A stretch of 64,000 nucleotides of DNA, taken from assembly GCA_964584335.1 (NCBI GenBank), contig CAZOZN010000003.1:86436-150435 (forward strand), in the 5' to 3' direction. Positions 1-64,000 of this stretch are shown one piece after another (positions within the stretch are counted from its first letter, which is position 1; the number at the start of each line of letters is the position of its first letter). The translations under genes and the position numbers were made by a program. Source of the DNA: an uncultured archaeon. Its GTDB lineage: Archaea; Aenigmatarchaeota; Aenigmatarchaeia; PWEA01; JAGHBM01. The notes below the pieces were generated by a model. The model had not been told where the DNA came from, made no database searches, and worked only from the letters and a program-made list of their open reading frames with translations.

Positions 1-1990
1 GCATGAATACTTCTTTTCTTCTTGATTCTATTTTTTCAACCATTTCAAGTATTGCATTTTTTTCCTTTATTATTTTTTCTGTCTTTTTGCTGAGGTCATC
101 ATAAAGCATTTTCATGCTTTCAAAATCTTCTATTGCTTTCATGTTTACCGGTCCTATTCTTCTTAGCTTTTCAAATATCTGAGTTTTCCTTTTTTGCATT
201 GCTTCAATTTCTTCATCAATAAAATTATCAATGTCTTTAAATTCCTCGAATTCTAGCTCAAGATTTTCTATTTGTGTTTCAAGCCTGGTTTTTTTTGTTC
301 TTAGGTCGCCTATCTTGACGCTGTATTTGGTTCTTTTTTCATACAGTTCTTTTCTCTTTAACCTCAAATCCTCTGCTTCTTTACCTATTTTGTCTATTTC
401 ACCCTCGTATTCAGAGGATTTTATTTCTTTCTCTTCTTCTTCTTTTAGTTTTCTTATTTTCTCTTCTACTATCGCTTTTTCGTCTTTTAGCCTTTCGTTT
501 TCTTCTTCAAGTTCCTTTACTCTTTCTCTGTATTTAGAAACTTCGTGCCTGCTTGATTTTTTTCTGAACCCTCCTGTCATCGCACCCGATTTTTGTATTA
601 ATTCTCCCTCCAGTGTAACCATTCTGTATTTTCCCATCAATTTCCTAGCAGTTTTCATATCTTCAACTACAAGAGTTCTTCCAAAAACATATTTCATTGC
701 AGGTCCGTATAATTTGTCATAATCTATAAGATTAATTGCAAAATCTATTACACCGGGTTCTTCTTTAAGTTTTTCTCCATGGGACCTTATTTTGTTAAGA
801 GGAAGGAAAGTCGCCCGGCCCATTTTCTTGTTTTTTAGGTAATTTATACACTCTTCTGCTATACCATCCGTTTGTACTATTATATCTTTTATGTGATTTC
901 CCGCTGTTACTTCTATTGCAGTCCTGTAAACATCTTCAGTTTTGAATAACTCCGCCACACTGCCGTAAACACCGGGTCTTTTTTTAAGCAAACTGCTTAT
1001 GTGATCATCATGTGAAAGATTCTTTATCATATCTTCCATGGTCTGTATTCGAGTTCTGTTACTTTCTATTTTGTTTGTATACTTGTCAATTTCCTTGTCA
1101 AACTTGTTGTATGCATCCGTATTTTTACTTTGCTTTAAAGCCTTAGAAGTCAGTTCTCTCATTTTACTTTGTTTTTCTTCCAGATTCGTGTCATAAGAAT
1201 CAAACTTTTTTTCTATTTCGTTAAAATTAGCTAATTTTTCATTCATTTCTTTTTCTATTTCATCCAGTTTATCTTTTGTTGTTTTTAATTTTTTGTTAAT
1301 TATTGAGCCTGATATGAGTCTTTTCTCTTCCTCTAGGTTTTTGTTTTCTCTTGCAAGTTTTTGTTCTCTTTCCAGTTTTTTTAGTGCGTTCTTCTTTTCA
1401 CTTAAACGTATTTCAGCCTCTTTTAATTTTGAATCAACTTTTGACAGTTCGTTTTCTGCTTTTGTTTTTTTGTCTTCGAACTCAGCTATTCCTGATATCT
1501 CGTCTATTATTCCTCTTCTTTGTAGTGGAGTCATGTCTATTAGGTTTGTAACATCTCCCTGCATTATTATGTTATGACCGTCTGCATGTATGCTTGCTCC
1601 ACTTAATACATCTATTATTTTTCTTCTGTTTACAGTAACACCATTTAGTTTGTAGTTACTGACCCCGTTTTTGTTGACCTTTCTTGTTATTTTTATAAGG
1701 TCTTCCTCACCCTTTATTTCTTTATCCTCGTTGTTAAGGTATAAGTTAACAACACCATAACTTGAACCTTGTCTTTTTTTGCCGCCGTTGAATATAAGCT
1801 GTTCAAGTTTTTTTGCTCTTATTGTTTTTGCTGACCTTATGCCAAGAACGAAACAAAGCGAGTCTACTATATTTGATTTTCCTGAGCCGTTCGCACCGCA
1901 TATAACATTGAATCCCGAGGGAAAGGGCAATGCAGTTTTGTTTGCAAAGGATTTGAATCCTTTCATTGAAAGCTTTTCTATTCTTACCAT
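1..1990 (-). CDS. smc: SMC-family chromosome segregation ATPase, N-terminal part; gene continues beyond window start
   Basis: Minus-strand translation from ATG at 1988-1990 reads MVRIEKLSMKGFKSFANKTALPFPSGFNVICGANGSGKSNIVDSLCFVLG (Walker A GANGSGKSN, SMC head), then a long K/E-rich coiled coil. The + strand ORFs listed at 231-2003 are low-complexity antisense artefacts. Confidence 0.7.
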   Translation of the reverse strand, partial: MVRIEKLSMKGFKSFANKTALPFPSGFNVICGANGSGKSNIVDSLCFVLGIRSAKTIRAKKLEQLIFNGGKKRQGSSYGVVNLYLNNEDKEIKGEEDLIKITRKVNKNGVSNYKLNGVTVNRRKIIDVLSGASIHADGHNIIMQGDVTNLIDMTPLQRRGIIDEISGIAEFEDKKTKAENELSKVDSKLKEAEIRLSEKKNALKKLEREQKLARENKNLEEEKRLISGSIINKKLKTTKDKLDEIEKEMNEKLANFNEIEKKFDSYDTNLEEKQSKMRELTSKALKQSKNTDAYNKFDKEIDKYTNKIESNRTRIQTMEDMIKNLSHDDHISSLLKKRPGVYGSVAELFKTEDVYRTAIEVTAGNHIKDIIVQTDGIAEECINYLKNKKMGRATFLPLNKIRSHGEKLKEEPGVIDFAINLIDYDKLYGPAMKYVFGRTLVVEDMKTARKLMGKYRMVTLEGELIQKSGAMTGGFRKKSSRHEVSKYRERVKELEEENERLKDEKAIVEEKIRKLKEEEEKEIKSSEYEGEIDKIGKEAEDLRLKRKELYEKRTKYSVKIGDLRTKKTRLETQIENLELEFEEFKDIDNFIDEEIEAMQKRKTQIFEKLRRIGPVNMKAIEDFESMKMLYDDLSKKTEKIIKEKNAILEMVEKIESRRKEVFM

Positions 1991-2028
1991 TGGAAAACCT
2001 TAATTGGGGGTTTTTTGATTAAAAATCT

Positions 2029-2634
2029 TTAACATTTCTCTAGGCTGTCTATTATTTTGTTTCTTATTTTTTCTTTCATTTTTTTTGCATTTGGTAAGTC
2101 GGGGGTGTGTTTTTTTCCATATGAGTTGTAATGAGTGAACTGTGAGATGTCGTCTCTAAATGGTGCTGAAGGTTCTTCCCTCGGATAACCTACTGTAATT
2201 AGCGCCACAGGCTTTATGTTTTCTATACAGTTTGCTATTTCTTTTACATCATTCTCCTCAAAAGCACTAACACAACAGGAACCAAGTCCCAGTGAATGTG
2301 ATGCCAGCATCATGTTTTGAATTGCCATTCCTATTGTTTCAAGTGAATACATTTCTCCTCTTTCTCCAAAAGTTCCCTTGGCTATTTTTTCATTTATGCA
2401 GACTACAAATATCAAAGGAGCAGTTGTTATCCACATCTGGTCTAATGAGGCCTTTGCCAATTTTTTTATTTTTTCTGAATCGTCTACTACTATTATCTCC
2501 CAAGGCTGTCTGTTTCCTGCTGATGGCGACCATCTACATGCTTCAAGAATAAAGCCTATCTTATCATTTTCAACTTTTAAGTCTTCGTAATTTCTTATGC
2601 TTCTTCTGTTTTGTATTGCCTCAAATAAGTCCAT
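2029..2634 (-). CDS. nitroreductase-family flavoprotein
   Basis: N-terminus AIQNRRSIRNY and the ACRWSPSAGNRQPW motif are typical of the NfnB/NADH oxidase nitroreductase fold; 201 aa. Confidence 0.7.
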   Translation of the reverse strand: MDLFEAIQNRRSIRNYEDLKVENDKIGFILEACRWSPSAGNRQPWEIIVVDDSEKIKKLAKASLDQMWITTAPLIFVVCINEKIAKGTFGERGEMYSLETIGMAIQNMMLASHSLGLGSCCVSAFEENDVKEIANCIENIKPVALITVGYPREEPSAPFRDDISQFTHYNSYGKKHTPDLPNAKKMKEKIRNKIIDSLEKC

Positions 2635-2741
2635 AAAATCTCCAATATAAACATTATGTTAATGTAAATTATAAATGTTTTATAATATTTTATAATGATT
2701 TTTGTAAGGTTTAAATAGTTTTTGTTACCAATTAGTGATTT

Positions 2742-3029
2742 ATGAAGTATAAAAAAGTAGATAACACGTGGGGGATGCCATGCCCAGAATCTGTTTATGA
2801 AGAAGTTTCATCTACTTACGGTGAGCTTCTTAGGGATGGTGGTTTTAGAGCATGGGAAGACGTTGACGTAAAAAGGCTTTCTTATCTTTTCATTGTTAAA
2901 GATTCTATAAGAAGGCTCGATAAAAAGGATGATGAGTGTTATAAAGCTCTTAATGAAATAGTTCCTTACATAGATAGTATATATGGGGATGTTTCTCACG
3001 AACTTGATGGTGTTGAAATAGATTTTTAA
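2742..3029 (+). CDS. hypothetical small protein
   Basis: 95-codon ORF in an intergenic position; no recognisable motif. Confidence 0.25.
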   Translation: MKYKKVDNTWGMPCPESVYEEVSSTYGELLRDGGFRAWEDVDVKRLSYLFIVKDSIRRLDKKDDECYKALNEIVPYIDSIYGDVSHELDGVEIDF

Positions 3030-3061
3030 ATTATTATATTTCTTTACCTCTTAATATTTTT

Positions 3062-4762
3062 ATGAGATATTCAGAACTTGCGAATGTTTATGAGACTCTT
3101 CAGAACACGCAATCAAAACTTGAGAAGGCCGATATACTTGCTGACCTTTTTTTAAAGGCAAACCCTTCTGAACTCTCTAAACTTGCTTATTTGGCTTCAG
3201 GGAGAGTTTTTTCATCTTATTCAAAGGAGGTCATAGGTATAGGTGCCCAGTTGATGATAAAAGCAATATCCAGGGCAACCGGGTTTTCAACGAAAGAGGT
3301 CGAGGATAAGTTTAGAGAAAAGGGGGATTTGGGGTTGGCTGCTTCTTTTTTTGTAGAATCAAGAAGACAAAGAACCTTAATGAGAAGGAAACTGACTGTT
3401 GATAAGGTTTTTAAAAACATAAGAGAACTCCCAAAAATAACAGGTTCTCGCTCCCAAGAAAAAAAAATGAACAATATATCAGAACTTTTTGCTTCCGCGG
3501 AACCCAAGGAGGCAATTTATATAACGCGTACTATACTCGAGGAGCTTCGTGTTGGTGTTGCTAGGGGGATGATAAGGGATGCTATAACTAAGGCTTTTCT
3601 CCACCCTAATAACATGGAAGAAAAAAAGGAATATACAAAAAAAGTTGATTATGCATATAACATACTATCGGACTTTAGCGAGGTTGCGAGGATAGCAAAG
3701 GAAGAAGGCATTGAGGGTCTTGAGAATGCTAGAGTTAAACTCGGTCAGCCCATGCATTTAATGCTTGGTGAGAAAGCCGAGTCTATAGAAGAGGTCATTG
3801 ACAAGTTTGGTAAAGTAGTTGTTGAATACAAATATGACGGCATGCGAGCCCAGATACACAAAAAAGGCAATAAAATATGGATTTTTACAAGAAGACTTGA
3901 TGACGTAACCAAACAATTTCCGGACCTGGCGGAGATGTGCAGGAATTGTCTTGTTCACGATGAATGTGTTGTTGAGGGAGAAGTTCTTGCAGTGGACCCC
4001 GAGACCGGTTATCCTAGGCCTTTTCAGAAACTTTCGCAGAGAATACAAAGGAAGTACAATATAAAGGAAATGTCTGAGAAGATACCCGTTGAAATAGACC
4101 TTTTCGATATTATGTATGTTGACGGTAAAATGCTATTCGGAGAGAGTTTTATAGAGAGAAGAAAAGTACTTGAAAATTCTGTTAAAGTAAAAAAAGGTAA
4201 GTTCCAGCTGGCAAATCAGATGGTTACTGACAGTCCCAAGGATGCCGAAAAATTTTACAAAGAAGCCCTTGAAGCCAGACAGGAAGGCATATTTATGAAA
4301 GTTCCTGATTCAAAGTATGTTTTCGGAAGACATGTCAATGGTTGGTACAAGATAAAACCTGTCATGGAGACTCTCGACCTTGTTATAGTTGCTGCCACTT
4401 GGGGTGAAGGGAGAAGGTCTAAGTGGATAAGTTCTTATGTTCTTGCATGCCGTGAAGAAGAAACTGGAAAATTCCTTCCTTGTGGAATGATGGGAACAGG
4501 GCTTACTGAGGAGATGTTTCAGAATATGACTGATAGATTGAAGCCTCTAATAAAGGAGGAAAAAGGGAAGGAAATTGAGGTCAGGGCTCAGATAGTTGTA
4601 GAGGCTGCTTATCAGGAGATACAAAAATCACCCACTTATGAAGCAGGGTATGCTCTTCGTTTCCCAAGACTGATAAAGATTAGAGAAGACAAGGGACCCG
4701 ATGAAGCTGATACAATAGAAAGGCTTATAAATCTTTACAAAAGCCAGGGAAGAAAAGGATAA
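3062..4762 (+). CDS. lig: ATP-dependent DNA ligase (archaeal/eukaryotic type)
   Basis: Adenylation motif EYKYDGMRAQIHK (KxDG); 566 aa; N-terminal DNA-binding domain and C-terminal OB domain layout. Confidence 0.9.
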   Translation: MRYSELANVYETLQNTQSKLEKADILADLFLKANPSELSKLAYLASGRVFSSYSKEVIGIGAQLMIKAISRATGFSTKEVEDKFREKGDLGLAASFFVESRRQRTLMRRKLTVDKVFKNIRELPKITGSRSQEKKMNNISELFASAEPKEAIYITRTILEELRVGVARGMIRDAITKAFLHPNNMEEKKEYTKKVDYAYNILSDFSEVARIAKEEGIEGLENARVKLGQPMHLMLGEKAESIEEVIDKFGKVVVEYKYDGMRAQIHKKGNKIWIFTRRLDDVTKQFPDLAEMCRNCLVHDECVVEGEVLAVDPETGYPRPFQKLSQRIQRKYNIKEMSEKIPVEIDLFDIMYVDGKMLFGESFIERRKVLENSVKVKKGKFQLANQMVTDSPKDAEKFYKEALEARQEGIFMKVPDSKYVFGRHVNGWYKIKPVMETLDLVIVAATWGEGRRSKWISSYVLACREEETGKFLPCGMMGTGLTEEMFQNMTDRLKPLIKEEKGKEIEVRAQIVVEAAYQEIQKSPTYEAGYALRFPRLIKIREDKGPDEADTIERLINLYKSQGRKG

Positions 4763-4868
4763 ATGGAAGGTTTAAATACTTAAGAGTGCTTATTTAACTA
4801 CATTTAGCACTTATAAGTGACACAAAACTATATAAATATAAAACATAAAATAATTTTAGGTAGATAGA

Positions 4869-5687
4869 ATGGTAGAATCAGTGGTAAGTCAGGATGTATT
4901 GGATACCCTAAAATCTTTGGGATTGAATTCATACGAGAGGAAACTTTATGTGACCTTGCTTTCAAAAGGAACTTCTAACGCAGGAACTTTGTCAGAGTTA
5001 TCTGGGGTACCGAGGTCTAGAACATATGACGTTCTTGAGAGCCTCGCAGATAAGGGCTTTGTTGTTATTCAGTCTAGCAAGCCTTTAAAGTATGTTGCAG
5101 TGGACCCAGAAGAAGCAATGGAAAGACTAAAATCGAAACACAGAAAAAACTACGATACAATGATAAAAAGAATCGAGAAAGTAAAGAAAGGAAAGACATT
5201 AAGCGAACTGCAAAAATTGTTTAAGAACGGGGTAAAGACAGTTGACCCAACTGAATTTACAGGTGCTTTAAAGGGCAGAAATTCAATGAATCAGCAGCTA
5301 CAAACTCTTATAAGAAAATCTAAAGAGAGCATATATTTGATGACTTCTCTTGAAGGGCTTCAGGAACTAAACGAAAATCATAATAATCTTTTGGAGGATG
5401 CAGCAGGAAGGGGGGTTAAGATAAAAATAGCCGCTCCTTTGAATGATTCGACAATAAATGCTTTAAAGAGCTTAAGGAGTTTTGCTGAATTGAGAGATAT
5501 AAAAGGAACAAACATATCTGGAAGATTCGCGATAGTGGACGGCAAGGAGTTAATATTTGCTCTAACTAAAGACAGTGAAACTCACCCAACCCAAGACTTG
5601 CATCTTTGGTCACAGAGCGACCATGCTGCAGGAGAAGTTTTAGAGCCTTTATTTAAGATGGTTTGGGACAGGTCCAATAAAATTTAA
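4869..5687 (+). CDS. TrmB-family HTH transcriptional regulator
   Basis: N-terminus LGLNSYERKLYVTLLSKGTSNAGTLSELSGVPRSRTYDVLESLADKGFV matches the TrmB winged-helix signature. Confidence 0.6.
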   Translation: MVESVVSQDVLDTLKSLGLNSYERKLYVTLLSKGTSNAGTLSELSGVPRSRTYDVLESLADKGFVVIQSSKPLKYVAVDPEEAMERLKSKHRKNYDTMIKRIEKVKKGKTLSELQKLFKNGVKTVDPTEFTGALKGRNSMNQQLQTLIRKSKESIYLMTSLEGLQELNENHNNLLEDAAGRGVKIKIAAPLNDSTINALKSLRSFAELRDIKGTNISGRFAIVDGKELIFALTKDSETHPTQDLHLWSQSDHAAGEVLEPLFKMVWDRSNKI

Positions 5688-5718
5688 AGTTTGATTTAAG
5701 CCTATTTTTTAGGCATTT

Positions 5719-6915
5719 TTATTTAATTTTGTGCTTTTTTATTAATTTTCCTAATCTTTCTATACCTTTTTCTATTTTATCTTCATCAGCATTGCTAAAG
5801 TTAAGTCTCATTGAATCATGACCAGAGCCGTCAACACAAAATGCAGCACCATGTATATAGGCAACTTTGTTCTTTATTGCTTCAGAAAATAATTTTTCAG
5901 TATCTATTTTTTTTGGTATTTTAACCCATAGAAACATACCACCGTCAGGTTTTTCACATCTACAACCTTCGGGAAAGTGTTTTTTTAATGAATACAACAT
6001 TATATCTCTTTTTTTCTTGTAATTTTTTCTTATTTTTTTAATTTGTTTGTCCATAAAACCCGAGGAAATGTACTCGTTTGACAAGTATTGAGAAAAGATG
6101 TTGGTACAGAGATCAGTGCCTTGTTTTATTATGTTTATTTTTCTTGCAAGTTCTTCTTCTGCAATCATCCATCCCATTCTAAATCCGGGCGCGAAGGTTT
6201 TTGAAAGTGTGCTCATGTATATAACAAGTCCGCTCTTATCCAGACTTTTTATGCTTGGTATTTGTTTACCGGAGAATCTCAATTCCACGTATGGGTCGTC
6301 CTCTATTATAGGTATGTCATACTTTTCGGATATTTCGATTAGATGTTTTCTTCTTTCATATGTCATGGTGACTCCTGCCGGATTATGAAAGTTTGGTATC
6401 GAGTATATCATCTTTACTTTGTTCCTTTCTTCTTTTTTCATTTTCTTTAACTTTTTTTCAAGTTCTTCCGTTTTCATTCCAAAGGAATCAATACCGACAG
6501 TCAAGAATTTCGACTGGTAAATCCTAAAGCTGCATATACCTCCCAGGTAAGTGGGTACTTCAAGGGCTACAAAATCTCCCGGATTTATGAATGTTTTTGT
6601 TACGAGGTCTATTGCCTCTTGGGTACCGTTTGTTATTAAAATATTTTTTTTATTGCATTTTATGCCGAATTTTTTCATTCTTTTAGACAGTGTTTCTCTT
6701 AATTCTACTATACCTTCTGTTATCCCGTATTGTAAGGGGCACGTACCGTATTTTTTTAGTATTTTTTTGCATAGCTTGTCTATTTTTTTTACCGGGAAAG
6801 AATCAGGACTTGGCAGACCACCACCGAAAGATATAATATCTTTCTTGTTGGCCAACTTTAAAAGTTCTCTTATTTCAGAAGCCTTTATCTCATTGGTTCT
6901 TTCAGCAAACCTCAT
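5719..6915 (-). CDS. PLP-dependent aminotransferase, class I/II
   Basis: PLP-lysine motif LSKTFAPGFRMGWM; N-terminal IISFGGGLPSP; 398 aa. Confidence 0.8.
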   Translation of the reverse strand: MRFAERTNEIKASEIRELLKLANKKDIISFGGGLPSPDSFPVKKIDKLCKKILKKYGTCPLQYGITEGIVELRETLSKRMKKFGIKCNKKNILITNGTQEAIDLVTKTFINPGDFVALEVPTYLGGICSFRIYQSKFLTVGIDSFGMKTEELEKKLKKMKKEERNKVKMIYSIPNFHNPAGVTMTYERRKHLIEISEKYDIPIIEDDPYVELRFSGKQIPSIKSLDKSGLVIYMSTLSKTFAPGFRMGWMIAEEELARKINIIKQGTDLCTNIFSQYLSNEYISSGFMDKQIKKIRKNYKKKRDIMLYSLKKHFPEGCRCEKPDGGMFLWVKIPKKIDTEKLFSEAIKNKVAYIHGAAFCVDGSGHDSMRLNFSNADEDKIEKGIERLGKLIKKHKIK

Positions 6916-6919
6916 TAAA

Positions 6920-7510
6920 TCACTTTTTTTCCCTGGCTATTTTCATACCTTTAGGAAGACTTAGTTCTATCTTCAAACCATCAGAGTCATTTTCTTGTAT
7001 TTTATTTTTTTTGTTTTCGCCAAATTCATTTTCAATTTCTCTTTCTACCTTTCCTATTTTTAGTATAAAGAAAGATATTATTGTCGTTATAAATGAAAGT
7101 ACGTAGTTTCCCATACCAACCATGAGACCTATAGCCGCCACAATCCATAAGCTGGCGGCGGTTGTTATTCCATGAACTTTTCCTTTTGTTGCTATTATGC
7201 TACCTCCTCCTATGAAACCTATGCCTGTTACTATTCCTGCTGCTATTCTTGAGTAGTCTGCATTTTGTACTGCTGTGTCCGGAGGTATCATATAGAAAGA
7301 TGCTATCGCAAAGAGGCATGCACCCATACAAACCAGGGCGTGAGTTCTTAATCCTGCAGGTTTTCTTGTTATTTCTCTTTCTAGTCCCACAAGTGCACCG
7401 AAACCAACCGATGCAAGAAGTCTTAGTACCAGTTCTATTGTCATAGAATCAAGGCCTATATTTACCATAATATTAATAGTCCAACTCAATTTAAAAAGAT
7501 TAGAAATCAA
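6920..7510 (-). CDS. MgtC/SapB-family membrane protein
   Basis: LRLLASVGFGALVGLEREITRKPAGLRTHALVCMGACLFA is the conserved MgtC N-terminal membrane domain. Confidence 0.65.
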   Translation of the reverse strand: MISNLFKLSWTINIMVNIGLDSMTIELVLRLLASVGFGALVGLEREITRKPAGLRTHALVCMGACLFAIASFYMIPPDTAVQNADYSRIAAGIVTGIGFIGGGSIIATKGKVHGITTAASLWIVAAIGLMVGMGNYVLSFITTIISFFILKIGKVEREIENEFGENKKNKIQENDSDGLKIELSLPKGMKIAREKK

Positions 7511-7696
7511 AGAAATTTACCACTTTTCAATTATTATATTTTGCTGTATACATTTCTTTATAAGTAACTTTTTTTAATTCTTTTATACAACTACAGTACC
7601 GCATTCAGTGATTTACATGACAGAAATTCTATATTCGTTTGGTAATATTCGGTAGGTTTCGTTATATTCTCGAATGCGCCTGTTGTATAAAGAGAT

Positions 7697-9727
7697 GTGT
7701 TATTAATGTTTGTTGGTATCAAAAAACGTGACGGCAGGATAGTAAAATTTAATTCTAAAAAAATAACAGATGCTATTGCAAAGGCCGGCGAAGCTACCGG
7801 AGAATTTGACAGAGAAGTCGCAGAAAAGCTTACAATGAAAGTGATGTCTCTTGTACAGCAAGTTTTTGATAATGAGATGCCCACGGTAGAGAAAATACAG
7901 GATTTGGTTGAAGAGGTTTTGCTTTCTTCCACATACAGAAAGACCGCAAAATCATATATAATTTACAGGGAACAGCATGCCAGAATGAGAGAGATAACCA
8001 ACAAGGCTCATGTTGAACTGATAGACCAGTATCTTAAAAAAATGGACTGGCAGGTAAACGAGAACAGTAACATGACTTTTTCTCTTCAGGGTCTTAACAA
8101 TTATATTTCTTCTGAGATAAGCAAAATTTATTGGCTTAATGAGATATATCCTGCTGAAATAAAGAATGCAGCACAACAGGAGGATTTTCATATACATGAC
8201 CTTAATCTGCTCTCAGTTTATTGTGTTGGATGGGATCTTTATGATTTGCTTGCCGAGGGATTTAGGGGAGTTAGTGGTAAAGTAGAAAGCAGCCCCGCTA
8301 AGCATTTTAGGAGTGCTTTGGGTCAGGTAGTAAACTTTTTTTACACTTTACAGGGCGAGGCAGCGGGTGCACAGGCATTTTCGAATTTTGATACACTTCT
8401 CGCACCTTTTATTAGATATGACGGTCTTGAGTATAAGCAAGTAAAGCAGGCTCTTCAGGAGTTTATATTTAACATAAACGTGCCTACCAGGGTAGGCTTT
8501 CAAACCCCATTTACTAACATAACACTGGACCTAAAACCTCCTAGCTATTATGCGGACCAAAGCGTCATAATAGGAGGCAAGCCAAAGGACAAAAATTATA
8601 GCGATTTTCAGGAAGAAATGAATATGCTAAACATGGCTTTGTTTGAAGTTATGAGCGAGGGTGACGCAAAGGGCAGGGTTTTTACTTTCCCCATACCCAC
8701 ATACAATATAACAAAAGATTTTAACTGGGATGATGAAAAGCTTGATGGTTTGTGGGAAATGTCGGCAAAGTACGGTATACCGTATTTTTCAAATTTTGTT
8801 AATTCGGACATGAGTCCTGAAGATGCCAGAAGCATGTGCTGCAGACTTCGTCTTGACAAGAGAGAACTTGAGAAGAGAGGAGGCGGACTCTTCGGCTCTA
8901 ATCCTCTGACAGGTTCTATAGGAGTTGTTACTATAAACATGCCCAGAATAGGGTATTTGTCTAAAAACGAGAAAGAATTTTTTGAAAGGCTTGAGAATCT
9001 AATGAAATTGGCTAAGAACAGCCTTGAGATAAAAAGAAAGGTTCTAGAGAACTTCACAGAAAAAAACCTTTATCCCTATTCAAGATTTTATCTCAGGAAC
9101 GTAAAGAAAAAATTTGGAGAATATTGGAAAAATCATTTCTCTACTATAGGTCTTGTTGGTGTTAACGAGGCTTGCCTAAATCTTTTAGGTGTTGGAATAT
9201 CTAAAGACAAGGGCAGGGATTTTGCATCTAGAGTTCTTGAGTTTATGAGGGAAGTTTTGGTAAAATTCCAGGAGGAAACTGGTAACAATTACAATCTAGA
9301 AGCTACTCCAGCAGAAGGTACTTCTTACAGGTTAGCAAGGGTTGACAAAGAGAAGTACCCCGATATAATATGTGCTAACGAAGAAGAATACAAAAAGGGC
9401 GGTGAACCATTTTATACGAACTCTACACAGTTACCTGTTAACTACACTGAAGACATATTTGAGGCACTCGATTTACAAGACAGTTTGCAGTCAAAATACA
9501 CCGGAGGCACAGTTCTTCATATATTTCTTGGTGAGAGAATAGACGAATCTAAAAATCTTAAGAACATGGTAAGAAAAATATGCGATAATTACCATCTACC
9601 GTATTTTACCTTCACACCAACTTTCAGCATATGTCCCATTCATGGTTATATAAAGGGAGAACATAAGTACTGTCCCAAATGTGACAAGGAAATTGGATAC
9701 GAAGTTGAAGAGATTAAAAATATTTAG
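7697..9727 (+). CDS. nrdD: anaerobic ribonucleoside-triphosphate reductase NrdD, body with ATP-cone, catalytic barrel and zinc ribbon; lacks the glycyl-radical domain in this frame
   Basis: N-terminal ATP-cone GIKKRDGRIVKFNSKKITDAIAKAG; C-terminal zinc ribbon CPIHGYIKGEHKYCPKC; ORF ends with TAG at 9725-9727. The track's GTG start at 7697 may instead be the ATG at 7706. Confidence 0.85.
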   Translation: MLLMFVGIKKRDGRIVKFNSKKITDAIAKAGEATGEFDREVAEKLTMKVMSLVQQVFDNEMPTVEKIQDLVEEVLLSSTYRKTAKSYIIYREQHARMREITNKAHVELIDQYLKKMDWQVNENSNMTFSLQGLNNYISSEISKIYWLNEIYPAEIKNAAQQEDFHIHDLNLLSVYCVGWDLYDLLAEGFRGVSGKVESSPAKHFRSALGQVVNFFYTLQGEAAGAQAFSNFDTLLAPFIRYDGLEYKQVKQALQEFIFNINVPTRVGFQTPFTNITLDLKPPSYYADQSVIIGGKPKDKNYSDFQEEMNMLNMALFEVMSEGDAKGRVFTFPIPTYNITKDFNWDDEKLDGLWEMSAKYGIPYFSNFVNSDMSPEDARSMCCRLRLDKRELEKRGGGLFGSNPLTGSIGVVTINMPRIGYLSKNEKEFFERLENLMKLAKNSLEIKRKVLENFTEKNLYPYSRFYLRNVKKKFGEYWKNHFSTIGLVGVNEACLNLLGVGISKDKGRDFASRVLEFMREVLVKFQEETGNNYNLEATPAEGTSYRLARVDKEKYPDIICANEEEYKKGGEPFYTNSTQLPVNYTEDIFEALDLQDSLQSKYTGGTVLHIFLGERIDESKNLKNMVRKICDNYHLPYFTFTPTFSICPIHGYIKGEHKYCPKCDKEIGYEVEEIKNI

Positions 9728-9737
9728 AGGTGAAAAA

Positions 9738-9875
9738 ATGAAAGAAGGAATAAAAAGAGGCAGGACAGAATGTGAAATATACTCGCGTTCTGTGGGATAC
9801 CTTCGTCCGGTGAACCAGTGGAACAAAGGAAAGAGAGAGGAGTTTAAAGAAAGAAAAAATTTCAGGGCGAGTTAA
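9738..9875 (+). CDS. 45-codon mini-ORF encoding the NrdD glycyl-radical motif (separate frame from nrdD body)
   Basis: Translation MKEGIKRGRTECEIYSRSVGYLRPVNQWNKGKREEFKERKNFRAS contains the class III RNR glycyl-radical signature (R-S/V-x-GY ... WNxGKxxE). Strong RBS GAGGTGA at 9727-9733 overlaps the nrdD TAG; ATG at 9738; stop overlaps the nrdG ATG (TAATG at 9873-9877). Confidence 0.5.
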   Translation: MKEGIKRGRTECEIYSRSVGYLRPVNQWNKGKREEFKERKNFRAS

Positions 9876-10561
9876 TGAAAGTAGGTGGTTTTCAAAAGTT
9901 CTCTTTGATAGACTACCCCGGAAAGATTTGCTGTATTGTTTTTACTCAGGGTTGCAACTTTCGTTGCCCCTATTGTCATAATCCAGAATTGATTAATTTT
10001 AAGGAAAAAAGTTTAATAGATGATAATAAAATATTTAGTTTTTTGGAAAAGAGAAAGGGAAAGCTTGATGCTGTATGTATAACCGGAGGTGAACCCACTT
10101 TACAACCCGATTTGATAAATTTCATCAATAAAATAAAGGATATGGGTTATCTTGTTAAAATTGATTCTAACGGAACATCTCCTAAAACTTTGGAAAAGAT
10201 TATTAATATGGGAATTGTTGATTATTTCGCAATGGATTTTAAGTCACCTATAAAAAAGTATCATAATGTTGTAAATTCTTCTGTTGACAAAGAGGATATA
10301 ATAAAAAGCATGAATGTTATAATGAGTTCTGGTGTTGACTATGAGTTCAGGACTACTGTAGTAAAATCTCAGCTTTCTAAGAAAGATTTGATTGAAATAT
10401 CGAAAACCATAAAAGGTGCAAAATTGTATGTTTTGCAGAAATTTGTTCCATCACAAACTCTTGACCCTTCTTTCTCAAAAAAGAAAACTTATACTGATTC
10501 TGAGTTTAAAGAATTGAGGAAAGAAATCAAAAATTACGTAGAAAGATGTATAGTTCGATGA
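9875..10561 (+). CDS. nrdG: anaerobic ribonucleotide reductase activating protein, radical SAM
   Basis: CNFRCPYCHN (CxxxCxxC) near the N-terminus and GGEP motif; translationally coupled to the upstream mini-ORF. Confidence 0.85.
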   Translation: MKVGGFQKFSLIDYPGKICCIVFTQGCNFRCPYCHNPELINFKEKSLIDDNKIFSFLEKRKGKLDAVCITGGEPTLQPDLINFINKIKDMGYLVKIDSNGTSPKTLEKIINMGIVDYFAMDFKSPIKKYHNVVNSSVDKEDIIKSMNVIMSSGVDYEFRTTVVKSQLSKKDLIEISKTIKGAKLYVLQKFVPSQTLDPSFSKKKTYTDSEFKELRKEIKNYVERCIVR

Positions 10562-10592
10562 TTTTACCGACCATTAGCTTTAAATAGTATTA

Positions 10593-10650
10593 TGAATATA
10601 TATTCAATACATGTAATGAATAAGTATTCATTAAACTTTTAGAAAAGTTT
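10593..10650. promoter_or_regulatory. three consecutive perfect palindromes upstream of the DUF5320 operon
   Basis: TGAATATATATTCA (10593-10606), AATGAATAAGTATTCATT (10615-10632) and AAACTTTTAGAAAAGTTT (10633-10650); the first two share half-sites TGAATA-N2-TATTCA with centres 24 bp apart. Confidence 0.45.
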
Positions 10651-10687
10651 AATCAAAATCTAAAAAACAAAAAAGAGGTGATTTTAT

Positions 10688-10972
10688 ATGCCAAGAGGAG
10701 ATGGAACAGGACCTAATGGAATGGGACCCAGGACCGGAAGAGGCCTTGGATACTGTAATGGATATGATAACCCTGGGTTTAATAAAGGAATGCCCAGAGG
10801 TGGTGCAGGATTTGGCAGAGGTTTCAGAGCAAGAAGATTCTGGAATGAGCCAACATATCCCCAGAGAATTACAAAAGAAGAAGAAAAAAGAATGCTAGAA
10901 GACGAGAAGAAATACATAGAAAATGAACTTAATGATATAAAGAAAAGACTTGATGAAATCAAAAAAGAATAA
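10688..10972 (+). CDS. DUF5320-family glycine-rich small protein with C-terminal coiled coil
   Basis: MPRGDGTGPNGMGPRTGRGLGYCNGY N-terminal signature, RGF/GRG repeats, K/E-rich helical tail; RBS GAGGTG. Confidence 0.6.
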   Translation: MPRGDGTGPNGMGPRTGRGLGYCNGYDNPGFNKGMPRGGAGFGRGFRARRFWNEPTYPQRITKEEEKRMLEDEKKYIENELNDIKKRLDEIKKE

Positions 10973-10989
10973 TTTGGAGGTGATTTTAT

Positions 10990-11223
10990 ATGCCAAGAGG
11001 AGATAGAAAAGGTCCTGATGGTTTGGGACCAAAAACAGGCAGGTCACTTGGTTTTTGCTCTGGTGAAGATACTCCAGGATACGTAAGCAATCTTCCCGGA
11101 ATGGGAATGGGAAGAGGACCAAGAGACGGAAGAGGCCGAGGAAGAGGTTTCGGCAATTCCGAGTACAATCCCAGAGGAGAAAGAAGACCAAGAGACGGAA
11201 GAGGCCGAGGATACAGGGATTAA
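10990..11223 (+). CDS. DUF5320-family paralog
   Basis: MPRGDRKGPDGLGPKTGRSLGFCSGE; the RBS and first ~25 nt are identical to the upstream paralog (GAGGTGATTTTATATGCCAAGAGGAGAT). Confidence 0.6.
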   Translation: MPRGDRKGPDGLGPKTGRSLGFCSGEDTPGYVSNLPGMGMGRGPRDGRGRGRGFGNSEYNPRGERRPRDGRGRGYRD

Positions 11224-11224
11224 A

Positions 11225-11647
11225 ATGGACGAAAAATTAAGAAAAAGCATAAAGAAATCAGCCAAGTCTCTTTGGAACACAATTCCAGTGTTGGCCGGAG
11301 TTGTTTTATTTGTTAGTCTGGCCAATGCTGTTATACCTAAATCATCATATTCAATAATATTCACGGGAAACATTATTTCAGATTCTTTCATTGGCGGAGC
11401 TCTGGGCAGCATACTTGCGGGCAACCCCGTTACGAGTTACGTTCTCGGAGGAGAATTCCTTAACCAGGGTGTCAGCCTGATTGCGGTAACAGCCTTTCTG
11501 GTTTCATGGGTTACTGTTGGTTTTGTCCAGCTTCCGGCGGAATCTCTTTTGCTTGGAAAAAAGTTTTCAATTCTAAGAAATTTGACAAGTTTCATATTTT
11601 CAATAATTGTCGCAATAATAACGGTTTTTGTGGTGGGGTTAATATGA
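11225..11647 (+). CDS. predicted permease, first half (4 TM)
   Basis: Hydrophobic 140-aa protein; stop overlaps the next ATG (ATGA at 11644-11647). Confidence 0.45.
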   Translation: MDEKLRKSIKKSAKSLWNTIPVLAGVVLFVSLANAVIPKSSYSIIFTGNIISDSFIGGALGSILAGNPVTSYVLGGEFLNQGVSLIAVTAFLVSWVTVGFVQLPAESLLLGKKFSILRNLTSFIFSIIVAIITVFVVGLI

Positions 11648-12153
11648 AAAAAGAAAAAAGTTACACGTCCTGGTGCTTTTTGGCAATTGTTTTAGTTTTG
11701 TATGCAGGATACTGGTTTTTCAGTCCTGCTAATGTCATGAGCGCATTGAATTTTGGTTTCGGTATATTGAAGAACATAATCCCCGTTTTTGTTTTGATAT
11801 TTGTTTTGATGGTTGCTATCAATTATTGGATGGACCCAAAAAAAGTAACTAAACATTTGGGGAGTTCTTCAGGATACAAAAGATGGTTTTTTGCTGTTTT
11901 AGGAGGAATACTTTCTACCGGACCCATATATATGTGGTATCCAATTCTGAAGGAACTCAAGAAGAAAGGAGTTAATTACGGTTTTGTTGCAACGTTCCTT
12001 TACAACCGGGCCATAAAACCGCCTCTCTTGCCTCTGATAATATATTACTTTGGTCTCAAGTTTACTATAGTTCTTACTGTTGTAATGATGATTTTCTCGG
12101 TTTTGCAGGGAATTATTTTTGAAAAAATTGATGAAAGGGGTGTTTTAAAATGA
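11644..12153 (+). CDS. predicted permease, second half (4-5 TM)
   Basis: Start chosen at the ATG at 11644 (MKKEKSYTSWCF...) rather than the track's upstream frame-overlapping start; multi-TM. Confidence 0.45.
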   Translation: MKKEKSYTSWCFLAIVLVLYAGYWFFSPANVMSALNFGFGILKNIIPVFVLIFVLMVAINYWMDPKKVTKHLGSSSGYKRWFFAVLGGILSTGPIYMWYPILKELKKKGVNYGFVATFLYNRAIKPPLLPLIIYYFGLKFTIVLTVVMMIFSVLQGIIFEKIDERGVLK

Positions 12154-12265
12154 AAAACAACAAAACAAGTTTTGAATTTTTCACTTTTTATGGAGGTGTT
12201 TTAAAATGAAAAACAACAAAACAAGTTTTGAATTTTTCAATTCTTATAGGGGTGTTTTAAAATGA
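12137..12265 (+). repeat. 56-bp tandem duplication (2.3 copies) of the permease 3' end plus the nifX-like RBS and start, creating two 19-codon coupled uORFs
   Basis: Units GGTGTTTTAAAATGAAAAACAACAAAACAAGTTTTGAATTTTTCA at 12138-12193 and 12194-12249, plus a partial third. uORFs at 12150-12209 and 12206-12265 (MKNNKTSFEFF...GVLK) each end in ATGA overlapping the next start. Confidence 0.7.
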
Positions 12266-12564
12266 AAATAGCAATTTCGTCTAAAGGCAAAGACGAGGAT
12301 TCTGAAGTAAGCAAGGTTAGCGGTAGAGCTCCTTATTACTTGATTTTTGAAGATTGTAATTTGGTGAAATCAATCAAAAATCCTTTCAGGATAGGCGGTG
12401 GCGGTGCTGGTTTTAGTGTTGTAGAAATGCTTGCAGAAGAAAACGTAGGTTTGGTTTTAAGTGGAAATTTTGGTCATAACATGAAAAAGGCTCTTGATGA
12501 TAAGGGAATATCTTATAAGGAGATTTCATGTATTAAAATAAGGGAAGCTTTAATGGAGGTTTAA
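12262..12564 (+). CDS. NifX/NifB-like dinitrogenase FeMo-cofactor-binding family protein
   Basis: MKIAISSKGKDEDSEVSKVSGRAPYYLIFE... fold signature; GGGGAG loop. Confidence 0.7.
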   Translation: MKIAISSKGKDEDSEVSKVSGRAPYYLIFEDCNLVKSIKNPFRIGGGGAGFSVVEMLAEENVGLVLSGNFGHNMKKALDDKGISYKEISCIKIREALMEV

Positions 12565-12566
12565 TA

Positions 12567-12926
12567 ATGAAAGTTGCGATTCCTACAAAGGGAGATGGCG
12601 GTTTGGATAGTGTTGTGGGTGAACATTTTGGCAGGGTACCAAATTACACTATAGTTGATATGGGAGAAAAAAAGATTTGCGTAGTTTCTAATACAAGTTC
12701 TCACAAAGGCGGTAAGGGATATCCTCCAGAGATAATGAAAGAAAATGATGTAGATGTTATGATATGTAGGGATATTGGCAGTCGTGCCGTATCTATTTTT
12801 AAAGAAATGGGTATAAAGGTTTTTATAGGAGCCAAAGGAACTGCAAAGAATGCTTTAGATGATTTTAAAGAAGGTAGATTAAAATCTGCAGACACAGAAC
12901 ATGTTTGCAGGGGACACATGAGTTGA
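12567..12926 (+). CDS. NifX/NifB-like family paralog
   Basis: MKVAIPTKGDGGLDSVVGEHFGRVPNYTIVD is the canonical motif of this family. Confidence 0.7.
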   Translation: MKVAIPTKGDGGLDSVVGEHFGRVPNYTIVDMGEKKICVVSNTSSHKGGKGYPPEIMKENDVDVMICRDIGSRAVSIFKEMGIKVFIGAKGTAKNALDDFKEGRLKSADTEHVCRGHMS

Positions 12927-12930
12927 TTAT

Positions 12931-13383
12931 ATGCCGAGACCTAAAAGGATGAGAAGAATAGCTGGTATGCCTGGATTCACGCATTTTGCTCCCCGTGGTT
13001 TTAGAGCAAAAGAGGAAGTGATTCTCACAGTTGGTGAGTACGAGGCAATAAGGCTCAAAGACCATGAAGGTTTGGGTCAGAAAGATGCTGCCAAAAAGAT
13101 GAGTGTTTCCCAACCTACTTTTAATCGCATACTTAAATCTGCCAGAGAGAAGCTTGCTGAGTTTCTTGTTGAAGGCAGGATTATAAGAATAGAAGGGGGT
13201 GATTATAAAATGATTAGGCCAAGAAGAGGTGCTGGTCCCGGTAGAGGAAGAATGGGTGGAATTGGTGCAGGACCTATTGGAGAATGTATATGTCCTAAAT
13301 GTGGTCATAAATCTCCTCATAGACCAGGTTTGCCGTGTTATGAACAAAAATGTCCAAAGTGCGGAGAAATGATGACAAGATAA
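12931..13383 (+). CDS. DUF134/UPF0251 predicted DNA-binding protein with C-terminal glycine-rich segment and zinc ribbon
   Basis: MPRPKRMRRIAGMPGFTHFAPRG...VILTVGEYEAIRLKDHEGLGQKDAAKKMSVSQPTFNRILKSAREK (sigma-70 r4-like HTH); C-terminus GAGPGRGRMGGIGAGP then CPKCGH...CPKCGE. Confidence 0.65.
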   Translation: MPRPKRMRRIAGMPGFTHFAPRGFRAKEEVILTVGEYEAIRLKDHEGLGQKDAAKKMSVSQPTFNRILKSAREKLAEFLVEGRIIRIEGGDYKMIRPRRGAGPGRGRMGGIGAGPIGECICPKCGHKSPHRPGLPCYEQKCPKCGEMMTR

Positions 13384-13410
13384 TAAGTTTTTAATTTAGG
13401 TGGTATCTTT

Positions 13411-13803
13411 ATGAAAGATAGTGTTATTGTTAAAAATTTTCTAAATAAGAAAAATATATTTGCTGTTGTGGGCGCATCCAGAAATAAGGATAAGTACGGC
13501 TATAAAGTTTACATAGACCTTAGGAATTCTGGATACAACGTTTACCCTGTTAACCCCAACACAGAGGAAGTTATTGGTGATAAATGTTATCCTTCTCTGG
13601 ACAGTCTTCCGGAAAAGCCCGATGTAGTTAGTTTTGTAGTACCTCCAAAAACTACTGAGAAAGTTCTTGTCGATTGCAAGAAACTTGGAATAAAAAAAGT
13701 TTGGTTACAGCCTGGCTCTGAATCAAAAAATGCAATAAATTTTTGCAGGCAAAATAATATAGAAATATTAAATAATTTATGTATAATGATAGAGAGTAAG
13801 TGA
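13411..13803 (+). CDS. CoA-binding domain protein (YccU-like)
   Basis: FAVVGASRNKDKYGYKVYIDLRNSGYNVYPVNP. Confidence 0.6.
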   Translation: MKDSVIVKNFLNKKNIFAVVGASRNKDKYGYKVYIDLRNSGYNVYPVNPNTEEVIGDKCYPSLDSLPEKPDVVSFVVPPKTTEKVLVDCKKLGIKKVWLQPGSESKNAINFCRQNNIEILNNLCIMIESK

Positions 13804-14381
13804 GTCTGATGGATAGGGATAAAAAAATTAAAAAACTTATTGAGGAGGTTGAAAACTGTAAAAAGTGCAATCTCCATAAAAACAGAAAAAATGCCATAAC
13901 TGGCGAGGGTTCTTTATCTGCTGATGTTCTTTTTATAGGGGAGGCTCCTGGTTATTGGGAAGATGTAAAAAAGAGACCTTTTGTTGGCAGGTCTGGAAAA
14001 GTTCTTGATAAATTGATTGAATCGGCTGGCCTAAAAAGAGAAGATGTTTACATAACAAACATACTGAAATGCAGGCCGCCTGAAAACAGAAACCCAAAAG
14101 AAACTGAAATAAAAGAATGTTCTTCCTATCTTGACAGGCAGATTGCGATAATTAGACCTAAAGTAATAGCCACTTTGGGTAGTTTTTCTACTAATCATAT
14201 TTTCGATAAGTTTTGTCTTAAAAAGGAAAGGATAAGCGATGTTCACGGCAAAGTATTTGAGGCAAATACCATATTTGGAAATATAAAAATAATACCTCTT
14301 TACCATCCTGCTGTTGCCGTATATAACTCAGTTAGTATAGAGGAGCTAAAGAAGGATTTTAAGTCTCTAAATAATATCTAG
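13800..14381 (+). CDS. udg: uracil-DNA glycosylase, family 4
   Basis: CKKCNLHKNR cysteines, GEAPGYWED and PFVGRSGKVLD motifs. Confidence 0.8.
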   Translation: MSLMDRDKKIKKLIEEVENCKKCNLHKNRKNAITGEGSLSADVLFIGEAPGYWEDVKKRPFVGRSGKVLDKLIESAGLKREDVYITNILKCRPPENRNPKETEIKECSSYLDRQIAIIRPKVIATLGSFSTNHIFDKFCLKKERISDVHGKVFEANTIFGNIKIIPLYHPAVAVYNSVSIEELKKDFKSLNNI

Positions 14382-14822
14382 TATCTCTTTTCTAAGTTTT
14401 ATGTTGTTTATTTTTCCTATTCTGTTCTTTTCGATTATGCCCCTTTCTTCAAATTTTTTTATTATTCTTGATACTTTTACCTTTGCAAGCCCGGTTTCTC
14501 TCACTATCTCTGCCTGTCCTAATTCCTTATTATCTATTAATTTTTTTAATACTTTCCTTTCATCACCTTCCACAAAATCAAGTAGAACGTTTTTATCTAT
14601 TTTTTTATTCTCGAATCTTGGGGAAAACATGTAATATATAAGAGTTCCTATAAAAAGTCCTATTGATGCTATAAATGGTATGAAAATTGGTATTGGTATG
14701 AAACATCCACAAGCATTTCCTGAGGATATTTCTGTCTGGACATAGAGTGAGCTTACCGCTACTACAAGTACGAATATGGATATAAGCATTATACCTAGTA
14801 CTATTTTTTTGGAATCATCCAT
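14367..14822 (-). CDS. membrane-anchored winged-helix transcriptional regulator
   Basis: Two N-terminal TM segments, then LGQAEIVRETGLAKVKVSRIIKKFEERGII (MarR/TrmB-like wHTH). Confidence 0.45.
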   Translation of the reverse strand: MDDSKKIVLGIMLISIFVLVVAVSSLYVQTEISSGNACGCFIPIPIFIPFIASIGLFIGTLIYYMFSPRFENKKIDKNVLLDFVEGDERKVLKKLIDNKELGQAEIVRETGLAKVKVSRIIKKFEERGIIEKNRIGKINNIKLRKEILDII

Positions 14823-14841
14823 AGTTTCATATTATGAAACT
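14823..14841. promoter_or_regulatory. 19-bp perfect palindrome AGTTTCATATTATGAAACT in a divergent promoter region
   Basis: Lies immediately 5' of the regulator ATG at 14820-14822 and 35 bp upstream of the dsbA-like start; an extra half-site AGTTTCAT sits at 14853-14860. Confidence 0.45.
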
Positions 14842-14875
14842 TAAATATATATATAGTTTCATTTAAAGTGGTAGT

Positions 14876-15679
14876 ATGAAAATAAAAATTTTAATAATAA
14901 TGGCTTTCTTAATAGCCTTTATTCCATACGTTTCCGCTAGTAGTGTCTGTACTGTATATTTTACAGGAGTTGGATGTCCTCATTGTGCAAATTCTGACCC
15001 ATTTTTGATGGAAGAGGTTACGAATTCGTATAAAGATTTTGTTATGATAGAATATGAGATATATCAACAAAGGGAAAATTCTGAAATACTTTTAAGTTAT
15101 GATAAGAAATATGGAACAGGAATGGGTGTACCATTGATAATTTTTGACAGCGATACTTCATTTATTGGAGACAAACCCATATTAGAGAATACTGAAGAAT
15201 CCATAAAATATACTAACGGTAGTGGTTGTCTGCTTCTAAACATTTCTTTACCTTTTGAAGAATTAAATCTAAATGAACTTCCAGGACTCCCTAAAATATG
15301 GTCTAACGGAAAGATTTTAATTAAGAAGTCAGAAGGTAAAATGGACGAAGAAAAAATGGAAATTGTAAAAGATTTAATGTTTTCTGATAATTTCCCGAGA
15401 GATATAGACAAATATTTGCTTAAAGAAGGCAGTTGTGATGAATATTTTGTAGATTCTTGCTTGGAAAAAGTTGAACCAGAAGCAGTTCCTCTTTCGGGCA
15501 AGTCAGTTTATTTTAGTGATGCTGTAAATATTGGAGGAAATTGGGTATTACAGTACAACACCGGAGAGTATAATCCTCCGGAAGAAGAGTCCTTCAATTA
15601 CATTTACGTTATAATACCGATTTTGGTTGGCTTGTTGATAGGATTCGGATTGCCATTTTTAAAGAGAGGTGGTAAATAA
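14876..15679 (+). CDS. exported DsbA-like thiol-disulfide oxidoreductase with C-terminal membrane anchor
   Basis: Signal peptide; VYFTGVGCPHCANSDPF (CPHC active site as in DsbA); C-terminal TM plus KRGGK. Confidence 0.5.
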   Translation: MKIKILIIMAFLIAFIPYVSASSVCTVYFTGVGCPHCANSDPFLMEEVTNSYKDFVMIEYEIYQQRENSEILLSYDKKYGTGMGVPLIIFDSDTSFIGDKPILENTEESIKYTNGSGCLLLNISLPFEELNLNELPGLPKIWSNGKILIKKSEGKMDEEKMEIVKDLMFSDNFPRDIDKYLLKEGSCDEYFVDSCLEKVEPEAVPLSGKSVYFSDAVNIGGNWVLQYNTGEYNPPEEESFNYIYVIIPILVGLLIGFGLPFLKRGGK

Positions 15680-16377
15680 TGGAAGAACTTACAATTGCAA
15701 AAATAATTTCTTTGGCGGCTGTTGATGCTGTAAATCCTTGTGCTCTTGCTGTCTTGAGTCTCATGCTGATAGCTATAATAACTTATAACCCAAAGAACAG
15801 AAAGAACATAATACTTGCGGGAACAGCTTTTAGCTTGTCTGTTTTTGTTATGTATTTCTTTTATGGTATTATTATAGTAAAATTTTTCCAGTTTGTTCAG
15901 GCTGTAACTTCCATAAGGATTATGCTTTACAATATACTTGGAGGAGTTGCTATAATTCTGGGAATATTGAATATCAAGGATTTCTTTTACTATAAGCCCG
16001 GTGGGCTTGGAACTGAGATGCCAATGTTCCTTAGGCCAAAGGTTAAAAAAATAATAAATGGCATAACGTCACCAAAAGGAGCTTTTCTTATAGGAGCTTT
16101 TGTTACCTTATTTTTGCTGCCTTGTACAATAGGTCCATATGTAATAGCAGGAGGAATACTTTCTGAATTTGAAATTTTTTCCATTGCTCCCTGGCTTATT
16201 TTGTATAACCTTATATTCATTATACCCATGTTTTTAATAACTTTAATTGTTTATGCAGGCATAACAAAGGTTGAAAATGTTTCTGAATGGAAAGATAAAA
16301 ACATAAAATATTTGCATTTAATATCCGGTTTAATAATATTTGTTTTAGGTGTTGCAATGGTTATGGGATGGGTTTAA
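15679..16377 (+). CDS. ccdA: CcdA/DsbD-family transmembrane thiol-disulfide electron transfer protein
   Basis: AVDAVNPCALAVLSLML and LLPCTIGPY (two conserved membrane cysteines); 6 TM. Confidence 0.7.
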   Translation: MEELTIAKIISLAAVDAVNPCALAVLSLMLIAIITYNPKNRKNIILAGTAFSLSVFVMYFFYGIIIVKFFQFVQAVTSIRIMLYNILGGVAIILGILNIKDFFYYKPGGLGTEMPMFLRPKVKKIINGITSPKGAFLIGAFVTLFLLPCTIGPYVIAGGILSEFEIFSIAPWLILYNLIFIIPMFLITLIVYAGITKVENVSEWKDKNIKYLHLISGLIIFVLGVAMVMGWV

Positions 16378-16418
16378 GACTTATTTAATATATAAAAAAC
16401 AATAATATATGTGGGGTT

Positions 16419-17162
16419 ATGGACGTATTAATTTGGATATTAGGCAGTACTTTTGCTATGAGTCTTATTGCCTGGATAGGTATATTTGCTCTTGCCTTTA
16501 ATGAAAAAACATTAAAAAAAATAATTCTTTTTTTAGTAGCGTTTTCAGCTGGTTCTCTTATAGGAGGGGCCTTTCTTCATCTTATACCGGAGTCAATAAA
16601 CAAGTCGGGCAATCAAATAGATATTTTCTTGTGGATTTTGTTTGGTTTTTCCATTTTTTTCTTGATGGAGCAGTTTCTTCAATGGCACCATTGCCACAAA
16701 GTACCTTCCGAGCACAAGAAACCTGTTACATATCTTATTTTAGTATCTGACGCTTTGCATAATTTTATAGGAGGGCTTGCAATAGCAGGTTCTTTTTTGG
16801 TTAATATTCAAACGGGAATAATAACTTGGATTGCGGCAGCCGCACACGAGATACCCCAGGAACTGGGCGACTTTGGGATACTTGTTCATGGAGGTTGGTC
16901 TAAAAATAAGGCATTACTTTTTAATTTCTTTTCAGCTCTTACAATAGTTCCTGCTGCTTTAATAGTTTACTTTGTTTCTTCTGGAATAGATACAACTTTC
17001 TTGTTGCCTTTTGCTGCTGGAAATTTTATTTACATAGCATCCTCTGATTTAATACCTGAGGTTAAAAGCGGTGAAAGTTTAAGTAAAGGTATTGCTTATT
17101 TTATTTTTTTCCTATTGGGACTTTCTCTGATGTTGTTGGTTAAATTTACTTTTGGTGGTTGA
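16419..17162 (+). CDS. zupT: ZIP-family divalent metal transporter (ZupT-like)
   Basis: HNFIGGLAIAGSF and AAAHEIPQELGDFGIL motifs; His-rich loop HHCHKVPSEHKK. Confidence 0.8.
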   Translation: MDVLIWILGSTFAMSLIAWIGIFALAFNEKTLKKIILFLVAFSAGSLIGGAFLHLIPESINKSGNQIDIFLWILFGFSIFFLMEQFLQWHHCHKVPSEHKKPVTYLILVSDALHNFIGGLAIAGSFLVNIQTGIITWIAAAAHEIPQELGDFGILVHGGWSKNKALLFNFFSALTIVPAALIVYFVSSGIDTTFLLPFAAGNFIYIASSDLIPEVKSGESLSKGIAYFIFFLLGLSLMLLVKFTFGG

Positions 17163-17555
17163 TTGAAAGGAACTTATATAATACTAATGATGAAGAAGGA
17201 CAATTCTGATATAGAGATAGGCAGCCTTGGTAAAATTGAGTTTTTGAGAGGTATTTATGCTTATGTCGGGTCTGCAATGAATGGTTTGGAGAATAGGGTA
17301 GGAAGACACTTAAACAAAAAAAATAAAAAGTTTTGGCATATAGACTATTTTTTGGGCTATCCCAAGGTTAGTATAGTTCAAATTTACTATAAGAAGTCAA
17401 TAAAAAAGGATGAGTGTAAAGTAGCTGAAAAGGTCTCAAAATATGGCGAACCTGTTAAAGGCTTTGGATGTTCGGACTGCAAATGCCAAAGCCATCTATT
17501 CAGAATAAACAAGAAATTCAATCCCAAGAAATGGCCTTACTGGAAAATATACTAG
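17163..17555 (+). CDS. DUF123 (GIY-YIG-like) domain protein
   Basis: GIYAYVGSAMNGLENRVGRH and HIDYFL motifs. Confidence 0.45.
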   Translation: MKGTYIILMMKKDNSDIEIGSLGKIEFLRGIYAYVGSAMNGLENRVGRHLNKKNKKFWHIDYFLGYPKVSIVQIYYKKSIKKDECKVAEKVSKYGEPVKGFGCSDCKCQSHLFRINKKFNPKKWPYWKIY

Positions 17556-19243
17556 GACCTTTCTTTTATTTCATTTTTAATATCTTTAATGAATTCGTCT
17601 TTATTAACTCCGTAGTCTATTTTACCGTTTCTTCTTACTGCTATTGTACCCTTTTCCTCTTCCTTGTCTCCTATAACTATTATATATGGTATCTTTTCCA
17701 GTTCTGCGTTTCTAATTCTTCCTTGCATTGGAGCACTTTCCAAGTCTATTTCTGCTCTAATACCTTCTTTTTCAAATTCTTTGTAGAGTTTTTTTGATGT
17801 TTCTTTGTTGCGGTCGGTAAAAGAAAGTATTTTTGCCTGCACCGGCGCTAGCCATATTGGAAGATGGCCATTTGTATGCTCTAAAAGTATTCCAATAAAT
17901 CTTTCCATGCTTCCGTAAACGGTTCTGTGTACCATTACAGGCTTGTGTTCTTTGTTATCCTTTCCCGTATATTTTAAGTCAAACCTTTCCGGCATTGCAA
18001 AATCTAATTGTATTGTTGCGCATTGCCAAGTCCTGTTTAGGCTATCTTTTACATGAAAGTCTATTTTGGGACCGTAGAATGCTCCGTCTCCCTCGTTTAT
18101 CTTGTGTTTTATTTTCTTTTTTTCAAGAACATTTTTTAGAATATCTTCTGCCCTGTCCCACATTTCATCGGTACCTATTCTTTTTTGCGGCCTTGTTGAA
18201 AGTTCAACAGAGTAGCTAAACCCGAATTTTTTATAGAACTTGTCGGTCAGCTCTATTATATTTATTATTTCACTTTCTAGTTGCTCTTCCATACAATATA
18301 TGTGAGCATCGTCTTGGGTAAATTTTATTACTCTAAAAAGCCCGCCCAAAACACCGGAAAGCTCTTGCCTGTAAACCACACCCAGCTCTCCTACTCTTAG
18401 TGGAAAGTCCTTGTAAGACTTTGGTGAGTTTTTAAAGATTAGTATACCTCCTGGACAGTTCATTGGTTTTACTGCAAATTTCCTTTCCTCGTAATCTGTA
18501 AGAAATATATTTTCCTTGTATTTGTTCCAGTGGCCTGATATACACCACAATTTTTTATCGAGAATTTGAGGAGTTGAAATTTCCTTGTATCCAGCTTTTC
18601 TGTGTTCCTCTCTCCAGTATTCTACCAGTTCCTTGTAAATTGTATAACCCTTATCATGCCAGAAAACCATTCCGGGGGCCATCTCGCTAAATGAGAAAAG
18701 ATCCATTTCCTGTCCCAGAATCCTATGGTCGTTTGGTTCCAGTTTATCTCTCATTATTTTGGTTTTTGATATTTCTCTGAGTAGTTTTTTATAGTCAAAA
18801 TCTTCTTCCTCTTCACTTTCACTTTCGGGTTTTATTTCCCTGCTTAGTTCCGAGAGAGGATGACCTTTTACTGAAATCTCAAATGCTTTATACCACCCGA
18901 AAGGCATTTTTTGTACTTCATATTTTTCTTTTTTAAAGTAATCAAACAATCCGTTTAAGACCTTTTGTGCAGTCGCAGGAGATGATGGTTTTTGGCTAAG
19001 ATGTACGTAAGGGTATATTACTATTTCTTTTGCTTTCACTTGTTCATAGACATTTTTTATTTCCTTTACCCCACTCTCCACCACTTCCTTGGTATTTTTT
19101 TCATCACCTTTCTCTACAGAAGTAAATATAACCAATGTTTCCTTTGAAACCATTTCCTTTTTTTCTATCTCATCGGCATTTTTAATAGCCCTTTTCGTAG
19201 GCCTTACTTTTATATAATCGGAATGCAAACACAAAATTTTCAT
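17552..19243 (-). CDS. thrS: threonyl-tRNA synthetase, archaeal type with N-terminal editing domain
   Basis: N-terminus MKILCLHSDYIKV (archaeal ThrRS editing domain); RVIKFTQDDAHIYC; class II motif 3; C-terminal anticodon-binding domain. Confidence 0.85.
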   Translation of the reverse strand: MKILCLHSDYIKVRPTKRAIKNADEIEKKEMVSKETLVIFTSVEKGDEKNTKEVVESGVKEIKNVYEQVKAKEIVIYPYVHLSQKPSSPATAQKVLNGLFDYFKKEKYEVQKMPFGWYKAFEISVKGHPLSELSREIKPESESEEEEDFDYKKLLREISKTKIMRDKLEPNDHRILGQEMDLFSFSEMAPGMVFWHDKGYTIYKELVEYWREEHRKAGYKEISTPQILDKKLWCISGHWNKYKENIFLTDYEERKFAVKPMNCPGGILIFKNSPKSYKDFPLRVGELGVVYRQELSGVLGGLFRVIKFTQDDAHIYCMEEQLESEIINIIELTDKFYKKFGFSYSVELSTRPQKRIGTDEMWDRAEDILKNVLEKKKIKHKINEGDGAFYGPKIDFHVKDSLNRTWQCATIQLDFAMPERFDLKYTGKDNKEHKPVMVHRTVYGSMERFIGILLEHTNGHLPIWLAPVQAKILSFTDRNKETSKKLYKEFEKEGIRAEIDLESAPMQGRIRNAELEKIPYIIVIGDKEEEKGTIAVRRNGKIDYGVNKDEFIKDIKNEIKERS

Positions 19244-19319
19244 TTTAATCCCTTATTTAATACTTAAGAATAAACTTAATAAATGTTTGGTATCAATAAA
19301 TAGTATCTAAATAGTCCCA

Positions 19320-19660
19320 GTACCCGTAGAAAACTTTTTAAAAAGTTTTATCAAAACTTCTACGGAAGAATTAATTAATATAGCCCCGTAGTCTAGAAAG
19401 TTTTTCTCTTTTACAAAAGAGAAACCCTTTAGGGAAAGAGAAAGCTCTTTGACTTGGATAATGGCCAAGGATTTCGGGCTTTGGACACGCTTCCAAAGCG
19501 TTGAGGCGAAAGCCTGTGAAAGGAAGAAACCCGGAGACAGCGGTTCGAAAACAAAACCTTTTTCATAAAAAGGCTTTGTATTCCCAAAAACTTGCAAATC
19601 CGAAGGATTTGTTAAGGGTTGGATAACGAAATTCCGCTCGGGGCTACCAAATTTAATTTT
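19320..19660 (+). ncRNA. GC-rich structured RNA candidate, class undetermined
   Basis: ~50% GC island in a ~30% GC genome with at least 7 local hairpins, including a GNRA tetraloop GGC-GAAA-GCC at 19505-19514, GCTTTGGA/TCCAAAGC at 19478-19499 and CCTTTTT/AAAAAGG at 19557-19573; not coding. Confidence 0.3.
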
Positions 19661-19686
19661 ATTAATAATATTTTTTTAATAATATT

Positions 19687-20763
19687 ATGTCTCTGAAGTA
19701 CAGTAGTCTGATTAGGCAGCATTTATCTATTCTTAAAAATCTTCAATACGAATCTGGTCTTTTTGCTGCATCGAAGAAAAGGTCAAGTACAGGATATAAC
19801 AAAAGCTGGTTACGTGACAATTTTTACGAGTGTTTGGCCTTCCAAGTATTGGATGATTGGGATACTGTTTTTAAGACTTACAAATCAATTTTAAGAATTT
19901 TTGAAAAACACGAATACAAGATAGACCGTGCAATTTCAAAAAAACCCGAACACAGGCACGAATATATTCATGCCCGTTATCACCCTCATACATTTGACGA
20001 ATTTTGGGACGACTGGGGCAATAAGCAGAACGACTCGATAGGAGCTATACTTTTTGCTATAGGAAGTCTGATGGAAAAAGGTAAACAAATTTTAACTAGA
20101 GATAAGGATTATGTCTTGGTTCAAAAACTGGTTGATTACTTGTCAACACTGGAGTACTGGCATGACGAGGATAGTGGTATGTGGGAAGAGGATGAGGAAG
20201 TTCATGCTTCTTCTATAGGCGCTTGTCTGGCTGGTCTTAATAAGGTCAGCAAGATAGATGGCATAAAAGTTGACAGGAAGTTAATAAAAAATGGAAAAAA
20301 AGCACTGCATAATATCTTGCCACGTGAATCAAAGAGTAAATTTGTTGATTTGGCTTTACTATCTCTGATTTGGCCTTACGAAGTTACTAGTAAGACCGAG
20401 ACAAGGGAAATATTAAACAATGTCAGGTATCATTTGGAAAGGAGTAGGGGCGTTATTCGTTACAAAAATGACCATTATTATAATAAGAACCCCGATGGTT
20501 ATTCTGAAGAAGCAGAATGGACTTTTGGTTTTAGTTGGTTGGCAATAATTTATAATAAACTAGGAATGTTAAGAGTAGCAAAAAAATATGAAAAACTTGC
20601 TGTTGAAACAACAACTGAAAGCGGGATACCAGAGCTTTACTTTTCACATACAGACAAATATAATCCAAACACACCGTTGGGTTGGTCAGAATCCCTTTTT
20701 ATAATTGCTCTTTATAATATCAATAAAAAACACAAAGGCAACAAAAATGCAGTTAAAAAATAA
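19687..20763 (+). CDS. glycoside hydrolase family 15-like (glucoamylase/glucodextranase-type (alpha/alpha)6 barrel)
   Basis: WLRDN and GMWEE catalytic motifs; 358 aa. Confidence 0.65.
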   Translation: MSLKYSSLIRQHLSILKNLQYESGLFAASKKRSSTGYNKSWLRDNFYECLAFQVLDDWDTVFKTYKSILRIFEKHEYKIDRAISKKPEHRHEYIHARYHPHTFDEFWDDWGNKQNDSIGAILFAIGSLMEKGKQILTRDKDYVLVQKLVDYLSTLEYWHDEDSGMWEEDEEVHASSIGACLAGLNKVSKIDGIKVDRKLIKNGKKALHNILPRESKSKFVDLALLSLIWPYEVTSKTETREILNNVRYHLERSRGVIRYKNDHYYNKNPDGYSEEAEWTFGFSWLAIIYNKLGMLRVAKKYEKLAVETTTESGIPELYFSHTDKYNPNTPLGWSESLFIIALYNINKKHKGNKNAVKK

Positions 20764-21061
20764 TGCAAGCATAAAAGAAGTGCAGGCATACGTTAAGCAT
20801 GTTCTCAGAGAGAGGGGATTTGAAGATGAGACTTTAATTGAAAAATGCCTTCTTTTAGGGGAAGAAATAGGAGAGCTCTATAAGGCAGTAAGAAAAGCCA
20901 ACGGAGTAAAATGCGATGAGAATTCTAAATTCAGCAATGTAGAACATGAGCTTGCTGATATATTAATGTACACGTTTGATATAGCAAATAAATTTGGAAT
21001 AGACCTGGAAGATGCTTTCCACAAAAAAGAAGAAATAAACAAAAACCGTTCTTGGGAGTAA
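20744..21061 (+). CDS. MazG-like nucleotide pyrophosphohydrolase
   Basis: EEIGELYKA...ELADILMY...GIDLEDAF; start taken at the internal ATG at 20744. Confidence 0.55.
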   Translation, partial: KMQLKNNASIKEVQAYVKHVLRERGFEDETLIEKCLLLGEEIGELYKAVRKANGVKCDENSKFSNVEHELADILMYTFDIANKFGIDLEDAFHKKEEINKNRSWE

Positions 21062-21074
21062 CTGGAGGATTTTT

Positions 21075-21584
21075 ATGATTAAAGTTCTTAGACTTGGTCA
21101 CAGGCTGGGCAGGGATGCTAGGATATCTACACATTGCGGCCTAGTTGCCCGTGCTTTTGGCGCCAAAGAGATAATGTTTTCGGGTGATACCGATAAAAAA
21201 ATGATAAAATCTATTGAAAATGTTACAGAGGAATGGGGAGGTCCTTTCTATGCCTCGTTCGTTGATTGGAAAAAAACCCTTAGAGATTTTAATGGAACAA
21301 AAGTACATCTTACCATGTACGGTTTGCCCTTGGATAAAAAGATTGGTGAGATTAGAAAAAGGGATAAATTAATGATTATAGTCGGCGGAGAAAAAGTTCC
21401 CGGTGAAATTTATAATATGGTTGATTACAATATAGGAGTTAGCAACCAGCCCCATTCAGAGATAGCTGCTCTTTCAGTGTTTTTAGACCGCTACTTTAAT
21501 GGAAAAGAACTAATTAAGGATTTCAAGAACGCTAAAACAAAAGTTGAACCATGCAAGAAAGGTAAAAAAATAGACAGACTTTGA
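21075..21584 (+). CDS. tRNA (cytidine56-2'-O)-methyltransferase aTrm56 (SPOUT)
   Basis: MIKVLRLGHRLGRDARISTHCGLVARAFGA is the aTrm56 N-terminal signature. Confidence 0.7.
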   Translation: MIKVLRLGHRLGRDARISTHCGLVARAFGAKEIMFSGDTDKKMIKSIENVTEEWGGPFYASFVDWKKTLRDFNGTKVHLTMYGLPLDKKIGEIRKRDKLMIIVGGEKVPGEIYNMVDYNIGVSNQPHSEIAALSVFLDRYFNGKELIKDFKNAKTKVEPCKKGKKIDRL

Positions 21585-23279
21585 TTATTTTATCTTGTAT
21601 AAAGTAAATTTTTTGTATCTTCCGGTAACATTTGAATATACTTCCATATCAAAATTATCGTGGAAATATTTGCATGGTCCGGATTTCCAAGGTTCGGAAC
21701 TGCACCAATATTCCTCATAAAACATAACACAATCTTCTTTCATTATATTTTCTCTTACTTCTTTATTCTGTGCATACCATGCCTGCAAAGAATTTTTACC
21801 GTTTACGAGAATTACGCTCGGTACGTGAGTAAATATCCAACACTCGTCATCAATTTCTTTCATTTCTTCTACTACGAAATCGTGAGCAAGCCTTGCATCC
21901 CAAGCCTTTTCCCCTAGTCCTGTAGAATATTCGTAGAATGGCACAAAAGATACTATTATTATTATTGAAATTATTGAAATTGAAATATATTCTTTTTTTA
22001 ATAATTTGTTTATATTCTTTGAAATAAGATATGCTCCACAGCCCCCAAGCAGAGCTAAAGGTATATAGAGATTTAGTGAGAATCTTACATCCACCCCATA
22101 ATCAAAACTGCCTGCATAAAAGAGTAGATATAGAACGAAAAAAATCAGAAACCAGACAATAAGTATTGACTTTGTTCTCATTCCTTTAAGAAAATTCTTC
22201 AGAGATATTTTTCCTTTGAAAGGGTATAATCCTATTATACCCAGTATTGTAAACAAAACAGGAAATCTAATATTCTTAAAGAAAAACATACCATTTACGT
22301 TTAGGTTATTTTCCACATATTCTAGGCCCAGTTTGTTCCCTGAAGCGCCCCATCCTTCTGATTTAACTGATGATGTATGAAGCATATGAGGCACTATGAG
22401 TATAAAAAATATTGTAAAAAATATTAGGAAATTTCTTTTTTCAAAGTCCTTGAAAGGTTCTTTGTTTAGCAAGAAGAATGAAATAAATATTACTATAAGG
22501 AACATTATACCTTCAGGTCTTACCTGTATTGCGTAAGCAAGCGTGGAAAATGACAGAAGAAGTATCGTTGTTTTTTTTGTCTTAAAATAACACAAGAAAG
22601 AAAATAAAGTCAAGGAAATAAAAAATATGGATACCGAACCTGCTGTAGTAGTCGGTGCCCATATTATTGTTATAGGTATTAGCGAAAAAATCAAGGAAGA
22701 TAGAATGCCTATTTTTTTGTTTTCAAATAAAAGATAACCTATTAGAAAAATCATCGGTATTGTTAGACTGCTTATAAATGCTGTAAGATAATGAGCAGCA
22801 CTTTCACTTGCGTTAAAAATAAATATAGGGCTCATTAGGAAGGAATAGCCGTTAGGCTGCTTGTTGTATATTCCTTCAAAACATTTTTCCTGATTGCCGT
22901 AGTTGCATAATATTACCCTGCCTTCTTTAGCAATATTTTGTCCTATATTTAGGTATATGTCTTCGTCGTAAAAAAGTCTGTGCGTATGAGGAGAGGCGAA
23001 AGTTCTCAGGGACATACCACATAAAAATATTATAATAACAACTATCCATGTTTTTTTATCTACATTTTTAAAAATTTTCTTTATATCTTTTATGCTCAAG
23101 AAAAATGATATTAATATTATACCTAGAGTTAATGCAAAGAATATTGGTGTTATCCACATTAGGTTTTGTTGTATTACATTTTTTTCTATTTTATTTTCTA
23201 TGTATAATGTAACGATTAAGAAAAATATGGATATTATTATCAGAGGCAGTGTATTTAGAAATTTTTCTTTTAATTTCAT
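21585..23279 (-). CDS. GT-C fold membrane glycosyltransferase (PMT/ArnT-like)
   Basis: ~13 TM; first extracytoplasmic loop motif LFYDEDIY (DE motif). Confidence 0.5.
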   Translation of the reverse strand: MKLKEKFLNTLPLIIISIFFLIVTLYIENKIEKNVIQQNLMWITPIFFALTLGIILISFFLSIKDIKKIFKNVDKKTWIVVIIIFLCGMSLRTFASPHTHRLFYDEDIYLNIGQNIAKEGRVILCNYGNQEKCFEGIYNKQPNGYSFLMSPIFIFNASESAAHYLTAFISSLTIPMIFLIGYLLFENKKIGILSSLIFSLIPITIIWAPTTTAGSVSIFFISLTLFSFLCYFKTKKTTILLLSFSTLAYAIQVRPEGIMFLIVIFISFFLLNKEPFKDFEKRNFLIFFTIFFILIVPHMLHTSSVKSEGWGASGNKLGLEYVENNLNVNGMFFFKNIRFPVLFTILGIIGLYPFKGKISLKNFLKGMRTKSILIVWFLIFFVLYLLFYAGSFDYGVDVRFSLNLYIPLALLGGCGAYLISKNINKLLKKEYISISIISIIIIVSFVPFYEYSTGLGEKAWDARLAHDFVVEEMKEIDDECWIFTHVPSVILVNGKNSLQAWYAQNKEVRENIMKEDCVMFYEEYWCSSEPWKSGPCKYFHDNFDMEVYSNVTGRYKKFTLYKIK

Positions 23280-24964
23280 TATTTTAACTCCACGAAATAA
23301 TTTCCCATAGCCATGAATTTGTTTTTTGTCCTAATCATAACATCGATAACATCTTTGGGTGTGTTAACTATAGGATAACCGTGCAAGTTTAGGCTTGTGT
23401 TTAGTATAGCACCAAGTCCTGTGTTTTTCTTTACATTCTCTATTATTTTTCTGTACATTTTGTTTTCATTTGTTACCATCTGTGGTCTCGCTGAACCATC
23501 AACATTTATTACAGAAGCCATTTTTTCCCTAAATTCTTCTTTTACCATAAATCCCATTGTCATAAATCTTTCTATATAATCATAGTCTTCAAATATTCTC
23601 TTGGATTCCTCTTCCAGTATTGATGGACAGAACGGTTGATACCATACTCTTTTCTTTATCTTTAGGTTTAGGTCGTCTTTTGACTCAAGAGATGATGCAG
23701 AAGCCATTATACTCCTGTTTCCCAATGCTCTCGGACCAAATTCCATTCTACCCTGATAGAGAAAAACTATTTTACCTACTGAAATCAAGTCTGCAACATT
23801 TTTTTCTATGTTTTTATCATAGTAGTAGCTTACTTTTTTGTTGTTTTTCAGTTCTGATTCTATGTCTTCTTCCTTGTAATCGGGTCCTAAATAGACGTTG
23901 TTAAAATTATATTTCCATTTGCCGTTTTTTTCGAAATTTAGATACAATGCTGCACCAAGTGCAAGACCGCCATCACCCATGTGTGGAAAAACGAACCATT
24001 TTTTTACTTCTGGTATGTGTCTTATTTCCATATTTGCTTTTATGTTTGATGCAACGCCTCCTGCCCATGCGATATTGTTTATTCCAGTCTCTTTTATTGA
24101 ATTTTCAAACAGTTCTACCATTTTTCTTTTTAAGGTTTCTTGTGCCATCCAAGCGAACTGTTCTGGAGGAGTATGCCATAATATTTTTCTTAGCTCCTTC
24201 CACATTCTCACAGAAGAATATTTCGCCTTTAAGTCCATTCCATCTACTTTAAAAAAATCTAGCATATGATTTTTTTTATCAGGTATTTCAAATGCGAAAT
24301 CAGACAAGGCCATGACCTTTCCCTCGTCCTCTAGTTCTCTCATTCCCATCAGATTTGTTACGTGTTCAAAGAATATTCCGAGGGAGTTTTTTGATGATAT
24401 TGAAGATATTCTTTCTATTTTTCCCTTATCAAATACATTTACGCTTCCCGAAAGACCGTCACCAACACCATCTATAGTCAATACAAGTGATTTGTCAATT
24501 CCCGAGCAAAAACCTGCTCCCGCAGCATGCGCCATGTGATGGTCTATTATATTTAGCTCAAAATCTTTAAACCCCATCTTCTTCAGATTTTTTCTTAAAA
24601 GTTTTTCGCTCATTTTTTTTGTCGGATAACTTGGTCCTATTTCTGTCAGCTTGTATTTCCAATCTTTTTTCCATCTGGCGAATTTGGGGTATACCTTTCT
24701 TCTTCTTAATAAGTAGTATTTGTCTTTTAGTGATGGAAAAGCTCTTGTTAATGTTTTAGAAAAGTCGCTCGTGCATGCAGCAACAGTTTTGATATCATCG
24801 GGTCTTAATTTAAGATAATTTAGGCAGCACTTTATTGATTCTGTTGGAAATCCCACGTCTAATTTTTTTCTTGTAATCCTTTCTTCGTTTACAGCTACTT
24901 TTATTTCGTTTCCGTCAACTATAGCAGCACCGGCATCGTGACCGTCCCATATACCTAGAATCAT
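23279..24964 (-). CDS. NodU/CmcH-family carbamoyltransferase
   Basis: MILGIWDGHDAGAAIVDGNEIKVAVNEERITRKK (Kae1-like ASKHA N-domain); HMGDGGLALGAALY. Confidence 0.8.
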   Translation of the reverse strand: MILGIWDGHDAGAAIVDGNEIKVAVNEERITRKKLDVGFPTESIKCCLNYLKLRPDDIKTVAACTSDFSKTLTRAFPSLKDKYYLLRRRKVYPKFARWKKDWKYKLTEIGPSYPTKKMSEKLLRKNLKKMGFKDFELNIIDHHMAHAAGAGFCSGIDKSLVLTIDGVGDGLSGSVNVFDKGKIERISSISSKNSLGIFFEHVTNLMGMRELEDEGKVMALSDFAFEIPDKKNHMLDFFKVDGMDLKAKYSSVRMWKELRKILWHTPPEQFAWMAQETLKRKMVELFENSIKETGINNIAWAGGVASNIKANMEIRHIPEVKKWFVFPHMGDGGLALGAALYLNFEKNGKWKYNFNNVYLGPDYKEEDIESELKNNKKVSYYYDKNIEKNVADLISVGKIVFLYQGRMEFGPRALGNRSIMASASSLESKDDLNLKIKKRVWYQPFCPSILEEESKRIFEDYDYIERFMTMGFMVKEEFREKMASVINVDGSARPQMVTNENKMYRKIIENVKKNTGLGAILNTSLNLHGYPIVNTPKDVIDVMIRTKNKFMAMGNYFVELK

Positions 24965-25004
24965 TTAATACACCCCTTTTAATTACTAAATACTCAAATA
25001 TATA

Positions 25005-26645
25005 TCAAACTTTTATGTTTTCTATAGTTTCATATATTGTTGCGTTGTAACCCCTGAAGTTGTTTTTCGTCGAATTAAATATTTTTACTATTTTTAGATT
25101 TAAATCCTTTGGCTCTATCTCTTTTTTTAATAATTTTTTATAATCTTGCGGCAATCTCCTGTAAGAATCTTCCCATATTATATCCAGGCTTCTGCCACCT
25201 CCTATTATTATATACGATCCCTTAGGAATTTCTTGTCCTTCATATAATATATTTATTTCTTTATTTAGTGAAAAGTAGTACTCTAGCATTGTTTTGGCTC
25301 CGTCATCTGTGTAAACTTCTTTTTCTGGGTAGTTTTTTATGAAATCGTAAACATTCTCTAGGTCTGATGTGCCACTTTTTAGAAATTTCGTACTTCTGTT
25401 TACAAAAAATATTGATGTAACAAAAAGGAAAAACAATAAGGACATAATAAATATATTGTTGTATTTTTTTGGTATCTTTAATTTTTTAAGTTTTATTTTA
25501 CTCAAGCTATATCCTAACATAATCAGTGCAGGAATTGTTAAGACACTCAGATATCTGGGTCTTTTATACATCATAAAGTATTCTATCCCGTTTTTACCCG
25601 TCTCGATAAATGTAAATCCAAACTCAAGAAACAAAAATAATATAACAAACCAAAGCATAAAGAAAATTCTTTTTTCTTTGCCTTTCTTTATAGTATTATA
25701 AGAGAAAAAAATTATTGACGGTATTATAAAATAATAAAAAAATCCAAAGTAGTTTATCATACTTTCAGGGTCTTCAACCGTATGCCATAAATTGAAAAAT
25801 GTTTTTGAATGCTCAAGAAACATATGGTTTACGTATTTGAATTTTATTATACCTCCATCTATTGTCTCTACTGGCCTTGAATGGTAGTTGTTGCTTATTG
25901 CATTAAATGCAGAATTCTTATGTAATAAAAAATCTGAATTATAATACTGATATAAACTACCTTCTATTGTAAATATCAAAAGGAATCCAACAAATAACAG
26001 AAGATGTTCTTTTTTAAATTTACCTTTAATATAGAGAAAAATCATGTAAATTATATATACCCCTATCAGAATCATGCCAACGATTTTTGTTAAGTAAACC
26101 AACCCTAGGAATACTCCCGAAAAGAAAATCAGTATCTTATCATTATTTTTTATCCCCTTCAGGAAAAAGAACACGGAAAGACCGGAAAAAAATGCCATAG
26201 GTATATCAGGCACTATTCTTGTCGAATAAATTATATTGAGTGGAAATATAGAGAATAAAAAAGCTCCTATAATACCGGTTTTTTCATTAAAGAATTCCTT
26301 TCCAAATAGGTATATCAATATTAAAGAACCAATTGAGCATAATAAAAGGTATATCGAAGTCGATAATTTATTTACACCAAAGATTTTATAAAAAAAGGCA
26401 ACAGGCAAATATGTCATCAATCTAAAGTTTCTTGGTCCCGAGTCACTTTCTGGTATTTCAAATCCCTTTTCCAGCGTATTTAATGAAAGTTTATAATATA
26501 TTATCTCATCCTGTGGTTGAGCGTCTATAAAACCAATATAAAAATATGACCTGATTAATATGGCTAGGATTATTATAAGAATCAGGATTTTAGTTTTGTC
26601 TTTTTTAAAAATTTTACTTATCATTATTTTACACGACTTTCTCAT
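25005..26645 (-). CDS. GT-C fold glycosyltransferase, PMT/ArnT family (paralog 1 of 3)
   Basis: QDEIIYY DE motif after TM1; FGKEFFNEKTGIIGAFLFSIFPLNIIYS is shared with the next paralog. Confidence 0.6.
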   Translation of the reverse strand: MRKSCKIMISKIFKKDKTKILILIIILAILIRSYFYIGFIDAQPQDEIIYYKLSLNTLEKGFEIPESDSGPRNFRLMTYLPVAFFYKIFGVNKLSTSIYLLLCSIGSLILIYLFGKEFFNEKTGIIGAFLFSIFPLNIIYSTRIVPDIPMAFFSGLSVFFFLKGIKNNDKILIFFSGVFLGLVYLTKIVGMILIGVYIIYMIFLYIKGKFKKEHLLLFVGFLLIFTIEGSLYQYYNSDFLLHKNSAFNAISNNYHSRPVETIDGGIIKFKYVNHMFLEHSKTFFNLWHTVEDPESMINYFGFFYYFIIPSIIFFSYNTIKKGKEKRIFFMLWFVILFLFLEFGFTFIETGKNGIEYFMMYKRPRYLSVLTIPALIMLGYSLSKIKLKKLKIPKKYNNIFIMSLLFFLFVTSIFFVNRSTKFLKSGTSDLENVYDFIKNYPEKEVYTDDGAKTMLEYYFSLNKEINILYEGQEIPKGSYIIIGGGRSLDIIWEDSYRRLPQDYKKLLKKEIEPKDLNLKIVKIFNSTKNNFRGYNATIYETIENIKV

Positions 26646-28296
26646 ATATTCTTAATTTATAGGACCTGTAACCTGCAATTCTGTTTTCAACTTCCTTTAA
26701 AAGTCTCAGTCCCAGTTCTTCGGGTTCTGTTTCTTTTCTTATTAACTTCTGGTATTTTTCGGGTAAATCTTTTATAGGGATAGCCCCGCTTATGTCTATA
26801 CTTCTAGACCCTCCCAATATTAACAAGGAACCATTTTTTATTTTGGTTTTATCATCTAGGACATATATGTTTTCTTTTTTATAACCAGATAGGTATTTCA
26901 TTATGTTTGCAGCTGCTGGGTCTGTATATACTTTCTTTTCTGAATTTTCAATGAATTTATATGCAATTTTCAAATCACTCATGCCATCTAGAATATATGA
27001 CCTGCTTCTTTGTGTAAAGTAGATTGAACTCAACAGTAAGAATGACAGCGCAATTAAAGTTATTATCTTGCTATTTTTTTTGAAATATACAGACAAGTTT
27101 TCAGGATTTATGAACCATGCAAGTATAAGCATTGAAGCTGGCGTCAGTAAGTTCAAAAATCTTGGTGCTTTGAAAAGCATGAAATATCTTATAAATCCGT
27201 TAGATTGGTCTATTTTTAAGAATCCAAAGTCAAAGTAGATTAACAATAAAATTATCCATATTAAAAAGAAATAATTTAAATATTTTTTGTTTTTTTCCTT
27301 GTAGATTTTATATGAAAAAAATATTACCGATGGGACTATTAAGAAGTAAAAGTATCCGAAATAATTTATTTGGGTTCTTTTTTCGTTAGGAGTCCAAAGA
27401 CCAAAAATAGTTTTTGTGTGTTGTAAAAATGTTCCCGGATCGTATATTATCTTAGCTCTGCCCACCTCTATTACAGAATTTAGTTCTTCTATGTCTCCGC
27501 CGTTAAAACTGTATTTACTGAACCAAGCTTCTGAGACTATCTCTTGCCTTAAAAAAGGATTGCCTGTAAATGCAAAAAGATATGAGCTTTCAAGAGCTAT
27601 TATCAATCCAAACCCTAGTATGAAAATAAAATAAAAATATTTCGTGTTCTTCTTAATTGATTCTAAAAGTAAAAATATGACGTATATTCCTATGAATAAT
27701 ACTGCTGTAAATTTTACTAGATATCCCAATCCCAATAAGATACCAGATAAAAATATATATGACTTGTTTTTTTCTTTTATTCCCTTCAAAAAAATAAAAG
27801 ATGAAAAAGTGCAGAAAAAGAGAAGAGGAACATCGGATATTATTCTTGTTGATGATATTATGTTTAGGGGAAATATTGAAACTAGGAAAGCTGCTATCAG
27901 GCCTGTTTTTTTACTGAAGAATTCCTTTCCCATGAAGTATACCAGCGTAATTGTCCCTATTGAGCAAAGAAAACACCAAAAAGATGTTGTTGTACCGTTT
28001 ACTCCAAAAATCTTGTATATTATGGAAGTCGGCAAGTATGAAAGTATCCTTAATGAGAAAGTGTCTTGTGGACCGAAATTGTAATTTTCTTCTAGATTTT
28101 TGTATTTACTCAATTCAAGTGAGTTTATCGATGCTTTGTATGCCAGCTTATTGTATATAGAATCGTCTTGGGGTAATGCATTTGTAAGTCCCGTAAAGAA
28201 GAAAATCCTCAAGAAAATAGCTATTATTAGTATAATTATAATTATTTTATTTTCTTTAATTATTTTTATTATGTCCATTTTATTTTGCCCCTTCAA
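26629..28296 (-). CDS. GT-C fold glycosyltransferase, PMT/ArnT family (paralog 2)
   Basis: QDDSIY motif; MGKEFFSKKTGLIAAFLVSIFPLNIISS. Confidence 0.6.
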   Translation of the reverse strand: MKGQNKMDIIKIIKENKIIIIILIIAIFLRIFFFTGLTNALPQDDSIYNKLAYKASINSLELSKYKNLEENYNFGPQDTFSLRILSYLPTSIIYKIFGVNGTTTSFWCFLCSIGTITLVYFMGKEFFSKKTGLIAAFLVSIFPLNIISSTRIISDVPLLFFCTFSSFIFLKGIKEKNKSYIFLSGILLGLGYLVKFTAVLFIGIYVIFLLLESIKKNTKYFYFIFILGFGLIIALESSYLFAFTGNPFLRQEIVSEAWFSKYSFNGGDIEELNSVIEVGRAKIIYDPGTFLQHTKTIFGLWTPNEKRTQINYFGYFYFLIVPSVIFFSYKIYKEKNKKYLNYFFLIWIILLLIYFDFGFLKIDQSNGFIRYFMLFKAPRFLNLLTPASMLILAWFINPENLSVYFKKNSKIITLIALSFLLLSSIYFTQRSRSYILDGMSDLKIAYKFIENSEKKVYTDPAAANIMKYLSGYKKENIYVLDDKTKIKNGSLLILGGSRSIDISGAIPIKDLPEKYQKLIRKETEPEELGLRLLKEVENRIAGYRSYKLRIYEKVV

Positions 28297-29984
28297 GGCG
28301 CATAATAAAGTTCCGTTGTATACCTGTTAAAAACGCCGTAGTTTTTTAGATTTACTCTTTTCAGAAGTTCCCAGTTATCTGGAGTTTTGTTCATAAAATC
28401 AGGGAACTTCCTTGACTTCAAAAGCACGTATGGGGAACCGTTTGTTATTACATAAGAATTTTTTATATAATCCCCAGAACTGTAATATTCATCATCACAA
28501 TCTATATTATCACACCCGTAAAGTGTCAATCTATTTCTATAAGTCTGATTATATTTGAAGTAGAAGCTCATCTTTCCAATAAGCCAGTGGTCAGATATGT
28601 ATATTTTTTTATCTCCAATACCCCTTTCTTTTATGATATTAGAGACCTCCCTTACTTCTCCCATACCATTTCTTAAAAAAGTATGTGACTTGCTTGCGTA
28701 AAATACAGATGTAGATAAAAGAAAAGTTATTATCAGGATTCCCATAATTTTTTTATATTTGCCTCTTAGCGGGTTTTCAAATAAAAGCAATGAAACTATA
28801 ATCATTGACGGTATATTCATACATATTAGAAATCTGGGTACTCTTGCCGCCACGCAATAATCCATTATTTCTGTACAAAAGAACTGAAGAAAATATTCAA
28901 AAAACAAAAACATTGTTAATATCCATACTATTAAAAATATCTTGTATTTGTCTTTTTCTTTTCTGTACCTTACAAATCTGTATAAAAAATAAATTATGCC
29001 TATCGTAACGAAGTAGTATAAGAAACCAAACAAAGGCGGGTCGTGTATCCATTCAAAGAAACCGATTTTGTTTTCATAGTTAACGTCTTCCATTATCGGG
29101 GGTGTTAATAGATTCTTTATTACCCACCCTGTAAAATTTGGAATTCCTATCATGTTGAAGCTTTCTGATTCTAGGTTAAACATTTCCTGATAATACCACA
29201 TATAATCTGTGTTATCGTTGCCTCCTGTTTTGAAAGCACTTACTCTGCCTTTCATAGAGTGGAACCATTGACCGGTCGAATTATAAAAATATAAGTTCTG
29301 TAAACCAAACATAAGAAGAAATCCTATAACAAAAACTGAGAAAATCTTAAGATAATCTTTGGATAAATATTCCTTTTTTGTTTTTTTGTCTATAAGAAGA
29401 TAAAAAATCAAAACCGGTACAATAAGAAATATGTAACCTTTTGTTAAGTATCCTATAACCAGAAAAATTCCAGAAAAAAATGCGTAAATTTTTGATTTTC
29501 TTCTTTTTGCTCTAACAGAAAATAGTATGAATAGAGAAGAAAAAAGCATAAACGGTATGTCGGGTCCTATCTGAGTTGCATATATAACATCCAAAGGAAA
29601 AAAAGATAAAAGGAAAGCCGATACTAGTCCTATTTTTTCTGAAAATAATTCTTTGCCCAACAGGTAAGAAACAAAAACACAACCCAGTGAACATATGATA
29701 AAATAAACTGAAGTCGATATTTCATTTATACCAAAGACTTCCCAAAAAAATACTATCGGAAGATATACTGCTATTCTGTTGCTCCAAAAAACTTCATTTG
29801 GCGCCCAATCATCTCCTTTGAATATATGTGAAGCGTATTCAAGATAGGCAAAATCGTCATAGAAACCCATACCTACAAAGAAGAAAAGTCTCAGAAAGAG
29901 TGCTAAAAGTAATATTAGAGTAAGTATTATTTTGGGGTCTGATAATTGTTTTTTTATTTTTTCATTAATTTTTTTATGTTTCAA
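28293..29984 (-). CDS. GT-C fold glycosyltransferase, PMT/ArnT family (paralog 3)
   Basis: YDDFAY motif; same topology; 4-nt overlaps with its neighbours indicate an operon. Confidence 0.6.
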   Translation of the reverse strand: MKHKKINEKIKKQLSDPKIILTLILLLALFLRLFFFVGMGFYDDFAYLEYASHIFKGDDWAPNEVFWSNRIAVYLPIVFFWEVFGINEISTSVYFIICSLGCVFVSYLLGKELFSEKIGLVSAFLLSFFPLDVIYATQIGPDIPFMLFSSLFILFSVRAKRRKSKIYAFFSGIFLVIGYLTKGYIFLIVPVLIFYLLIDKKTKKEYLSKDYLKIFSVFVIGFLLMFGLQNLYFYNSTGQWFHSMKGRVSAFKTGGNDNTDYMWYYQEMFNLESESFNMIGIPNFTGWVIKNLLTPPIMEDVNYENKIGFFEWIHDPPLFGFLYYFVTIGIIYFLYRFVRYRKEKDKYKIFLIVWILTMFLFFEYFLQFFCTEIMDYCVAARVPRFLICMNIPSMIIVSLLLFENPLRGKYKKIMGILIITFLLSTSVFYASKSHTFLRNGMGEVREVSNIIKERGIGDKKIYISDHWLIGKMSFYFKYNQTYRNRLTLYGCDNIDCDDEYYSSGDYIKNSYVITNGSPYVLLKSRKFPDFMNKTPDNWELLKRVNLKNYGVFNRYTTELYYAP

Positions 29985-31612
29985 ATATAACCCAGCCCCC
30001 TTAATCTTTCTTTTATTTTTTCTTTGTCTATGTCTTCTTTGTCTTTATCTTTTTTGGTTAAAGGGTTTTTTATTTTTTTATGTTTTATTTGGTTTTCTCT
30101 AAGATAATCTTCTTGAATTATTTCTTTCATTATATTTCCGTCAATTTTTTCAGGAATTCCTTCGTTTAGGAGGTACAATATTGTCGGCATTATGTCTGTT
30201 ATATTCCTTTCTCTTAATTGTGAATTTTTTATTGATTTACCACACGCGAAAAATATCCCATTGATTTTATGTCCACCTGTTCTGCCAACTGCCTGTGGTG
30301 TTATTAGTTTTTGTGAACCGAATTCAAACATCTTTACCGGAAGATAGTTCATTTTTTTATCGAAAAAAACCATGTCAGGTGCCAATTCATCTTTGCATTT
30401 ACCGTATAACTCTTTTTTTGTATATATACAGTCAAACATACTTTCTCCGGACGGTTTTTTAATTTCCTTTAACTCTTTTTTTATTTTCTCTGTAAATTTA
30501 TCGTAGTCTCCTATGTTTTCTTTCTTGAAGTAAAATTGACCGAATTCTCCCAGTGAAAAAACTTTACTTTTTTTAAGGTCTATATCATCAGTAGAAAGGA
30601 ATAATTTTTTTGCAATTGACTCTAAAATAGATTTTGATTCAGACGTAAAAGTTTTTTTGTAGCTAATATTAAGCGGATTTAATCTCATTTTTCTCAATAA
30701 ACTTAAAACGTTGTACTGAGTGAATCCTGAATTATGTAATATTTTTTTTATTTTTGTTTTTCTTTCTTTCTTTAGTTCTAGAAAACCTTTTTTTATTAGC
30801 CAGTTGTTTATGTAAGTTGTTTTATAAACTGGACCAAAGCCATGGTCCGATAAAACAAAAAGAGTTGTATCTTCGTCCATTTCATCTATTATCTTAGATA
30901 TAAAACTGTCCGCTTTCTCGTAGAATTTGAACAAGTATTTTCCGAATTCATTTTTTTTGTATTTTGGATGTTTCTTATCTATATATCCCCACAATTCATG
31001 AGAAAGCTCATCCAAAACGTGGAAAACACATATAATCAAATCCCATTCCTTGTTCTCTTTTAAATAATAGAATATTTTTTCTGTATTGTCCCAGCATCTA
31101 TACTGGTCTTTTATAAACGCTTCTTCGTTGTTTTCTGAGTAGTATATTTCCGGCTGAATTTTAAATGAATTTAAATTTTTTTTAAGTTCTTCATGTATTT
31201 CTTTTGGATAACAGTAGTTTGAATTGTTTTCTGGAGCAGGTAGTCCTGAAATCATTATACCGTTTAATTTTTCTGGAGGATATGTGAGAGGTACATTTAT
31301 AGAAATGACTTTTTTGTCTTCCATGTAGTTCCATACACATGGGCATTTTCTGTCTTTTGAAGTTGTCAAATCTTTTTTATATTCTTTTGTAATTTTTAGA
31401 AAATCATATACCCCGTGTTTACCCGGGCCATTTCCTGTTAAAAAAGAAGTCCAAGCAGGCGGTGAGGATGTCGGTATTGTTGACTTCAATTTTCCGAAAG
31501 AATTACTTTCTTTTATATTTTTCAGTGCAGGCAGTTTACCTTTTTTCATCAGAAAATTTATTATTTTCCAGTCAGCACCATCTAAACCAACAACTATAAA
31601 CCTTTTAGGCAT
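29981..31612 (-). CDS. alkaline-phosphatase-superfamily enzyme, type I phosphodiesterase/nucleotide pyrophosphatase-like
   Basis: FIVVGLDGADW, then STIPTSSPPAWTSFLTGNGPGKHGV (Thr/Ser nucleophile region, NPP-like). Confidence 0.6.
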   Translation of the reverse strand: MPKRFIVVGLDGADWKIINFLMKKGKLPALKNIKESNSFGKLKSTIPTSSPPAWTSFLTGNGPGKHGVYDFLKITKEYKKDLTTSKDRKCPCVWNYMEDKKVISINVPLTYPPEKLNGIMISGLPAPENNSNYCYPKEIHEELKKNLNSFKIQPEIYYSENNEEAFIKDQYRCWDNTEKIFYYLKENKEWDLIICVFHVLDELSHELWGYIDKKHPKYKKNEFGKYLFKFYEKADSFISKIIDEMDEDTTLFVLSDHGFGPVYKTTYINNWLIKKGFLELKKERKTKIKKILHNSGFTQYNVLSLLRKMRLNPLNISYKKTFTSESKSILESIAKKLFLSTDDIDLKKSKVFSLGEFGQFYFKKENIGDYDKFTEKIKKELKEIKKPSGESMFDCIYTKKELYGKCKDELAPDMVFFDKKMNYLPVKMFEFGSQKLITPQAVGRTGGHKINGIFFACGKSIKNSQLRERNITDIMPTILYLLNEGIPEKIDGNIMKEIIQEDYLRENQIKHKKIKNPLTKKDKDKEDIDKEKIKERLRGLGYI

Positions 31613-31641
31613 ATTAATATATTTTTTCTGTTATATTATAT

Positions 31642-32340
31642 ATGCATAGAGTTTCGGTAGTTTTGCCTGTTTATAATGAGGCCTCTGTTCTAAAAGATTC
31701 TGTCAAGAAAGTTTTAAAATATATGAATGGCCTGGGTTTTTCTTATGAAATAATAATAGCTGCTGATGGTTCCACCGACGGTACTTCCGAGATAGCAGAT
31801 GAACTTTCTTCTAATTACAGCCAGATAATTGTTTCCAATTCTAGAAACAGGCTTGGTAGAGGCAGGGCTCTTAAAAAATCTTTCAGGATGGCAAAATCGA
31901 AATATATGATTTATTTTGATATAGATTTGTCGACTTCTTTGGATTCTATAAAGGATGCAATTGATTGTCTGGATAAGGGATTTGATATATGTATTGGTAG
32001 TAGATTGCTTCCCGCATCTAAAACCAAAAGGTGTTTGAAGAGAGAAATGTCTTCAAGAGGTTACAATATGCTTGGAAGGTTCTTATTTAATTCTAAAATA
32101 ACTGATTTTCAGTGCGGTTTCAAGGCATTTAGTAAAGATACACTGCCTATAATATTGGAGTCGAAGAACAATCATTGGTTTTGGGATACTGAAGTTCTTA
32201 TAAGAGCCGAGAAAAGAGGAAAGAAAATATGCCAGATACCTGTAGAATGGGTTGAAGACAGAAAAACTAAGGTAAATATTTTTAGGTGCATTCTGGGCAT
32301 GGGAAGCAGGATGTTGAAATTAAGGTTCAGTTTACTTTAA
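31642..32340 (+). CDS. GT2 glycosyltransferase (dolichyl-phosphate sugar synthase-like)
   Basis: VVLPVYNEA, DGSTDGT, DIDLS motifs. Confidence 0.75.
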   Translation: MHRVSVVLPVYNEASVLKDSVKKVLKYMNGLGFSYEIIIAADGSTDGTSEIADELSSNYSQIIVSNSRNRLGRGRALKKSFRMAKSKYMIYFDIDLSTSLDSIKDAIDCLDKGFDICIGSRLLPASKTKRCLKREMSSRGYNMLGRFLFNSKITDFQCGFKAFSKDTLPIILESKNNHWFWDTEVLIRAEKRGKKICQIPVEWVEDRKTKVNIFRCILGMGSRMLKLRFSLL

Positions 32341-33663
32341 AAAATTTATGAATAATCTTATTTTGTCCGACAGGGAACCTATCTTAAATAATCTGAAAAT
32401 CATTTTTGGTCTCATATAAAAATTCTTGTACGCCTTTCTTACTTTTTTCTTTAGGAATTCTTTTTTGAATTCTCCTGATTCTTCTGGAAAGAATATTCTA
32501 TTCTTAAATGAATTCTCATAGAAAGAAGTTCCCGGATAAGGAGTTGCTATATGAAATGATGCATATGTTGGGTCAATTTCTTTGGAGAATTTTATAGTTT
32601 CTTCCATATCCTTTTCTGTTTCTCCTTTTAGACCAAAAAGGAAGAAAGCGACCGTATCTATTCCAACTTTTTTTACCAACTTCATTTTTTTCCTTATTTC
32701 ATTTTTTGATATTCCTTTTTTTGTTTCTTTTAGTACTTTTTGTGAACCGCTCTCGACTCCAAAATGAATTATCTTACATCCGCTTTTTTTCATTTTTTTA
32801 AGTAATTCTTCTTCTATTGTGTCGAATCTTGTCTGACAAGTCCAGTTTATTTTATATCCTTCTTTTGTAATAAAGTCACAGATTTCTTCTACTAATTTCT
32901 TATTTAATGTAAATTCCAAGTCAAAGAAATATAAGTTCTTTATATTGAATTTTTCAATAAGATTTTTTATCTCTTTTTTAATTTTTTCTGGGCTTTTTGT
33001 TCTGTATTTTCCGTACATTTTTTTAAGACAGAAAATACAAGAATAAGGACATCCTCTAGAAGCTTCAAGAAGAGCGAATCTCTTTCCCATTATTTCATAT
33101 TCATAATTGTCCATTTCGAGCAGGTGATATGCTGGAAAAGGCAAATCATCCATTTTTAAATTTTTTCTTTCTCCGGTGAAAAATACTTCTCCTTTTTTCT
33201 TTATGAAAATTCCCCGTACTTTTGATATATCTTTTTCTTTGCATAAATCAAGTATTGTTTTTTCCGGCTCGCCTTTTATTATACCATCCAATTCAACGTT
33301 TTCGAATATTTTATCGGGCATTACTGAACCATGTACCCCCAGAAGATATAGTTCCGATTTAAAATTTTCTTTTATTTTTTTAATAATCTCGTAAACTGGT
33401 TCCAAGTTAAGATGAGGACATTGCCATCTGTCGATACTTGAACTTGTTACAAATATTTTGTCCGGTTTTTTAATCTTTTTTAAAATTTGTTCTGGTCCTA
33501 TTCTTTCAGCGTTTGCATCTATTATATTAACATCAATTTTATTATTTTCTAGCATGGCTGCCGAAATTGCAAGTGACATTGGAGGCCATATCCTATTGAA
33601 TATAAGACCCTTCTTTTTCTCTACTGGATAATCGAATGACGGATTTATCAAGTAGACCTTCAT
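32332..33663 (-). CDS. B12-binding radical SAM protein (class B)
   Basis: Start taken at MKVYLINPSF; Rossmann-like B12 domain, then ASRGCPYSCIFC (CxxxCxxC). Confidence 0.65.
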   Translation of the reverse strand: MKVYLINPSFDYPVEKKKGLIFNRIWPPMSLAISAAMLENNKIDVNIIDANAERIGPEQILKKIKKPDKIFVTSSSIDRWQCPHLNLEPVYEIIKKIKENFKSELYLLGVHGSVMPDKIFENVELDGIIKGEPEKTILDLCKEKDISKVRGIFIKKKGEVFFTGERKNLKMDDLPFPAYHLLEMDNYEYEIMGKRFALLEASRGCPYSCIFCLKKMYGKYRTKSPEKIKKEIKNLIEKFNIKNLYFFDLEFTLNKKLVEEICDFITKEGYKINWTCQTRFDTIEEELLKKMKKSGCKIIHFGVESGSQKVLKETKKGISKNEIRKKMKLVKKVGIDTVAFFLFGLKGETEKDMEETIKFSKEIDPTYASFHIATPYPGTSFYENSFKNRIFFPEESGEFKKEFLKKKVRKAYKNFYMRPKMIFRLFKIGSLSDKIRLFINFLK

Positions 33664-33668
33664 TTTAA

Positions 33669-34703
33669 TCACAAAATATTTCCCATTATTGTCTGATATG
33701 CTTCGCAGGGTGTCCAGCAACCTGGACATTTGCCTTCTTTTATTTCTTTTCTTGTTTCTTTTGATTTTTTTGAGTTCCAAATCTTATTCAAATCGTATTC
33801 AGTTTCTCTTATGTTACCTATTTTCTTGTTAAATATTGTACAAGGATAAACATTTCCTTTAGGGTCTATGAAGCAAGAAGAATTTAGGGATTTGCACTTG
33901 AGCGGACAATTTCCCGTTTTTATATAGTTTCCTGAGAGTTTCAGAAATTTTCTCTCAATAAAAGAGACTGGGTTTAGACCTTTTTTTATCTTTATAAAAT
34001 CCAAAAGTTTTTTTTCGAGTTTTTTTTCATATTTTTTGTTTTTGTTTGTTTCACCTTTGTTATTAAAGTATAAGTCAGATTCATGGTAGAAATTTATATG
34101 GAAATCCTCCATTTTTAGTTCTGGTATTTCTTTTTTGATTTCATTAAAAGTATTTTTTATTTCGTCTATATTATATTTGGAAATTGTGTATCCTATATAA
34201 CATTCAATTTTGTTTTCCCTTAGCTTCTTATAAGTTTCCACTGCATTTTTCCAGCAGTTTACACCTCTTAATTCGTTATGAAGCTCTCTTGGACCATCTA
34301 TACTTACTGTTACTATGAATTTTGGAACCAGATTTTTAATTTTTTTACAATTTCTGTTTATCTTTTCTGTCAATATACCGTTTGTTGTCAAGTTTAGAAG
34401 GTAAGTTCCTTTCATAGAGCTTACTATATCTACTATATCTTCCCTTAGAAAAACTTCCCCTCCTGTTAAATTTACCCAAGGAATCTTGTTTTTTTTAAAG
34501 AATTTTTTTATTTCTTCCTTTTTCAGTTCATTTTTAGATTCTCTTTTCCATATACCACAAATCTTGCATCTGGAGTTGCAACTATATGTTACTGCAAAAG
34601 TTATCTTGTACGGCTTACTTAATGTTTTTATGTTTGATAGAAAAACATTCCATCCCAGGTTTATTAATTCGAGAATTCTAACACCCTCTTTTAATGAATT
34701 CAT
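33669..34703 (-). CDS. radical SAM protein with C-terminal SPASM domain
   Basis: TYSCNSRCKICGIW (CxxxCxxC); C-terminal Cys cluster CPLKC...C...C...CPGCWTPC. Confidence 0.65.
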   Translation of the reverse strand: MNSLKEGVRILELINLGWNVFLSNIKTLSKPYKITFAVTYSCNSRCKICGIWKRESKNELKKEEIKKFFKKNKIPWVNLTGGEVFLREDIVDIVSSMKGTYLLNLTTNGILTEKINRNCKKIKNLVPKFIVTVSIDGPRELHNELRGVNCWKNAVETYKKLRENKIECYIGYTISKYNIDEIKNTFNEIKKEIPELKMEDFHINFYHESDLYFNNKGETNKNKKYEKKLEKKLLDFIKIKKGLNPVSFIERKFLKLSGNYIKTGNCPLKCKSLNSSCFIDPKGNVYPCTIFNKKIGNIRETEYDLNKIWNSKKSKETRKEIKEGKCPGCWTPCEAYQTIMGNIL

Positions 34704-35349
34704 ACATTATTGTCTTGAGTATATTCCAACCATCCGTAAATGTTCTTAGGTTACCTTTTCCATATTTGCGTGCTTTTTCAAAGCTAGGTACCTCCAGAAC
34801 TCTTAGCCTCTTTTTAGCTGATTTTATTGACATTTCTGTTTCTATACCGAAACCATTCCTTCTTAAACCCAATTTTTTAATTGTAGATTTTCTAAAGGCC
34901 CTGTAACCGTAGCATAAATCAGAGTATTTCATACCCCAGATTAAGTTAACCAAAGAAACAAAGAATTTATTTCCTATTTTTCTGTGAAAAGACATGTCTT
35001 CTGTTCCACCGCCTTGTATAAATCTTGAACCCATACATACATCATATCCCGCTTCTATACCGGCCTTTAATAATATTATCTCTTTTGGTATCATTGAACA
35101 GTCTGCGTCTATATTTATGACAATACCTCCTGTTGCTTTTTCCATACCCAGCCTTAGCGCGGATCCCTTGCCTTTATCATCGTATACTATCCTACACCCG
35201 AACTTTTTTGCTATATCAACGGTCTTATCCTTTGAGTGACCATCTACTATAATTATTTCATCCACACAGTCAAGCTCTTCCATTTCCTTTAATACTATTG
35301 GTAAATTTCTCTCTTCGTTTAGTGTTGGTATTACCACTGAAACTTTCAT
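34678..35349 (-). CDS. GT2 glycosyltransferase
   Basis: VVIPTLNEE, DGHSKDKT, DADCS motifs. Confidence 0.75.
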   Translation of the reverse strand: MKVSVVIPTLNEERNLPIVLKEMEELDCVDEIIIVDGHSKDKTVDIAKKFGCRIVYDDKGKGSALRLGMEKATGGIVINIDADCSMIPKEIILLKAGIEAGYDVCMGSRFIQGGGTEDMSFHRKIGNKFFVSLVNLIWGMKYSDLCYGYRAFRKSTIKKLGLRRNGFGIETEMSIKSAKKRLRVLEVPSFEKARKYGKGNLRTFTDGWNILKTIMYEFIKRGC

Positions 35350-36149
35350 TTTTTCCTACCCCCAAACTTGAAATAAAGAAAAATAGCGAAAAGAACAAAG
35401 AATATGGAAGCAAGGATTAATATTAGATTATTTTGTTCCTTTTTTTCTACTATACTTACAACACCGCTACCGAATGAAGTATAGTGGTAACCGCTCTTTT
35501 CATATTCAAGAGAGGTTATTATGACGTATGAACTCCCCGGAAGGGCACCAAAAGACTCTATTTCATATTCAATTTCTTTTTCCTCTTTAGGCCCTAGAGT
35601 AACGTATTTTTCTGATTCATCTCCCTTTATTTCTCTGGGCAAGTATAGTTTTATTTTTATTTCTTTTTGGTCATTTTCAAAGTTCCTTATTTTAAGACTT
35701 GTTTTCTCTGAATCATCTTTAGATACTTCAATTTTCTCAAAGGTACCGTGTATTGAGGATTCGTAACCTTTTCTGTATGTTATTGTATGTGGAGATATAA
35801 CGGAGAATGGATACATGTTTGCGTCATGGTATATCGTCTTTATTAAAAATGGGTAATTGCCTTCTGTTATATTATTTTTTAGTGAAACAGATAAACTACC
35901 GTTTATTTTATCTCCTGGATTAATCGAATCTTTTTTTATTTCTCCATTTATTTCAAAGTATTCAGAGCTGAAGGGTTCTATTTCTACTTTATACGCTGAT
36001 TCATCACCCATTTGCTCAATATTTACAATAATCTCTGTCGAATTTTTGTGAATTATACTTGATTTTAGCTGAGTTCCTATGCTTATATAACTACCGTAAG
36101 CAGTTGAAGCAAATAGAATTAATATTAGCAATATTATGATTTTTTTCAT
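35346..36149 (-). CDS. exported protein with signal peptide and C-terminal TM anchor (surface protein)
   Basis: N-terminus MKKIIILLILILFASTAYG; C-terminus LILILASIFFVLFAIFLYFKFGGRKK; 4-nt overlap with the downstream GT2. Confidence 0.4.
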   Translation of the reverse strand: MKKIIILLILILFASTAYGSYISIGTQLKSSIIHKNSTEIIVNIEQMGDESAYKVEIEPFSSEYFEINGEIKKDSINPGDKINGSLSVSLKNNITEGNYPFLIKTIYHDANMYPFSVISPHTITYRKGYESSIHGTFEKIEVSKDDSEKTSLKIRNFENDQKEIKIKLYLPREIKGDESEKYVTLGPKEEKEIEYEIESFGALPGSSYVIITSLEYEKSGYHYTSFGSGVVSIVEKKEQNNLILILASIFFVLFAIFLYFKFGGRKK

Positions 36150-36179
36150 AAGAATTTTTTAATTTCCTACAAATATAAA

Positions 36180-37091
36180 TTATTTCCTCATTAGCACGAT
36201 TCTGCTCCATTTACTTTCGTCTTTTTTATTGTAGCTGCAGTTTTCTTCTATTTTTTTGGCGAATTCTTTTATTTCTTCATGTAGCGGCATTTCATTATAT
36301 TTCAGCCTTTTTCTTGAAAACCCCACTGACATAAAACTCTTTACTTCTAGAAAGTCAGGTTTGTTTTTTTCTATTATTTTTGCGTATAATTCCGGTTTAA
36401 CGAAATTCAGGTTTTTTACAAGGGTTAGTCTTACTACAGTATTGCAGGAATAATTATCCAGTAGGGATAAAGATTCCATTATTTTTTCCCAGTGGTTTCC
36501 TATAGGCAGGCATGTTTTTTTGTATATTTCTTCATTTGGAGCGGGTAATGTTACATAAAGATTGGTAGGTTCCTCCATGTCTTTTAATACATTCGGGTTT
36601 GTACCGTTTGTCACTATAAAGACAGAGAATTTTCTTTTTTTAAATTCTTTAATGAGTTCTGATATTTCAGGATATTCTGTGGGCTCCCCTGCCAAGGATA
36701 TTGCTACCTGATTTGGATTCATTGCTTCATTTACCGTTTTTTTATCTGCTTTTTCATTCCCCTTGAATCCTGATAAAAGTTCCCTTTGGGCTTCTATGCA
36801 GCCTTCTACTATTTCTTCAGGTTCGTCAATTTCTCCCTTCCATTCGGGGTTTGTTATTGATGTGTCTCTCCAACAAAATCTGCATCTATGTTTGCAGAAA
36901 GGCACAGCGGGACTCATCTGTATACATCTGTGCGTGCTTATACCATAAAATTGTTGTTTGTAACAAAAGCCTTCCCCCGCTATTGCTTTTCTGGTCCAAG
37001 AACATGTTTTGACTGCAGTATGCTTGTTTTTTCCTACAAAACGGTAGCCCATTTTTTCCATTCTTTTTATGTCTTTTTCCGGTATAATCAT
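36180..37091 (-). CDS. radical SAM tRNA 4-demethylwyosine synthase Taw1/TYW1-like
   Basis: Auxiliary-cluster cysteines (KTCSW, GFCYK, HRCIQ), radical SAM CKHRCRFCWRD, and GEPTEYPEI. Confidence 0.55.
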   Translation of the reverse strand: MIIPEKDIKRMEKMGYRFVGKNKHTAVKTCSWTRKAIAGEGFCYKQQFYGISTHRCIQMSPAVPFCKHRCRFCWRDTSITNPEWKGEIDEPEEIVEGCIEAQRELLSGFKGNEKADKKTVNEAMNPNQVAISLAGEPTEYPEISELIKEFKKRKFSVFIVTNGTNPNVLKDMEEPTNLYVTLPAPNEEIYKKTCLPIGNHWEKIMESLSLLDNYSCNTVVRLTLVKNLNFVKPELYAKIIEKNKPDFLEVKSFMSVGFSRKRLKYNEMPLHEEIKEFAKKIEENCSYNKKDESKWSRIVLMRK

Positions 37092-38002
37092 TTTACCACT
37101 ATTTCCTTTAAATCTTCAGCTATTTCAGTGTTCGGGAAAATCTTCTTTGCTTTCTCTAAAAGTTTTTCTGTTTCTTTATATCTTCTTGAGAAGTGCGTCA
37201 AGACCAGTTTTTTTACTTTTGCATCTTTTGCTATTTTTGCCGCATTTACAACGCTTGTGTGTCTTTCTAAGTGATGTTTTTTACCGTGTTCATCCAAAAA
37301 AGTACCTTCGTGTATAAGCAAATCAGAGTTTTTTGCCATGTTCGAGAGATTTTTGCAGGGCGCTGTATCACCGGAGTATACTATTTTTTTGCCCTTGGTT
37401 TTTTTTGCTATATCTTCAAGTTTTATTTTTTTATCGTTAAGGATTATCTCTCCCTTTTGCTTTATTTCTTCCAGTATTTTTCCCTCCTCCAAACCTCTTT
37501 TCTTAGCTTTTTTTAAATCAATATTCCACCTATCTTTTTCCTCAAAACAGTAGGCTACAGCGGGAACCGAGTGCTTTACCGGAACAGAAAGTATTCTGTA
37601 ATGCTCGTTTTCAAAGATTTTTGATATGTCATTTCCCTCGAAGCCTACATCTTTTGTTTTCAATTCAAACCCGAAGTCCCAGTAACTAAGTTCTGAAAAG
37701 GCGTCTATGAATCTTGAAGCTTCTGGACCATATATTGTTAGAGGTTTTTCTCTCTGTTCCAGGTTGAAGGTTTCTATGAGTCCTATCAATCCTGCGAAAT
37801 GGTCTGCATGCCAATGGGTTATAAACACCCTCCTTATTTTCATAAAATGAAGGTTGGCTTTCATCATTTGAAGTTGTGAAGATTCCCCGCAATCCCAAAG
37901 CATTAAATCGCCCTGATAATCTATGAAAATACCAGGATGATGCCTTTCCGGGGTTGGTATTGAGGAACCCGAACCGAGAAAAACAACTTTTATTTTGGTC
38001 AT
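37088..38002 (-). CDS. rnz: ribonuclease Z (tRNA 3' endonuclease)
   Basis: VVFLGSGSSIPTPERHHPGIF, LWDCGESSQLQ, HWHADHFAGL metallo-beta-lactamase motifs. Confidence 0.8.
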   Translation of the reverse strand: MTKIKVVFLGSGSSIPTPERHHPGIFIDYQGDLMLWDCGESSQLQMMKANLHFMKIRRVFITHWHADHFAGLIGLIETFNLEQREKPLTIYGPEASRFIDAFSELSYWDFGFELKTKDVGFEGNDISKIFENEHYRILSVPVKHSVPAVAYCFEEKDRWNIDLKKAKKRGLEEGKILEEIKQKGEIILNDKKIKLEDIAKKTKGKKIVYSGDTAPCKNLSNMAKNSDLLIHEGTFLDEHGKKHHLERHTSVVNAAKIAKDAKVKKLVLTHFSRRYKETEKLLEKAKKIFPNTEIAEDLKEIVVK

Positions 38003-38063
38003 AAGACTATTTAAGATGCAGTAATATTTAATAATAAAACGGTTTATCTTTAATTGTGTTTTT

Positions 38064-38660
38064 ATGATAAAATCAATAATATTTGATTGGGGTGGTGTAA
38101 TATCTAAAAAAGGTAGTTACACAGAATTTTCGGAAATTCATTCAAAAGAATTCAATAAAACACCGGAAGAAATTCATTTTATAATAAAGAAATACTGGAA
38201 TATTGCAAGGATAAACAAAATAAAATCGTATGATTTCTGGAAATTCGTATCAAGAGACCTGAACTGCGGTGAGGAATATTTCAGGAATTTATTGAAAGAT
38301 TATGTTTCTATAAACTACGATGTTTTGAAATTTATAAAAAAAATCAAAAAAAATTACAAACTTGCCTTACTTTCTAATCAGATAGAGGATTGGCTTGAGG
38401 AGATTATTAGAAAGCATAATTTTAATGATATTTTTGATGTTATTGTAACATCTTATAATATAGGAGTGGAAAAACCTAAAAAGGAAATATACATGAAAAC
38501 TCTTTCAGAATTGGGCTTTGAGCCCTTTGAATGTGTTTTCATAGACGATAAAGAGAAAAATGTATTATCAGCAAAAGAAATCGGGATTAAAACAATTCTT
38601 TTTAAAAATTTTATTCAGATGAAAAAAGAACTCGAATCTTTTGGTGTTAAAGTCGGGTGA
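38064..38660 (+). CDS. HAD-superfamily hydrolase (YihX-like)
   Basis: IIFDWGGVI motif I variant; FIDDKEKN motif IV. Confidence 0.55.
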   Translation: MIKSIIFDWGGVISKKGSYTEFSEIHSKEFNKTPEEIHFIIKKYWNIARINKIKSYDFWKFVSRDLNCGEEYFRNLLKDYVSINYDVLKFIKKIKKNYKLALLSNQIEDWLEEIIRKHNFNDIFDVIVTSYNIGVEKPKKEIYMKTLSELGFEPFECVFIDDKEKNVLSAKEIGIKTILFKNFIQMKKELESFGVKVG

Positions 38661-38671
38661 GTTGATTTTGT

Positions 38672-39211
38672 ATGATTCTTACTAAAAATGAAAGAGATAA
38701 AATAAAAAGACTTATTTTAGAGGGCAAAGTCTTTGTTTATCCTACAGACACTGTTTATGGTATGGGTTGCGATGCAAAAAACGAAAAATCTGTGAAAAGG
38801 ATAAGGGATATCAAAAAAAGAAGAGATAAGCCTTTTTCTGTAATAGCACCATCGAAAGATTGGATTATCAGAAACTGCAAGGTTAAAATGAAGGATTTGG
38901 ATATTTTACCGGGACCTTATACAATAATAGCTAAGCTAAAGAAAGATGCTGTTTGTAGCGATGTTAATCTTGGAATGGATACCATAGGGTTGAGGATACC
39001 AAAACATTGGTTTTCCGGCCTGATTGGTGAGCTAGGTATTCCTGTGGTAACGACTTCTGTGAACGTTTCCGGTAAAAAATACATGACATCAATTGACAAC
39101 ATTGATATCAAGATAAAAGAAAAGGTGGATTTTTTGGTTTACGAAGGAAAATTAGATGGAAGACCATCAAATATTGTTAATTTAGTTACAGGAGAAGAGA
39201 AAAATCGCTAG
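38672..39211 (+). CDS. sua5: L-threonylcarbamoyladenylate synthase, Sua5/YrdC family
   Basis: VFVYPTDTVYGMGCDAKNEKSVKRIRDIKKR and PGPYTII. Confidence 0.8.
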   Translation: MILTKNERDKIKRLILEGKVFVYPTDTVYGMGCDAKNEKSVKRIRDIKKRRDKPFSVIAPSKDWIIRNCKVKMKDLDILPGPYTIIAKLKKDAVCSDVNLGMDTIGLRIPKHWFSGLIGELGIPVVTTSVNVSGKKYMTSIDNIDIKIKEKVDFLVYEGKLDGRPSNIVNLVTGEEKNR

Positions 39212-40494
39212 GGTTTTATTCTTTTCATTGTCCTTGGAAAAGGTATTACATCTTGTATCGATTCTGCACCGCATATCCATTGTACTACTCTCTCTGTTCC
39301 CATTCCGAAGCCGGAGTGTGGAACACTACCATAACGTCTTGTGTCAAGGTAGAATTCATAATCTTTTAGGTTTTCGCCTTCTTTTTTGAGACTTTTTTTA
39401 ATTTCCTTTATATCAGGCTCCCTGACTGCCGCATCTACTATTTCTCCGACTCCTGGAGCAATAAGGTTGAAATTTAATGTATAGTTAGGATTTTTTGGGT
39501 CTTTCTTTTTGTAGAAAGCCATAATCTCCTTGGGGTAATGAGTTATCAGTATAGGCTTCCCGCCAAGTATGTCGGCTATGCTTGTTTCTTCCTTTGCCCC
39601 CAAATCTTTACCGTGTTTTACTTTCATCCCGTTTTCATTGAGTTTTTTGAGAACTTCATCATAGGTTATCCTCTTGAAAGGAGTCTTTAACTTTAACTCT
39701 TTTGGGTCTCTACCCAGTATCTTTAAGTCTTCCATGTTTTTTTCCAGTACCTTATTGCATATGAAAACTAAGAGTTTTTCCGCAAACTCCTCAAGCTCGT
39801 CAAATCCCATCCAGGCCGCTTCCATTTCCGTCATCCAGAATTCTGTAACATGCCTGTTTGTCTTTGATTTTTCAGCTCGGAAAGTTGGTGATATTGTATA
39901 AATTCTTTCTAGGCAGAATATCATCATTTCGGCGTACAACTGCCAGCTCTGTGACAAATATACCTTTTTTCCGAAATATTTTAACTCAAACAAAGTGGAG
40001 CCCCCTTCAGAGCCTGCTGTTGTAAATATCGGAGGCTGCATATGATAACAGTCCATTTTTTTGTGAAATTCGTTTATTGCGTCTATAACAGTTGACCTTA
40101 TTTTCATTATTGACATCATTTTTCTTGACCTTAGCCACAAATGCCTGACGTCTCTTAAAAATTCAGTGCTCTGGTCTTTTGTAATAGGGAATCTTTCAGC
40201 AAGGTGAACTACATCGAGCTCTTTTCCTCTTATCTCATATCCTCCTGGAGCTCTTTCATCTTTTTTTACAGTACCTTTTATTTTTACTGATGATTCAATC
40301 ATAAGATTTTCTGCCTTTTCAAAGACATCTTCCGATACTTCTCCCTTCTTGAATGTGCACTGTATTATGCCGGAAGAATCTCTAATCATTACAAAAATTA
40401 CTTTTTTTGAGGCTCTATGCCTGTATACCCAGCCTCTTATTTGAGCTTCTTCTGGCCCGTTCTTAAATATTTCATTAATTTTGGAAAACACCAT
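39208..40494 (-). CDS. asnS: asparaginyl-tRNA synthetase
   Basis: FRAEKSKTNRHVTEFWMTEME and GSVPHSGFGMGTERV (AsnRS-type class IIb motifs). Confidence 0.75.
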   Translation of the reverse strand: MVFSKINEIFKNGPEEAQIRGWVYRHRASKKVIFVMIRDSSGIIQCTFKKGEVSEDVFEKAENLMIESSVKIKGTVKKDERAPGGYEIRGKELDVVHLAERFPITKDQSTEFLRDVRHLWLRSRKMMSIMKIRSTVIDAINEFHKKMDCYHMQPPIFTTAGSEGGSTLFELKYFGKKVYLSQSWQLYAEMMIFCLERIYTISPTFRAEKSKTNRHVTEFWMTEMEAAWMGFDELEEFAEKLLVFICNKVLEKNMEDLKILGRDPKELKLKTPFKRITYDEVLKKLNENGMKVKHGKDLGAKEETSIADILGGKPILITHYPKEIMAFYKKKDPKNPNYTLNFNLIAPGVGEIVDAAVREPDIKEIKKSLKKEGENLKDYEFYLDTRRYGSVPHSGFGMGTERVVQWICGAESIQDVIPFPRTMKRIKP

Positions 40495-40526
40495 ATTTTA
40501 TATTTAAGGCAAATAAATAAAAAACT

Positions 40527-41798
40527 ATGCCGAAGCTCAAAAGAACTCTTGGCCTGTTTGAATCAAGCGTTTACGGTATTGGTCTTATTCTAGGTGCTGG
40601 AATTTATGTTCTTATAGGAAAGTCCGCAGCCATAACTGGAAACTCTCTTTGGTTTTCTTTCCTCTTGACAGCAATTATAGCATCTTTTACAGGGCTTAGT
40701 TATGCAGAACTTTCTTCCATGTTTCCGAAATCTGCTGCTGCATATTTTTATGTTAAAAATGCTTTCAAAGAAAATTATCTTCCTTTTGTGGTCTCTTGGT
40801 TGATAATATTTACTCAGGTTTTTACTGGATCCGCAGTAGCTCTTGGTTTTTCTGAATATTTTCAGGGTTTTGTTGGTATAGAATCTCCTATATTATGGGC
40901 AATTCTTCTGATAGTAGGCCTTTCATTGCTGAATTTTTATGGTATAAAGGAATCAGCAAAATTAAACGTTATTTTTACCCTGATAGAAGCATTGGGTCTA
41001 GTTTTTATAATTTATCTGGGTTTGGGATACATAGGCTCTGTAAATTATTTTGAAATGCCTAATGGAATAGGGGGAGTTTTTACAGGGGCCGGTCTCATAT
41101 TTTTTGCCTATCTGGGATTTCAGGAAATTGCCAACATTACAGAGGAAACCAAAGATGCAACCAAGAACATACCCATTGCCATAATAATTTCCATTATTGT
41201 AACAACAGTACTATACGTTCTGGTAGCTATTTCTGTTGTCAGCATAGTTCCATGGCAGACGCTTGGTGAGGCAGAAGCACCGCTTACATTTGTCGCGGAA
41301 TCAGCAATGCCCAATTCTTCATTACTTTTGACAATAATAGCGCTTTTTGCTACTCTTAATACAGTTTTGATTACGTTAATAGTGGCTTCAAGGATGATTT
41401 ATGGAGTTTCCAGAGACACTAAAATTTTCAAGACACTTTCAAAAGTTCATAAAAAGAGAAGAACACCGTGGGTTGCCGTATTAGTAACGATGTTTCTTGT
41501 TTCGGGATTCACCCTTCTAGGAGAAATAAAACTGGTAGCATTGATAGCGGATGTTGGTTCCTTTATGATATTCATGGTTGTAAATATTTCTCTAATAGTT
41601 CTTAGGTACAAGAAACCCAACCTCAAAAGACCTTTTAAGGTACCTCTTTCAATAGGACGCATGCCTATTATTCCTCTTCTTGGTTTAGTTTCATGCTTCC
41701 TAATGATTCTACATTTTGAATTTTACATAATATTGTCAGGTATTTTAATAGTTGGCACAGGTTTTCTTGTTTTTTATCTTAAAGATAAGTTCACGTGA
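40527..41798 (+). CDS. APC-family amino acid permease
   Basis: 12 TM; typical N-terminus LGLFESSVYGIGLILGAGIYVLIG. Confidence 0.75.
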   Translation: MPKLKRTLGLFESSVYGIGLILGAGIYVLIGKSAAITGNSLWFSFLLTAIIASFTGLSYAELSSMFPKSAAAYFYVKNAFKENYLPFVVSWLIIFTQVFTGSAVALGFSEYFQGFVGIESPILWAILLIVGLSLLNFYGIKESAKLNVIFTLIEALGLVFIIYLGLGYIGSVNYFEMPNGIGGVFTGAGLIFFAYLGFQEIANITEETKDATKNIPIAIIISIIVTTVLYVLVAISVVSIVPWQTLGEAEAPLTFVAESAMPNSSLLLTIIALFATLNTVLITLIVASRMIYGVSRDTKIFKTLSKVHKKRRTPWVAVLVTMFLVSGFTLLGEIKLVALIADVGSFMIFMVVNISLIVLRYKKPNLKRPFKVPLSIGRMPIIPLLGLVSCFLMILHFEFYIILSGILIVGTGFLVFYLKDKFT

Positions 41799-41886
41799 TT
41801 CACGCAGAGAGACAAAAAGAGTGACATTTGTATTCTTAAGTAACGAAAACTTTATAAATAGGGAACTACAAAAAAATATTACAATC

Positions 41887-41979
41887 AGGTAATTTGGGCA
41901 TTACCTTCACGTCTTCACTTCAAATTTTGGGCAATTTGAAGTTGAGTGACACACACTAATTTTTGGGCGTTATTAGTGT
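41887..41979 (+). promoter_or_regulatory. three consecutive hairpins with a conserved TTGGGC loop in the ftsZ upstream region
   Basis: AGGTAAT-ttgggc-ATTACCT (41887-41906), CTTCAAATT-ttgggc-AATTTGAAG (41918-41941), ACACTAAT-ttttgggcgtt-ATTAGTGT (41953-41979); TATA-like TTTATAAATA at 41851-41860. Confidence 0.45.
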
Positions 41980-42082
41980 TAGATATTTTTAGGCTTCTAA
42001 ACAGAGATAGTTTTTACTATCTAAAAAACATTTGGATATAAAAAAATATATGTTGTAGTATATAAATTGAGGTGGATTATAT

Positions 42083-43207
42083 ATGGATTCTATGATTCAA
42101 AAAGCATTTGAAAAAACTTTTAATCAGGGAGATGAAAGTCAAAAAAGTCTTAATCAAGGGTTTGACACGAGAAAAATTGGTGAGGAATTCGACATAGATT
42201 TTCATCAAGCAAGAATTTGTGTTATAGGAGCAGGGGGCGGAGGAAACAATACTGTTACTGCTCTTACTGAAATGGGTATAGAAGGAGCACAAACTATTGC
42301 TGTAAATACTGATGCAAAGCATCTAAGCGTGACAAAAGCTGATAAAAAGCTTTTGATAGGAAGAGATACTACTAGAGGTTTGGGTGCAGGCGGTTATCCC
42401 GGAATAGGTAAAAAAGCAACCGAGGAATCAAAAAAAGAATTAAAAGAGTTGCTTGACGGTGTGGATATGATTTTTATTACCTGTGGTCTGGGCGGCGGAA
42501 CTGGAACCGGATCCGCTCCAGTAATAGCTGAAATAGCTAAGAGCATGGGTGCGATAGTAATAGGAACTGTTACAATGCCTTTTAAAATGGAAGGTACCAG
42601 AATTCATAAAGCTGAAGAAGGTCTTACGGAACTTAGAAGAGTGACAGACACTGTTATAGTAATAGAAAACCAGAAGTTGTTGAAGTACGCAGGAGACCTT
42701 CCTCTAAAACAGGCTTTTGCAGTAGCAGATGAATTAATATCGACTATGATAAAAGGAATCACCGAAACTATAACACAACCTTCGTTGGTTAACTTAGATT
42801 ATGCAGACGTAAAGGCGATAATGCATAGCGGAGGAGTTGCTGCAATAGGAGTCGGTCAAGCAGATTCTTCCGAGAGAGCTAAAGAAGCAATAGAGAGTGC
42901 TCTAAAACACCCTCTACTTGAGATGGAAGTTAGCGGTGCAAACGGCGCCATAGTCCAGATAATAGGAGGAGACGACTTGAAGCTGGATGAAATAAACACC
43001 ATAGGAGAAACGGTTTATAAGAGAATGAATCCTGAAGCACAGGTTATATGGGGTGCTCGTGTTCTTCCTGAATATGCGGGAAAGATACATGTAATAACCA
43101 TAATAACTGGTGTAAAGAGCCCTTACATACTAGGACCGGTTCAGAAAGAAAATTTGGGAAGCGAAGAAAATGCAACACACCAACTCGGAATACCTATGGT
43201 AAAATGA
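42083..43207 (+). CDS. ftsZ: cell division protein FtsZ
   Basis: GAGGGGNN and GLGGGTGTG tubulin/FtsZ signatures. Confidence 0.9.
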   Translation: MDSMIQKAFEKTFNQGDESQKSLNQGFDTRKIGEEFDIDFHQARICVIGAGGGGNNTVTALTEMGIEGAQTIAVNTDAKHLSVTKADKKLLIGRDTTRGLGAGGYPGIGKKATEESKKELKELLDGVDMIFITCGLGGGTGTGSAPVIAEIAKSMGAIVIGTVTMPFKMEGTRIHKAEEGLTELRRVTDTVIVIENQKLLKYAGDLPLKQAFAVADELISTMIKGITETITQPSLVNLDYADVKAIMHSGGVAAIGVGQADSSERAKEAIESALKHPLLEMEVSGANGAIVQIIGGDDLKLDEINTIGETVYKRMNPEAQVIWGARVLPEYAGKIHVITIITGVKSPYILGPVQKENLGSEENATHQLGIPMVK

Positions 43208-43223
43208 GATATTGTTTAATAAA

Positions 43224-43358
43224 TACACCCCCACACTGGGAAGGACGGTAGGGATTTTCTCACCGTCCAACCCACACCCCCCACATTACGGTCATTCGAT
43301 GACACACCCCCACACACTGGGAAGGGCGGGCAACGGTAATTATTTTTCCGCCCTTTCC
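43224..43358. repeat. C-rich direct repeat plus GC-rich hairpin module between convergent genes
   Basis: ACACCCCCACAC(AC)TGGGAAGGRCGG at 43225-43248 and 43304-43329, each running into a hairpin (GGACGGT/ACCGTCC at 43243-43268; 11-bp stem at 43319-43358). Confidence 0.5.
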
Positions 43359-43489
43359 TAATTCCCCCAAAGGCTAAAACATGTACAATAAAATATCAAA
43401 ATTAAAAAGAAAGGTATCCGAGAGAGTTATGGTTGTAGCAGGAGCTTTATCTATATTTATTGCCATAGTGCTTTGAATTAATATGCTGC

Positions 43490-44131
43490 TCAGTAAATGA
43501 CTACGAAGTTATTAAATACTTCTCCTTTTTTACCAATCTGTTCTTTAACTTCTCTTAGGTCTCTGTTGTATGTCTCTTTTCTTCCTCTCTTTAAGAAAGA
43601 TTTAATCCTGTCTCCTATAAGATAAATTATTCCTATGATGATTAGAATTACCACCAGAGATGCTATCAGAGCCGTCATAAAAGGTCCTGCTGAAGTTATT
43701 TTTCCCGTCCATTTTTCTATTCTTATTGGTTGGGCCTGGTATACTCCATTCTCTCTGCCCCATTCATTCTCATATTCATACAACAATACTGGTCTTTCTC
43801 CGTCGTTCTGCTCATACAAATCCCAGGTTTTACATTTTATGTATCTGTAATTAATTGGCTCGATTGATTTACATAACCCCTTATCTGACCTGCATACTAT
43901 TTTATTTTCACTGTAATAGTCATTTATAACCCAACATTCCTTAACTACATCTGATACTATTGTAAAGTTGTATTTCTCATCGAAATTTTGGTATAGTTCT
44001 ATATTTACACTCTCTCCTTCTCTGAAATTATTTTTTTCCCATCTAAAAACAACTTCTTGTGCGGCATTTACCTCGCTTATAGAAATAATTAAAAAAGATA
44101 GAATAAAAAAAGTTAAGAATATTTTTTTCAT
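43490..44131 (-). CDS. exported protein with signal peptide and C-terminal TM anchor
   Basis: N-terminus MKKIFLTFFILSFLIISISEVNA; C-terminal TM ALIASLVVILIIIGIIYLIG. Confidence 0.3.
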   Translation of the reverse strand: MKKIFLTFFILSFLIISISEVNAAQEVVFRWEKNNFREGESVNIELYQNFDEKYNFTIVSDVVKECWVINDYYSENKIVCRSDKGLCKSIEPINYRYIKCKTWDLYEQNDGERPVLLYEYENEWGRENGVYQAQPIRIEKWTGKITSAGPFMTALIASLVVILIIIGIIYLIGDRIKSFLKRGRKETYNRDLREVKEQIGKKGEVFNNFVVIY

Positions 44132-45033
44132 TTTTACACCCCTATAACGTAATTATTCAAGAAATTTATACTATTGTATCATCACTTCTGGATAAATAAA
44201 ACTATTTTAGCCTTACCTCTCTTGAAAACTTATATCCACAGTCTATGCAAACATAGTCATTTCTTTCTATTTTTAGGTCCTTTGTTAGGTCGTATAAAGC
44301 AGAGTTGAATCTATAAAGGATTTCGTGTTTGCATTCTTCTTCTTTCATATTATTTAATTGATTTTGTTTTATTATATTTTTTTGGGAAAAAGAACTTTGC
44401 GTATGTTTTTCCGCCCGTTTTAACGACAACCAACATTAGATATTTTAACAAGAAAGGACAATCTAATGATTTGCTTTCTGTTGTTGTTTCCTTTGTTTCA
44501 ATTCTGAAAAGACTCAGCAAATTAAAAATTATCACTTTAACTTTATCTTTGGTATCAAAAAATACTACCTTATCTTTATAATTAATCTCAACTTTTCTTT
44601 TTCCCATAATTTCATCAAGGAAAGACAAAAAGGTGTAGTAATTTGCGTAAAACCAGGGCAAATAACCATTTTTCATAAATATCCTGAAAAATAACCAAAA
44701 CTAACTGTGCTTATTTTTTGAATTTTTTTAACTTGCTGAGAATTTTTTAATGTGGTCGTTGAATTCCTTGAGTTGCTTGTTTATTGATTTTTTTAAATCA
44801 GAATCTATTTTTGTAATTTTGCTTATTACTTTTTTTGCATATTCTATTTTTGCTCTTGCATCCTCGTTTCTGCCTTCGTTTATATTATCTATAGCTCCTG
44901 AAAGTTCGTTGTCTACTATGTTTATCATCGTAGTTACTTTGCTATTTTTTGAGCCTATCATAATCTTATTTTAATGAAATTAATATATAAAGTTAAATGC
45001 TTTTAAGTACAAACTCAATAAGGGTGTTAAAAT

Positions 45034-45429
45034 ATGCATGAGTGGGCCCTTGCGGAATCTGTTTTGTTTTCTGTTATGGACATATCAAAGAAAGAGGGTA
45101 TTTCTAAGGTTAAGGAGATTACTATTTCTCTTGGTGAACTTCAGCAGATAGATAGGGAAGTTTTTAGGCTTGCTCTTAAAGATATTATGAAGAATAAAAA
45201 AGTTGATTTTGATATAAAAATTGAAGTTGATAAAAGCCTTTTGAGTTGTAGAAGCTGCGGAGAAAAATGGGTTTTTGATTTAAAGGACTTGAGTGAAAAG
45301 TACAGGGAACCTGTACACTTCATACCGGAAGTTTCTCACAGTTATATAAGATGCCCCAGTTGCGGAAGCCCTGATTTTAAAATTTTAAGGGGAAGGGGAG
45401 TATGGTTAAAATCTATAAAGGGTGATTGA
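45034..45429 (+). CDS. hypA: hydrogenase/urease nickel incorporation protein HypA
   Basis: N-terminus MHEWALAESV; C-terminal CxxC...CxxC (CRSCGEKW...CPSCGSPD). Confidence 0.8.
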   Translation: MHEWALAESVLFSVMDISKKEGISKVKEITISLGELQQIDREVFRLALKDIMKNKKVDFDIKIEVDKSLLSCRSCGEKWVFDLKDLSEKYREPVHFIPEVSHSYIRCPSCGSPDFKILRGRGVWLKSIKGD

Positions 45430-46134
45430 GTGGACCCAAGAACTAGTGTCATAGATAAAAGAATTGAAGGAAAGAGAATCATAGCGGTATCTGGAGCAAA
45501 AGGTGGTATAGGAAAAAGCCTTGTTTCATGTCTTACGGCCTTAAATTTAACAAACATGGGCTACAGGGTAGGTCTGCTTGACCTTGATTTTTCAAGCCCG
45601 TCAGACCATACAATAATAGGTGTTAATGATATACAACCTGATGAAAAGAACGGAATTATACCTCCAAAAGTTTATGGTATTAGATTTATGTCCATATTTT
45701 TTTATTCAGGCAACAAACCTTCTCCTTTGAGGGGTCTTGATGTAACAAACATCATAAGGGAGATTTTTTGTATAACCAAATGGGAAGATGTCGATGTTAT
45801 TATTATTGATATGCCTCCTGGGATGGGAGAGCCCGTCTTGGATATGATAAACACAATAAAAAATATGGAATTTGTTGTATTGACAACGCCTTCAAAACTG
45901 AGCATAAATACTGTAAATAAGTTTATATCTCTTTTAGATGACTTCAGGGTACCGATTCTGGGTGTGATAGAAAATATGAGATTAAAAAAGTCTTCTGAGT
46001 GTTTTTTTGGAGAAAGGTTTTTAGGCAGCATAAAGTTTGACTTGGATTTAGAAGAAAGTATAGGAAATCCAGAAGCACTTTCAAAGACTAATTTTTCTAG
46101 AGAATTAAGAGAGATATTAGAAAAAATATTTTAG
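45430..46134 (+). CDS. Mrp/MinD-family P-loop ATPase (ATPase-type HypB candidate)
   Basis: Deviant Walker A AVSGAKGGIGKS; GTG start immediately after the hypA stop. Confidence 0.6.
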   Translation: MDPRTSVIDKRIEGKRIIAVSGAKGGIGKSLVSCLTALNLTNMGYRVGLLDLDFSSPSDHTIIGVNDIQPDEKNGIIPPKVYGIRFMSIFFYSGNKPSPLRGLDVTNIIREIFCITKWEDVDVIIIDMPPGMGEPVLDMINTIKNMEFVVLTTPSKLSINTVNKFISLLDDFRVPILGVIENMRLKKSSECFFGERFLGSIKFDLDLEESIGNPEALSKTNFSRELREILEKIF

Positions 46135-47072
46135 GTTCTTTCAGCTACGCTTTTTATTATGAAGGGAAGTATTGCTGTAACGTCTCCCTCTATTGTAACC
46201 ATTTTGGCATCTTCTCTTATTTTGCCCCATGAAATCGCTTCTCTCAATCTTGCTCCTGACAGGGATCCGTCCCATTCAGGCGCTGTTGTTATATAAACAG
46301 CGTAATCAAGACCTTCTCTGAATTGGTTCCACCATATTGTATGATGCTTTGAAATTCCTCCCCCGAGCATCAGGGAGCCTGTTTTCTTTGAGTCGTATAT
46401 TATTCTTGACATCTCTTGCTCGTCTCTCATAAGGTTTATATTAAAGTCCTTGTGACCGTCCTGCCAAAATAACCATAATTGATAACCCCAAGCACCGTCA
46501 GTAGGTCCCGGTATGAATACAGGTATTTTATTTTTCCATGCCCAATAGGTTATGGAATCTTCTGCATTTTTTTCTTTTTCTATAGCTTCGCCAAATTTCC
46601 ATACCAGCTCCGGAGTAGACCAGTCTTTTTTTTCTTTGTATATTCTTTCCAATATTGGTTTCATTTTTTCTTCTAGAATTAAACCATAACTTTCGTTTGG
46701 TATGAATATGTTACCTTCCCTGTTTATTCCCTTTTGGTGTAATTTTTTATCATCCGCCTCAAATTTTCCATGATAATAATTCGACCACACACGAGCCAAA
46801 TCGTGGTCCAAAGTACCACAAGTTGTAACCAATACATCAACCATTTTGTTTTTTAACATATATTTCAGTATACCCCTACATCCAGTAGATACTAAACATG
46901 CTGGAAATGACAAGAATTTTGTACAATCCTCGTCCTTAATCATTTTTTCTAGTATATCAACACCGGTTCCTATTTTCTTGGCAACAAAGCCTCCCGATTC
47001 TTTCATTTCCTTAGCCATTTCTTTCCAATTATTTTCAATTTTGATGTCTTTTATCTTCTCCATAATTAACAC
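46131..47072 (-). CDS. dys: deoxyhypusine synthase
   Basis: MLGGGISKHHT and DYAVYITTAPEWDGSLSGARLREAISWGKIR. Confidence 0.85.
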   Translation of the reverse strand: MLIMEKIKDIKIENNWKEMAKEMKESGGFVAKKIGTGVDILEKMIKDEDCTKFLSFPACLVSTGCRGILKYMLKNKMVDVLVTTCGTLDHDLARVWSNYYHGKFEADDKKLHQKGINREGNIFIPNESYGLILEEKMKPILERIYKEKKDWSTPELVWKFGEAIEKEKNAEDSITYWAWKNKIPVFIPGPTDGAWGYQLWLFWQDGHKDFNINLMRDEQEMSRIIYDSKKTGSLMLGGGISKHHTIWWNQFREGLDYAVYITTAPEWDGSLSGARLREAISWGKIREDAKMVTIEGDVTAILPFIIKSVAERT

Positions 47073-47102
47073 ACTAGAACTGTTTTATTAATAAACTTAT
47101 TT

Positions 47103-47720
47103 TCAGATTTTATTTATTGATTCTCTTTGCTTTTTTCTCTTTTTTATTCTTTCTATTATCAAATCATCCCATTCTGAAGCTATTTTGTATTTTTTCTTTG
47201 AACCAATTAACCCGGAAACGTAATCTATTATTTCACTTGCGTATTCTCTTATCTTTGGCTTTTCCGTGTTGTAAAAATTTTCAAGTCCCTGAACTAAGGT
47301 ATCATAACCTTTTTTATATTCTCCAAAATCGTCTCTCCTAACTAAAAAATCTCCTTTAGGGTTTGCATATTCCATTGTTATGTAAAAATTTCCATCGAAT
47401 TCCTTTCTTTTTATTAAAACCGGACACCTTTCAGATATTTTTTTTAGTCCCAGCTTGACTTCTGTGAAGTTAAAAATATTTTTTTTATCCCCTTTTATTT
47501 CTCTTAGCTGGCTGCCTTTTGATATTCTTGCTATTACGTCCCTTTTAAATGATTTATTTAATTTTTCTATTTCTTTTTTTGAGGACTTTGGTTCAGTTTT
47601 TTTAACTAATCCTTTCCAGTCAACGAATACTTCATCGTATTTTTTTATATCTTCCTCTGTGTCTGGAAAAAAACCGTATAAGTGTGTGTTTATTTTTGTT
47701 AGATTTTTTTTATTAAACAT
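47103..47720 (-). CDS. hypothetical protein
   Basis: 205-aa K-rich ORF with no recognisable motif. Confidence 0.3.
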   Translation of the reverse strand: MFNKKNLTKINTHLYGFFPDTEEDIKKYDEVFVDWKGLVKKTEPKSSKKEIEKLNKSFKRDVIARISKGSQLREIKGDKKNIFNFTEVKLGLKKISERCPVLIKRKEFDGNFYITMEYANPKGDFLVRRDDFGEYKKGYDTLVQGLENFYNTEKPKIREYASEIIDYVSGLIGSKKKYKIASEWDDLIIERIKKRKKQRESINKI

Positions 47721-47850
47721 TTTTACACCATGTAACTACTCATTAGTTACTATATTAGTATTAACTTCTATTTAAGTGTTAATTTTTAGAAAAAAAGTCT
47801 TCTGGGATTAAAATATTAAGTTTTATATAAAACGAGCTGAAAATTAGTTT

Positions 47851-48081
47851 ATGTTCCCCAATTTTTTGGTATCTTTTTGGGTTATGATATTTTTTCTACT
47901 TTTTGTAATATGTGAACTTTTCTGGTTCTGGACTCTTGTGGATGTTTTGCAGAGAAAAAAATTTGAGGACAAACTTGTATGGGTTATAATGCTCATTGTT
48001 TTTAATGTGTTTGCTTCTGTAATGTATTACTTTATGGTTTACAAAGAGCTGGAGAAGAAAACAAAAAGAAAAAACAAGTAA
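47851..48081 (+). CDS. PLD-nuclease N-terminal (PLDc_N) domain small membrane protein
   Basis: WTLVDVLQRKKFEDKLVWVIMLIVFNVFASVMYYF pattern. Confidence 0.45.
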   Translation: MFPNFLVSFWVMIFFLLFVICELFWFWTLVDVLQRKKFEDKLVWVIMLIVFNVFASVMYYFMVYKELEKKTKRKNK

Positions 48082-48502
48082 TAATTATATCTTTCTTCTT
48101 AGGTCTCTTTCTTCAGGTATCCTATTTTTCCAGAGCTCTTCCTTTTTTTTAAATTTATTGTACTTACTGCAACTCTCATAGTTTCTTGGGTCCCCGACAT
48201 CACAATCCTCTATACTTATACAGTTCTTAAAGAGATATTCGCAGTATTCACTGAAAAGGTCTTCTTTTTCGTCGGCATACATAAGATCATGGCCCCATTA
48301 AATTTCAATACTACTTATTTTATTTGATAGATATAAATATCAATAACAAGAATTAATCCCAAAAACTAATTAATCTGTTCGTTTTTTTTAATTTTGTATT
48401 TTCAGGGCTTATATTGTCCGAATATAGAAGGGAAAGATTTAAATTTGTTTCTTTATTAAATCATGAATTGTTTTTATAAAAAATAACTGGAGGTCGGTTT
48501 AG

Positions 48503-51130
48503 ATGGCTGATGAAAAATATGTTTACTTTTTTGATGAAGGAAATAGAAAAATGAAAAAACTTTTGGGAGGTAAGGGAGCTAACTTGGCTGAGATGACAAA
48601 GCTCGGGATACCCGTACCGCCCGGATTTACAGTTACCACTGAAGTTTGTGAGTTATTTTACGAGAACAATAAAAATTACCCCAATGGCACGGAAGAACAG
48701 GTAAAAGAAAACCTAAAGAAATTAGAGAAAGAGATGGGTTCTGAATTGGGAAGTTCTGATAACCCTTTACTTCTGAGTGTAAGAAGCGGTGCTGCAATCA
48801 GCATGCCGGGAATGATGGATACTGTTCTAAATTTAGGTCTAAATGAAAAAACTTTAAACGGTTTAATAAAAAAGACAGATAACGAAAGATTTTGTTGGGA
48901 CTGTTACAGGCGTTTTATACAAATGTTTGGAAATGTCGTTATGGGTATAGAGCACTCCAAATTCGAGCATATACTCGATTCAGTTAAAAAAGATAAAGGA
49001 GTTGAATACGACAAAGATTTGGGAGTAGAATATTTAAAGAATATTGTTTGTTCTTACAAGGAACTATACAAAGATGAAACCGGAGAAGATTTCCCTGAAG
49101 ACCCCGAGTTACAGCTTAAAAAATCTATAGATGCTGTTTTTGGAAGCTGGAACAACGAAAGGGCTATAACTTACAGGAGGCTGAACAAAATAACAGGTTT
49201 AAGGGGCACTGCTGTAAACGTGCAAGCTATGGTATTCGGTAACATGGGAGAAGAGAGCGGAACAGGTGTATGTTTCAGTAGAAATCCCGGGGACGGTAAA
49301 AAGGAGTTCTATGGTGAATATTTAATGAATGCTCAGGGAGAGGATGTGGTTGCTGGTATAAGGACACCGAAACCTATAAAAACTTTAGAGAACCAGAACC
49401 CTTCGATTTACAAAGAGCTTGTTGGTATAAAAAACAAGCTGGAAAATCACTATAAGGATATGCAGGACATGGAGTTTACAATACAGGAAGGAAAGTTGTA
49501 CATACTCCAGACAAGGAACGGAAAAAGAACAGCGAAGGCTGCAGTTAAGATTGCAGTTGACATGGTCGAAGAAAATTTGATAGAAGAAAAAGACGCAATT
49601 CTTAGAGTTGATCCTGAACAATTAGGGCAGCTTTTACACAAGACAATAGATCCAGTAGCTAAAAAAGAGTCAAAAATTCTTGAGAGAGGCATACCCGCAT
49701 CTCCTGGTGCTGCTGTAGGCAGAGTTTTTTTCAGTGCAAACAAATCCAGCGAAATGTCTAAGGAAGGAGAAAAGGTAGTTTTGGTAAGGACCGAGACAAG
49801 CCCGGAGGATATAGAGGGAATGGACTCCTCAGAAGGAGTGCTTACTTCTAGAGGAGGAATGACTAGTCATGCTGCTGTTGTTGCTCGTGGCATGGGAAAA
49901 TGTTGTGTTGCCGGTTGCGGAGGAATAGAAGTTAATGAAAATGACGGATATTTTATCACCAAGGAAGGTGTAAAAGTAAATGAAGGGGATTGGATAACTC
50001 TTGATGGAAACACAGGTGAAGTCTTTGAGGGCAAAGTAAGAGTTGTAGAACCTAAAATAGATGATTATTTCTCGAGACTTATGATGTGGGCTGATAAATA
50101 CAGAAAGCTTGGGGTAAGAACCAACGCAGACACGCCCAGTGATAGCTCCGTTGCTGTCAAGTTTGGAGCAGAAGGTATAGGCCTTTGTAGAACTGAACAT
50201 ATGTTCTTTGAAGGAGACAGAATAAAAGCTGTAAGAGAAATGATATTAGCTTGTGACAAAGAGGGTAGAAAGAAGGCTCTCTCAAAACTATTGCCTATAC
50301 AAAAATCAGACTTCAAGGCCATGTTCAGGGTTATGAACGGTAAGCCTTTTACAATAAGGCTGATAGACCCTCCTTTACATGAATTTCTTCCTAAGGAGGA
50401 GAAAGAAATAGAATCTCTTGCAAAAGATATGGGTCTTAGCATAGAGAGGGTAAAGTCTAAGATAGAGGAACTGCATGAATTTAATCCTATGCTTGGTCAT
50501 AGAGGCTGCAGGCTTGCTATAAGCTACCCTGAAATTGCCGAGATGCAAACAAAGGCTATAATATCGGCTGCTATAGAGACTGCTGATGAAGGAATTGAAG
50601 TAATACCAGAAATAATGATTCCTTTGATAGGTGGGCCAAGCGAGTTGAAGTTTGTAAAGAAGATTGTAAATAATACCGCAGAAAGAGTTATTAAGGAATC
50701 TGGAAAAGAAGTGAAGTACAGTGTTGGTGCAATGATTGAAGTTCCCAGAGGTGCTTTGATTGCGGACAGACTGACCAAAGAATCTGATTTCTTTAGCTTC
50801 GGTACAAATGACTTGACTCAGATGACTTGTGGCTTTAGCAGGGACGATGCCACAGTTTTTCTTAAAGAATATATGAAAAAAGGAATTACAAAGAAGGACC
50901 CGTTTCAGTCAATAGACCAAGACGGTGTGGGAATGCTAATAAAAATAGCATGCGAAAAGAGCAGAGGCGTGAAAAGAGACATAAAGCTTGGAGTCTGTGG
51001 CGAACATGGAGGAGAACCAACAAGTATAGAGTTTTTCCATAATAATGGGCTTGATTATGTCAGCTGCAGTCCGTATAGAATTCCTATAGCAAGACTTGCT
51101 GCTGCTCAAGTAGCAATAAAAAACCCCTAG
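48503..51130 (+). CDS. ppdK: pyruvate, phosphate dikinase
   Basis: GGKGANLAEMTKLGIPVPPGF, catalytic-His region GGMTSHAAVVARGMGKCCVAGC, and TIM-barrel PEP domain; 875 aa. Confidence 0.9.
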   Translation: MADEKYVYFFDEGNRKMKKLLGGKGANLAEMTKLGIPVPPGFTVTTEVCELFYENNKNYPNGTEEQVKENLKKLEKEMGSELGSSDNPLLLSVRSGAAISMPGMMDTVLNLGLNEKTLNGLIKKTDNERFCWDCYRRFIQMFGNVVMGIEHSKFEHILDSVKKDKGVEYDKDLGVEYLKNIVCSYKELYKDETGEDFPEDPELQLKKSIDAVFGSWNNERAITYRRLNKITGLRGTAVNVQAMVFGNMGEESGTGVCFSRNPGDGKKEFYGEYLMNAQGEDVVAGIRTPKPIKTLENQNPSIYKELVGIKNKLENHYKDMQDMEFTIQEGKLYILQTRNGKRTAKAAVKIAVDMVEENLIEEKDAILRVDPEQLGQLLHKTIDPVAKKESKILERGIPASPGAAVGRVFFSANKSSEMSKEGEKVVLVRTETSPEDIEGMDSSEGVLTSRGGMTSHAAVVARGMGKCCVAGCGGIEVNENDGYFITKEGVKVNEGDWITLDGNTGEVFEGKVRVVEPKIDDYFSRLMMWADKYRKLGVRTNADTPSDSSVAVKFGAEGIGLCRTEHMFFEGDRIKAVREMILACDKEGRKKALSKLLPIQKSDFKAMFRVMNGKPFTIRLIDPPLHEFLPKEEKEIESLAKDMGLSIERVKSKIEELHEFNPMLGHRGCRLAISYPEIAEMQTKAIISAAIETADEGIEVIPEIMIPLIGGPSELKFVKKIVNNTAERVIKESGKEVKYSVGAMIEVPRGALIADRLTKESDFFSFGTNDLTQMTCGFSRDDATVFLKEYMKKGITKKDPFQSIDQDGVGMLIKIACEKSRGVKRDIKLGVCGEHGGEPTSIEFFHNNGLDYVSCSPYRIPIARLAAAQVAIKNP

Positions 51131-51169
51131 AAAAGCCATTATTTATCCTTTTGTCCTTTTATTTTATTT

Positions 51170-51826
51170 ATGGTAGATTTAGGACTGGGTGTTGAGAATC
51201 TTGAAAGGAATTTTTTTAAACCTTTGGCTGGGTTTACCACATCAAAGAATTTTGAGTATAAGCCCAGTTCAAGAGGGATGAATGTAAAGGGTAAAACAGA
51301 ATACAAGGATGTATTGTATAAAACACAGATAAAAAGAAATATTTCGGTGGGAGACGGTTACAATATTTCTGGCAAGGAATCTTACGTAGAACATGTCATT
51401 TTTTTAAAAGACAAGAAGCAGCCTTTCGTTAAGATAAAATTCGAAGTCTATAATGATGAGATGAAAAAAAGCGGTGCTAACCTTGTATATGATTTTATAA
51501 ACGATTTTGATGATTTTGTTGACTCGGGAAAATCACCGGAAAGAAATTTCACCGAGTATTACTTTTACAAAGACGGTGAATCGTTCAATTGCAACGGAAT
51601 ATTTGACAGGAAGCTAGTAGAATACAATTCTAATAAAGGTGTGTTGCACTTGGATAAGTCTGAAAGAAAGAAATCAGAGAAAATACTTAGATTAACTACA
51701 AGCCCTAAAGACAAATCTTTTTTATTAACGACTTGCGATGTCGTCGCCAGTAAAAAATCTGATTATTCTCTTGACCTGAAAAAAATATTAGAACCTTTTA
51801 TTGATGATTTAAGGGATGTTATTTAA
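51170..51826 (+). CDS. hypothetical protein
   Basis: 218-aa ORF with no motif recognised. Confidence 0.3.
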   Translation: MVDLGLGVENLERNFFKPLAGFTTSKNFEYKPSSRGMNVKGKTEYKDVLYKTQIKRNISVGDGYNISGKESYVEHVIFLKDKKQPFVKIKFEVYNDEMKKSGANLVYDFINDFDDFVDSGKSPERNFTEYYFYKDGESFNCNGIFDRKLVEYNSNKGVLHLDKSERKKSEKILRLTTSPKDKSFLLTTCDVVASKKSDYSLDLKKILEPFIDDLRDVI

Positions 51827-51842
51827 TTAATTTTAGAGCATT

Positions 51843-52643
51843 TCATATGTTGCTCAAAGCTCTAAGTATAGTCCTTGCTGCAAGACTTGCAGTAGGGTTG
51901 TTTATTTTCCTTGAAGAAATCTCCATTATATCCATTCCTATAACTTTTTTCTTAAATACACTATCTATTATCTTGAAGACTTCCTCCGGCTTCATTCCCT
52001 TTGGTTCCCTATAACCAGTGTCCGGTGCGTATGCTGGGTCAAAAACATCCATATCTATTGTTATGTATACAGGCCCTTCGAGATTTTTTAGGTCATTTTT
52101 TATATTAAGTTTTTTATGCATTTTTTCTTCTTGTTCATCCCAGCATCTTATTCCCATCTGGACTATTTTAAAACCTTTGTTTGATGCGTAGTAAGCCCAT
52201 GTATTATGTGCATATTTTTCTTTATCCCCTCTTACTAAGTCCATATGAGCATCAAGCTGTATTATTGTCTTTGGTTTTAAGTATTCTACTATGGGTAGTG
52301 TAGTTAGATGTTCTCCGCCCACAAATACTGGGAATATATTTTTGTTTTTTTTCTTTATAGAATCCAGAGTGTCTTTTATCCTGAAGGAAGTTTCTTCGTA
52401 GTCTCCAAGAACGACATCTATATCTCCAATATCACATATTTTTAGTTCTTTGAATGGGTTTTTTCTTTTTTCTGGAATGTATGTTACTATGTTTTTTAAT
52501 GCTTCTCTTACGAGAACAGGACCAAATCTTTGATTGCTTACAGCACCTGCTGTAGAGTCAAATGGTATTCCAATAAAACATACATCCGCATCCTTTAACG
52601 GATATTCGGGGACAAAACTTTTGCTAGTATATAATAAATCCAT
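51843..52643 (-). CDS. speB: agmatinase (ureohydrolase family)
   Basis: DAHMDL and DMDVFDPAYAPDTGY metal-binding motifs; start moved to the internal Met (MDLLYTSKS...) to remove the overlap with aIF5A. Confidence 0.75.
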   Translation of the reverse strand: MDLLYTSKSFVPEYPLKDADVCFIGIPFDSTAGAVSNQRFGPVLVREALKNIVTYIPEKRKNPFKELKICDIGDIDVVLGDYEETSFRIKDTLDSIKKKNKNIFPVFVGGEHLTTLPIVEYLKPKTIIQLDAHMDLVRGDKEKYAHNTWAYYASNKGFKIVQMGIRCWDEQEEKMHKKLNIKNDLKNLEGPVYITIDMDVFDPAYAPDTGYREPKGMKPEEVFKIIDSVFKKKVIGMDIMEISSRKINNPTASLAARTILRALSNI

Positions 52644-52684
52644 AAGAAAAAGTAATAATGTTAAAAATAAAAAGTTTTGTGGGA

Positions 52685-53065
52685 TTAACCCACCAAAATC
52701 TTCTTTCCCATAACTTTCCAATATACAATTTCTTTACCTTCTTCTAGATTTCCTTCAAGTTCTTCGGGAACAGTACATTCAAATGTATCATAATCTTCCA
52801 TGTCCATCAACTGAACTGAGTTTCCTGAAAGCGATAGAACTTGAGCTCTTTGTTTTTCTATTATTGGAACATCTACAGTAGAGCCACCGGGTTTTACTAT
52901 TTCTCTTCTCTTGTTATCTATGAGCCCAACAGCTTCAACTCTTGCCTTGGCACCCCCGTGCTTTCCTGGCTTTGAAGTTGATATCTTTAATACTTTGCAG
53001 GGTTCGTTGTCAATTATAACATATTTCCCAGGTTTTAAACTTTTTATTCCAGCTTGTGTCTTCAA
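52685..53065 (-). CDS. eif5a: translation initiation factor 5A (aIF5A)
   Basis: Hypusine loop TSKPGKHGGAKARV; SH3-like plus OB fold length (126 aa). Confidence 0.8.
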   Translation of the reverse strand: MKTQAGIKSLKPGKYVIIDNEPCKVLKISTSKPGKHGGAKARVEAVGLIDNKRREIVKPGGSTVDVPIIEKQRAQVLSLSGNSVQLMDMEDYDTFECTVPEELEGNLEEGKEIVYWKVMGKKILVG

Positions 53066-53075
53066 AATTAATCAC

Positions 53076-53279
53076 CTATTTGCTAACAAGTTTTATATCC
53101 CTTGCTTTTACAGTTTTTCTGCCGGCATGCCTGGTTGCTACAACAGCATCTTTAGCTAAGTCATCGGCTATATCTTCTACTATTTCTCTTAGCTCCTCGA
53201 CCGCTTTATCAGACATCCTTTCAACTCCTGCTTTTTTTGCAATTCTTTTTAAAGGAGCCAAAGGTAAATTAGCCATCAT
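53076..53279 (-). CDS. archaeal histone (HMf-like)
   Basis: [64 protein letters not shown] histone fold. Confidence 0.8.
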
Positions 53280-53312
53280 ATCACCTCTAAGTTTCTTATA
53301 TTTTATTAATAT

Positions 53313-54497
53313 TTAAAACAGTTTTTTTGCAATCTTCAATAATCTCGGTTTTTTAATAAGTATCCTTCCAAGTTTTAAAAGTTTTTTCCCTCTTGTAAAT
53401 TCTACTATATCCTCCCCGTCAAGCACTTTTGATAAGTAGTTAAAGTCATCATCAGATAGCTTTTCAACAACTTCTCTAAGTCTCTGAACTTTTTCAAGTG
53501 CTAGACCCCTTTTCGACCACCAAATATTATTATATTCTGATAGGTTATCTTTTGAGAAGTCGTTGTCCTTTAAAGCTTTTATTATAACATCTCCTGCTAT
53601 TTGGCCTGCAATCGTTGCTTCTTTCAATCCGCCACCGTGTATTGGATTTACTTGATGTGCAGCGTCTCCCACAGCAATGAATCCGTTCAGTACCATATTA
53701 TTCAGGAAGCCTCCTACAGGTATACCACCAGAATTAACTTCTATTATGCTTGAATTCTTGAATATCTTTGGGTTTTTTTCTATGAACTTATCAAGATAGT
53801 ATTTTGCAGTTTTGTTTGCCATTCCTATTCCAATACCAACATTTGCTATATGGTCTCCTTTAGGGAATATCCAAACGTAACCTCTTGGAGCTATCTCATT
53901 GCCCATGTATATTTCAATATTTTCATTATTGTTTAGTTTGAGATTGGACATCTCATATTGAAATCCAGAATCAACATTAATTAGTTGGTTTGTGGTATCT
54001 AATCCTGCTTTTCTGGATATTATTGATTCTACTCCGTCAGCAGCAACGACTATCTTTGATTTTACTTCCTTTTCCTCTCCTTCAAATTCGACAACAACAC
54101 CTTTTATGTAATCATTTTTCTTTATTACATCTTTTACTTCTGTTTTTGCCTGAACGTATACACCCGCTTTCGATGCTCTGTAAGCTAACCATTTATCAAA
54201 TACCTTTCTCTCAAGAACATATCCTCCATGGTCTCCAAAATCTATATCAACCGCATTCCCGTTCGGTGCGTAAACTACAGCTCCTTTTATGGTCTGTGCC
54301 ACGCACCTTTTATCTATTTCTCCCAACAATTTTTCTGTTGAGAATGTCAGTCCTTCTGCGCACCTTTTTGGTGAACCTATCTCTTGTTTTTTCTCTAACA
54401 TCAATACTTTAAAACCTGACTCTGCACATTTTTTTGCAACTGCGGAACCTCCGGGACCTGCGCCTACTACAACAACATCGTAACTACTATCCATCAT
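53313..54497 (-). CDS. geranylgeranyl reductase (digeranylgeranylglycerophospholipid reductase), FAD-dependent
   Basis: YDVVVVGAGPGGSAVAKKCAESGFKVLMLEKK and the PxGxxG region. Confidence 0.8.
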   Translation of the reverse strand: MMDSSYDVVVVGAGPGGSAVAKKCAESGFKVLMLEKKQEIGSPKRCAEGLTFSTEKLLGEIDKRCVAQTIKGAVVYAPNGNAVDIDFGDHGGYVLERKVFDKWLAYRASKAGVYVQAKTEVKDVIKKNDYIKGVVVEFEGEEKEVKSKIVVAADGVESIISRKAGLDTTNQLINVDSGFQYEMSNLKLNNNENIEIYMGNEIAPRGYVWIFPKGDHIANVGIGIGMANKTAKYYLDKFIEKNPKIFKNSSIIEVNSGGIPVGGFLNNMVLNGFIAVGDAAHQVNPIHGGGLKEATIAGQIAGDVIIKALKDNDFSKDNLSEYNNIWWSKRGLALEKVQRLREVVEKLSDDDFNYLSKVLDGEDIVEFTRGKKLLKLGRILIKKPRLLKIAKKLF

Positions 54498-54503
54498 TAT
54501 AAA

Positions 54504-54686
54504 TCACTTTTTAACTTTTATGGCGCCAACCGGGCATACTTTTTCACAAAGTCCACATTCTATGCAAAGTTTCTTGTCATGCGATAAACCTGACTCTTTT
54601 AATTCTAATGCTCTTTTTGGACAAACACCGACACATGCCCCGCATCTCAGACACTTACTTCTGTCTATTTCCCACATACCTATCAA
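54504..54686 (-). CDS. fdx: 2x[4Fe-4S] ferredoxin
   Basis: CLRCGACVGVCP and CIECGLCEKVCP. Confidence 0.75.
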   Translation of the reverse strand: MIGMWEIDRSKCLRCGACVGVCPKRALELKESGLSHDKKLCIECGLCEKVCPVGAIKVKK

Positions 54687-54734
54687 CCATATTTTTTTAT
54701 TAATTTATTTAAATTTAAATTGATTTCTAAACTT

Positions 54735-56042
54735 TTAAGGAGTTAATCTTTCTGTATCTCTTGGAAATAGAACAGCTTCTCTTATGTTCTTTAAATCTAA
54801 AATATACATAACAAATCTATCAATTCCAAGGCCGAATCCACCATGAGGAGGAGCACCGAATCTGAAAGGGTATGTATAATATTCAAAATCCTTCACATTC
54901 AGATTTTTTTCTTTTATTTGTTTTATTAGCTCTTTGTACCTATGTTCCCTTTGACTCCCGCTTGTCAATTCCTGTCCCTTATATTCTAAGTCGGCGCCTC
55001 TTCCACATTTCCCATCTCTCATCCAATAGAATTTGCATACTTCAAGATTCCATGGAAATTTTGTAATAAAATAGAAATCGGAACTGTATTTTTCTTTTAT
55101 TATTTTACCCAATTTCTTTTCCTCTTTTATTCCTATGTCTTCACCTTCTTTTACATCTTCACCTGCTTCCTTTAAAAATTCCAAGGCTTCTTCATAACTT
55201 ACTCTTGGAAAGGGTGTTTTTGGAGTCTCAATTTTTATATCTAATTTTTCTAGTTCTTTTTTGCAATTTTTGTTTATTTCTTTTATAACATGACTTACAA
55301 GATTCTCCTGTACTTCTAGAATATCTCCTTCGTCTTCTATAAAGGCTAATTCTACATCAAGCTGTGTAAATTCTGATATATGCCTTCTTGTATGTGACTT
55401 TTCTGCCCTGAAACTCGGACCAATTTCATATACCCTATCAAATCCTGCTATTAACATTGTTTGTTTGTAAAGCTGTTGGCTTTGTGATAGGTATGCCTTT
55501 TTACCAAAATAATCAAGATTAAAAAGACTTGAACCCCCTTCTGCTCCCGCACCCACAATTTTAGGTGTTTGCATTTCGATAAAATTGTTTTTTTCTAAAT
55601 ATTCTCTGATAGCTGTGCATATTTTGTCCCTTATTTTGAAAATTGCGGCAATCTTGGGATTCCTCAAATCAATGAATCTATTGTCCAGTCTTTTGTCAAG
55701 GTTAGTTTCTATTTTACCGGAGAAATCTATTGGAAGTGGAGTTTCTGCTTCTGAGAGCACCTTGAGTTTTTTTGGTATTATTTCTATCCCGCCTGGAGCT
55801 TCCTTGTTTGTTTTCACTTCTCCACATATTTCTAAAACACTTTCTCTGTTTATGTTTTCTATTTTTTCCAGTATCTCTTTTTTAACTTCTCCTTTTTTGA
55901 TTATTACCTGGGCTTCTCCGGACACGTCTCTAATTATTAGAAAGTTTAGCTTCCCAAATTTTCTTATTTCTCTTACCCATCCTGATATCTTTACTTCTGT
56001 TTTATTCTTTTTGGGAATATCCCCGTTAAGAATTCTTCTCAA
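54735..56042 (-). CDS. aspS: aspartyl-tRNA synthetase
   Basis: FRAEKSHTRRHISEFTQLDVE and GAPPHGGFGLGIDRFVMY. Confidence 0.85.
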   Translation of the reverse strand: MRRILNGDIPKKNKTEVKISGWVREIRKFGKLNFLIIRDVSGEAQVIIKKGEVKKEILEKIENINRESVLEICGEVKTNKEAPGGIEIIPKKLKVLSEAETPLPIDFSGKIETNLDKRLDNRFIDLRNPKIAAIFKIRDKICTAIREYLEKNNFIEMQTPKIVGAGAEGGSSLFNLDYFGKKAYLSQSQQLYKQTMLIAGFDRVYEIGPSFRAEKSHTRRHISEFTQLDVELAFIEDEGDILEVQENLVSHVIKEINKNCKKELEKLDIKIETPKTPFPRVSYEEALEFLKEAGEDVKEGEDIGIKEEKKLGKIIKEKYSSDFYFITKFPWNLEVCKFYWMRDGKCGRGADLEYKGQELTSGSQREHRYKELIKQIKEKNLNVKDFEYYTYPFRFGAPPHGGFGLGIDRFVMYILDLKNIREAVLFPRDTERLTP

Positions 56043-56044
56043 GT

Positions 56045-56293
56045 TTACACCCCTAAATTATATAAAATAGTCCAAGAAACTACCCATATTATTATGTATA
56101 CAAAGCCTCCGTTTCCAAACCACCATTTGGCTTTTTCTTCTCCCCACATCTTGCCTAGTATTTTTGGAAGGATAAATAATATCAATATTGCTATGGCCAG
56201 TCCAATTCTACTGTCTTTTATAATTGATGATAATACCCCTGTGAAAATTCCTGCTACAATATAGGTTGAAAATGACTTATTTTCCTTTTTCAT
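56045..56293 (-). CDS. small membrane protein
   Basis: 82 aa with 2-3 TM. Confidence 0.3.
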   Translation of the reverse strand: MKKENKSFSTYIVAGIFTGVLSSIIKDSRIGLAIAILILFILPKILGKMWGEEKAKWWFGNGGFVYIIIWVVSWTILYNLGV

Positions 56294-56325
56294 AAGACAA
56301 TTTATTTAAATAATCATTTAAATAT

Positions 56326-56892
56326 ATGACTTGCATGAATGGTAAAAAACTGGTTTTTGTTTGTGTATTTTTTGTAATGTTCTTTGTTTTTTCATATTCA
56401 GCGGAAGCTTCATATGACGATATAGTTACTTTGACTGTTGGTGAAATGGGTGGTACATGGATTGAGGTTGATAGTGACAGCAATAAAATGGACGTTTTAG
56501 AATTGGAGGGTTCTGTTCGCGGAGTTCCGTATTACGAGGACTGGACAAAGTTCTCTTTTACTTGTACAGAGAGCGTGGGTTTCTGTGATGACATGCTAGA
56601 TAGCAGGAGAAAGTATATCAGGGAGATACAATTAACCCCTGACGTGAATAAAACAAGGTTTTATGTTAATATAGTTGGTTACAAGTTGTCTCCGCTTGGT
56701 TTTACAAATATAACCATAGATAAATATTCCGTTGTTAATGAAAGCAGGCCCGTAGAAACCATAAACATAGGTTTAGTTGTTAACTCTTCACCAGGTTCTT
56801 TTGAGCCCTCAGAACTTGCTGGAATAGAAATATATTATTTACCCATTATGTTATTTTTTTCATTACTGTTTTTTTACAGAAAACTGGCTTAA
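56326..56892 (+). CDS. exported protein with signal peptide and C-terminal anchor
   Basis: N-terminus MTCMNGKKLVFVCVFFVMFFVFSYSAEA; C-terminal TM. Confidence 0.3.
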   Translation: MTCMNGKKLVFVCVFFVMFFVFSYSAEASYDDIVTLTVGEMGGTWIEVDSDSNKMDVLELEGSVRGVPYYEDWTKFSFTCTESVGFCDDMLDSRRKYIREIQLTPDVNKTRFYVNIVGYKLSPLGFTNITIDKYSVVNESRPVETINIGLVVNSSPGSFEPSELAGIEIYYLPIMLFFSLLFFYRKLA

Positions 56893-57549
56893 ACTGCTTT
56901 GATTTTTTTCTCCTTTAACTCTTTTTGAAGTTGACCAGCTCTTTCTTACAAATTCCGGGTACTCACCGAATTTTTTGAGTATTCTCTTTAGAAAATCTAT
57001 TGTTCTATCGTCTGAAGGATAACCCGCTCCTATCTCCTCTCCGAGCTTTTTTTCCAGATTTTTTATTGAAAGGTCTCTAACTACTTTAGCTAGAATGCTG
57101 GCAGAAGAAACAGTCGGGTATTTACTATCAGCATAATTCTCTGATATAATTTCTATTTTCAAATCCCCTATTTTGCCCATGATTTCGTTCTTTATTTTTT
57201 TGGTGTTCGCCTCGGGAGAATCCACAATAACCTTGTCGGGTTTCATAGTTTTTATGATAGAAGACATGTGGTCTATCTCAAGCCTGTTTAAGTTTGTTCC
57301 CTGTGCCCTTGATTCGTCTATTTTTTTTGCTGGTATTTTTATTACTACAAAATCTAAAGCAAGCTCCTTTATCTTCTTTTCCAGTTCCTCTCTTCTAGCA
57401 GGTGAAAGCTCTTTGCTGTCTCTGACTTCAAGTGCCTTGAGCTTCGGAATATCGTGCTCGTTAAACATCGCACCTGCTATTACAAGAGGGCCCACTACTG
57501 CTCCTCTTCCAGCTTCATCTATACCGAGTATTTTTTTCATTTTTATCAA
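56863..57549 (-). CDS. rnhB: ribonuclease HII
   Basis: ILGIDEAGRGAVVGPLVIAG. Confidence 0.85.
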   Translation of the reverse strand: MIKMKKILGIDEAGRGAVVGPLVIAGAMFNEHDIPKLKALEVRDSKELSPARREELEKKIKELALDFVVIKIPAKKIDESRAQGTNLNRLEIDHMSSIIKTMKPDKVIVDSPEANTKKIKNEIMGKIGDLKIEIISENYADSKYPTVSSASILAKVVRDLSIKNLEKKLGEEIGAGYPSDDRTIDFLKRILKKFGEYPEFVRKSWSTSKRVKGEKNQSSLSQFSVKKQ

Positions 57550-57658
57550 TTATATATTATTATTCTGTTTATTCATAAGTTTAGAAATACCATAAAAACC
57601 AATTTCCGTATTTTTTTATTTTTTTGTGTAAAAATTATGCTTGTCAAATAATATATAA

Positions 57659-57889
57659 TTGAGGTTTCTTTATTCTTACATGAAGGAAAAATACCTAGAG
57701 GAATTGGGTTTTTGCATGAAGCTCTGGGAAGAGAAAGGTGGTTGTGAATTCGGTGGAGGGACTAAGTGCGAGAAATGTGCGGTTCCCTATCTCCTGCTTA
57801 AATTAATTTCAGGAGAAATTTTGCACGGCGACATGAAAAGGCTCACTCTGGAAGACTGGAAAGAAAAAATCAGTTCTTTAAAAGATTAA
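57659..57889 (+). CDS. small Cys-containing hypothetical protein
   Basis: 76 aa with CxxxxxxC...CxxC. Confidence 0.25.
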   Translation: MRFLYSYMKEKYLEELGFCMKLWEEKGGCEFGGGTKCEKCAVPYLLLKLISGEILHGDMKRLTLEDWKEKISSLKD

Positions 57890-57894
57890 ATTTT

Positions 57895-58077
57895 TTATTT
57901 TATTCTGTAAAATATTATTATAAAAGATATTGTTCCAATCAGAAGGCCCGCTGGAATACCAACAAAAACAGAGAAACCCACATCGTTTCTTAGCATTTCC
58001 GTTACTGATATCATAGTGATTAGAAATATTAAAACCGGAATGATTATCAATAATAATATTTTTTTCATTTTTATCAC
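57895..58077 (-). CDS. small 2-TM membrane protein
   Basis: 60 aa, hydrophobic. Confidence 0.25.
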   Translation of the reverse strand: MIKMKKILLLIIIPVLIFLITMISVTEMLRNDVGFSVFVGIPAGLLIGTISFIIIFYRIK

Positions 58078-58880
58078 TTTTTTGCAACAGCGTAGGAGTC
58101 CCTGACTTGACGTTCAATTTCAGAGAATCCTGCCTTTTTAATCCTCTTTATGACTTCTGCTCCAAAATCTCTCCCTCTTTTTATGTGATGTTTAGGAAGG
58201 TAATGGTATATTTTGCCTCCTTTTCTTATAATCCTAAAGGCCTCTTTATAATTTCTGAGCGAAAAAAATTCACCGGAAGACTTTGGTGTGCCCGGGTCGA
58301 ATATTGCGTAGTCAAATTCATCTTTTCTCATTTTTTTCATTTCCTTTGTTATGTCCCCTATTTTTAGTTTAATATTTTTTTTACGGAACAACTTCTTTGA
58401 GTATGGATTTAACTTTGCTATTTCTATTACGTTTTTATCAATTTCAAATGTAAAGACTTCTTTGGCTGTTCTTGATGCTGCTATGGCAGTATAACCCAGT
58501 CCAGTTCCAGAATCAATAACCTTCCCTCTTAGTTTTTCTTTTTCAATTCTTTCTACAAAGGCTTTTTTGTGCATTGATGTGCCAGATATTTGTAGTATTG
58601 GTCTGTAACTTGTAGGCACCAACTTGTAAAGGGATTTAGTATCGTCTGAGAAGTACTGTACTTTTTCTATCTTTCCGTTTACAGGAATATAACAACTCTT
58701 GTCATCTTTTCTTATTTTCTTGGTCTTTATTTTATTTTCCCCTATTATGAACCCTTCTTTTAATAAACTAATTCTTGTCTTGGTTTTACCTAAATCGAGT
58801 GAGACTTCTAAACTATTATATTCCTTTTTAATGTTTTCGTTTATCTTTCTGATTGTCTTTGAACTCAAAATTGGTATCAT
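58074..58880 (-). CDS. class I SAM-dependent methyltransferase (PIMT-like core with ~100-aa N-terminal extension)
   Basis: Motif I VIDSGTGLGYTAIAAS; DYAIFDPGTPKSS; RKGGKIY. Confidence 0.5.
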   Translation of the reverse strand: MIPILSSKTIRKINENIKKEYNSLEVSLDLGKTKTRISLLKEGFIIGENKIKTKKIRKDDKSCYIPVNGKIEKVQYFSDDTKSLYKLVPTSYRPILQISGTSMHKKAFVERIEKEKLRGKVIDSGTGLGYTAIAASRTAKEVFTFEIDKNVIEIAKLNPYSKKLFRKKNIKLKIGDITKEMKKMRKDEFDYAIFDPGTPKSSGEFFSLRNYKEAFRIIRKGGKIYHYLPKHHIKRGRDFGAEVIKRIKKAGFSEIERQVRDSYAVAKK

Positions 58881-58901
58881 AAAAATCTCTTTATAGTTAT
58901 C

Positions 58902-59132
58902 CTAGTAAATTAAGGCACCTAAAATTACAAATGTATATGAAAATACCCAGGCCATGTTACAAACTACTATCAGTTTATCCTTGTGGGATAGGCCATACAA
59001 AACCCATAATATAGCAGGGAAGAGGAATAGAAACCAAGATGATAAGGCTATTGATGAAGCGTTTTTTTCTAGATATATTTTCAATATTTGAGGTATCATC
59101 ATAAAAGGCCCCAACAATGCTACAGGGTACAT
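58902..59132 (-). CDS. PQ-loop / SemiSWEET-like 3-TM transporter
   Basis: MYPVALLGPFMMIPQILKIYLEKNASSIALSSW (PQ motif); start taken at the internal Met. Confidence 0.45.
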   Translation of the reverse strand: MYPVALLGPFMMIPQILKIYLEKNASSIALSSWFLFLFPAILWVLYGLSHKDKLIVVCNMAWVFSYTFVILGALIY

Positions 59133-59294
59133 TATTTTATCGAGAAAACATTTCCACTTATCGGGATGGGGATATTTTTCGTGTTTTAAATGTATTCTTT
59201 TTCTTTTATGAAGATGATGATTTCCGTCGTTAAAGTGAACCATAATTAAACTCTTTTTGTTTTGTTTATAATACTAACGTTTTTTTATATCAGT

Positions 59295-60911
59295 CTATTT
59301 TTCTAATTTTTCAACTATTTCATCCAGGTCTTTTTCTCTAATAGTATTTTCATCTGATATTTCTTCTATCATTTCTCTTAGCTTGGTGTCGTTTATTATT
59401 TTTTTGTAAGGCATTCTAACTTCTCTATGAACTAGTACGGGAAGACAGTACTCATTGCTTCTAAATTCAGTCAAACCGAAACCCTCTGCCTCGACCTTGG
59501 GCATCTTATCATAAGAGACTTCCAATTCAACAGGTTTATAACCAGCGTTGATGTAAGCTATTTGTTTTGAACCGTTTGTAGTTCTTTGTATAGGAACAAA
59601 TATTGATACGTTTCTTTTTAAGTCAGGGTCTTCTTCGGAATTTTTTATCCATCTTTTTGCATTTTTTATAGGTTCCTGCACATCCTCCTCTTCATATTCC
59701 AAGTGTATAGAATCTTTTGAGATTAGTGAAAGACCTTTAAGTATTGATTTAATTTCTTTGAAATCTTCTTTTATTTTATTTTTGGATTTTTTTTCTCTGC
59801 TAATCATTCTCTTTCTTTCCATTACTTCTGGTACATAATTCTCTATTGTTTTTTCTATAAAGTTTATGTTTTTCTCCATTCTCTCATAGGATGTTGATAA
59901 AGGTTCTACTTCTAGTTCAGGCCTTATTATTATTTTTGGTGTGTAGTTTGACATACTGCAACCTATAAGTGCTGTTCTAAAGTTGCTGTGGCCAACATGC
60001 GTATGTCTTGTTCCAGCCCACTGAGAAGTAAATTCGTTTTCTAACATATCTGAATATTTTTCGTTTACTATGTATTTTTCGTATTCTTCGCTATCTTTTT
60101 TTATTAGAGGAATTATTTCATTCATCTGCCTTACGTAAAGACCGGATTTTTCATTAGGAGTAAAATCTACTTTTCCTTCTTTTATACCTTTTACGAGAGC
60201 TTTGCCCAATCCTTCCGGAATGTCACTTTGAGATTTGTCTGAAAGTTCCATAAAGAATTCTTCGTCAGGAAGCTTTGAAGACGGGAATAGGCAGTCTTCT
60301 TCTTTAATTTCGCCTGTCATTTTAGAGTAAATTCCCTTTAAAGAATAATAAGTGTGTTTTAATTCCGGCGAAGAATCTATTTTCCGATGTAGATCATGTA
60401 TTATTTTTTTGTTTATTCTTTCATCTAAGTTTTCAACAACAAAGCTAGGTTCGCTACCAAGAATTTTTATCTGCTTGTATGCTGATTTCAATTCTTCAGT
60501 CCAGTCATAGAATGCCTGTGGGACCGACCAACTGGGTTCTCTTCTGGCTTTATGATGAATCAATGATGTATTTATATAATCTTTTGAATAACCATCCGAA
60601 ACTTTTTCTAATTTTGTTAAAAAATCCGGCCTTGATAAGTCATGTCCGTTTTCATTTATTCTTTCTTCAACTGCGGCATAAATACCATCGATGAAATTTT
60701 TTACTTTTGCATATCTTATCAGTGAAAGAGAAGGAATAACTTCGTCATATTTCATCATATCTGACGGATTTGTGTAAATCAATTCATCATTTTCATAGTA
60801 ACCGCTGTGATTGATTTCTTCCGGTACCTCTGCAAGTATGGTTGCATTTCTTCCGTCAATTTTAATTTTTGTGCCATCAATTTTCCTTTCTACTATTCCC
60901 TTACCTCTCAT
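59295..60911 (-). CDS. large uncharacterised protein
   Basis: 538-aa soluble protein with no recognisable motif; begins 37 nt downstream of the tRNA-Met 3' end on the same strand. Confidence 0.4.
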   Translation of the reverse strand: MRGKGIVERKIDGTKIKIDGRNATILAEVPEEINHSGYYENDELIYTNPSDMMKYDEVIPSLSLIRYAKVKNFIDGIYAAVEERINENGHDLSRPDFLTKLEKVSDGYSKDYINTSLIHHKARREPSWSVPQAFYDWTEELKSAYKQIKILGSEPSFVVENLDERINKKIIHDLHRKIDSSPELKHTYYSLKGIYSKMTGEIKEEDCLFPSSKLPDEEFFMELSDKSQSDIPEGLGKALVKGIKEGKVDFTPNEKSGLYVRQMNEIIPLIKKDSEEYEKYIVNEKYSDMLENEFTSQWAGTRHTHVGHSNFRTALIGCSMSNYTPKIIIRPELEVEPLSTSYERMEKNINFIEKTIENYVPEVMERKRMISREKKSKNKIKEDFKEIKSILKGLSLISKDSIHLEYEEEDVQEPIKNAKRWIKNSEEDPDLKRNVSIFVPIQRTTNGSKQIAYINAGYKPVELEVSYDKMPKVEAEGFGLTEFRSNEYCLPVLVHREVRMPYKKIINDTKLREMIEEISDENTIREKDLDEIVEKLEK

Positions 60912-60947
60912 AAATAGTAATTGATTGTAAAATTATTTAACTATAAA

Positions 60948-61072
60948 ATGGTAGCGGGGGGTGGATTTGAACCACCGACCTCAGGGTTATGAGCCCTGCG
61001 AGCATTCTGTTTACACCCAGGTTTTATGAACCAAGGAAGTCTCCAGGCTGCTCCACCCCGCTATTTAGATAT
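60948..61072 (-). tRNA. tRNA-Met: tRNA-Met (CAU), initiator-like, with a ~37-nt non-canonical intron in the D-loop
   Basis: Exons read AGCGGGGUGGAGCAGCCUGG ... GCUCG CAGGG CUCAUAA CCCUG AGGUC GGUGG UUCAAAU CCACC (C) CCCCGCU A CCA. A1:U72 and three G:C pairs at 29-31/39-41 mark it as an initiator. The insert AGACTTCCTTGGTTCATAAAACCTGGGTGTAAACAG lies between G19 and the 3' D-stem strand. A 7-C run gives one extra C at the T-stem/acceptor junction. Confidence 0.75.
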
Positions 61073-61118
61073 ACTGGGTACCCAATTAGAATATATAACA
61101 TATGAGCTTATTTATATC

Positions 61119-61652
61119 TTAATTAATCTCTTTAAGAATATATTTTTCTATGAATGTCTTGTTGGAAGGAGTCAATTTGTAAGGATTTTTTAGTAAAGTT
61201 TCTACCTCTTCAAGGTCAAAATACTTTATTTTTTCTATCTCTCCTTTGTCTATATTGAATTTTTCGATTGGCACGTCTTTCCTCAAAATGAAAATTTTGC
61301 TGAACTTGTAGTTTTTTATATTATCTTCTAAATCAACTTTTAGTTTTTCATAACCAACTTCTTGGAATTCGTTTTTTTCTACTTTTAATCCTAATTCTTC
61401 TTCTGTTTCCCTTTTTATCGCTTCTTTGTAATTCTGATTCTTTGGAAAGTGTCCTGCTGCTGATGAGTCCCAAATATGCCTGTCGGATCTTTTTTGTAGA
61501 AGCACTTCTTTTGATGAATTTATCAAGTAAACACAAGCTTCCCTATGAAGAAGGCCTTTCTTGTGGACTTCTTTTCTTGTTGCTCCTTTAACTATGTTAT
61601 CTTTTTCATCGACGACTGCAATGATTTCTGATGGGTCATGAGGTATCTTCAT
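61119..61652 (-). CDS. Nudix hydrolase
   Basis: Nudix box GHFPKNQNYKEAIKRETEEELGL. Confidence 0.7.
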   Translation of the reverse strand: MKIPHDPSEIIAVVDEKDNIVKGATRKEVHKKGLLHREACVYLINSSKEVLLQKRSDRHIWDSSAAGHFPKNQNYKEAIKRETEEELGLKVEKNEFQEVGYEKLKVDLEDNIKNYKFSKIFILRKDVPIEKFNIDKGEIEKIKYFDLEEVETLLKNPYKLTPSNKTFIEKYILKEIN

Positions 61653-61703
61653 GTTATTAATTAAAAATAAATAATATTTAAGCTCTAAATTAAATGTGTT
61701 TAA

Positions 61704-62303
61704 ATGAGAGTTCTTATTTTTTGTGGCAGTCCCAGAAAAGGCAATTCAGAATCTCTGTCTAAAAATATGAAAGACCTTCTTGATGAAAAAGGAGTCAAGA
61801 CTGAGGTTATCATTCTCAGGAAAAAAGATATAAGAAGATGTAATGGTTGTGTAGAGTATTGCAATAAAAATCTTAAATGCTGTCAAGATGATGATATGGG
61901 TCAAATAATGGAAATGATGAAGAAATCAGACGGCTATGTTTTTGTAGTACCGACTTATTTTTCAATGCCCCCTGGAATTTTCAAGGATTTTATAGACAAG
62001 TGCAGCATATTATTCACATCCGGCTACGATTTATCATCAAAGAAATCTGTAATAGTTTCTGTTGGTACTGAAATTAATAATGTAGACGAGAATATAAGAA
62101 ATATTTCTGAAAATTTCTGCAAAGCTCTTGGAATAAATGTCATAGCCAAAAAAGGATTCATTTCTAAAAGTGAATTGAATGATAATTATGATGATATTTT
62201 TGAAAACGGAATAAATCCGGGAATAGAAGATGAGCTAGAGAAGTTATCTTCTAAAATATACAGAAGCCTAAAATATGAAAGCGGTGAACTTATAACATGT
62301 TAG
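61704..62303 (+). CDS. iron-sulfur flavoprotein (NADPH-dependent FMN reductase fold, Isf-like)
   Basis: MRVLIFCGSPRKGNSE flavodoxin-like N-terminus and a compact Cys cluster CNGCVEYCNKNLKCC. Confidence 0.6.
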   Translation: MRVLIFCGSPRKGNSESLSKNMKDLLDEKGVKTEVIILRKKDIRRCNGCVEYCNKNLKCCQDDDMGQIMEMMKKSDGYVFVVPTYFSMPPGIFKDFIDKCSILFTSGYDLSSKKSVIVSVGTEINNVDENIRNISENFCKALGINVIAKKGFISKSELNDNYDDIFENGINPGIEDELEKLSSKIYRSLKYESGELITC

Positions 62304-62701
62304 ACAAGGGAATGATATTTTACATTGGATGTGCGCTGATACCTACACCGCCCTCCCCCTGTTATGATTTTGGATTACAGTTTGTCTTTGTTATAGTAGT
62401 TGCATTAATATCTCCGAAGTTTGTTATAAAACCAATAAACATATTTTTGGTTTACCTTGGCAGGTTATGTAAAAAGATATTCGGCAGGATACCTGTAATA
62501 AAGATAGTAGTGGAAAAAACAGAACAGGGTATAAGGCTCTGGGAAAGATTGATGAAAAAGGGCACAAAACCCAAAAACAAACACCTGAGAAAATTGTTTA
62601 ATCTAATAATTAAAAAGGATTTTATACAAAGACTTATAGCGGGTTATTTCATAACCATAGGTTTGGGAATACTTTTGATGTCTATAAGTTTTATTATGTG
62701 A
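62297..62701 (+). CDS. hypothetical membrane protein
   Basis: 134 aa with 3 TM. Confidence 0.25.
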   Translation: MLDKGMIFYIGCALIPTPPSPCYDFGLQFVFVIVVALISPKFVIKPINIFLVYLGRLCKKIFGRIPVIKIVVEKTEQGIRLWERLMKKGTKPKNKHLRKLFNLIIKKDFIQRLIAGYFITIGLGILLMSISFIM

Positions 62702-62705
62702 TTTT

Positions 62706-63275
62706 ATGATAGAAAAAGAGCATGGAAATTTTCTGCTTGAATTTGCAAGAGATACAATTGAAAATTTTGTAAAAGGAAACGAAACCATATTGCCCGATAA
62801 ATACCCAAAAGAGTTAGACCAGCTTAGGGGTGTTTTTGTTACTCTTGAAAAGTACCCATCAGGAGAGCTTCGGGGTTGTATAGGAATACCATATCCAGAA
62901 AAACCATTAATAGATGCAGTGAGAGACGCTGCTTGTTCTGCTGCGAAGGACCCAAGATTCTCTCCTTTAAAAAAAGAAGAACTAGACAAGATTACCATAG
63001 AAGTTTCTATTCTTACTGAGCCAGAAAAAATTGATTTTTCTTCTCCGAGAGATTTGTTAGAGAAAATAAAACCCAATGTAGACGGAATGATAATAGAAAA
63101 AGGATGGAACAGCGGGCTTTTTCTTCCACAAGTTTGGGAAAAAATACCTGATAAGAAACAGTTTATGGAAAATTTAAGTTACAAGGCATATTTACCTCCT
63201 GATGCCTGGAAAGATTCCAGTATTTACAGATTTAGGGTGAAATCTTTCAAGGAAAAAGAACCAGGTAAAAATTAA
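62706..63275 (+). CDS. AMMECR1-domain protein
   Basis: GELRGCIGIPYPEKPL (RGCIG motif). Confidence 0.75.
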   Translation: MIEKEHGNFLLEFARDTIENFVKGNETILPDKYPKELDQLRGVFVTLEKYPSGELRGCIGIPYPEKPLIDAVRDAACSAAKDPRFSPLKKEELDKITIEVSILTEPEKIDFSSPRDLLEKIKPNVDGMIIEKGWNSGLFLPQVWEKIPDKKQFMENLSYKAYLPPDAWKDSSIYRFRVKSFKEKEPGKN

Positions 63276-63298
63276 TATAGACATATAGAAAAAATATT

Positions 63299-64000
63299 AT
63301 GGACCAAGGTATAACAAAAAAAGAGGCAAGTGAAAGACTTTCAAAGTACGGAAAAAATGAAATAAGAAGAAAAAAGAAGATAAGCCCTCTAAAAATGTTG
63401 GTTGCTCAGTTTTCATCACCTTTAATTTTGATTCTTATTGCTGCTGTATTTATTTCTTTTGGGATGGGGTTTCTTCCTGGTGCAGAATCAAATTCAATTG
63501 ATGCTTTTTTGATATTAATAATTGTATTTTTTTCAGCTTTTTCCGGTTTCTTTCAGGAGTATAAAGCGGAGAAGACTATAGAAGCACTTCAAAAAATGTC
63601 TACCCCAAAAGCAAAGGTTTTGCGGGATGGCAGAGAGGAGATTATACCTGCAAATGAAATTGTACCGGGTGACTTGGTCCTTTTGGAGGCCGGTGATGTT
63701 GTGCCTGCGGATGCTGAGTTACTTGTTTCCAACAACCTAAAGACAGACGAGTCAATAATAACGGGAGAATCTGTGGATGTAGTCAAGGAAGTTTCAGATA
63801 AAATATTTATGAATACTTTTGTGACTACTGGAAACGGAAGTGCGAGAGTTATCGATACTGGAATGGAAACCAGGATAGGTAAAATAGCAGATAAGCTACA
63901 AGGCATGGAAGAGAAAAAGACTTCTTTTCAAAAGGAGCTTTCTGTGCTAAGCAAGAAGATATTTTGGATGGTTATAGCGCTTATAGTTGTTATAGCATCC
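63299..64000 (+). CDS. P-type cation-transporting ATPase, N-terminal part; continues beyond window end
   Basis: N-terminal cation_ATPase_N LSKYGKNEI; TM1-2; actuator domain motif TGES (ITGESVDV). Confidence 0.8.
   Translation, partial: MDQGITKKEASERLSKYGKNEIRRKKKISPLKMLVAQFSSPLILILIAAVFISFGMGFLPGAESNSIDAFLILIIVFFSAFSGFFQEYKAEKTIEALQKMSTPKAKVLRDGREEIIPANEIVPGDLVLLEAGDVVPADAELLVSNNLKTDESIITGESVDVVKEVSDKIFMNTFVTTGNGSARVIDTGMETRIGKIADKLQGMEEKKTSFQKELSVLSKKIFWMVIALIVVIAS

Follow-up and report, generated by a model that had tools for sequence, protein, structure and literature searches.

Three-component polyprenyl-phosphate sugar systems include GtrA/GtrB/GtrV, ArnC/ArnD/ArnEF/ArnT, and CsbB/GtcA/YfhO, and the archaeal counterpart combines AglJ/AglD with the Dol-P-mannose transferase AglS. 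Tailoring of a sugar on its carrier has precedents in the ArnD deformylase and the mycobacterial DprE1/E2 epimerase. No description of a radical SAM tailoring enzyme in a three-component polyprenyl-phosphate system was found in the literature. The radical SAM (rSAM) enzymes HpnJ and calditol synthase have been proposed to rearrange a lipid-attached sugar (PMC13459092, PMC9092360).

The window considered here is the whole stretch of DNA that was analyzed, 64,000 nucleotides from an uncultured archaeon of DPANN type, probably Aenigmatarchaeota-like, and its TYW1, aTrm56, and archaeal ThrRS editing domain mark the host as archaeal. Between TYW1 and aTrm56 lies an island of about 15 kb (about 21585-36149) in which two rSAM enzymes are found with small GT2 and GT-C fold glycosyltransferases. 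It is proposed, with confidence slightly above even, that lipid-carried sugars are tailored by the cytoplasmic rSAM enzymes and then transferred outside the cell by the GT-C enzymes of this variable glycosylation island.

Organization of the island

The island begins with a unit of four genes on the minus strand to which an earlier note on this DNA had drawn attention, and Pfam scans confirmed the four open reading frames with the domains ascribed to them. The unit is not self-contained, as the conserved partner of its class-B radical SAM enzyme (B12-rSAM) is the convergent GT2b gene, which lies outside the span originally reported. The features are as follows, in order from the TYW1 side.

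36150-36179, minus strand: intergenic spacer from TYW1 to the anchored-protein gene, 30 nt, read from the sequence
36149-35346, minus strand: anchored tandem Ig-like (CARDB/NEW3-like) protein, 267 aa
35349-34678, minus strand: GT2a, 223 aa, soluble; PF00535 90.8 bits
34703-33669, minus strand: radical SAM/SPASM enzyme, 344 aa; PF04055 62 bits, PF13186 47.5 bits
33663-32332, minus strand: class-B (B12-binding-domain) radical SAM enzyme, 443 aa; PF04055 109 bits
31642-32340, plus strand: GT2b, 232 aa, soluble; PF00535 98.3 bits
29981-31612, minus strand: alkaline-phosphatase (AP)-superfamily phosphodiesterase/pyrophosphatase-like protein, 543 aa, no transmembrane (TM) segment; PF01663 113 bits
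25005-29984, minus strand: three tandem PMT_2-type GT-C membrane glycosyltransferases (28293-29984, 26629-28296, and 25005-26645), 7-10 predicted TM segments; PF13231 60-66 bits each
23279-24964, minus strand: TobZ/NodU-type O-carbamoyltransferase, 561 aa; PF16861, PF02543
21585-23279, minus strand: fourth PMT_2-type GT-C glycosyltransferase, 564 aa, 12 predicted TM segments; PF13231 38 bits

The genes of the unit had been described as linked by 4-nt overlaps or 5-nt gaps. The sequence bears this out for the anchored-protein/GT2a junction (ATGA, a 4-nt overlap) and for the 5-nt gap between the SPASM and B12-rSAM genes, provided that the latter starts at the ATG at 33663, but GT2a and the SPASM gene overlap by 26 nt. 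Homologs of the B12-rSAM are 444-455 aa long, consistent with this ATG and a product of 443 aa. Judged against these lengths, the TTG at 33780 (a mechanical ORF call) was rejected as too early, and the 465-aa database call (P0001) likewise starts too early. The 3' end of GT2b overlaps the B12-rSAM gene by 9 nt. In the spacer next to TYW1, the sequence TTTATAT lies about 25-30 nt before the anchored-protein ATG and may serve as the archaeal TATA box of a leaderless transcript; a scan for bacterial-type promoters performed no better than on shuffled sequences.

The GT-C complement of the island consists of four PMT_2 genes (21585-29984), the last of which marks the island end with aTrm56 beyond. 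The closest PDB entry to the carbamoyltransferase is TobZ (3ven, 3e-59), and relatives of the AP-superfamily protein flank B12-rSAM orthologs in loci L007 and L022. A flippase of the GtrA, ArnEF, Wzx, or PF03706 type was looked for in the window's island and none was recognized; elsewhere, the cassette has PF03706 proteins at its flanks in L002/L003 and L170, and L027 carries a Wzx-type gene.

Cassettes have been gained and lost in the slot between TYW1 and aTrm56/ThrRS in syntenic relatives. The rSAM content of this slot ranges from none (L169) to B12-rSAM only (L170) or SPASM only (L171, L008), and the anchored protein, always the first gene of the island, is kept in all four of these loci, which lack one or both enzymes. 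The four genes are probably part of a variable, cassette-built island for surface glycosylation.

The glycosyltransferases and the anchored Ig-like protein

Both GT2 enzymes resemble polyprenyl/dolichyl-phosphate monosaccharide synthases of the DPMS/ArnC/GtrB type, at scores below the equivalog cut-offs. The best NCBIfam match of GT2a is AglJ (TIGR04182; 151.1 bits), to which GT2b scores 61.2 bits, and neither reaches the curated cut-off of 325 for this equivalog. The top NCBIfam matches of GT2b are ArnC, AglJ, and Dol-P-hexose transferase, and PpgS is also among the top HMM relatives of the GT2s. Pyrococcus DPMS (5mlz) is the closest solved structure to each, followed by ArnC and GtrB. No TM segments are predicted in GT2a or GT2b, and C-terminal TM helices are absent. 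An acceptor other than polyprenyl phosphate could be used by these enzymes. Orthologs of GT2b adjoin the B12-rSAM (41-47% identity in L011 and L170, where the two genes are likewise convergent), and those of GT2a follow the Ig protein (77-79% identity in L171 and L008).

Residues 4-22 of the anchored protein form a hydrophobic, signal-like segment at the N-terminus, and a TM segment near the C-terminus (residues 242-260) precedes GGRKK. The AF2 model (pLDDT 89.8) contains two beta-sandwiches (residues 22-125 and 133-234) and a C-terminal helix, and its fold matches are to generic Ig-like folds only. The family comprises 1,310 clusters at E<=1e-3 and possesses strongly conserved motifs (e.g., Y-x-D-A-N-x-Y-P-F-S) that repeat across both domains, as in CARDB-type folds. 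In both bacteria and archaea the usual position of family members is directly upstream of PTPS_related GT-C genes, and three members (P0337, P0367, and P0388) are fused to a GT-C. This adjacency and these fusions tie the anchored protein to the GT-C enzymes and not to the rSAM enzymes, and it is likely an extracytoplasmic partner of the former. The link between the rSAM genes and a surface-protein gene suggested earlier does recur, with homologs of the anchored protein within 6 kb of a B12-rSAM in 11 of the 80 best loci, across several phyla.

The radical SAM enzymes and their genomic contexts

The B12-rSAM has the class-B architecture of an N-terminal B12-binding Rossmann domain and a CX3CX2C radical SAM core, the cysteines of which (C205/C209/C212) are invariant in the family. 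The PF02310 score is 31.8 bits, just below the cut-off of 32.1, and 27 of 32 family members match this domain. Among NCBIfam profiles, HpnJ (204.3 bits) and BchE (185 bits) match best, with each score far short of its cut-off; the HpnJ alignment spans almost all of both enzyme and profile. Assignment to the HpnJ equivalog (TIGR03471) was rejected, given a cut-off of 577.6 bits, a window with no hopanoid genes, and an archaeal host. AprD4 (6fd2) is both the best PDB sequence match (7.6e-38) and the best match to the AF2 model (pLDDT 91.4; TM 0.74-0.77 over the full length), at 18-19% identity. Other full-length fold matches include MgmA (9ccb), TsrM, OxsB, and TokK. AprD4 does not bind cobalamin (PMC12931638) and, as this is the nearest structural relative, cobalamin binding by the B12-rSAM cannot be assumed. 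The closest characterized relatives, HpnJ, AprD4, and OxsB, all act on sugar rings and none is a methylase, which slightly favors rearrangement, dehydration, or ring contraction over C-methylation. Since every curated-family score is far below its cut-off, the functions of these families are not transferable, and the B12-rSAM is best described as a candidate tailoring enzyme for a lipid-linked sugar.

The B12-rSAM has orthologs (37-51% identity) in the genomes of 307 species, with carriers among Aenigmatarchaeota, CPR, Acidobacteriota, Planctomycetota, Desulfobacterales, Methylomirabilis, and others. A context census covered the 80 best species-level loci from bacteria and archaea, with GT-C genes identified by jackhmmer over crude ORF calls. 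A GT2 is adjacent to the B12-rSAM (<=300 bp) in 49 of 80 loci, often overlapping it or less than 10 nt away, and within 6 kb in 56 of 80, and 53 of 80 have a GT-C within 6 kb (34/44 where both flanks extend at least 6 kb); the census genomes include relatives and are not independent samples, such that these counts overstate independent observations. Both partners are present in 12 of 13 archaeal loci, and 13 of 67 bacterial loci, some of them short contigs, have neither a GT2 nor a GT-C within 6 kb. One such locus (L007) has a sulfatase-rSAM-methyltransferase context. Pfam annotation gives the order GT2-B12-PMT_2-GT2 plus PTPS_related in L002/L003, and PTPS_related, B12, and GT2 in Methylomirabilis (L004). 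The census shows a linkage far in excess of chance and upholds the functional association of the genes put forward in the earlier note.

The SPASM enzyme contains a CX3CX2C motif (C42/C46/C49) at the start of a radical SAM core that begins at about residue 35, together with seven C-terminal cysteines. The PF13186 domain scores well above its cut-off (47.5 bits vs 21.5) and supplies Cys ligands for auxiliary clusters; C42/C46/C49, C270, C288, and C326/C329/C333 are invariant, which includes five of the seven C-terminal cysteines. No named NCBIfam subfamily reaches its cut-off (best PTO1314, 91 bits vs 306), and SkfB and CteB are the closest solved relatives. SPASM-type matches lie within 6 kb of the B12-rSAM in only 9 of the 80 best loci, and these are mostly weak and to other subfamilies. 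The SPASM enzyme travels apart from the B12-rSAM, in the company of PMT_2 genes, a TobZ-like carbamoyltransferase, and a different GT2. Its orthologs have a GT2 alongside in 17 of 49 loci, a GT-C within 6 kb in 17 of 49, and a carbamoyltransferase in 8 of 49 (e.g., L123, L132, L134, and L136). From its sequence and neighbors, the SPASM enzyme is a candidate sugar-tailoring enzyme. Neither rSAM is predicted to have a signal peptide or TM segment, and both must consequently act in the cytoplasm. Orthologs of both are found in glycosylation rather than cofactor contexts, a point on which the earlier proposal of a modification pathway could have failed.

Proposed pathway and comparison with known systems

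The features of the island suggest the following pathway. First, on the cytoplasmic side of the membrane, polyprenyl (dolichyl) phosphate would receive a sugar from the small soluble DPMS/ArnC/GtrB-type GT2 of each cassette. Next, a cytoplasmic tailoring enzyme would alter the lipid-linked sugar or its nucleotide-sugar precursor; the candidates are the B12-rSAM with GT2b, the SPASM rSAM with GT2a, and the TobZ-like carbamoyltransferase. We infer that the lipid-linked form is the substrate and that tailoring precedes export. The tailored product would then be flipped across the membrane, and the PMT_2/PTPS_related GT-C enzymes would pass the sugar to an extracytoplasmic acceptor. Finally, the anchored tandem-Ig protein may serve as an acceptor-binding or scaffolding subunit of a GT-C enzyme, and may itself be an acceptor. 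The broad idea of the earlier note, an uncharacterized pathway in which a surface glycan or protein acquires, for example, a modified sugar, is compatible with this scheme.

An unlikely alternative is that the GT2 transfers its sugar to a membrane lipid, and that the HpnJ-like B12-rSAM and/or the SPASM rSAM then turns the hexose into a carbocyclic (cyclitol/calditol-like) or differently rearranged head group, retained by the lipid, as with HpnI/HpnJ and Sulfolobus Cds. HpnJ is the top NCBIfam match over nearly its full length, the adjacent GT2 recalls hpnI-hpnJ, radical SAM ring contraction of lipid-attached sugars is backed by the literature, and in L075, from the cultured carrier Paludibaculum fermentans, a lipid methyltransferase of the PEMT/ICMT type is encoded downstream. 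However, the HpnJ score is far below its cut-off and close to that of BchE, the GT2s look like polyprenyl-phosphate sugar synthases and not HpnI, and no HpnK-like deacetylase was seen. Furthermore, the other conserved partner is a GT-C, which needs a transferable lipid-phosphate sugar donor.

It is rather improbable that the rSAM enzymes act instead on nucleotide sugars or a finished cytoplasmic glycan (e.g., by C-methylation or epimerization of an NDP-sugar), in which case the association with GT2 and GT-C would reflect shared membership of a glycan locus and not a lipid-linked substrate. AprD4 and OxsB, the known relatives that act on sugars, take soluble substrates, the characterized homologs of the carbamoyltransferase act on soluble glycosides, and GT4 and Wzx-type genes occur among the bacterial loci. 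Against this, the adjacency is specific to the small DPMS/GtrB-type GT2, and no NDP-sugar synthesis genes were found among the annotated neighbors, which are a subset of all neighbors.

The earlier note had read the pair of rSAM enzymes as a hallmark of RiPP or peptide maturation, in which they would modify the anchored protein or another peptide (C-methylation, thioether, or crosslink) and the GT2 would add a sugar. Many SPASM and class-B family members do modify peptides, there are sub-threshold NCBIfam matches to ApyD, WgkB, SkfB-type, and rSAM_ocin, the closest solved SPASM relatives are SkfB and CteB, and the anchored protein recurs near the B12-rSAM across phyla with strongly conserved motifs. 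This reading is nonetheless very doubtful, as the two enzymes are not co-conserved, a Pfam scan of 32 members of the SPASM family detected Radical_SAM, SPASM, and Fer4_12 domains alone and no RRE/PqqD, the tight junctions leave no space for a precursor ORF, and the sole candidate substrate is a folded two-domain Ig protein with a signal-like N-terminus whose motifs repeat in both domains and which persists without the rSAM enzymes, its constant partner being the GT-C.

With tailoring of lipid-carried sugars as the favored reading, the island can be set beside characterized systems. It shares superfamily domains with RiPP maturases (SkfB, CteB, PoyC, ApyD), but the RRE, precursor gene, and rSAM co-conservation are missing and the context is one of glycosylation throughout. 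AprD4, the radical SAM 1,2-diol dehydratase of apramycin C3'-deoxygenation, matches the B12-rSAM in its two-domain, class-B-like architecture and modifies a sugar ring. AprD4 binds no cobalamin, whereas the B12-rSAM family keeps a recognizable PF02310 domain; its substrate, moreover, is a soluble aminoglycoside, and the AprD4 gene lies in a different genomic context. As in HpnI/HpnK/HpnJ (bacteriohopanetetrol cyclitol ether synthesis), a GT2 adjoins a B12-domain radical SAM enzyme whose best curated match is HpnJ, although hopanoid and HpnK genes are absent. Unlike the situation in HpnJ and Cds, the conserved GT-C and polyprenyl-phosphate-type GT2 point to a transferable donor and not to a terminal lipid head group.

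The three-component systems differ from the island in that GtrB and ArnC have C-terminal TM helices, whereas the island GT2s do not, and in that a tandem-Ig anchored protein accompanies the GT-C here, with no flippase gene identified in the window. The island resembles these systems in its combination of small DPMS/GtrB/ArnC-like GT2 enzymes with GT-C membrane transferases, and is set apart from them by candidate tailoring enzymes that are radical SAM enzymes of the B12-domain or SPASM type.

The four-gene block and its island

Four tightly packed open reading frames occupy the minus strand from 36149 to 32332, and these four genes are the beginning of a larger island.

Genes of the island and the flanking synthetase gene
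36149-35346, minus: anchored tandem Ig-like protein (Ig protein), 267 aa; hydrophobic N-terminus (residues 4-22), C-terminal transmembrane (TM) helix (242-260) with basic residues after it
35349-34678, minus: GT2 glycosyltransferase (GT2a), 223 aa; PF00535, 90.8 bits
34703-33669, minus: SPASM-domain radical SAM protein (SPASM rSAM), 344 aa; PF04055, 62 bits; PF13186, 47.5 bits
33663-32332, minus: class-B (B12-binding-domain) radical SAM protein (B12-rSAM), 443 aa; PF04055, 109 bits; N-terminal PF02310, 31.8 bits versus a cut-off of 32.1
31642-32340, plus: second GT2 (GT2b), convergent with the B12-rSAM gene, 9-nt overlap
29981-31612, minus: alkaline-phosphatase-superfamily phosphodiesterase/pyrophosphatase-like protein, 543 aa; PF01663, no TM helix
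25005-29984, minus: three PMT_2 membrane glycosyltransferases of the GT-C type
23279-24964, minus: TobZ/NodU-type O-carbamoyltransferase (TobZ match, 3e-59)
21585-23279, minus: fourth PMT_2 GT-C
17552-19243: threonyl-tRNA synthetase (ThrRS), beyond the island

Within the block, the first two genes share a 4-nt ATGA overlap, the second and third overlap by 26 nt, and the third and fourth are 5 nt apart, the last value holding only if the B12-rSAM starts at ATG 33663. Longer versions of this protein have been called (482 aa from TTG 33780 in a mechanical ORF search; 465 aa in the public entry P0001), and both begin inside the SPASM gene. The start at ATG 33663 is favored over these calls based on the alignment and on the length of the homologues (444-455 aa). 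With the 26-nt overlap and this start as small corrections, the gene order, packing and domains described in the earlier note are confirmed.

The TYW1 and RNase Z genes lie upstream, set apart from the island by a 30-nt spacer that contains a TTTATAT box. The PF01663 gene stands at the head of the PMT_2 run, and relatives from its superfamily adjoin B12-rSAM orthologues in two other loci (L007, L022). A gene for a GH15 (glucoamylase-like) glycoside hydrolase lies just outside the island (19687-20763), between the ThrRS and aTrm56 genes. As judged from its marker genes, the host is an archaeon, based on TYW1/Taw1 (396 bits, above the cut-off), aTrm56 and a ThrRS with an archaeal editing domain; named homologues come mostly from Aenigmarchaeota MAGs. 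A promoter and terminator scan of 31500-38200 gave counts equal to those of shuffled sequence, the models being bacterial-type and not applicable to an archaeal host, and a tRNA scan of the window returned no match.

Related archaeal genomes have one slot with the order RNase Z, TYW1, island, aTrm56/ThrRS, in which the Ig-protein gene is always first and is followed by varying sets of GT2, GT-C, rSAM and carbamoyltransferase genes. In locus L169 the Ig-protein gene is followed by PTPS_related, GT2 and DUF2079 genes and no rSAM, while L170 contains PTPS_related, GT2, PMT_2, GT2, B12-rSAM and LPG_synthase_TM genes and no SPASM gene. Loci L171 and L008 contain GT2, GT2 and SPASM genes and no B12-rSAM; beyond the SPASM gene, L008 continues with PMT_2, carbamoyltransferase and PMT_2 genes, and the L171 contig ends. 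In the window (21585-36149) and in these four loci, the slot holds a hypervariable glycosylation island. Furthermore, GT2a shares 77-79% identity with the GT2 encoded next after the Ig protein in L171 and L008. This match and the slot variants therefore divide the window's island into two cassettes, Ig-protein/GT2a/SPASM and B12-rSAM/GT2b, plus a GT-C bank.

The B12-rSAM family and its neighbors

No curated family cut-off was attained by the B12-rSAM. The highest NCBIfam scores were obtained with HpnJ (204 bits; cut-off 577.6) and BchE (185 bits), with methylase families scoring lower. The AF2 model (pLDDT 91.4) superposes best on AprD4 (TM 0.74-0.77), followed by MgmA, TsrM and OxsB. AprD4 is a cobalamin-free sugar 1,2-diol dehydratase (PMC12931638), and radical SAM rearrangement of lipid-attached sugars has been proposed for HpnJ and calditol synthase (PMC13459092, PMC9092360). 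Based on the top HMM match and the structural matches, the closest characterized relatives of the B12-rSAM are non-methylases that modify sugar rings.

Scanning one genome for each GTDB species with a pattern identified 307 relatives of the B12-rSAM. The best 80 share 37-51% identity and are carried by Aenigmatarchaeota, Altiarchaeales, CPR, Acidobacteriota (including the cultured Paludibaculum fermentans), anammox and other Planctomycetota, Aminicenantes, Desulfobacterales, Methylomirabilis and others. Open reading frames were called in these 80 loci and searched with the window's proteins and jackhmmer GT-C profiles. A GT2 is located within 300 bp of the B12-rSAM in 49/80 loci and within 6 kb in 56/80, and a GT-C (PMT_2, PTPS_related or TMEM260-like) within 6 kb in 53/80, or 34 of the 44 with both flanks of at least 6 kb. 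Both are nearby in 12 of 13 archaeal and 30 of 67 bacterial loci; 13 of the bacterial loci have neither. Pre-computed Pfam contexts of independent contigs agree with this census: L002/L003 read LPG_synthase_TM-GT2-B12-PMT_2-GT2 with PTPS_related adjoining, Methylomirabilis L004 contains PTPS_related, B12 and GT2, and the archaeal L001 has the B12-GT2 pair.

In every lineage, the GT2s adjoining the B12-rSAM are closest to the polyprenyl-phosphate monosaccharide synthases ArnC, PgfS, AglJ, Dol-P-hexose transferase and PpgS, and the closest solved structures to both GT2a and GT2b are Pyrococcus DPMS, ArnC and GtrB. By blastp, GT2b is 41-47% identical to the B12-rSAM-adjacent GT2s of L011 and L170, and the convergent layout is common to all. 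GT2b is thus orthologous to the adjacent GT2 of these two loci, which places the true partner of the B12-rSAM outside the four-gene block of the earlier note. The resemblance of the B12-rSAM to HpnJ agrees with a pathway acting on lipid head groups, as HpnI/HpnJ or Cds do, but such a pathway is at odds with the GT-C linkage and the GT2 type and is considered unlikely. Action of the rSAMs on nucleotide sugars is rated less probable again.

Several loci show other features. LPG_synthase_TM (PF03706) membrane proteins, candidate flippases for the lipid-linked sugar, are encoded beside the GT2/B12-rSAM pair in L002/L003 (6356-7312) and L170 (13900-14790); no counterpart was found in the window's island. 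Clusters in an uncultured bacterium, Aminicenantes and Scalindua (L038, 1366-19477; L060, 1152-16311; L037, 1293-19103) each contain 3-6 paralogous B12-rSAM genes interleaved with genes for GT2, TMEM260/PMT_2-like GT-C, DUF362/ferredoxin and metallophosphoesterase proteins, and may be a far more elaborate form of the cassette. In L007 (6259-10280; equivalent to L029, candidate division CSSED10-310) the orthologue is flanked by genes for a sulfatase-family protein and a class I SAM methyltransferase, with no GT2 or GT-C nearby, a context unexplained by the model proposed below. Anammox bacteria carry orthologues, and the Kuenenia S-layer, whose O-glycan is heavily methylated, was considered as a lead to B12-rSAM function and dropped, as the source offers no genetic link (PMC5088730).

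The SPASM rSAM and the anchored Ig protein

The best curated match of the SPASM rSAM is the uncharacterized PTO1314 family (91 bits versus a cut-off of 306), and, among solved structures, SkfB and CteB are nearest to it. Its orthologues were examined in 49 metagenomic loci, many of which are short; 17 of these loci have an adjacent GT2, 17 have a GT-C within 6 kb, and 8 have a carbamoyltransferase. The closest relatives (L089, L092, L094, L109, L145) have the order Ig-protein, GT2a, (GT2), SPASM, PMT_2, carbamoyltransferase, PMT_2. A SPASM-type match occurs within 6 kb of the B12-rSAM in only 9 of the best 80 loci, and these are mostly weak and of other subfamilies; the SPASM rSAM travels separately from the B12-rSAM. 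RiPP-type maturation of a peptide or surface protein by the two rSAMs, the main proposal of the earlier note, was not sustained and is highly improbable, with no precursor gene found, no RRE/PqqD domain in 32 SPASM family members and no co-conservation of the pair. The O-carbamoyltransferase gene, which in the window lies among the PMT_2 genes, is directly beside SPASM rSAM orthologues in L123, L132, L134 and L136, and suggests that the end product contains a carbamoylated sugar.

The AF2 model of the Ig protein (pLDDT 89.8) consists of two β-sandwich domains (22-125 and 133-234) and the C-terminal TM helix. Foldseek searches of the PDB gave only generic tandem β-sandwich matches (RbmA, transglutaminase C-terminal and ciliary ASH-type domains) and no functional clue, and homologues have weak CARDB/NEW3 Pfam matches. 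The motifs N-x-G-D-E-x-A-Y and Y-x-D-A-N-x-Y-P-F-S are conserved, with similar forms in both domains, a recurrence that we take to be typical of CARDB-type sandwiches; the second was considered as a modification site, but on account of this recurrence neither motif is taken as one. A profile search recovered 1,310 clusters (293 at E<=1e-30), almost all of 255-300 aa. In both bacteria and archaea the gene lies immediately 5' of a PTPS_related (PF10131) GT-C; the archaeal form of this enzyme has ~700 aa, and the bacterial form has 900-1,060 aa and carries TPR repeats. The pair is often followed by B12-rSAM and GT2 genes (L020, L031, L035, L053, L080, L085). In L002/L003, L004, L010, L013, L015 and L170 an Ig-protein/GT-C pair is also present close to the B12-rSAM/GT2 pair, and in L169 one occurs without any rSAM. 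Furthermore, three natural fusions of the Ig module to PMT_2/PTPS_related GT-C domains (P0337, 952 aa; P0367, 866 aa; P0388, 470 aa) link the two families in the Rosetta-stone sense.

Proposed tailoring of a lipid-linked sugar

Neither rSAM has a signal peptide or TM helix, and both are predicted to lie in the cytoplasm; a DPMS/GtrB-type GT2 is linked to each of them, and the GT-C enzymes are the other constant. By analogy with ArnC/ArnD/ArnT, DprE1/E2 with Emb/Aft, and GtrB/GtrV, the GT2 would make a polyprenyl-phosphate sugar, the rSAM would modify this sugar at the cytoplasmic face, and the modified lipid-linked sugar would be flipped and then moved by the GT-C to an external acceptor. Because the nearest relatives of the B12-rSAM are sugar-acting non-methylases, its reaction is thought, with low certainty, to be a rearrangement, deoxygenation or ring contraction rather than C-methylation. 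More broadly, it is tentatively proposed that a polyprenyl-phosphate GT2, a B12-rSAM and a GT-C, in many cases joined by a tandem-Ig membrane subunit of their own, form a widespread triad in bacteria and archaea, in which radical chemistry on the carrier-bound sugar (ring contraction, deoxygenation or C-branching) may yield an unusual, possibly carbocyclic or branched, surface sugar. The GT2/B12-rSAM/GT-C association is a solid lead that is found in many lineages and is amenable to experiment, although its chemistry and acceptor are inferred, and the hypothesis is directly testable because the carrier P. fermentans is in culture.

Literature searches combining GT-C, polyprenyl and B12 radical SAM terms, or using PF10131, returned nothing relevant, and no paper was found on the GT2/B12-rSAM/GT-C association or the Ig-protein/PTPS_related pair. 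The B12-rSAM family is no oddity of a single bin, as more than 300 species-level genomes carry it, among them those of anammox Planctomycetota, Acidobacteriota, Methylomirabilis, CPR and DPANN. In episymbiotic DPANN archaea, host contact may also plausibly depend on a variable surface-glycan island. Extracytoplasmic glycosylation from a lipid carrier by GT2 and GT-C enzymes is a central route of cell-envelope decoration, and to our knowledge the only modifications made to the sugar while it is lipid-linked are deformylation, deacetylation and epimerization. If the proposal is true, a radical SAM step on a lipid-linked sugar would represent a new class of chemistry for envelope glycobiology. 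Lipid-carrier glycosylation is a known type of system, to which tailoring by a radical SAM enzyme and a dedicated Ig subunit would add new variants.

Follow-up and report, generated by a model that had tools for sequence, protein, structure and literature searches.

A conserved array of loop-displayed motifs upstream of ftsZ in DPANN archaea, a candidate RNA regulatory element

The window, i.e. the whole stretch of DNA that was analyzed (64 kb, G+C = 34%), carries an ftsZ gene preceded on the same strand by an amino-acid permease gene. The gap that separates them, from the permease stop at 41798 to the ftsZ ATG at 42083, is 284 bp long, not 285 bp as given in the preliminary description of this DNA, and its sequence is identical in two other assemblies of the same species. 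The genes and the features of the gap are the following:

40527-41798, + strand: amino-acid permease gene, upstream of ftsZ
41819-41850, + strand: conserved block before the distal promoter, GAGTGACATTTGTATTCTTAAGTAACGAAAAC, with nearly all columns invariant in the window and loci L003-L008
41844-41861, + strand: putative distal promoter P1, a BRE-like CGAAAAC followed by the TATA box TTTATAAATA, invariant in seven genomes
41868-41879, + strand: A/T-rich promoter-proximal element, ACAAAAAAATAT, whose AA.AAATA core is kept in relatives
41887-41906, + strand: hairpin 1, 7-bp stem AGGTAAT/ATTACCT, loop TTGGGC at 41894-41899
41917-41942, + strand: hairpin 2, 10-bp stem ACTTCAAATT/AATTTGAAGT with 100% complementary arms, loop TTGGGC at 41927-41932
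41953-41979, + strand: hairpin 3, 8-bp stem ACACTAAT/ATTAGTGT, 11-nt loop TTTTGGGCGTT with TTGGGC inside at 41963-41968
41986-42001, + strand: T-rich tract and TTCTAAA box, with T5 at 41986-41990 directly after hairpin 3 and the box at 41995-42001
42005-42022, + strand: hairpin 4 or palindrome, AGATAGT-TTTT-ACTATCT, abutting the TATA-like box of P2
42021-42051, + strand: proximal promoter-like block P2, CTAAAAAACATTTGG, then TATAAAAAAATAT
42069-42075, + strand: Shine-Dalgarno (SD) sequence GAGGTGG, 7 nt before the ftsZ ATG
42083-43207, + strand: ftsZ, 374 aa, Pfam Tubulin and FtsZ_C domains

Three hairpins with variable stems and an identical TTGGGC loop had previously been reported upstream of ftsZ. 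The hairpins are confirmed and are non-random in the window, with two corrections: their stems (7, 10 and 8 bp) are slightly longer than those quoted, and it is the TTGGGC core that is common to the three, the loop of hairpin 3 being an 11-nt loop that encloses it. All three are perfect, bulge-free and AT-rich, with stems unrelated to each other. All were recovered by RNA folding and by a repeat search, hairpins 2 and 3 as inverted-repeat pairs; the segment 41881-41992 (112 nt) folds at -25.9 kcal/mol (z = -3.3), a stability that none of 200 shuffles reached. On both strands of the window, TTGGGC occurs 15 times compared to 23.8 expected. Three of these copies are clustered on one strand in no more than 75 nt, each looped out by a stem of 7-10 bp. 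None of the other 12 copies in the window has a perfect stem of more than 3 bp, and two of them have 6-bp stems that include G-T pairs. When a covariance model of the hairpin was run against the 64-kb window, hits with E < 1 were found only at hairpins 1-3.

Upstream of the hairpins, the TATA element that had been claimed at 41851-41860 is indeed present (TTTATAAATA). From the usual archaeal spacing between TATA box and start site, transcription from P1 is predicted to begin at about 41878-41884, and the block at 41819-41850 is probably a transcription-factor site plus the BRE. The P1 region is nearly invariant across seven genomes, whereas the hairpin stems downstream vary. In most lineages, a TATA box equivalent to that of P1 precedes the ATG by 226-340 nt and the first motif copy by about 45 nt. 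A repeat search revealed that the A/T-rich element belongs to a family of 13-mers located at equal distance behind the TATA box of P1 and the TATA-like box of P2. The P2 block itself is widespread: throughout Aenigmatarchaeota and in one Micrarchaeota MAG, the ATG is preceded at 58-154 nt by TTAAAAA(G)CATTTCG, a gap of 5-8 nt and AAAATATAT, and Nanohaloarchaeota have a TATA-like box at the equivalent place. By the usual archaeal geometry, P2 would act as a promoter with a start at about 42050. Given P2, a start site downstream of 41980, which the preliminary description had held to count against its proposal, probably exists besides that of P1.

The arms of hairpin 4 are changed yet complementary in other lineages (GATAGG/CCTATC, AAGGTAT/ATACCTT, AAGGTTTC/GAAACCTT, CTAAAC/GTTTAG); since it is present as a single copy per genome, an RNA hairpin and a palindromic DNA site are indistinguishable in this case. 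Most other genes of the window have no SD and carry a TATA box about 30 nt before their ATG. The ftsZ gene therefore stands out by having a leader, as it possesses an SD while most window genes look leaderless. The gap between the permease gene and ftsZ contains only non-ATG ORFs of 21-46 aa with no evident coding potential, and the indels found among relatives in this gap do not appear to preserve a reading frame. A terminator scan of 41500-42400 found none on the + strand. A pairing of the 5′ end of the leader with the region before the SD, proposed by the minimum free energy (MFE) fold, was rejected because a comparison of the aligned sequences by eye indicated that it is not kept in relatives.

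The locus was compared with a set of 80 ftsZ loci from GTDB genomes. The window belongs to a genome of the Aenigmatarchaeota, a DPANN lineage, and the genomes closest to it are Aenigmatarchaeota MAGs; a complete relative (CP070662.1) is about 0.8 Mb in size. An identical FtsZ protein was also found on metagenome contigs. No neighbor gene is conserved alongside ftsZ, the only recurring ones being a nitroreductase-like gene (22 loci) and GatC (11 loci). The gene located upstream of the array differs between loci and is at times divergent, and the array is kept regardless. As there is no conserved neighbor besides ftsZ, the element belongs to ftsZ. The small ORFs located downstream of ftsZ gave no informative Pfam match. 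The 3′ flank of ftsZ shows C5 runs and a separate C-rich array (CCCCCA), read as minus-strand TGGGG. A pairing between the 5′ array and this C-rich flank was considered and rejected, the duplex energies being no better than those of shuffles.

Dozens of genomes, from Aenigmatarchaeota, Nanohaloarchaeota/Asbonarchaeaceae and Woesearchaeota/Nanoarchaeota, have the array immediately upstream of ftsZ, and so does one Micrarchaeota MAG. The common layout consists of P1, about 45 nt, two to six sense-strand copies of a motif of generic form YUGG(N)CR, the TTCTAAA box, P2, the SD and ftsZ; the motif copies are mostly found in hairpin loops carried by differing stems. In the closest relatives (FtsZ 90-62% identical), TTGGGC(A/G) is present two to six times upstream of ftsZ, even though the upstream gene changes, and arrays of the TTGGGC type are also found in Nanohaloarchaeota and Asbonarchaeaceae. 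The loop word differs by lineage (TTGGGC, TCGGGC, CTGGAC, TTGGCG or TTGGGGG). Some lineages carry TCGGGCA or TCGGACA, others CTGGACA and still others TTGGGGG(A). The TTGGCG(A) class is that of Woesearchaeota/Nanoarchaeota and of some Aenigmatarchaeota, five MAGs labelled Methanosarcinales have TTGGCT or GTGGCA arrays, and the Micrarchaeota MAG has TTGGACTTC. An unbiased count of the repeated GC-containing 5-mers upstream of ftsZ ranked TGGGC first (17 loci), followed by TTGGG, GGGCA, TGGAC, TTGGC, TGGCG and TGGGG. Conservation in related genomes had been set beforehand as the test that could overturn the initial proposal; the motif turned out to be kept across several DPANN phyla.

Arrays located away from ftsZ were searched for in about 0.5 Mb of DPANN sequence flanking ftsZ. 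These 0.49 Mb contain 56 sense-strand motif clusters located upstream of ftsZ and 37 clusters elsewhere, the latter including minus-strand TGGGG that corresponds to the C-rich array located after ftsZ. A search of metagenome contigs for three copies of TTGGGCR listed at least 120 loci, none of which carries FtsZ; all of those listed are unrelated tandem repeats or high-GC sequences. The same search on viral contigs again listed at least 120 loci, none with FtsZ; among these listed matches, five were flagged as possible hairpin arrays, and the two that were inspected (L277 and L289) are unrelated. The class-A hairpin model is blind to the other loop classes.

The orientation of the motif is almost entirely one-stranded. 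Within 400 nt upstream of ftsZ, the five motif classes provide 150 sense copies and two antisense copies (71:0, 10:1, 32:0, 14:1 and 23:0 by class). Furthermore, depending on the class, 46-90% of the copies located upstream of ftsZ have a stem of at least 5 bp compared to 0-14% of those located elsewhere. For TGGGC, such stems flank 44 of the 71 upstream copies (62%) but only 12 of the 86 (13-14%) at other positions of these loci (Fisher p = 5e-10); in the other classes, the enrichment is associated with p values of 2e-5 to 3e-4. About 40-50% of all motif copies have no clear stem. TGGGC is preceded by T in 61 of 71 copies and followed by A in 47 copies and by G in 20; according to these counts, a typical unit is either a pentaloop, UGGGC, with U-A or U.G as its closing pair, or a hexaloop, UUGGGC. 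The closing pair of the 69 class-A copies is U-A in 40 cases and U.G in 17.

Covariation of the stems was examined on these 69 distinct class-A copies, all taken unselected and in a single fixed register. Paired cells amount to 59.6% compared to 44.4% in shuffles, and the covariation score is 0.434 compared to 0.222, both observed values being reached by none of 500 shuffles; register 0 outscores every slid register. In orthologous hairpins, too, both arms change together (GGTAAT/ATTACC to CTAGATA/TATCTAG, CAAATT/AATTTG to CG/CG). The orthologue of hairpin 1 in L004 and L005 has the stem CTAGATA/TATCTAG with the motif kept, that of hairpin 2 in L006 and L007 has the stem CTTCG/CGAAG, and those of hairpin 3 have ACTCTAATT/AATTAGAGT in L003 and AGAGTTTA/TAAACTCT in L006-L008. 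Moreover, the first hairpin of L068, L072, L073 and L082 contains two or three G.U pairs that exist on the sense strand only. Stems vary among the copies of one genome as well as between genomes, and their difference among the copies of one genome is the main argument against a single DNA-binding protein that reads a palindrome. Overall, a motif that is linked to ftsZ, located on the sense strand and placed in loops on variable stems supports the earlier suggestion that selection acts on an RNA structure with a recognized loop rather than on a DNA palindrome.

Given the strand bias, the display in loops, the proximity of P1, the tie to ftsZ and the absence of any conserved terminator, we favor, with a probability of about 0.5, the reading that transcription from P1 produces the array as an RNA element, joined in cis to ftsZ as its long leader, and that its loops dock a sequence-specific factor. 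From comparative sequence data, a function at the RNA level appears well supported. The sequences themselves show the folding potential, the conservation, the strand bias, the tie to ftsZ and the promoter-like elements. We infer from the same data that the array region is transcribed, what kind of partner it has and in which direction it regulates, while the start site of P1 and the read-through into ftsZ are predictions. Transcription from P1, a strong distal promoter, would start a few nt before hairpin 1, and the transcript would show two to six copies of YUGG(N)CR (here UUGGGC), mostly in loops of 5-6 nt closed by U-A or U.G and carried by arbitrary stems. The functional part would be the loops rather than the stems, and the whole would form a multivalent platform for a trans-acting factor. 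This factor would most likely be a dedicated RNA-binding protein whose specificity would have drifted by lineage (UUGGGC, UCGGGC, CUGGAC, UUGGCG, UUGGGGG). Indeed, the loop word shifts between fairly close lineages, which points to a co-evolving dedicated partner and not to a ribosome-like universal machinery.

The P1 transcript most likely extends into ftsZ and gives it a leader of about 200 nt, because most lineages are devoid of an oligo-T terminator before ftsZ. P2 probably makes an additional mRNA with a short leader devoid of the array. Occupancy of the array would set the amount of FtsZ produced from the long transcript via stability, read-through or translation. With P2 present, ftsZ need not depend on P1, which also fits a small RNA or an element acting at the DNA level. 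We tentatively propose, as a possibility, that the YUGG(N)CR array is the RNA operator of a regulator that coevolves with it by lineage and sets FtsZ production. In the UUGGGC lineages, the array may work together with the C-rich CCCCCA array of the ftsZ 3′ flank.

It seems to us rather unlikely that the array belongs instead to a separate small RNA. P1 would then yield an RNA of about 110 nt, which would span about 41881-41995 and stop short of P2 at the T-rich tract and TTCTAAA box. This RNA would act in trans, either as a decoy or sponge of a YUGG(N)CR-binding protein in the manner of CsrB or RsmZ or as a seed-bearing regulator, and ftsZ would be transcribed from P2 alone. Such a division of labor is consistent with P1 and P2 both looking complete, each with an A/T-rich element equally spaced from its TATA box. 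The signals located behind the array also have to be weighed here. In the window, T5 directly follows hairpin 3; many lineages have a T-rich TTTCT(A)AA box behind the array, and many Aenigmatarchaeota loci have TTCT(A/T)A(A/G) there. The classical archaeal termination signal is TTTTTYT, which the T-rich box resembles; the tract and the box could serve as a weak termination signal or, alternatively, be conserved for another role. However, a run of at least five T between the array and P2 was found in only six of 32 loci, and the GC-richer Nanohaloarchaeota loci L070, L075 and L077 have no run of more than three T in this interval. A conserved oligo-T terminator is therefore lacking. In seven loci (L015, L016, L020, L022, L026, L029 and L041), an extra hairpin with a YGGC loop lies between P2 and the SD; it could be the real target of the partner, in which case the array copies would be competing decoys. 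On the other hand, the strict position and orientation beside ftsZ across phyla would be unusual for a purely trans-acting RNA, and no class-matched site complementary to the loops was found in the ftsZ mRNA that could serve as a target.

Another explanation, which we consider unlikely, is that the TGG(N)C boxes are the duplex sites of a transcription factor (e.g. a CdrS-like RHH protein). Such an array of DNA operators, located 40-190 bp upstream of P2, would activate or repress this promoter or stop elongation from P1, the hairpins being incidental. The RHH protein CdrS of Haloferax volcanii recognizes a motif 50 nt ahead of the ftsZ1 start site, most of its sites being located 41-110 nt upstream (PMC8406309). 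The position of the array relative to P2 is comparable to that of the CdrS site at ftsZ1, the copies being located, like operators, upstream of a core promoter (about 40-190 nt before the predicted P2 start). Short motifs that drift between lineages are typical of the sites of transcription factors. Tandem unstructured copies spaced by 9-12 nt in L008, L060, L040, L031 and L047 are also compatible with duplex sites, as are the counts of G.U and A.C mismatches in class-A stems, which favor neither strand. This explanation nevertheless leaves unaccounted for the frequent location of the copies in loops of stems of at least 5 bp as well as stems that differ within one genome and are still complementary. 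Regular or helically phased spacing and no requirement for complementary flanks would be expected from operators; the spacing of the copies (8-63 nt, n = 83) has no helical phasing (Rayleigh p > 0.2 for periods of 9-12 nt), complementarity is strongly enriched and the orientation is one-stranded. In addition, the array lies downstream of P1, the best-conserved promoter, and no RHH or cdrS-like gene was found among the genes adjoining ftsZ.

Finally, it is very improbable, and already largely refuted by the pattern of conservation, that the array has no specific partner or arose by chance, whether as a generic stabilizer or terminator, as REP-/MITE-like repeats or as a long-loop G-quadruplex: the hairpins are short and AT-rich, and their three GGG runs are accompanied by one at 41861-41863 and by the C5 runs of the ftsZ 3′ flank, but the loop sequence is kept across phyla while the stems are not, the array is not dispersed (no further copy in 64 kb), no terminator-like site is found on the + strand, the upstream genes differ and are sometimes divergent, and the TGGAC and TGGCG classes hold GG runs only, which speaks against a G-quadruplex as a general explanation.

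Known RNA families do not include the array. Among the models of Rfam 15, only a single tRNA passed the gathering score in the whole window, and the matches obtained on 41700-42200 at E values up to 10 are at chance level (at most 18.5 bits). In 20 related loci, Rfam found only tRNAs, none of them upstream of ftsZ. Our search of the literature on ftsZ leaders, hairpins and DPANN structured RNAs found nothing on this element. From its sequence features, its nearest functional analogues would be CsrA-binding RNAs, IREs, TRAP leaders and multi-seed small RNAs, and it would be a member of none of these groups. CsrB, RsmZ and the leaders regulated by CsrA, all bacterial, share with the array a G-rich motif in variable copy number, placed mostly in loops on unrelated stems and partly in linkers, and form a multivalent platform for one RNA-binding protein, either as an mRNA leader or as a decoy. 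However, their motif is A(N)GGA whereas that of the array is YUGG(N)CR: the loops of the window are UUGGGC, and GGA is found only in the CUGGACA and UCGGACA lineages. Furthermore, no copy of the window array overlaps the SD, and the array is fixed beside one gene, ftsZ, in archaeal hosts. We know of no CsrA homologue in archaea.

The IREs of animals, which are bound by IRP, also display a conserved and recognized hexaloop on variable stems, in one or several copies within untranslated regions; the 3′ UTR of the transferrin receptor contains five of them. They differ from the array by their CAGUGN loop and by a bulged C five pairs below it, compared to UUGGGC and bulge-free stems here, and they are eukaryotic, with no sequence relationship to it. 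The TRAP-regulated trp leader of Bacillus resembles the array by its many close copies of a short motif in a 5′ leader, where a multimeric protein reads (G/U)AG repeats and decides on read-through and translation; unlike the array copies, which are mostly in loops and spaced by 8-63 nt, its sites are single-stranded triplets with regular spacers of 2-3 nt. Staphylococcal RNAIII and Rsa small RNAs repeat one short motif in several hairpin loops. Their loops are C-rich (UCCC) and pair with the SD, whereas those of the array are G-rich and have no complement in the ftsZ mRNA or its 3′ flank. CdrS and CdrL of Haloarchaea and aCcr1 of Sulfolobales share with the presumed function of the array the dedicated regulation of archaeal division genes, but they recognize a symmetric motif on duplex DNA, while the array is strand-specific, unphased and mostly looped.

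Several other candidates were rejected. An archaeal H/ACA guide RNA does not correspond to stems with 7-10 continuous pairs, no internal loop and no tandem G.A pairs, and no ACA box is present at the expected place behind hairpins 1 and 3. An intrinsic terminator of the upstream gene does not agree with AT-rich stems, with the lack of a + strand terminator or with an array kept downstream of other or divergent genes. Dispersed REP-/MITE-like repeats would be expected to have further copies in the 64-kb window, where there are none. A riboswitch, which has an invariant aptamer of several helices and numerous conserved positions, is incompatible with a copy number of two to six and with only 5-7 conserved nt per unit that change by lineage. 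Mimicry of a tRNA anticodon loop or D-loop or of an SD presumably does not apply either, since the sizes and positions of the loops fit poorly.

These sequence comparisons point to the array as a hitherto undescribed element that regulates ftsZ and is deeply conserved in DPANN archaea, and the placement of its motif copies mostly in hairpin loops suggests a control of division at the RNA level. It exceeds a single locus, the array of the window being one copy of a multi-phylum DPANN feature. DPANN archaea are ultra-small, mostly symbiotic and largely uncultured, and our literature search found nothing on how they time their division. To our knowledge, regulators of archaeal division have so far been described only in Haloarchaea and Sulfolobales, where they are RHH proteins that bind DNA. 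If the array is indeed an RNA operator, a post-transcriptional control of cell division would be described for the first time in archaea, in the form of a system ancestral to much of the DPANN radiation, and the very few cis-regulatory RNAs known from archaea would gain a new class. In practice, the hairpin array could be used as a bait for the regulator, and candidate proteins could be tested naturally by their co-variation with the motif classes. In metatranscriptomes, the element could also serve as a mark of ftsZ regulation.

Some observations concern replication origins. The stems of the array are not conserved, which is the opposite of ORB origin repeats, and no orc1/cdc6 gene was seen among the neighbors of ftsZ. 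Over the 64 kb of the window, to which this analysis applies, the GC skew shows no clear switch at 41.9 kb and tracks gene orientation.

A conserved element upstream of ftsZ is the promoter-like block P2 (42021-42051), which consists of TTAAAAA(G)CATTTCG followed, after a gap of 5-8 nt, by AAAATATAT. Among the ftsZ loci retrieved from GTDB genomes (L-numbers), the sequence of this block is kept before ftsZ across Aenigmatarchaeota and in one Micrarchaeota MAG (L003-L047), and this conservation far exceeds the needs of a TATA box alone. CATTTCG may be an operator situated downstream of the TATA box and ahead of the start site. In three loci (L013, L015 and L018), a complementary sequence further upstream pairs with CATTTCG, and on the sense strand this pairing includes G.U pairs. 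An additional conserved hairpin, ACATGTGC-NNGG-CACATAC, lies between P2 and the Shine-Dalgarno sequence (SD) in eight loci (L015, L016, L018, L020, L022, L026, L029 and L041). Its loop is of the YGGC type and is close to the ribosome-binding site.

In the whole window, about a dozen genes in addition to ftsZ have an SD. Most predicted genes lack one, and their ATG is preceded by a TATA-like box at a distance of 27-41 nt. Therefore, the mRNAs of the source organism seem to be mainly leaderless.

Two direct repeats each occur once upstream of the distal promoter P1 and once within the region of the TTGGGC-loop hairpins, in identical order:

41790-41803 and 41906-41919, TTCAC-N-TTCAC direct repeat
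41819-41826 and 41944-41951, octamer GAGTGACA

The octamer has three occurrences in the 64-kb window compared to 0.8 expected, and the TTCAC...TTCAC copy between hairpins 1 and 2 is kept in L004-L007.

A second repeat array was observed in the 3' flank of ftsZ (43208-43380, + strand), where four of the 10 CCCCCA copies of the 64-kb window are located:

43228, 43278, 43307 and 43364, + strand, CCCCCA copies in the ftsZ 3' flank

Most of these copies have the form ACACCCCCACAC and are single-stranded, on the flanks of two GC-rich hairpins (GGGAAGGRCGG...CCGYCC). The array is also found past the ftsZ stop codon in L003-L010, L012, L059, L063, L065, L070, L075 and L077, i.e., in lineages of both Aenigmatarchaeota and Nanohaloarchaeota that have TTGGGC as 5' motif; it is not present downstream of ftsZ in L016, L023 and L033. 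A search for pairing between this C-rich array and the 5' hairpin array found none that was significant. In L004 and L005, a unit GTCATTCGATGAC-ACACCCCCACACAC-TGGGAAGGGCGG located 3' of ftsZ is duplicated two or three times; a run of N at this unit in L005 suggests that the assembly collapsed at the repeat.

The array is followed by a small conserved open reading frame:

43381-43476, + strand, conserved micro-ORF downstream of ftsZ, with homologues at the same place in relatives

Its 31-aa product (MYNKISKLKRKVSERVMVVAGALSIFIAIVL) has a basic N-terminus and a hydrophobic C-terminal helix, and its homologues in L003-L010 and L012 keep their position relative to ftsZ. The peptide could be a small membrane protein with a link to division.

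Other observations concern tRNA genes, one in the window and three in an Aenigmatarchaeota MAG:

about 60950-61061, - strand, tRNA gene with a CAU anticodon (Rfam match)
L010 4975-6051, - strand, three clustered tRNA genes of 106-115 nt downstream of ftsZ

The CAU tRNA gene reaches only 32.6 bits in Rfam and was not detected by ARAGORN. About 40 nt are inserted between its D-arm and its anticodon stem, a site that is non-canonical for an intron. The three L010 genes presumably contain introns.

Follow-up and report, generated by a model that had tools for sequence, protein, structure and literature searches.

A probable 36-nt D-loop intron in the initiator tRNA-Met gene of a DPANN-like archaeon

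An initiator tRNA-Met gene with an interrupted D-loop is present at positions 61062 to 60949, on the minus strand, of the 64,000 nt stretch of DNA that was analysed (the window). It is most probably, with a probability of about 0.85, a functional gene of a DPANN-like archaeon that carries a 36-nt, protein-spliced intron in its D-loop. The identity of the gene and the position of the insert can be read directly, and the conservation of the site and the covariation of the BHB motif are seen directly in homologues. Non-canonical tRNA introns of the D-loop are already a known kind, to which this gene adds an instance.

The pre-tRNA is 114 nt, including an encoded CCA, and reads 5' to 3' as exon 1 (AGCGGGGUGGAGCAGCCUGGAG), intron (ACUUCCUUGGUUCAUAAAACCUGGGUGUAAACAGAA) and exon 2 (UGCUCGCAGGGCUCAUAACCCUGAGGUCGGUGGUUCAAAUCCACCCCCCGCUACCA). 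The archaeal initiator tRNA-Met is defined by A1:U72 together with G29-C41, G30-C40, and G31-C39 (PMC6412873), and the anticodon-stem pairs G29-31:C39-41 have also been described as an archaeal initiator feature elsewhere (PMC7531240). All of these marks are present in the window gene, where the A at 61062 pairs with the T of ..CCCCGCT and the anticodon arm, CAGGG-CUCAUAA-CCCUG, contains both the G:C triplet and the CAU anticodon. Upon in silico removal of pre-tRNA positions 23-58, ARAGORN finds a 78-nt tRNA-Met(cat) with four of four stems fully paired. The spliced exons form a canonical 7/4/5/5-bp cloverleaf with 21 of 21 stem pairs standard, made up of the acceptor stem AGCGGGG/CCCCGCU, the D stem GAGC/GCUC, the T arm GGUGG-UUCAAAU-CCACC, and a 5-nt variable loop.

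These results bear out the first-pass annotation of the locus, which had recognised an archaeal-type initiator tRNA-Met gene and, in its D-loop, a non-canonical intron, and had given its 5' part as AGCGGGGUGGAGCAGCCUGG. It also stated correctly that there is no intron at 37/38, the anticodon loop CUCAUAA being uninterrupted. Its span, 60948-61072, overshoots the gene by 10 nt at the 5' end and by 1 nt at the 3' end. A run of seven Cs, said to add a nucleotide between the T stem and the acceptor stem, was a miscount. The run has six Cs (60956..60961), these being C64 and C65 of the T stem and C66-C69 of the acceptor stem, and no extra nucleotide is found there, since CCACC closes the 5-bp T stem and CCCCGCU the 7-bp acceptor stem.

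The remaining features are all on the minus strand. A TATA-box-like element, TTATATAT, lies at 61091..61098, which is 29-36 nt upstream of the mature 5' end, and is a putative promoter; homologous loci have TTTAAA/TTTATAAA-like boxes approximately 25-45 nt upstream. Exon 1 (61041..61062, pre-tRNA positions 1-22) consists of AGCGGGG, U8 G9, the D-stem strand GAGC, and the D-loop portion AGCCUGGAG. The 36-nt intron (61005..61040, pre-tRNA positions 23-58) has an internal hairpin at 27-47. Exon 2 (60952..61004, pre-tRNA positions 59-111) begins with U21 and GCUC, followed by the anticodon arm, with CAU at 60991..60989, the variable loop AGGUC, the T arm, CCCCGCU, and the discriminator A. The 3' CCA is read from the sequence at 60949..60951 and is likewise encoded in the homologues L063, L124, L126, L130, L132, and L135. 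Directly 3' of it is a TTTT run (60945..60948), which may serve as an oligo-T terminator.

The splice sites were placed using a geometry in which there is a central 4-bp helix (H) and cleavage is two nucleotides 3' of H on each strand; the BHB register was compared with that of the canonical 37/38 intron. The definitions of the strict 3-4-3 BHB and of relaxed motifs are those of PMC3239211. By this rule the 5' splice site is predicted after ..CCUGGAG, at G22/A23 (61041/61040), and the 3' splice site before UGCUC, at A58/U59 (61005/61004). The intron would thus separate D-loop positions 20a and 21, with a single D-loop nucleotide between it and the 3' strand of the D stem; the predicted spliced junction is CCUGGAG-UGCUCGCAGGG and the predicted mature D-loop AGCCUGGAGU. 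The end of exon 1 was fixed by the BHB rule and by homologues in which the 3' part of the D-loop, ..GGAGUGCYC, is uninterrupted. These are relatives with an intron elsewhere in the D arm, and their intact GGAGUGCYC junction is an independent check of the splice rule. There are 39 nt between the D-loop GG and GCUC, of which three (A, G, U) belong to the mature D-loop, and therefore the intron is 36 nt. The insert had previously been given as ~37 nt running from G19 to GCUC. The location in the D-loop is right and the length close, but the insert does not directly follow G19, starting instead after the ninth nucleotide of the D-loop (..GGAG).

In the window, H is formed by C17 U18 G19 G20 (61043..61046) and, within the intron, A53 C54 A55 G56 (61007..61010). 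The pairs C17-G56, U18-A55, and G19-C54 each have a probability of >0.99 in the ensemble, and the fourth position is a G20·A53 mismatch. The central helix therefore has three Watson-Crick pairs rather than the four of a strict BHB, and the two helix-flanked 3-nt bulges of the 3-4-3 arrangement are not both present. The 3' splice-site bulge, A57 A58 / U59 (61004..61006), is regular and can be flanked by H and by an outer helix of A14-U62, G15-C61, and C16-G60. The 5' 'bulge', A21 G22 / A23 (61040..61042), is within an internal loop opposite the unpaired A51-A53, with the inner helix out of register. One regular bulge beside H with the second site in a loop is the relaxed type, and the window motif is thus of the relaxed class (hBH / BHL-like). 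In the ground state predicted by ViennaRNA (-48.3 kcal/mol), the D stem and A14-U59 are preserved and the intron is a side hairpin; the predicted cut sites there edge internal loops (G15 C16 / A57 A58 and G20-G22 / A51-A53) around the 3-bp helix. A strict-BHB conformer, obtained with the outer BHB helix imposed, lies 6.9 kcal/mol above it, and with this penalty it is not proposed as the ground state.

The junction pairing in the window is no better than chance, the observed H+h of 6 being reached by 19% of intron shuffles (3842/20000). When every BHB-like pair of sites in the precursor is enumerated, there are likewise many chance combinations that score as high as the proposed pair or higher, for example 10/47, and none of the high-scoring alternatives examined yields a valid tRNA. 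The splice sites therefore rest on homology, as the window alone cannot fix them. A BHB fold, proposed earlier as a check, is thus found in relaxed but not in strict form, and on the window sequence by itself it is not significant. Together with that of L135, the window motif is the least regular of its family. Other identities for the insert were considered. A C/D-box sRNA was rejected, as no RUGAUGA or CUGA boxes were seen by eye and 36 nt is too short, and a self-splicing intron is ruled out by size.

A scan of species-representative genomes was conducted for the initiator 5' end followed by 35-65 nt of any sequence and then the initiator anticodon arm and T loop. At least 120 loci were identified, and the archaeal ones fall into three classes after filtering for acceptor complementarity. 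Bacterial matches were ignored, many being bacterial initiator genes with a chance upstream AGCGG..T.G. In the first class, where the insert is at the same site as in the window, the matches listed include L031 from Micrarchaeota, L069 and L110 from Woesearchaeota, and L105 from an unclassified archaeon. The insert of L063, from Aenigmatarchaeota, is similarly placed, but the gene is of the GGAA type. A metagenome scan restricted to the window's site identified 14 further loci. In total, there are at least 15 other distinct initiator genes with an insert at exactly this site, found in DPANN MAGs (Micr- and Woesearchaeota), in one unclassified archaeal MAG, and on metagenome contigs. The inserts of these homologues are 30-44 nt and have diverged in sequence, with the exons conserved.

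Alignment of 16 distinct GGAG-type precursors supports the BHB register. As these were cut at fixed offsets from the assumed sites, the alignment leans toward the model, under which (h-B-H-B-h') 79.0% of cells are paired against 62.5% in shuffles, with 0 of 500 shuffles reaching the observed value. Controls with a slid register, which address the fixed-offset bias, have 26-49% of cells paired. In the inner helix, seven of seven pairs change on both sides, and eight such pairs are counted in the junction pairing as a whole, which is therefore conserved with covariation among same-site homologues. Four standard pairs are present in H in 9 of the 15 homologues, and in several of these (for example L124, L125, L126, L131, and L133) the inner helix is in register as well. 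A compensatory change from U-A to A-U is seen at the second H pair of L105. The G·A at the fourth position of H recurs in L105, L127, and L136, where the motifs are otherwise regular. Homologues of the GGAA type (..CCWGGAA/C..; L063, L123, L128, and L134) do not fit the GGAG-type BHB register and were left out of the covariation count.

The second class, which among the matches listed includes L005, L012, L022, L029, L032, L043, L107, and L117 (DPANN or unclassified archaeal MAGs), has inserts elsewhere in the D arm. These are within the 5' strand of the D stem, after A14-G15, or before G10, and L032 apparently has two D-arm inserts. It seems that the D arm of tRNAiMet is a preferred target for introns in these lineages. 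Some initiator genes have more than one intron: L128 (10419-10551), L131 (204-339), and L136 (at a contig end) carry, besides the D-loop intron, a further insert that is in the T arm or T loop, for example GGUCGGUGG/AAGUGGAAGG../..UUCAAAU. The 7-mer UGGUUCA (61028-61034) is common to the window intron and to the T arm of the same tRNA, with approximately 0.13 occurrences expected, and the introns of L130, L132, and L135 contain GUGGUUUCAA, similar to the T-arm consensus GUGGUUCAAA. Chance may account for these similarities, or they may be a trace of the origin of the intron.

Standard tRNA predictors do not recover this gene. ARAGORN in its default mode reports no tRNA in the whole 64-kb window, which is uninformative because this mode does not handle D-loop introns. 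An Rfam tRNA match at 60952-61022 (32.6 bits) was rejected as a gene model; it is truncated and has a false 5' half, in which the intron-derived ACCUGGG is taken for an acceptor strand with two mismatches. ARAGORN, Rfam at its gathering threshold and at an E-value threshold, and a search for T-loop motifs found no other tRNA-like elements in the 64-kb window. With its intron option (-i), ARAGORN reports a tRNA-Met(cat) of 75 nt with a 39-nt intron at 38/39. The first-pass annotation had named a predicted canonical intron as a finding that would tell against it, and formally this is such a finding, yet the parse is an artefact. It takes the CAU in the hairpin UUCAUAA of the insert (pre-tRNA 33-39) as the true anticodon and the next 39 nt, the GGGCUCAUAACCC arm among them, as an ordinary anticodon-loop intron. 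An exact match to the program's output is what speaks for this arrangement. It requires a mismatch as well as a G·U pair in the D stem, an anticodon stem with two G·U pairs and without the initiator G:C triplet, a variable loop of only 3 nt, and splice sites at which one of the four central-helix pairs of a BHB can form. It also throws away an arm that is conserved in every homologue, and the closest of these (L130, L132, and L135) have no CAU in the corresponding hairpin. When 17 homologues were run in the same mode, none was given a tRNA-Met parse; the tRNAs called were for Ser, Lys, Gly, Val, Arg, Phe, Thr, or Ala and differed in their introns, or there was no call at all. The parse is force-fitting and is rejected, a canonical intron here being hardly credible. 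The CAU-bearing loop of the intron hairpin, UUCAUAA (61024-61030), mimics an anticodon loop and so misleads the program.

It is unlikely, though less so than a canonical intron, that the window holds a decaying or poorly spliced copy, in which the relaxed 5' site blocks efficient removal of the insert and another initiator gene does the work. Such decay would be in keeping with the chance-level pairing of the motif and with its standing, beside L135, as the least regular of the family. It would also be in keeping with signs of local rearrangement, as the tRNA is inverted with respect to its conserved RNase HII and AMMECR1 neighbours and extra genes have been inserted. Against decay, the exons are flawless in their stem pairs and initiator marks, and the promoter-like box, the encoded CCA, and the T-run are intact. 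Where the anticodon stem differs from that of homologues, the changes are compensatory, as with CA..UG in the window for UU..AA in L133, and the fourth-position G·A is shared with the three otherwise regular motifs. A disrupted single-copy initiator gene is, moreover, known to be essential and processed in T. pendens (PMC3218864). It is most improbable that the insert is retained as an extra hairpin of the D-loop in the mature tRNA, or that it is an assembly artefact. The minimum-free-energy fold does keep the cloverleaf with the insert as a stable side arm, as retention would have it. An arm inserted after G18 G19 would be expected to disturb the contact between the D-loop and the T-loop. In addition, the insert varies freely in sequence and length among homologues and the junction pairing covaries in the BHB register, which is the signature of a spliced intron and not that of an arm with a function. 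The identical sequence is present in two independent Logan assemblies (SRR15425351 and SRR15425353), which argues against an assembly artefact. A functional gene with a spliced D-loop intron is thus the preferred reading.

For such a gene, the precursor would be transcribed from the TATA-like element at 61098-61091, and the D-loop CUG(G) would pair with the (A)CAG of the intron to make the central helix of a BHB-like motif. The archaeal splicing endonuclease, EndA, would then cut two nucleotides 3' of H on each strand, and an RtcB-type ligase would join the exons to give the D-loop predicted above. RNase P and 3' processing enzymes would finish the 78-nt tRNA, the CCA being encoded and followed by TTTT. 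The enzymes and the expression of the gene are, like the exact cleavage sites, predictions. Since the motif is relaxed, with three pairs and a G·A and with the 5' site in an internal loop, the cognate EndA must tolerate substrates that are not strict. Neither EndA nor RtcB was recognised in the window, where 26 ORFs were scanned with Pfam and the others judged by eye to be unrelated.

Enzymes of this kind have been described. The first-pass annotation associated such introns with splicing endonucleases of broadened specificity in Crenarchaeota and DPANN, and the literature agrees (PMC5829648, PMC3239211). The EndA variants include the epsilon2 enzyme of ARMAN-2, which cuts relaxed motifs (PMC3239211), and an alpha4 enzyme with an extra L3 loop in several DPANN lineages, Pace- and Woesearchaeota among them, which has been linked to a greater number of disrupted tRNA genes (PMC5829648). 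The latter analysis included four newly sequenced DPANN genomes, among them a Pacearchaeota and a Woesearchaeota archaeon.

The window has a G+C content of 33% and contains archaeal housekeeping genes. In several of the homologous loci the tRNA is flanked by genes for RNase HII and AMMECR1 that share 43-52% identity with those of the window, the range being 46-52% for loci from Woesearchaeota and related MAGs or metagenomes. Together these place the window in DPANN, probably in a lineage near the Woese-/Pacearchaeota, although this is judged from the neighbouring genes and not from a phylogeny. In L130, L132, and L135, the tRNA lies in an interval of approximately 1.5 kb, flanked by the genes for RNase HII (divergent) and AMMECR1 (co-directional). 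In the window (56863-63275) these two genes keep their orientation and are 5.2 kb apart, with the tRNA inverted and six further ORFs between them, encoding a methyltransferase, an MtN3-like protein, a 538-aa DUF3160-like protein, a NUDIX protein, an FMN-reductase-like protein, and a protein of 134 aa. A local rearrangement or insertion beside the tRNA is indicated. The 538-aa protein (59295-60911), encoded directly downstream of the tRNA, has no Pfam match above threshold; its only match, in the precomputed annotation, is a weak one to DUF3160.

Several genes in the window are associated with tRNA maturation, encoding aTrm56 (the Cm56 methyltransferase; 21075-21584), a Taw1/TYW1-type wyosine radical-SAM enzyme and, from a gene that overlaps its own by 4 nt, a metallo-beta-lactamase (RNase Z-like) protein (both within 36180-38002), and Sua5/YrdC (t6A; 38672-39211). 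ThrRS-, AsnRS-, and AspRS-like genes are at 17552-19243, 39208-40494, and 54735-56042. Elsewhere, 21585-29984 is a same-strand run of genes for membrane proteins of approximately 550 aa with a PMT_2 (dolichyl-phosphate-mannose mannosyltransferase-like) domain, broken by a carbamoyltransferase gene at 23279-24964. PMT_2 was identified by Pfam at 21585-23279 and 25005-26645, and two more members look paralogous by eye. For a small genome, such a glycosylation cluster is large.

The same D-loop site is also occupied in a group of archaea outside these lineages. Approximately 50 Thermoplasmata MAGs among the matches listed (L004-L115, for example L004 3926-4017) have an insert after ..GUCAGGAA. 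At least 47 distinct Thermoplasmata initiator sequences have a GC-rich intron of 27-32 nt at the window's D-loop site. Their H is C-G, A-U, G-C, G-C (CAGG/CCUG) and is a perfect 4 bp in 45 of the 47 distinct sequences; the motif is a strict 3-4-3 BHB with AAA 3-nt bulges and a GC-rich, covarying inner helix. No description of this D-loop intron in Thermoplasmata tRNAiMet was found in the literature cited. The introns of these soil Thermoplasmata and of the window agree in position, following ..GGAR and leaving one nucleotide before the 3' strand of the D stem. The Thermoplasmata introns differ from the window's in being 27-32 nt and GC-rich, with a strict 4-bp helix and AAA bulges, and there is no sequence similarity between the two.

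It is tempting, though on present evidence doubtful, to see this site as an ancient orthologous intron, or else as a strongly preferred hot spot, shared by DPANN and soil Thermoplasmata (at least 16 and at least 47 sequences), from which the motifs of the window and of L130, L132, and L135 have drifted away from the 3-4-3 arrangement so that both cut sites are in internal loops. If this is the case, the drift in these four would imply an EndA specificity that is uncharacterised, for example that of an alpha4 enzyme with the L3 loop. The system could then be used to ask how loops of the enzyme and relaxation of its substrate co-evolve when the tRNA concerned is essential and presumably single-copy.

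D-loop introns with relaxed motifs that are spliced have been documented at 20b/21 in tRNA-Glu of M. kandleri and also in tRNA-Thr of A. pernix (PMC5829648, PMC3239211). The window gene resembles these in having a short intron, by inference protein-spliced as theirs are, in the 3' part of the D-loop adjoining the 3' strand of the D stem, in having a relaxed motif rather than a strict 3-4-3, and in giving a normal cloverleaf after removal. It differs in being an initiator tRNA-Met gene from a low-GC, DPANN-like lineage that is not a hyperthermophile, and in the details of the motif, where relaxation affects the 5' site and spares the 3' bulge. Its type of host, its non-canonical intron position, the failure of standard predictors to find it, and the expectation of an endonuclease of broadened specificity are all shared with the disrupted tRNA genes reported from DPANN (PMC3239211, PMC5829648), although the published introns are at other positions, such as 59/60 and 53/54 in ARMAN-2.

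The initiator tRNA itself is disrupted in other ways in some archaea, and the window gene differs from these in being contiguous with a single cis intron in its D-loop. Nanoarchaeum equitans has a split tRNAiMet. In T. pendens the gene is permuted, essential, single-copy, and dependent upon BHB processing (PMC3218864), and the window gene would be like it in being an essential initiator gene with this dependence.

The known picture of archaeal tRNA splicing is unchanged by the window gene. It goes beyond the ordinary modestly, in the sharing of its site across DPANN and Thermoplasmata and in its unusually relaxed motif. Standard annotation of the window would yield either no tRNA or a truncated one, and where an initiator tRNA is missed or mis-drawn by standard tools, MAG completeness and tRNA-set statistics will be off for such archaea. 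An essential tRNA is added to the genes that depend upon non-canonical splicing in DPANN, its D-loop insertion site is seen to be shared by many genomes of DPANN and Thermoplasmata, and the relaxed motif of the window gene is a concrete substrate with which the specificity of DPANN splicing endonucleases could be tested.
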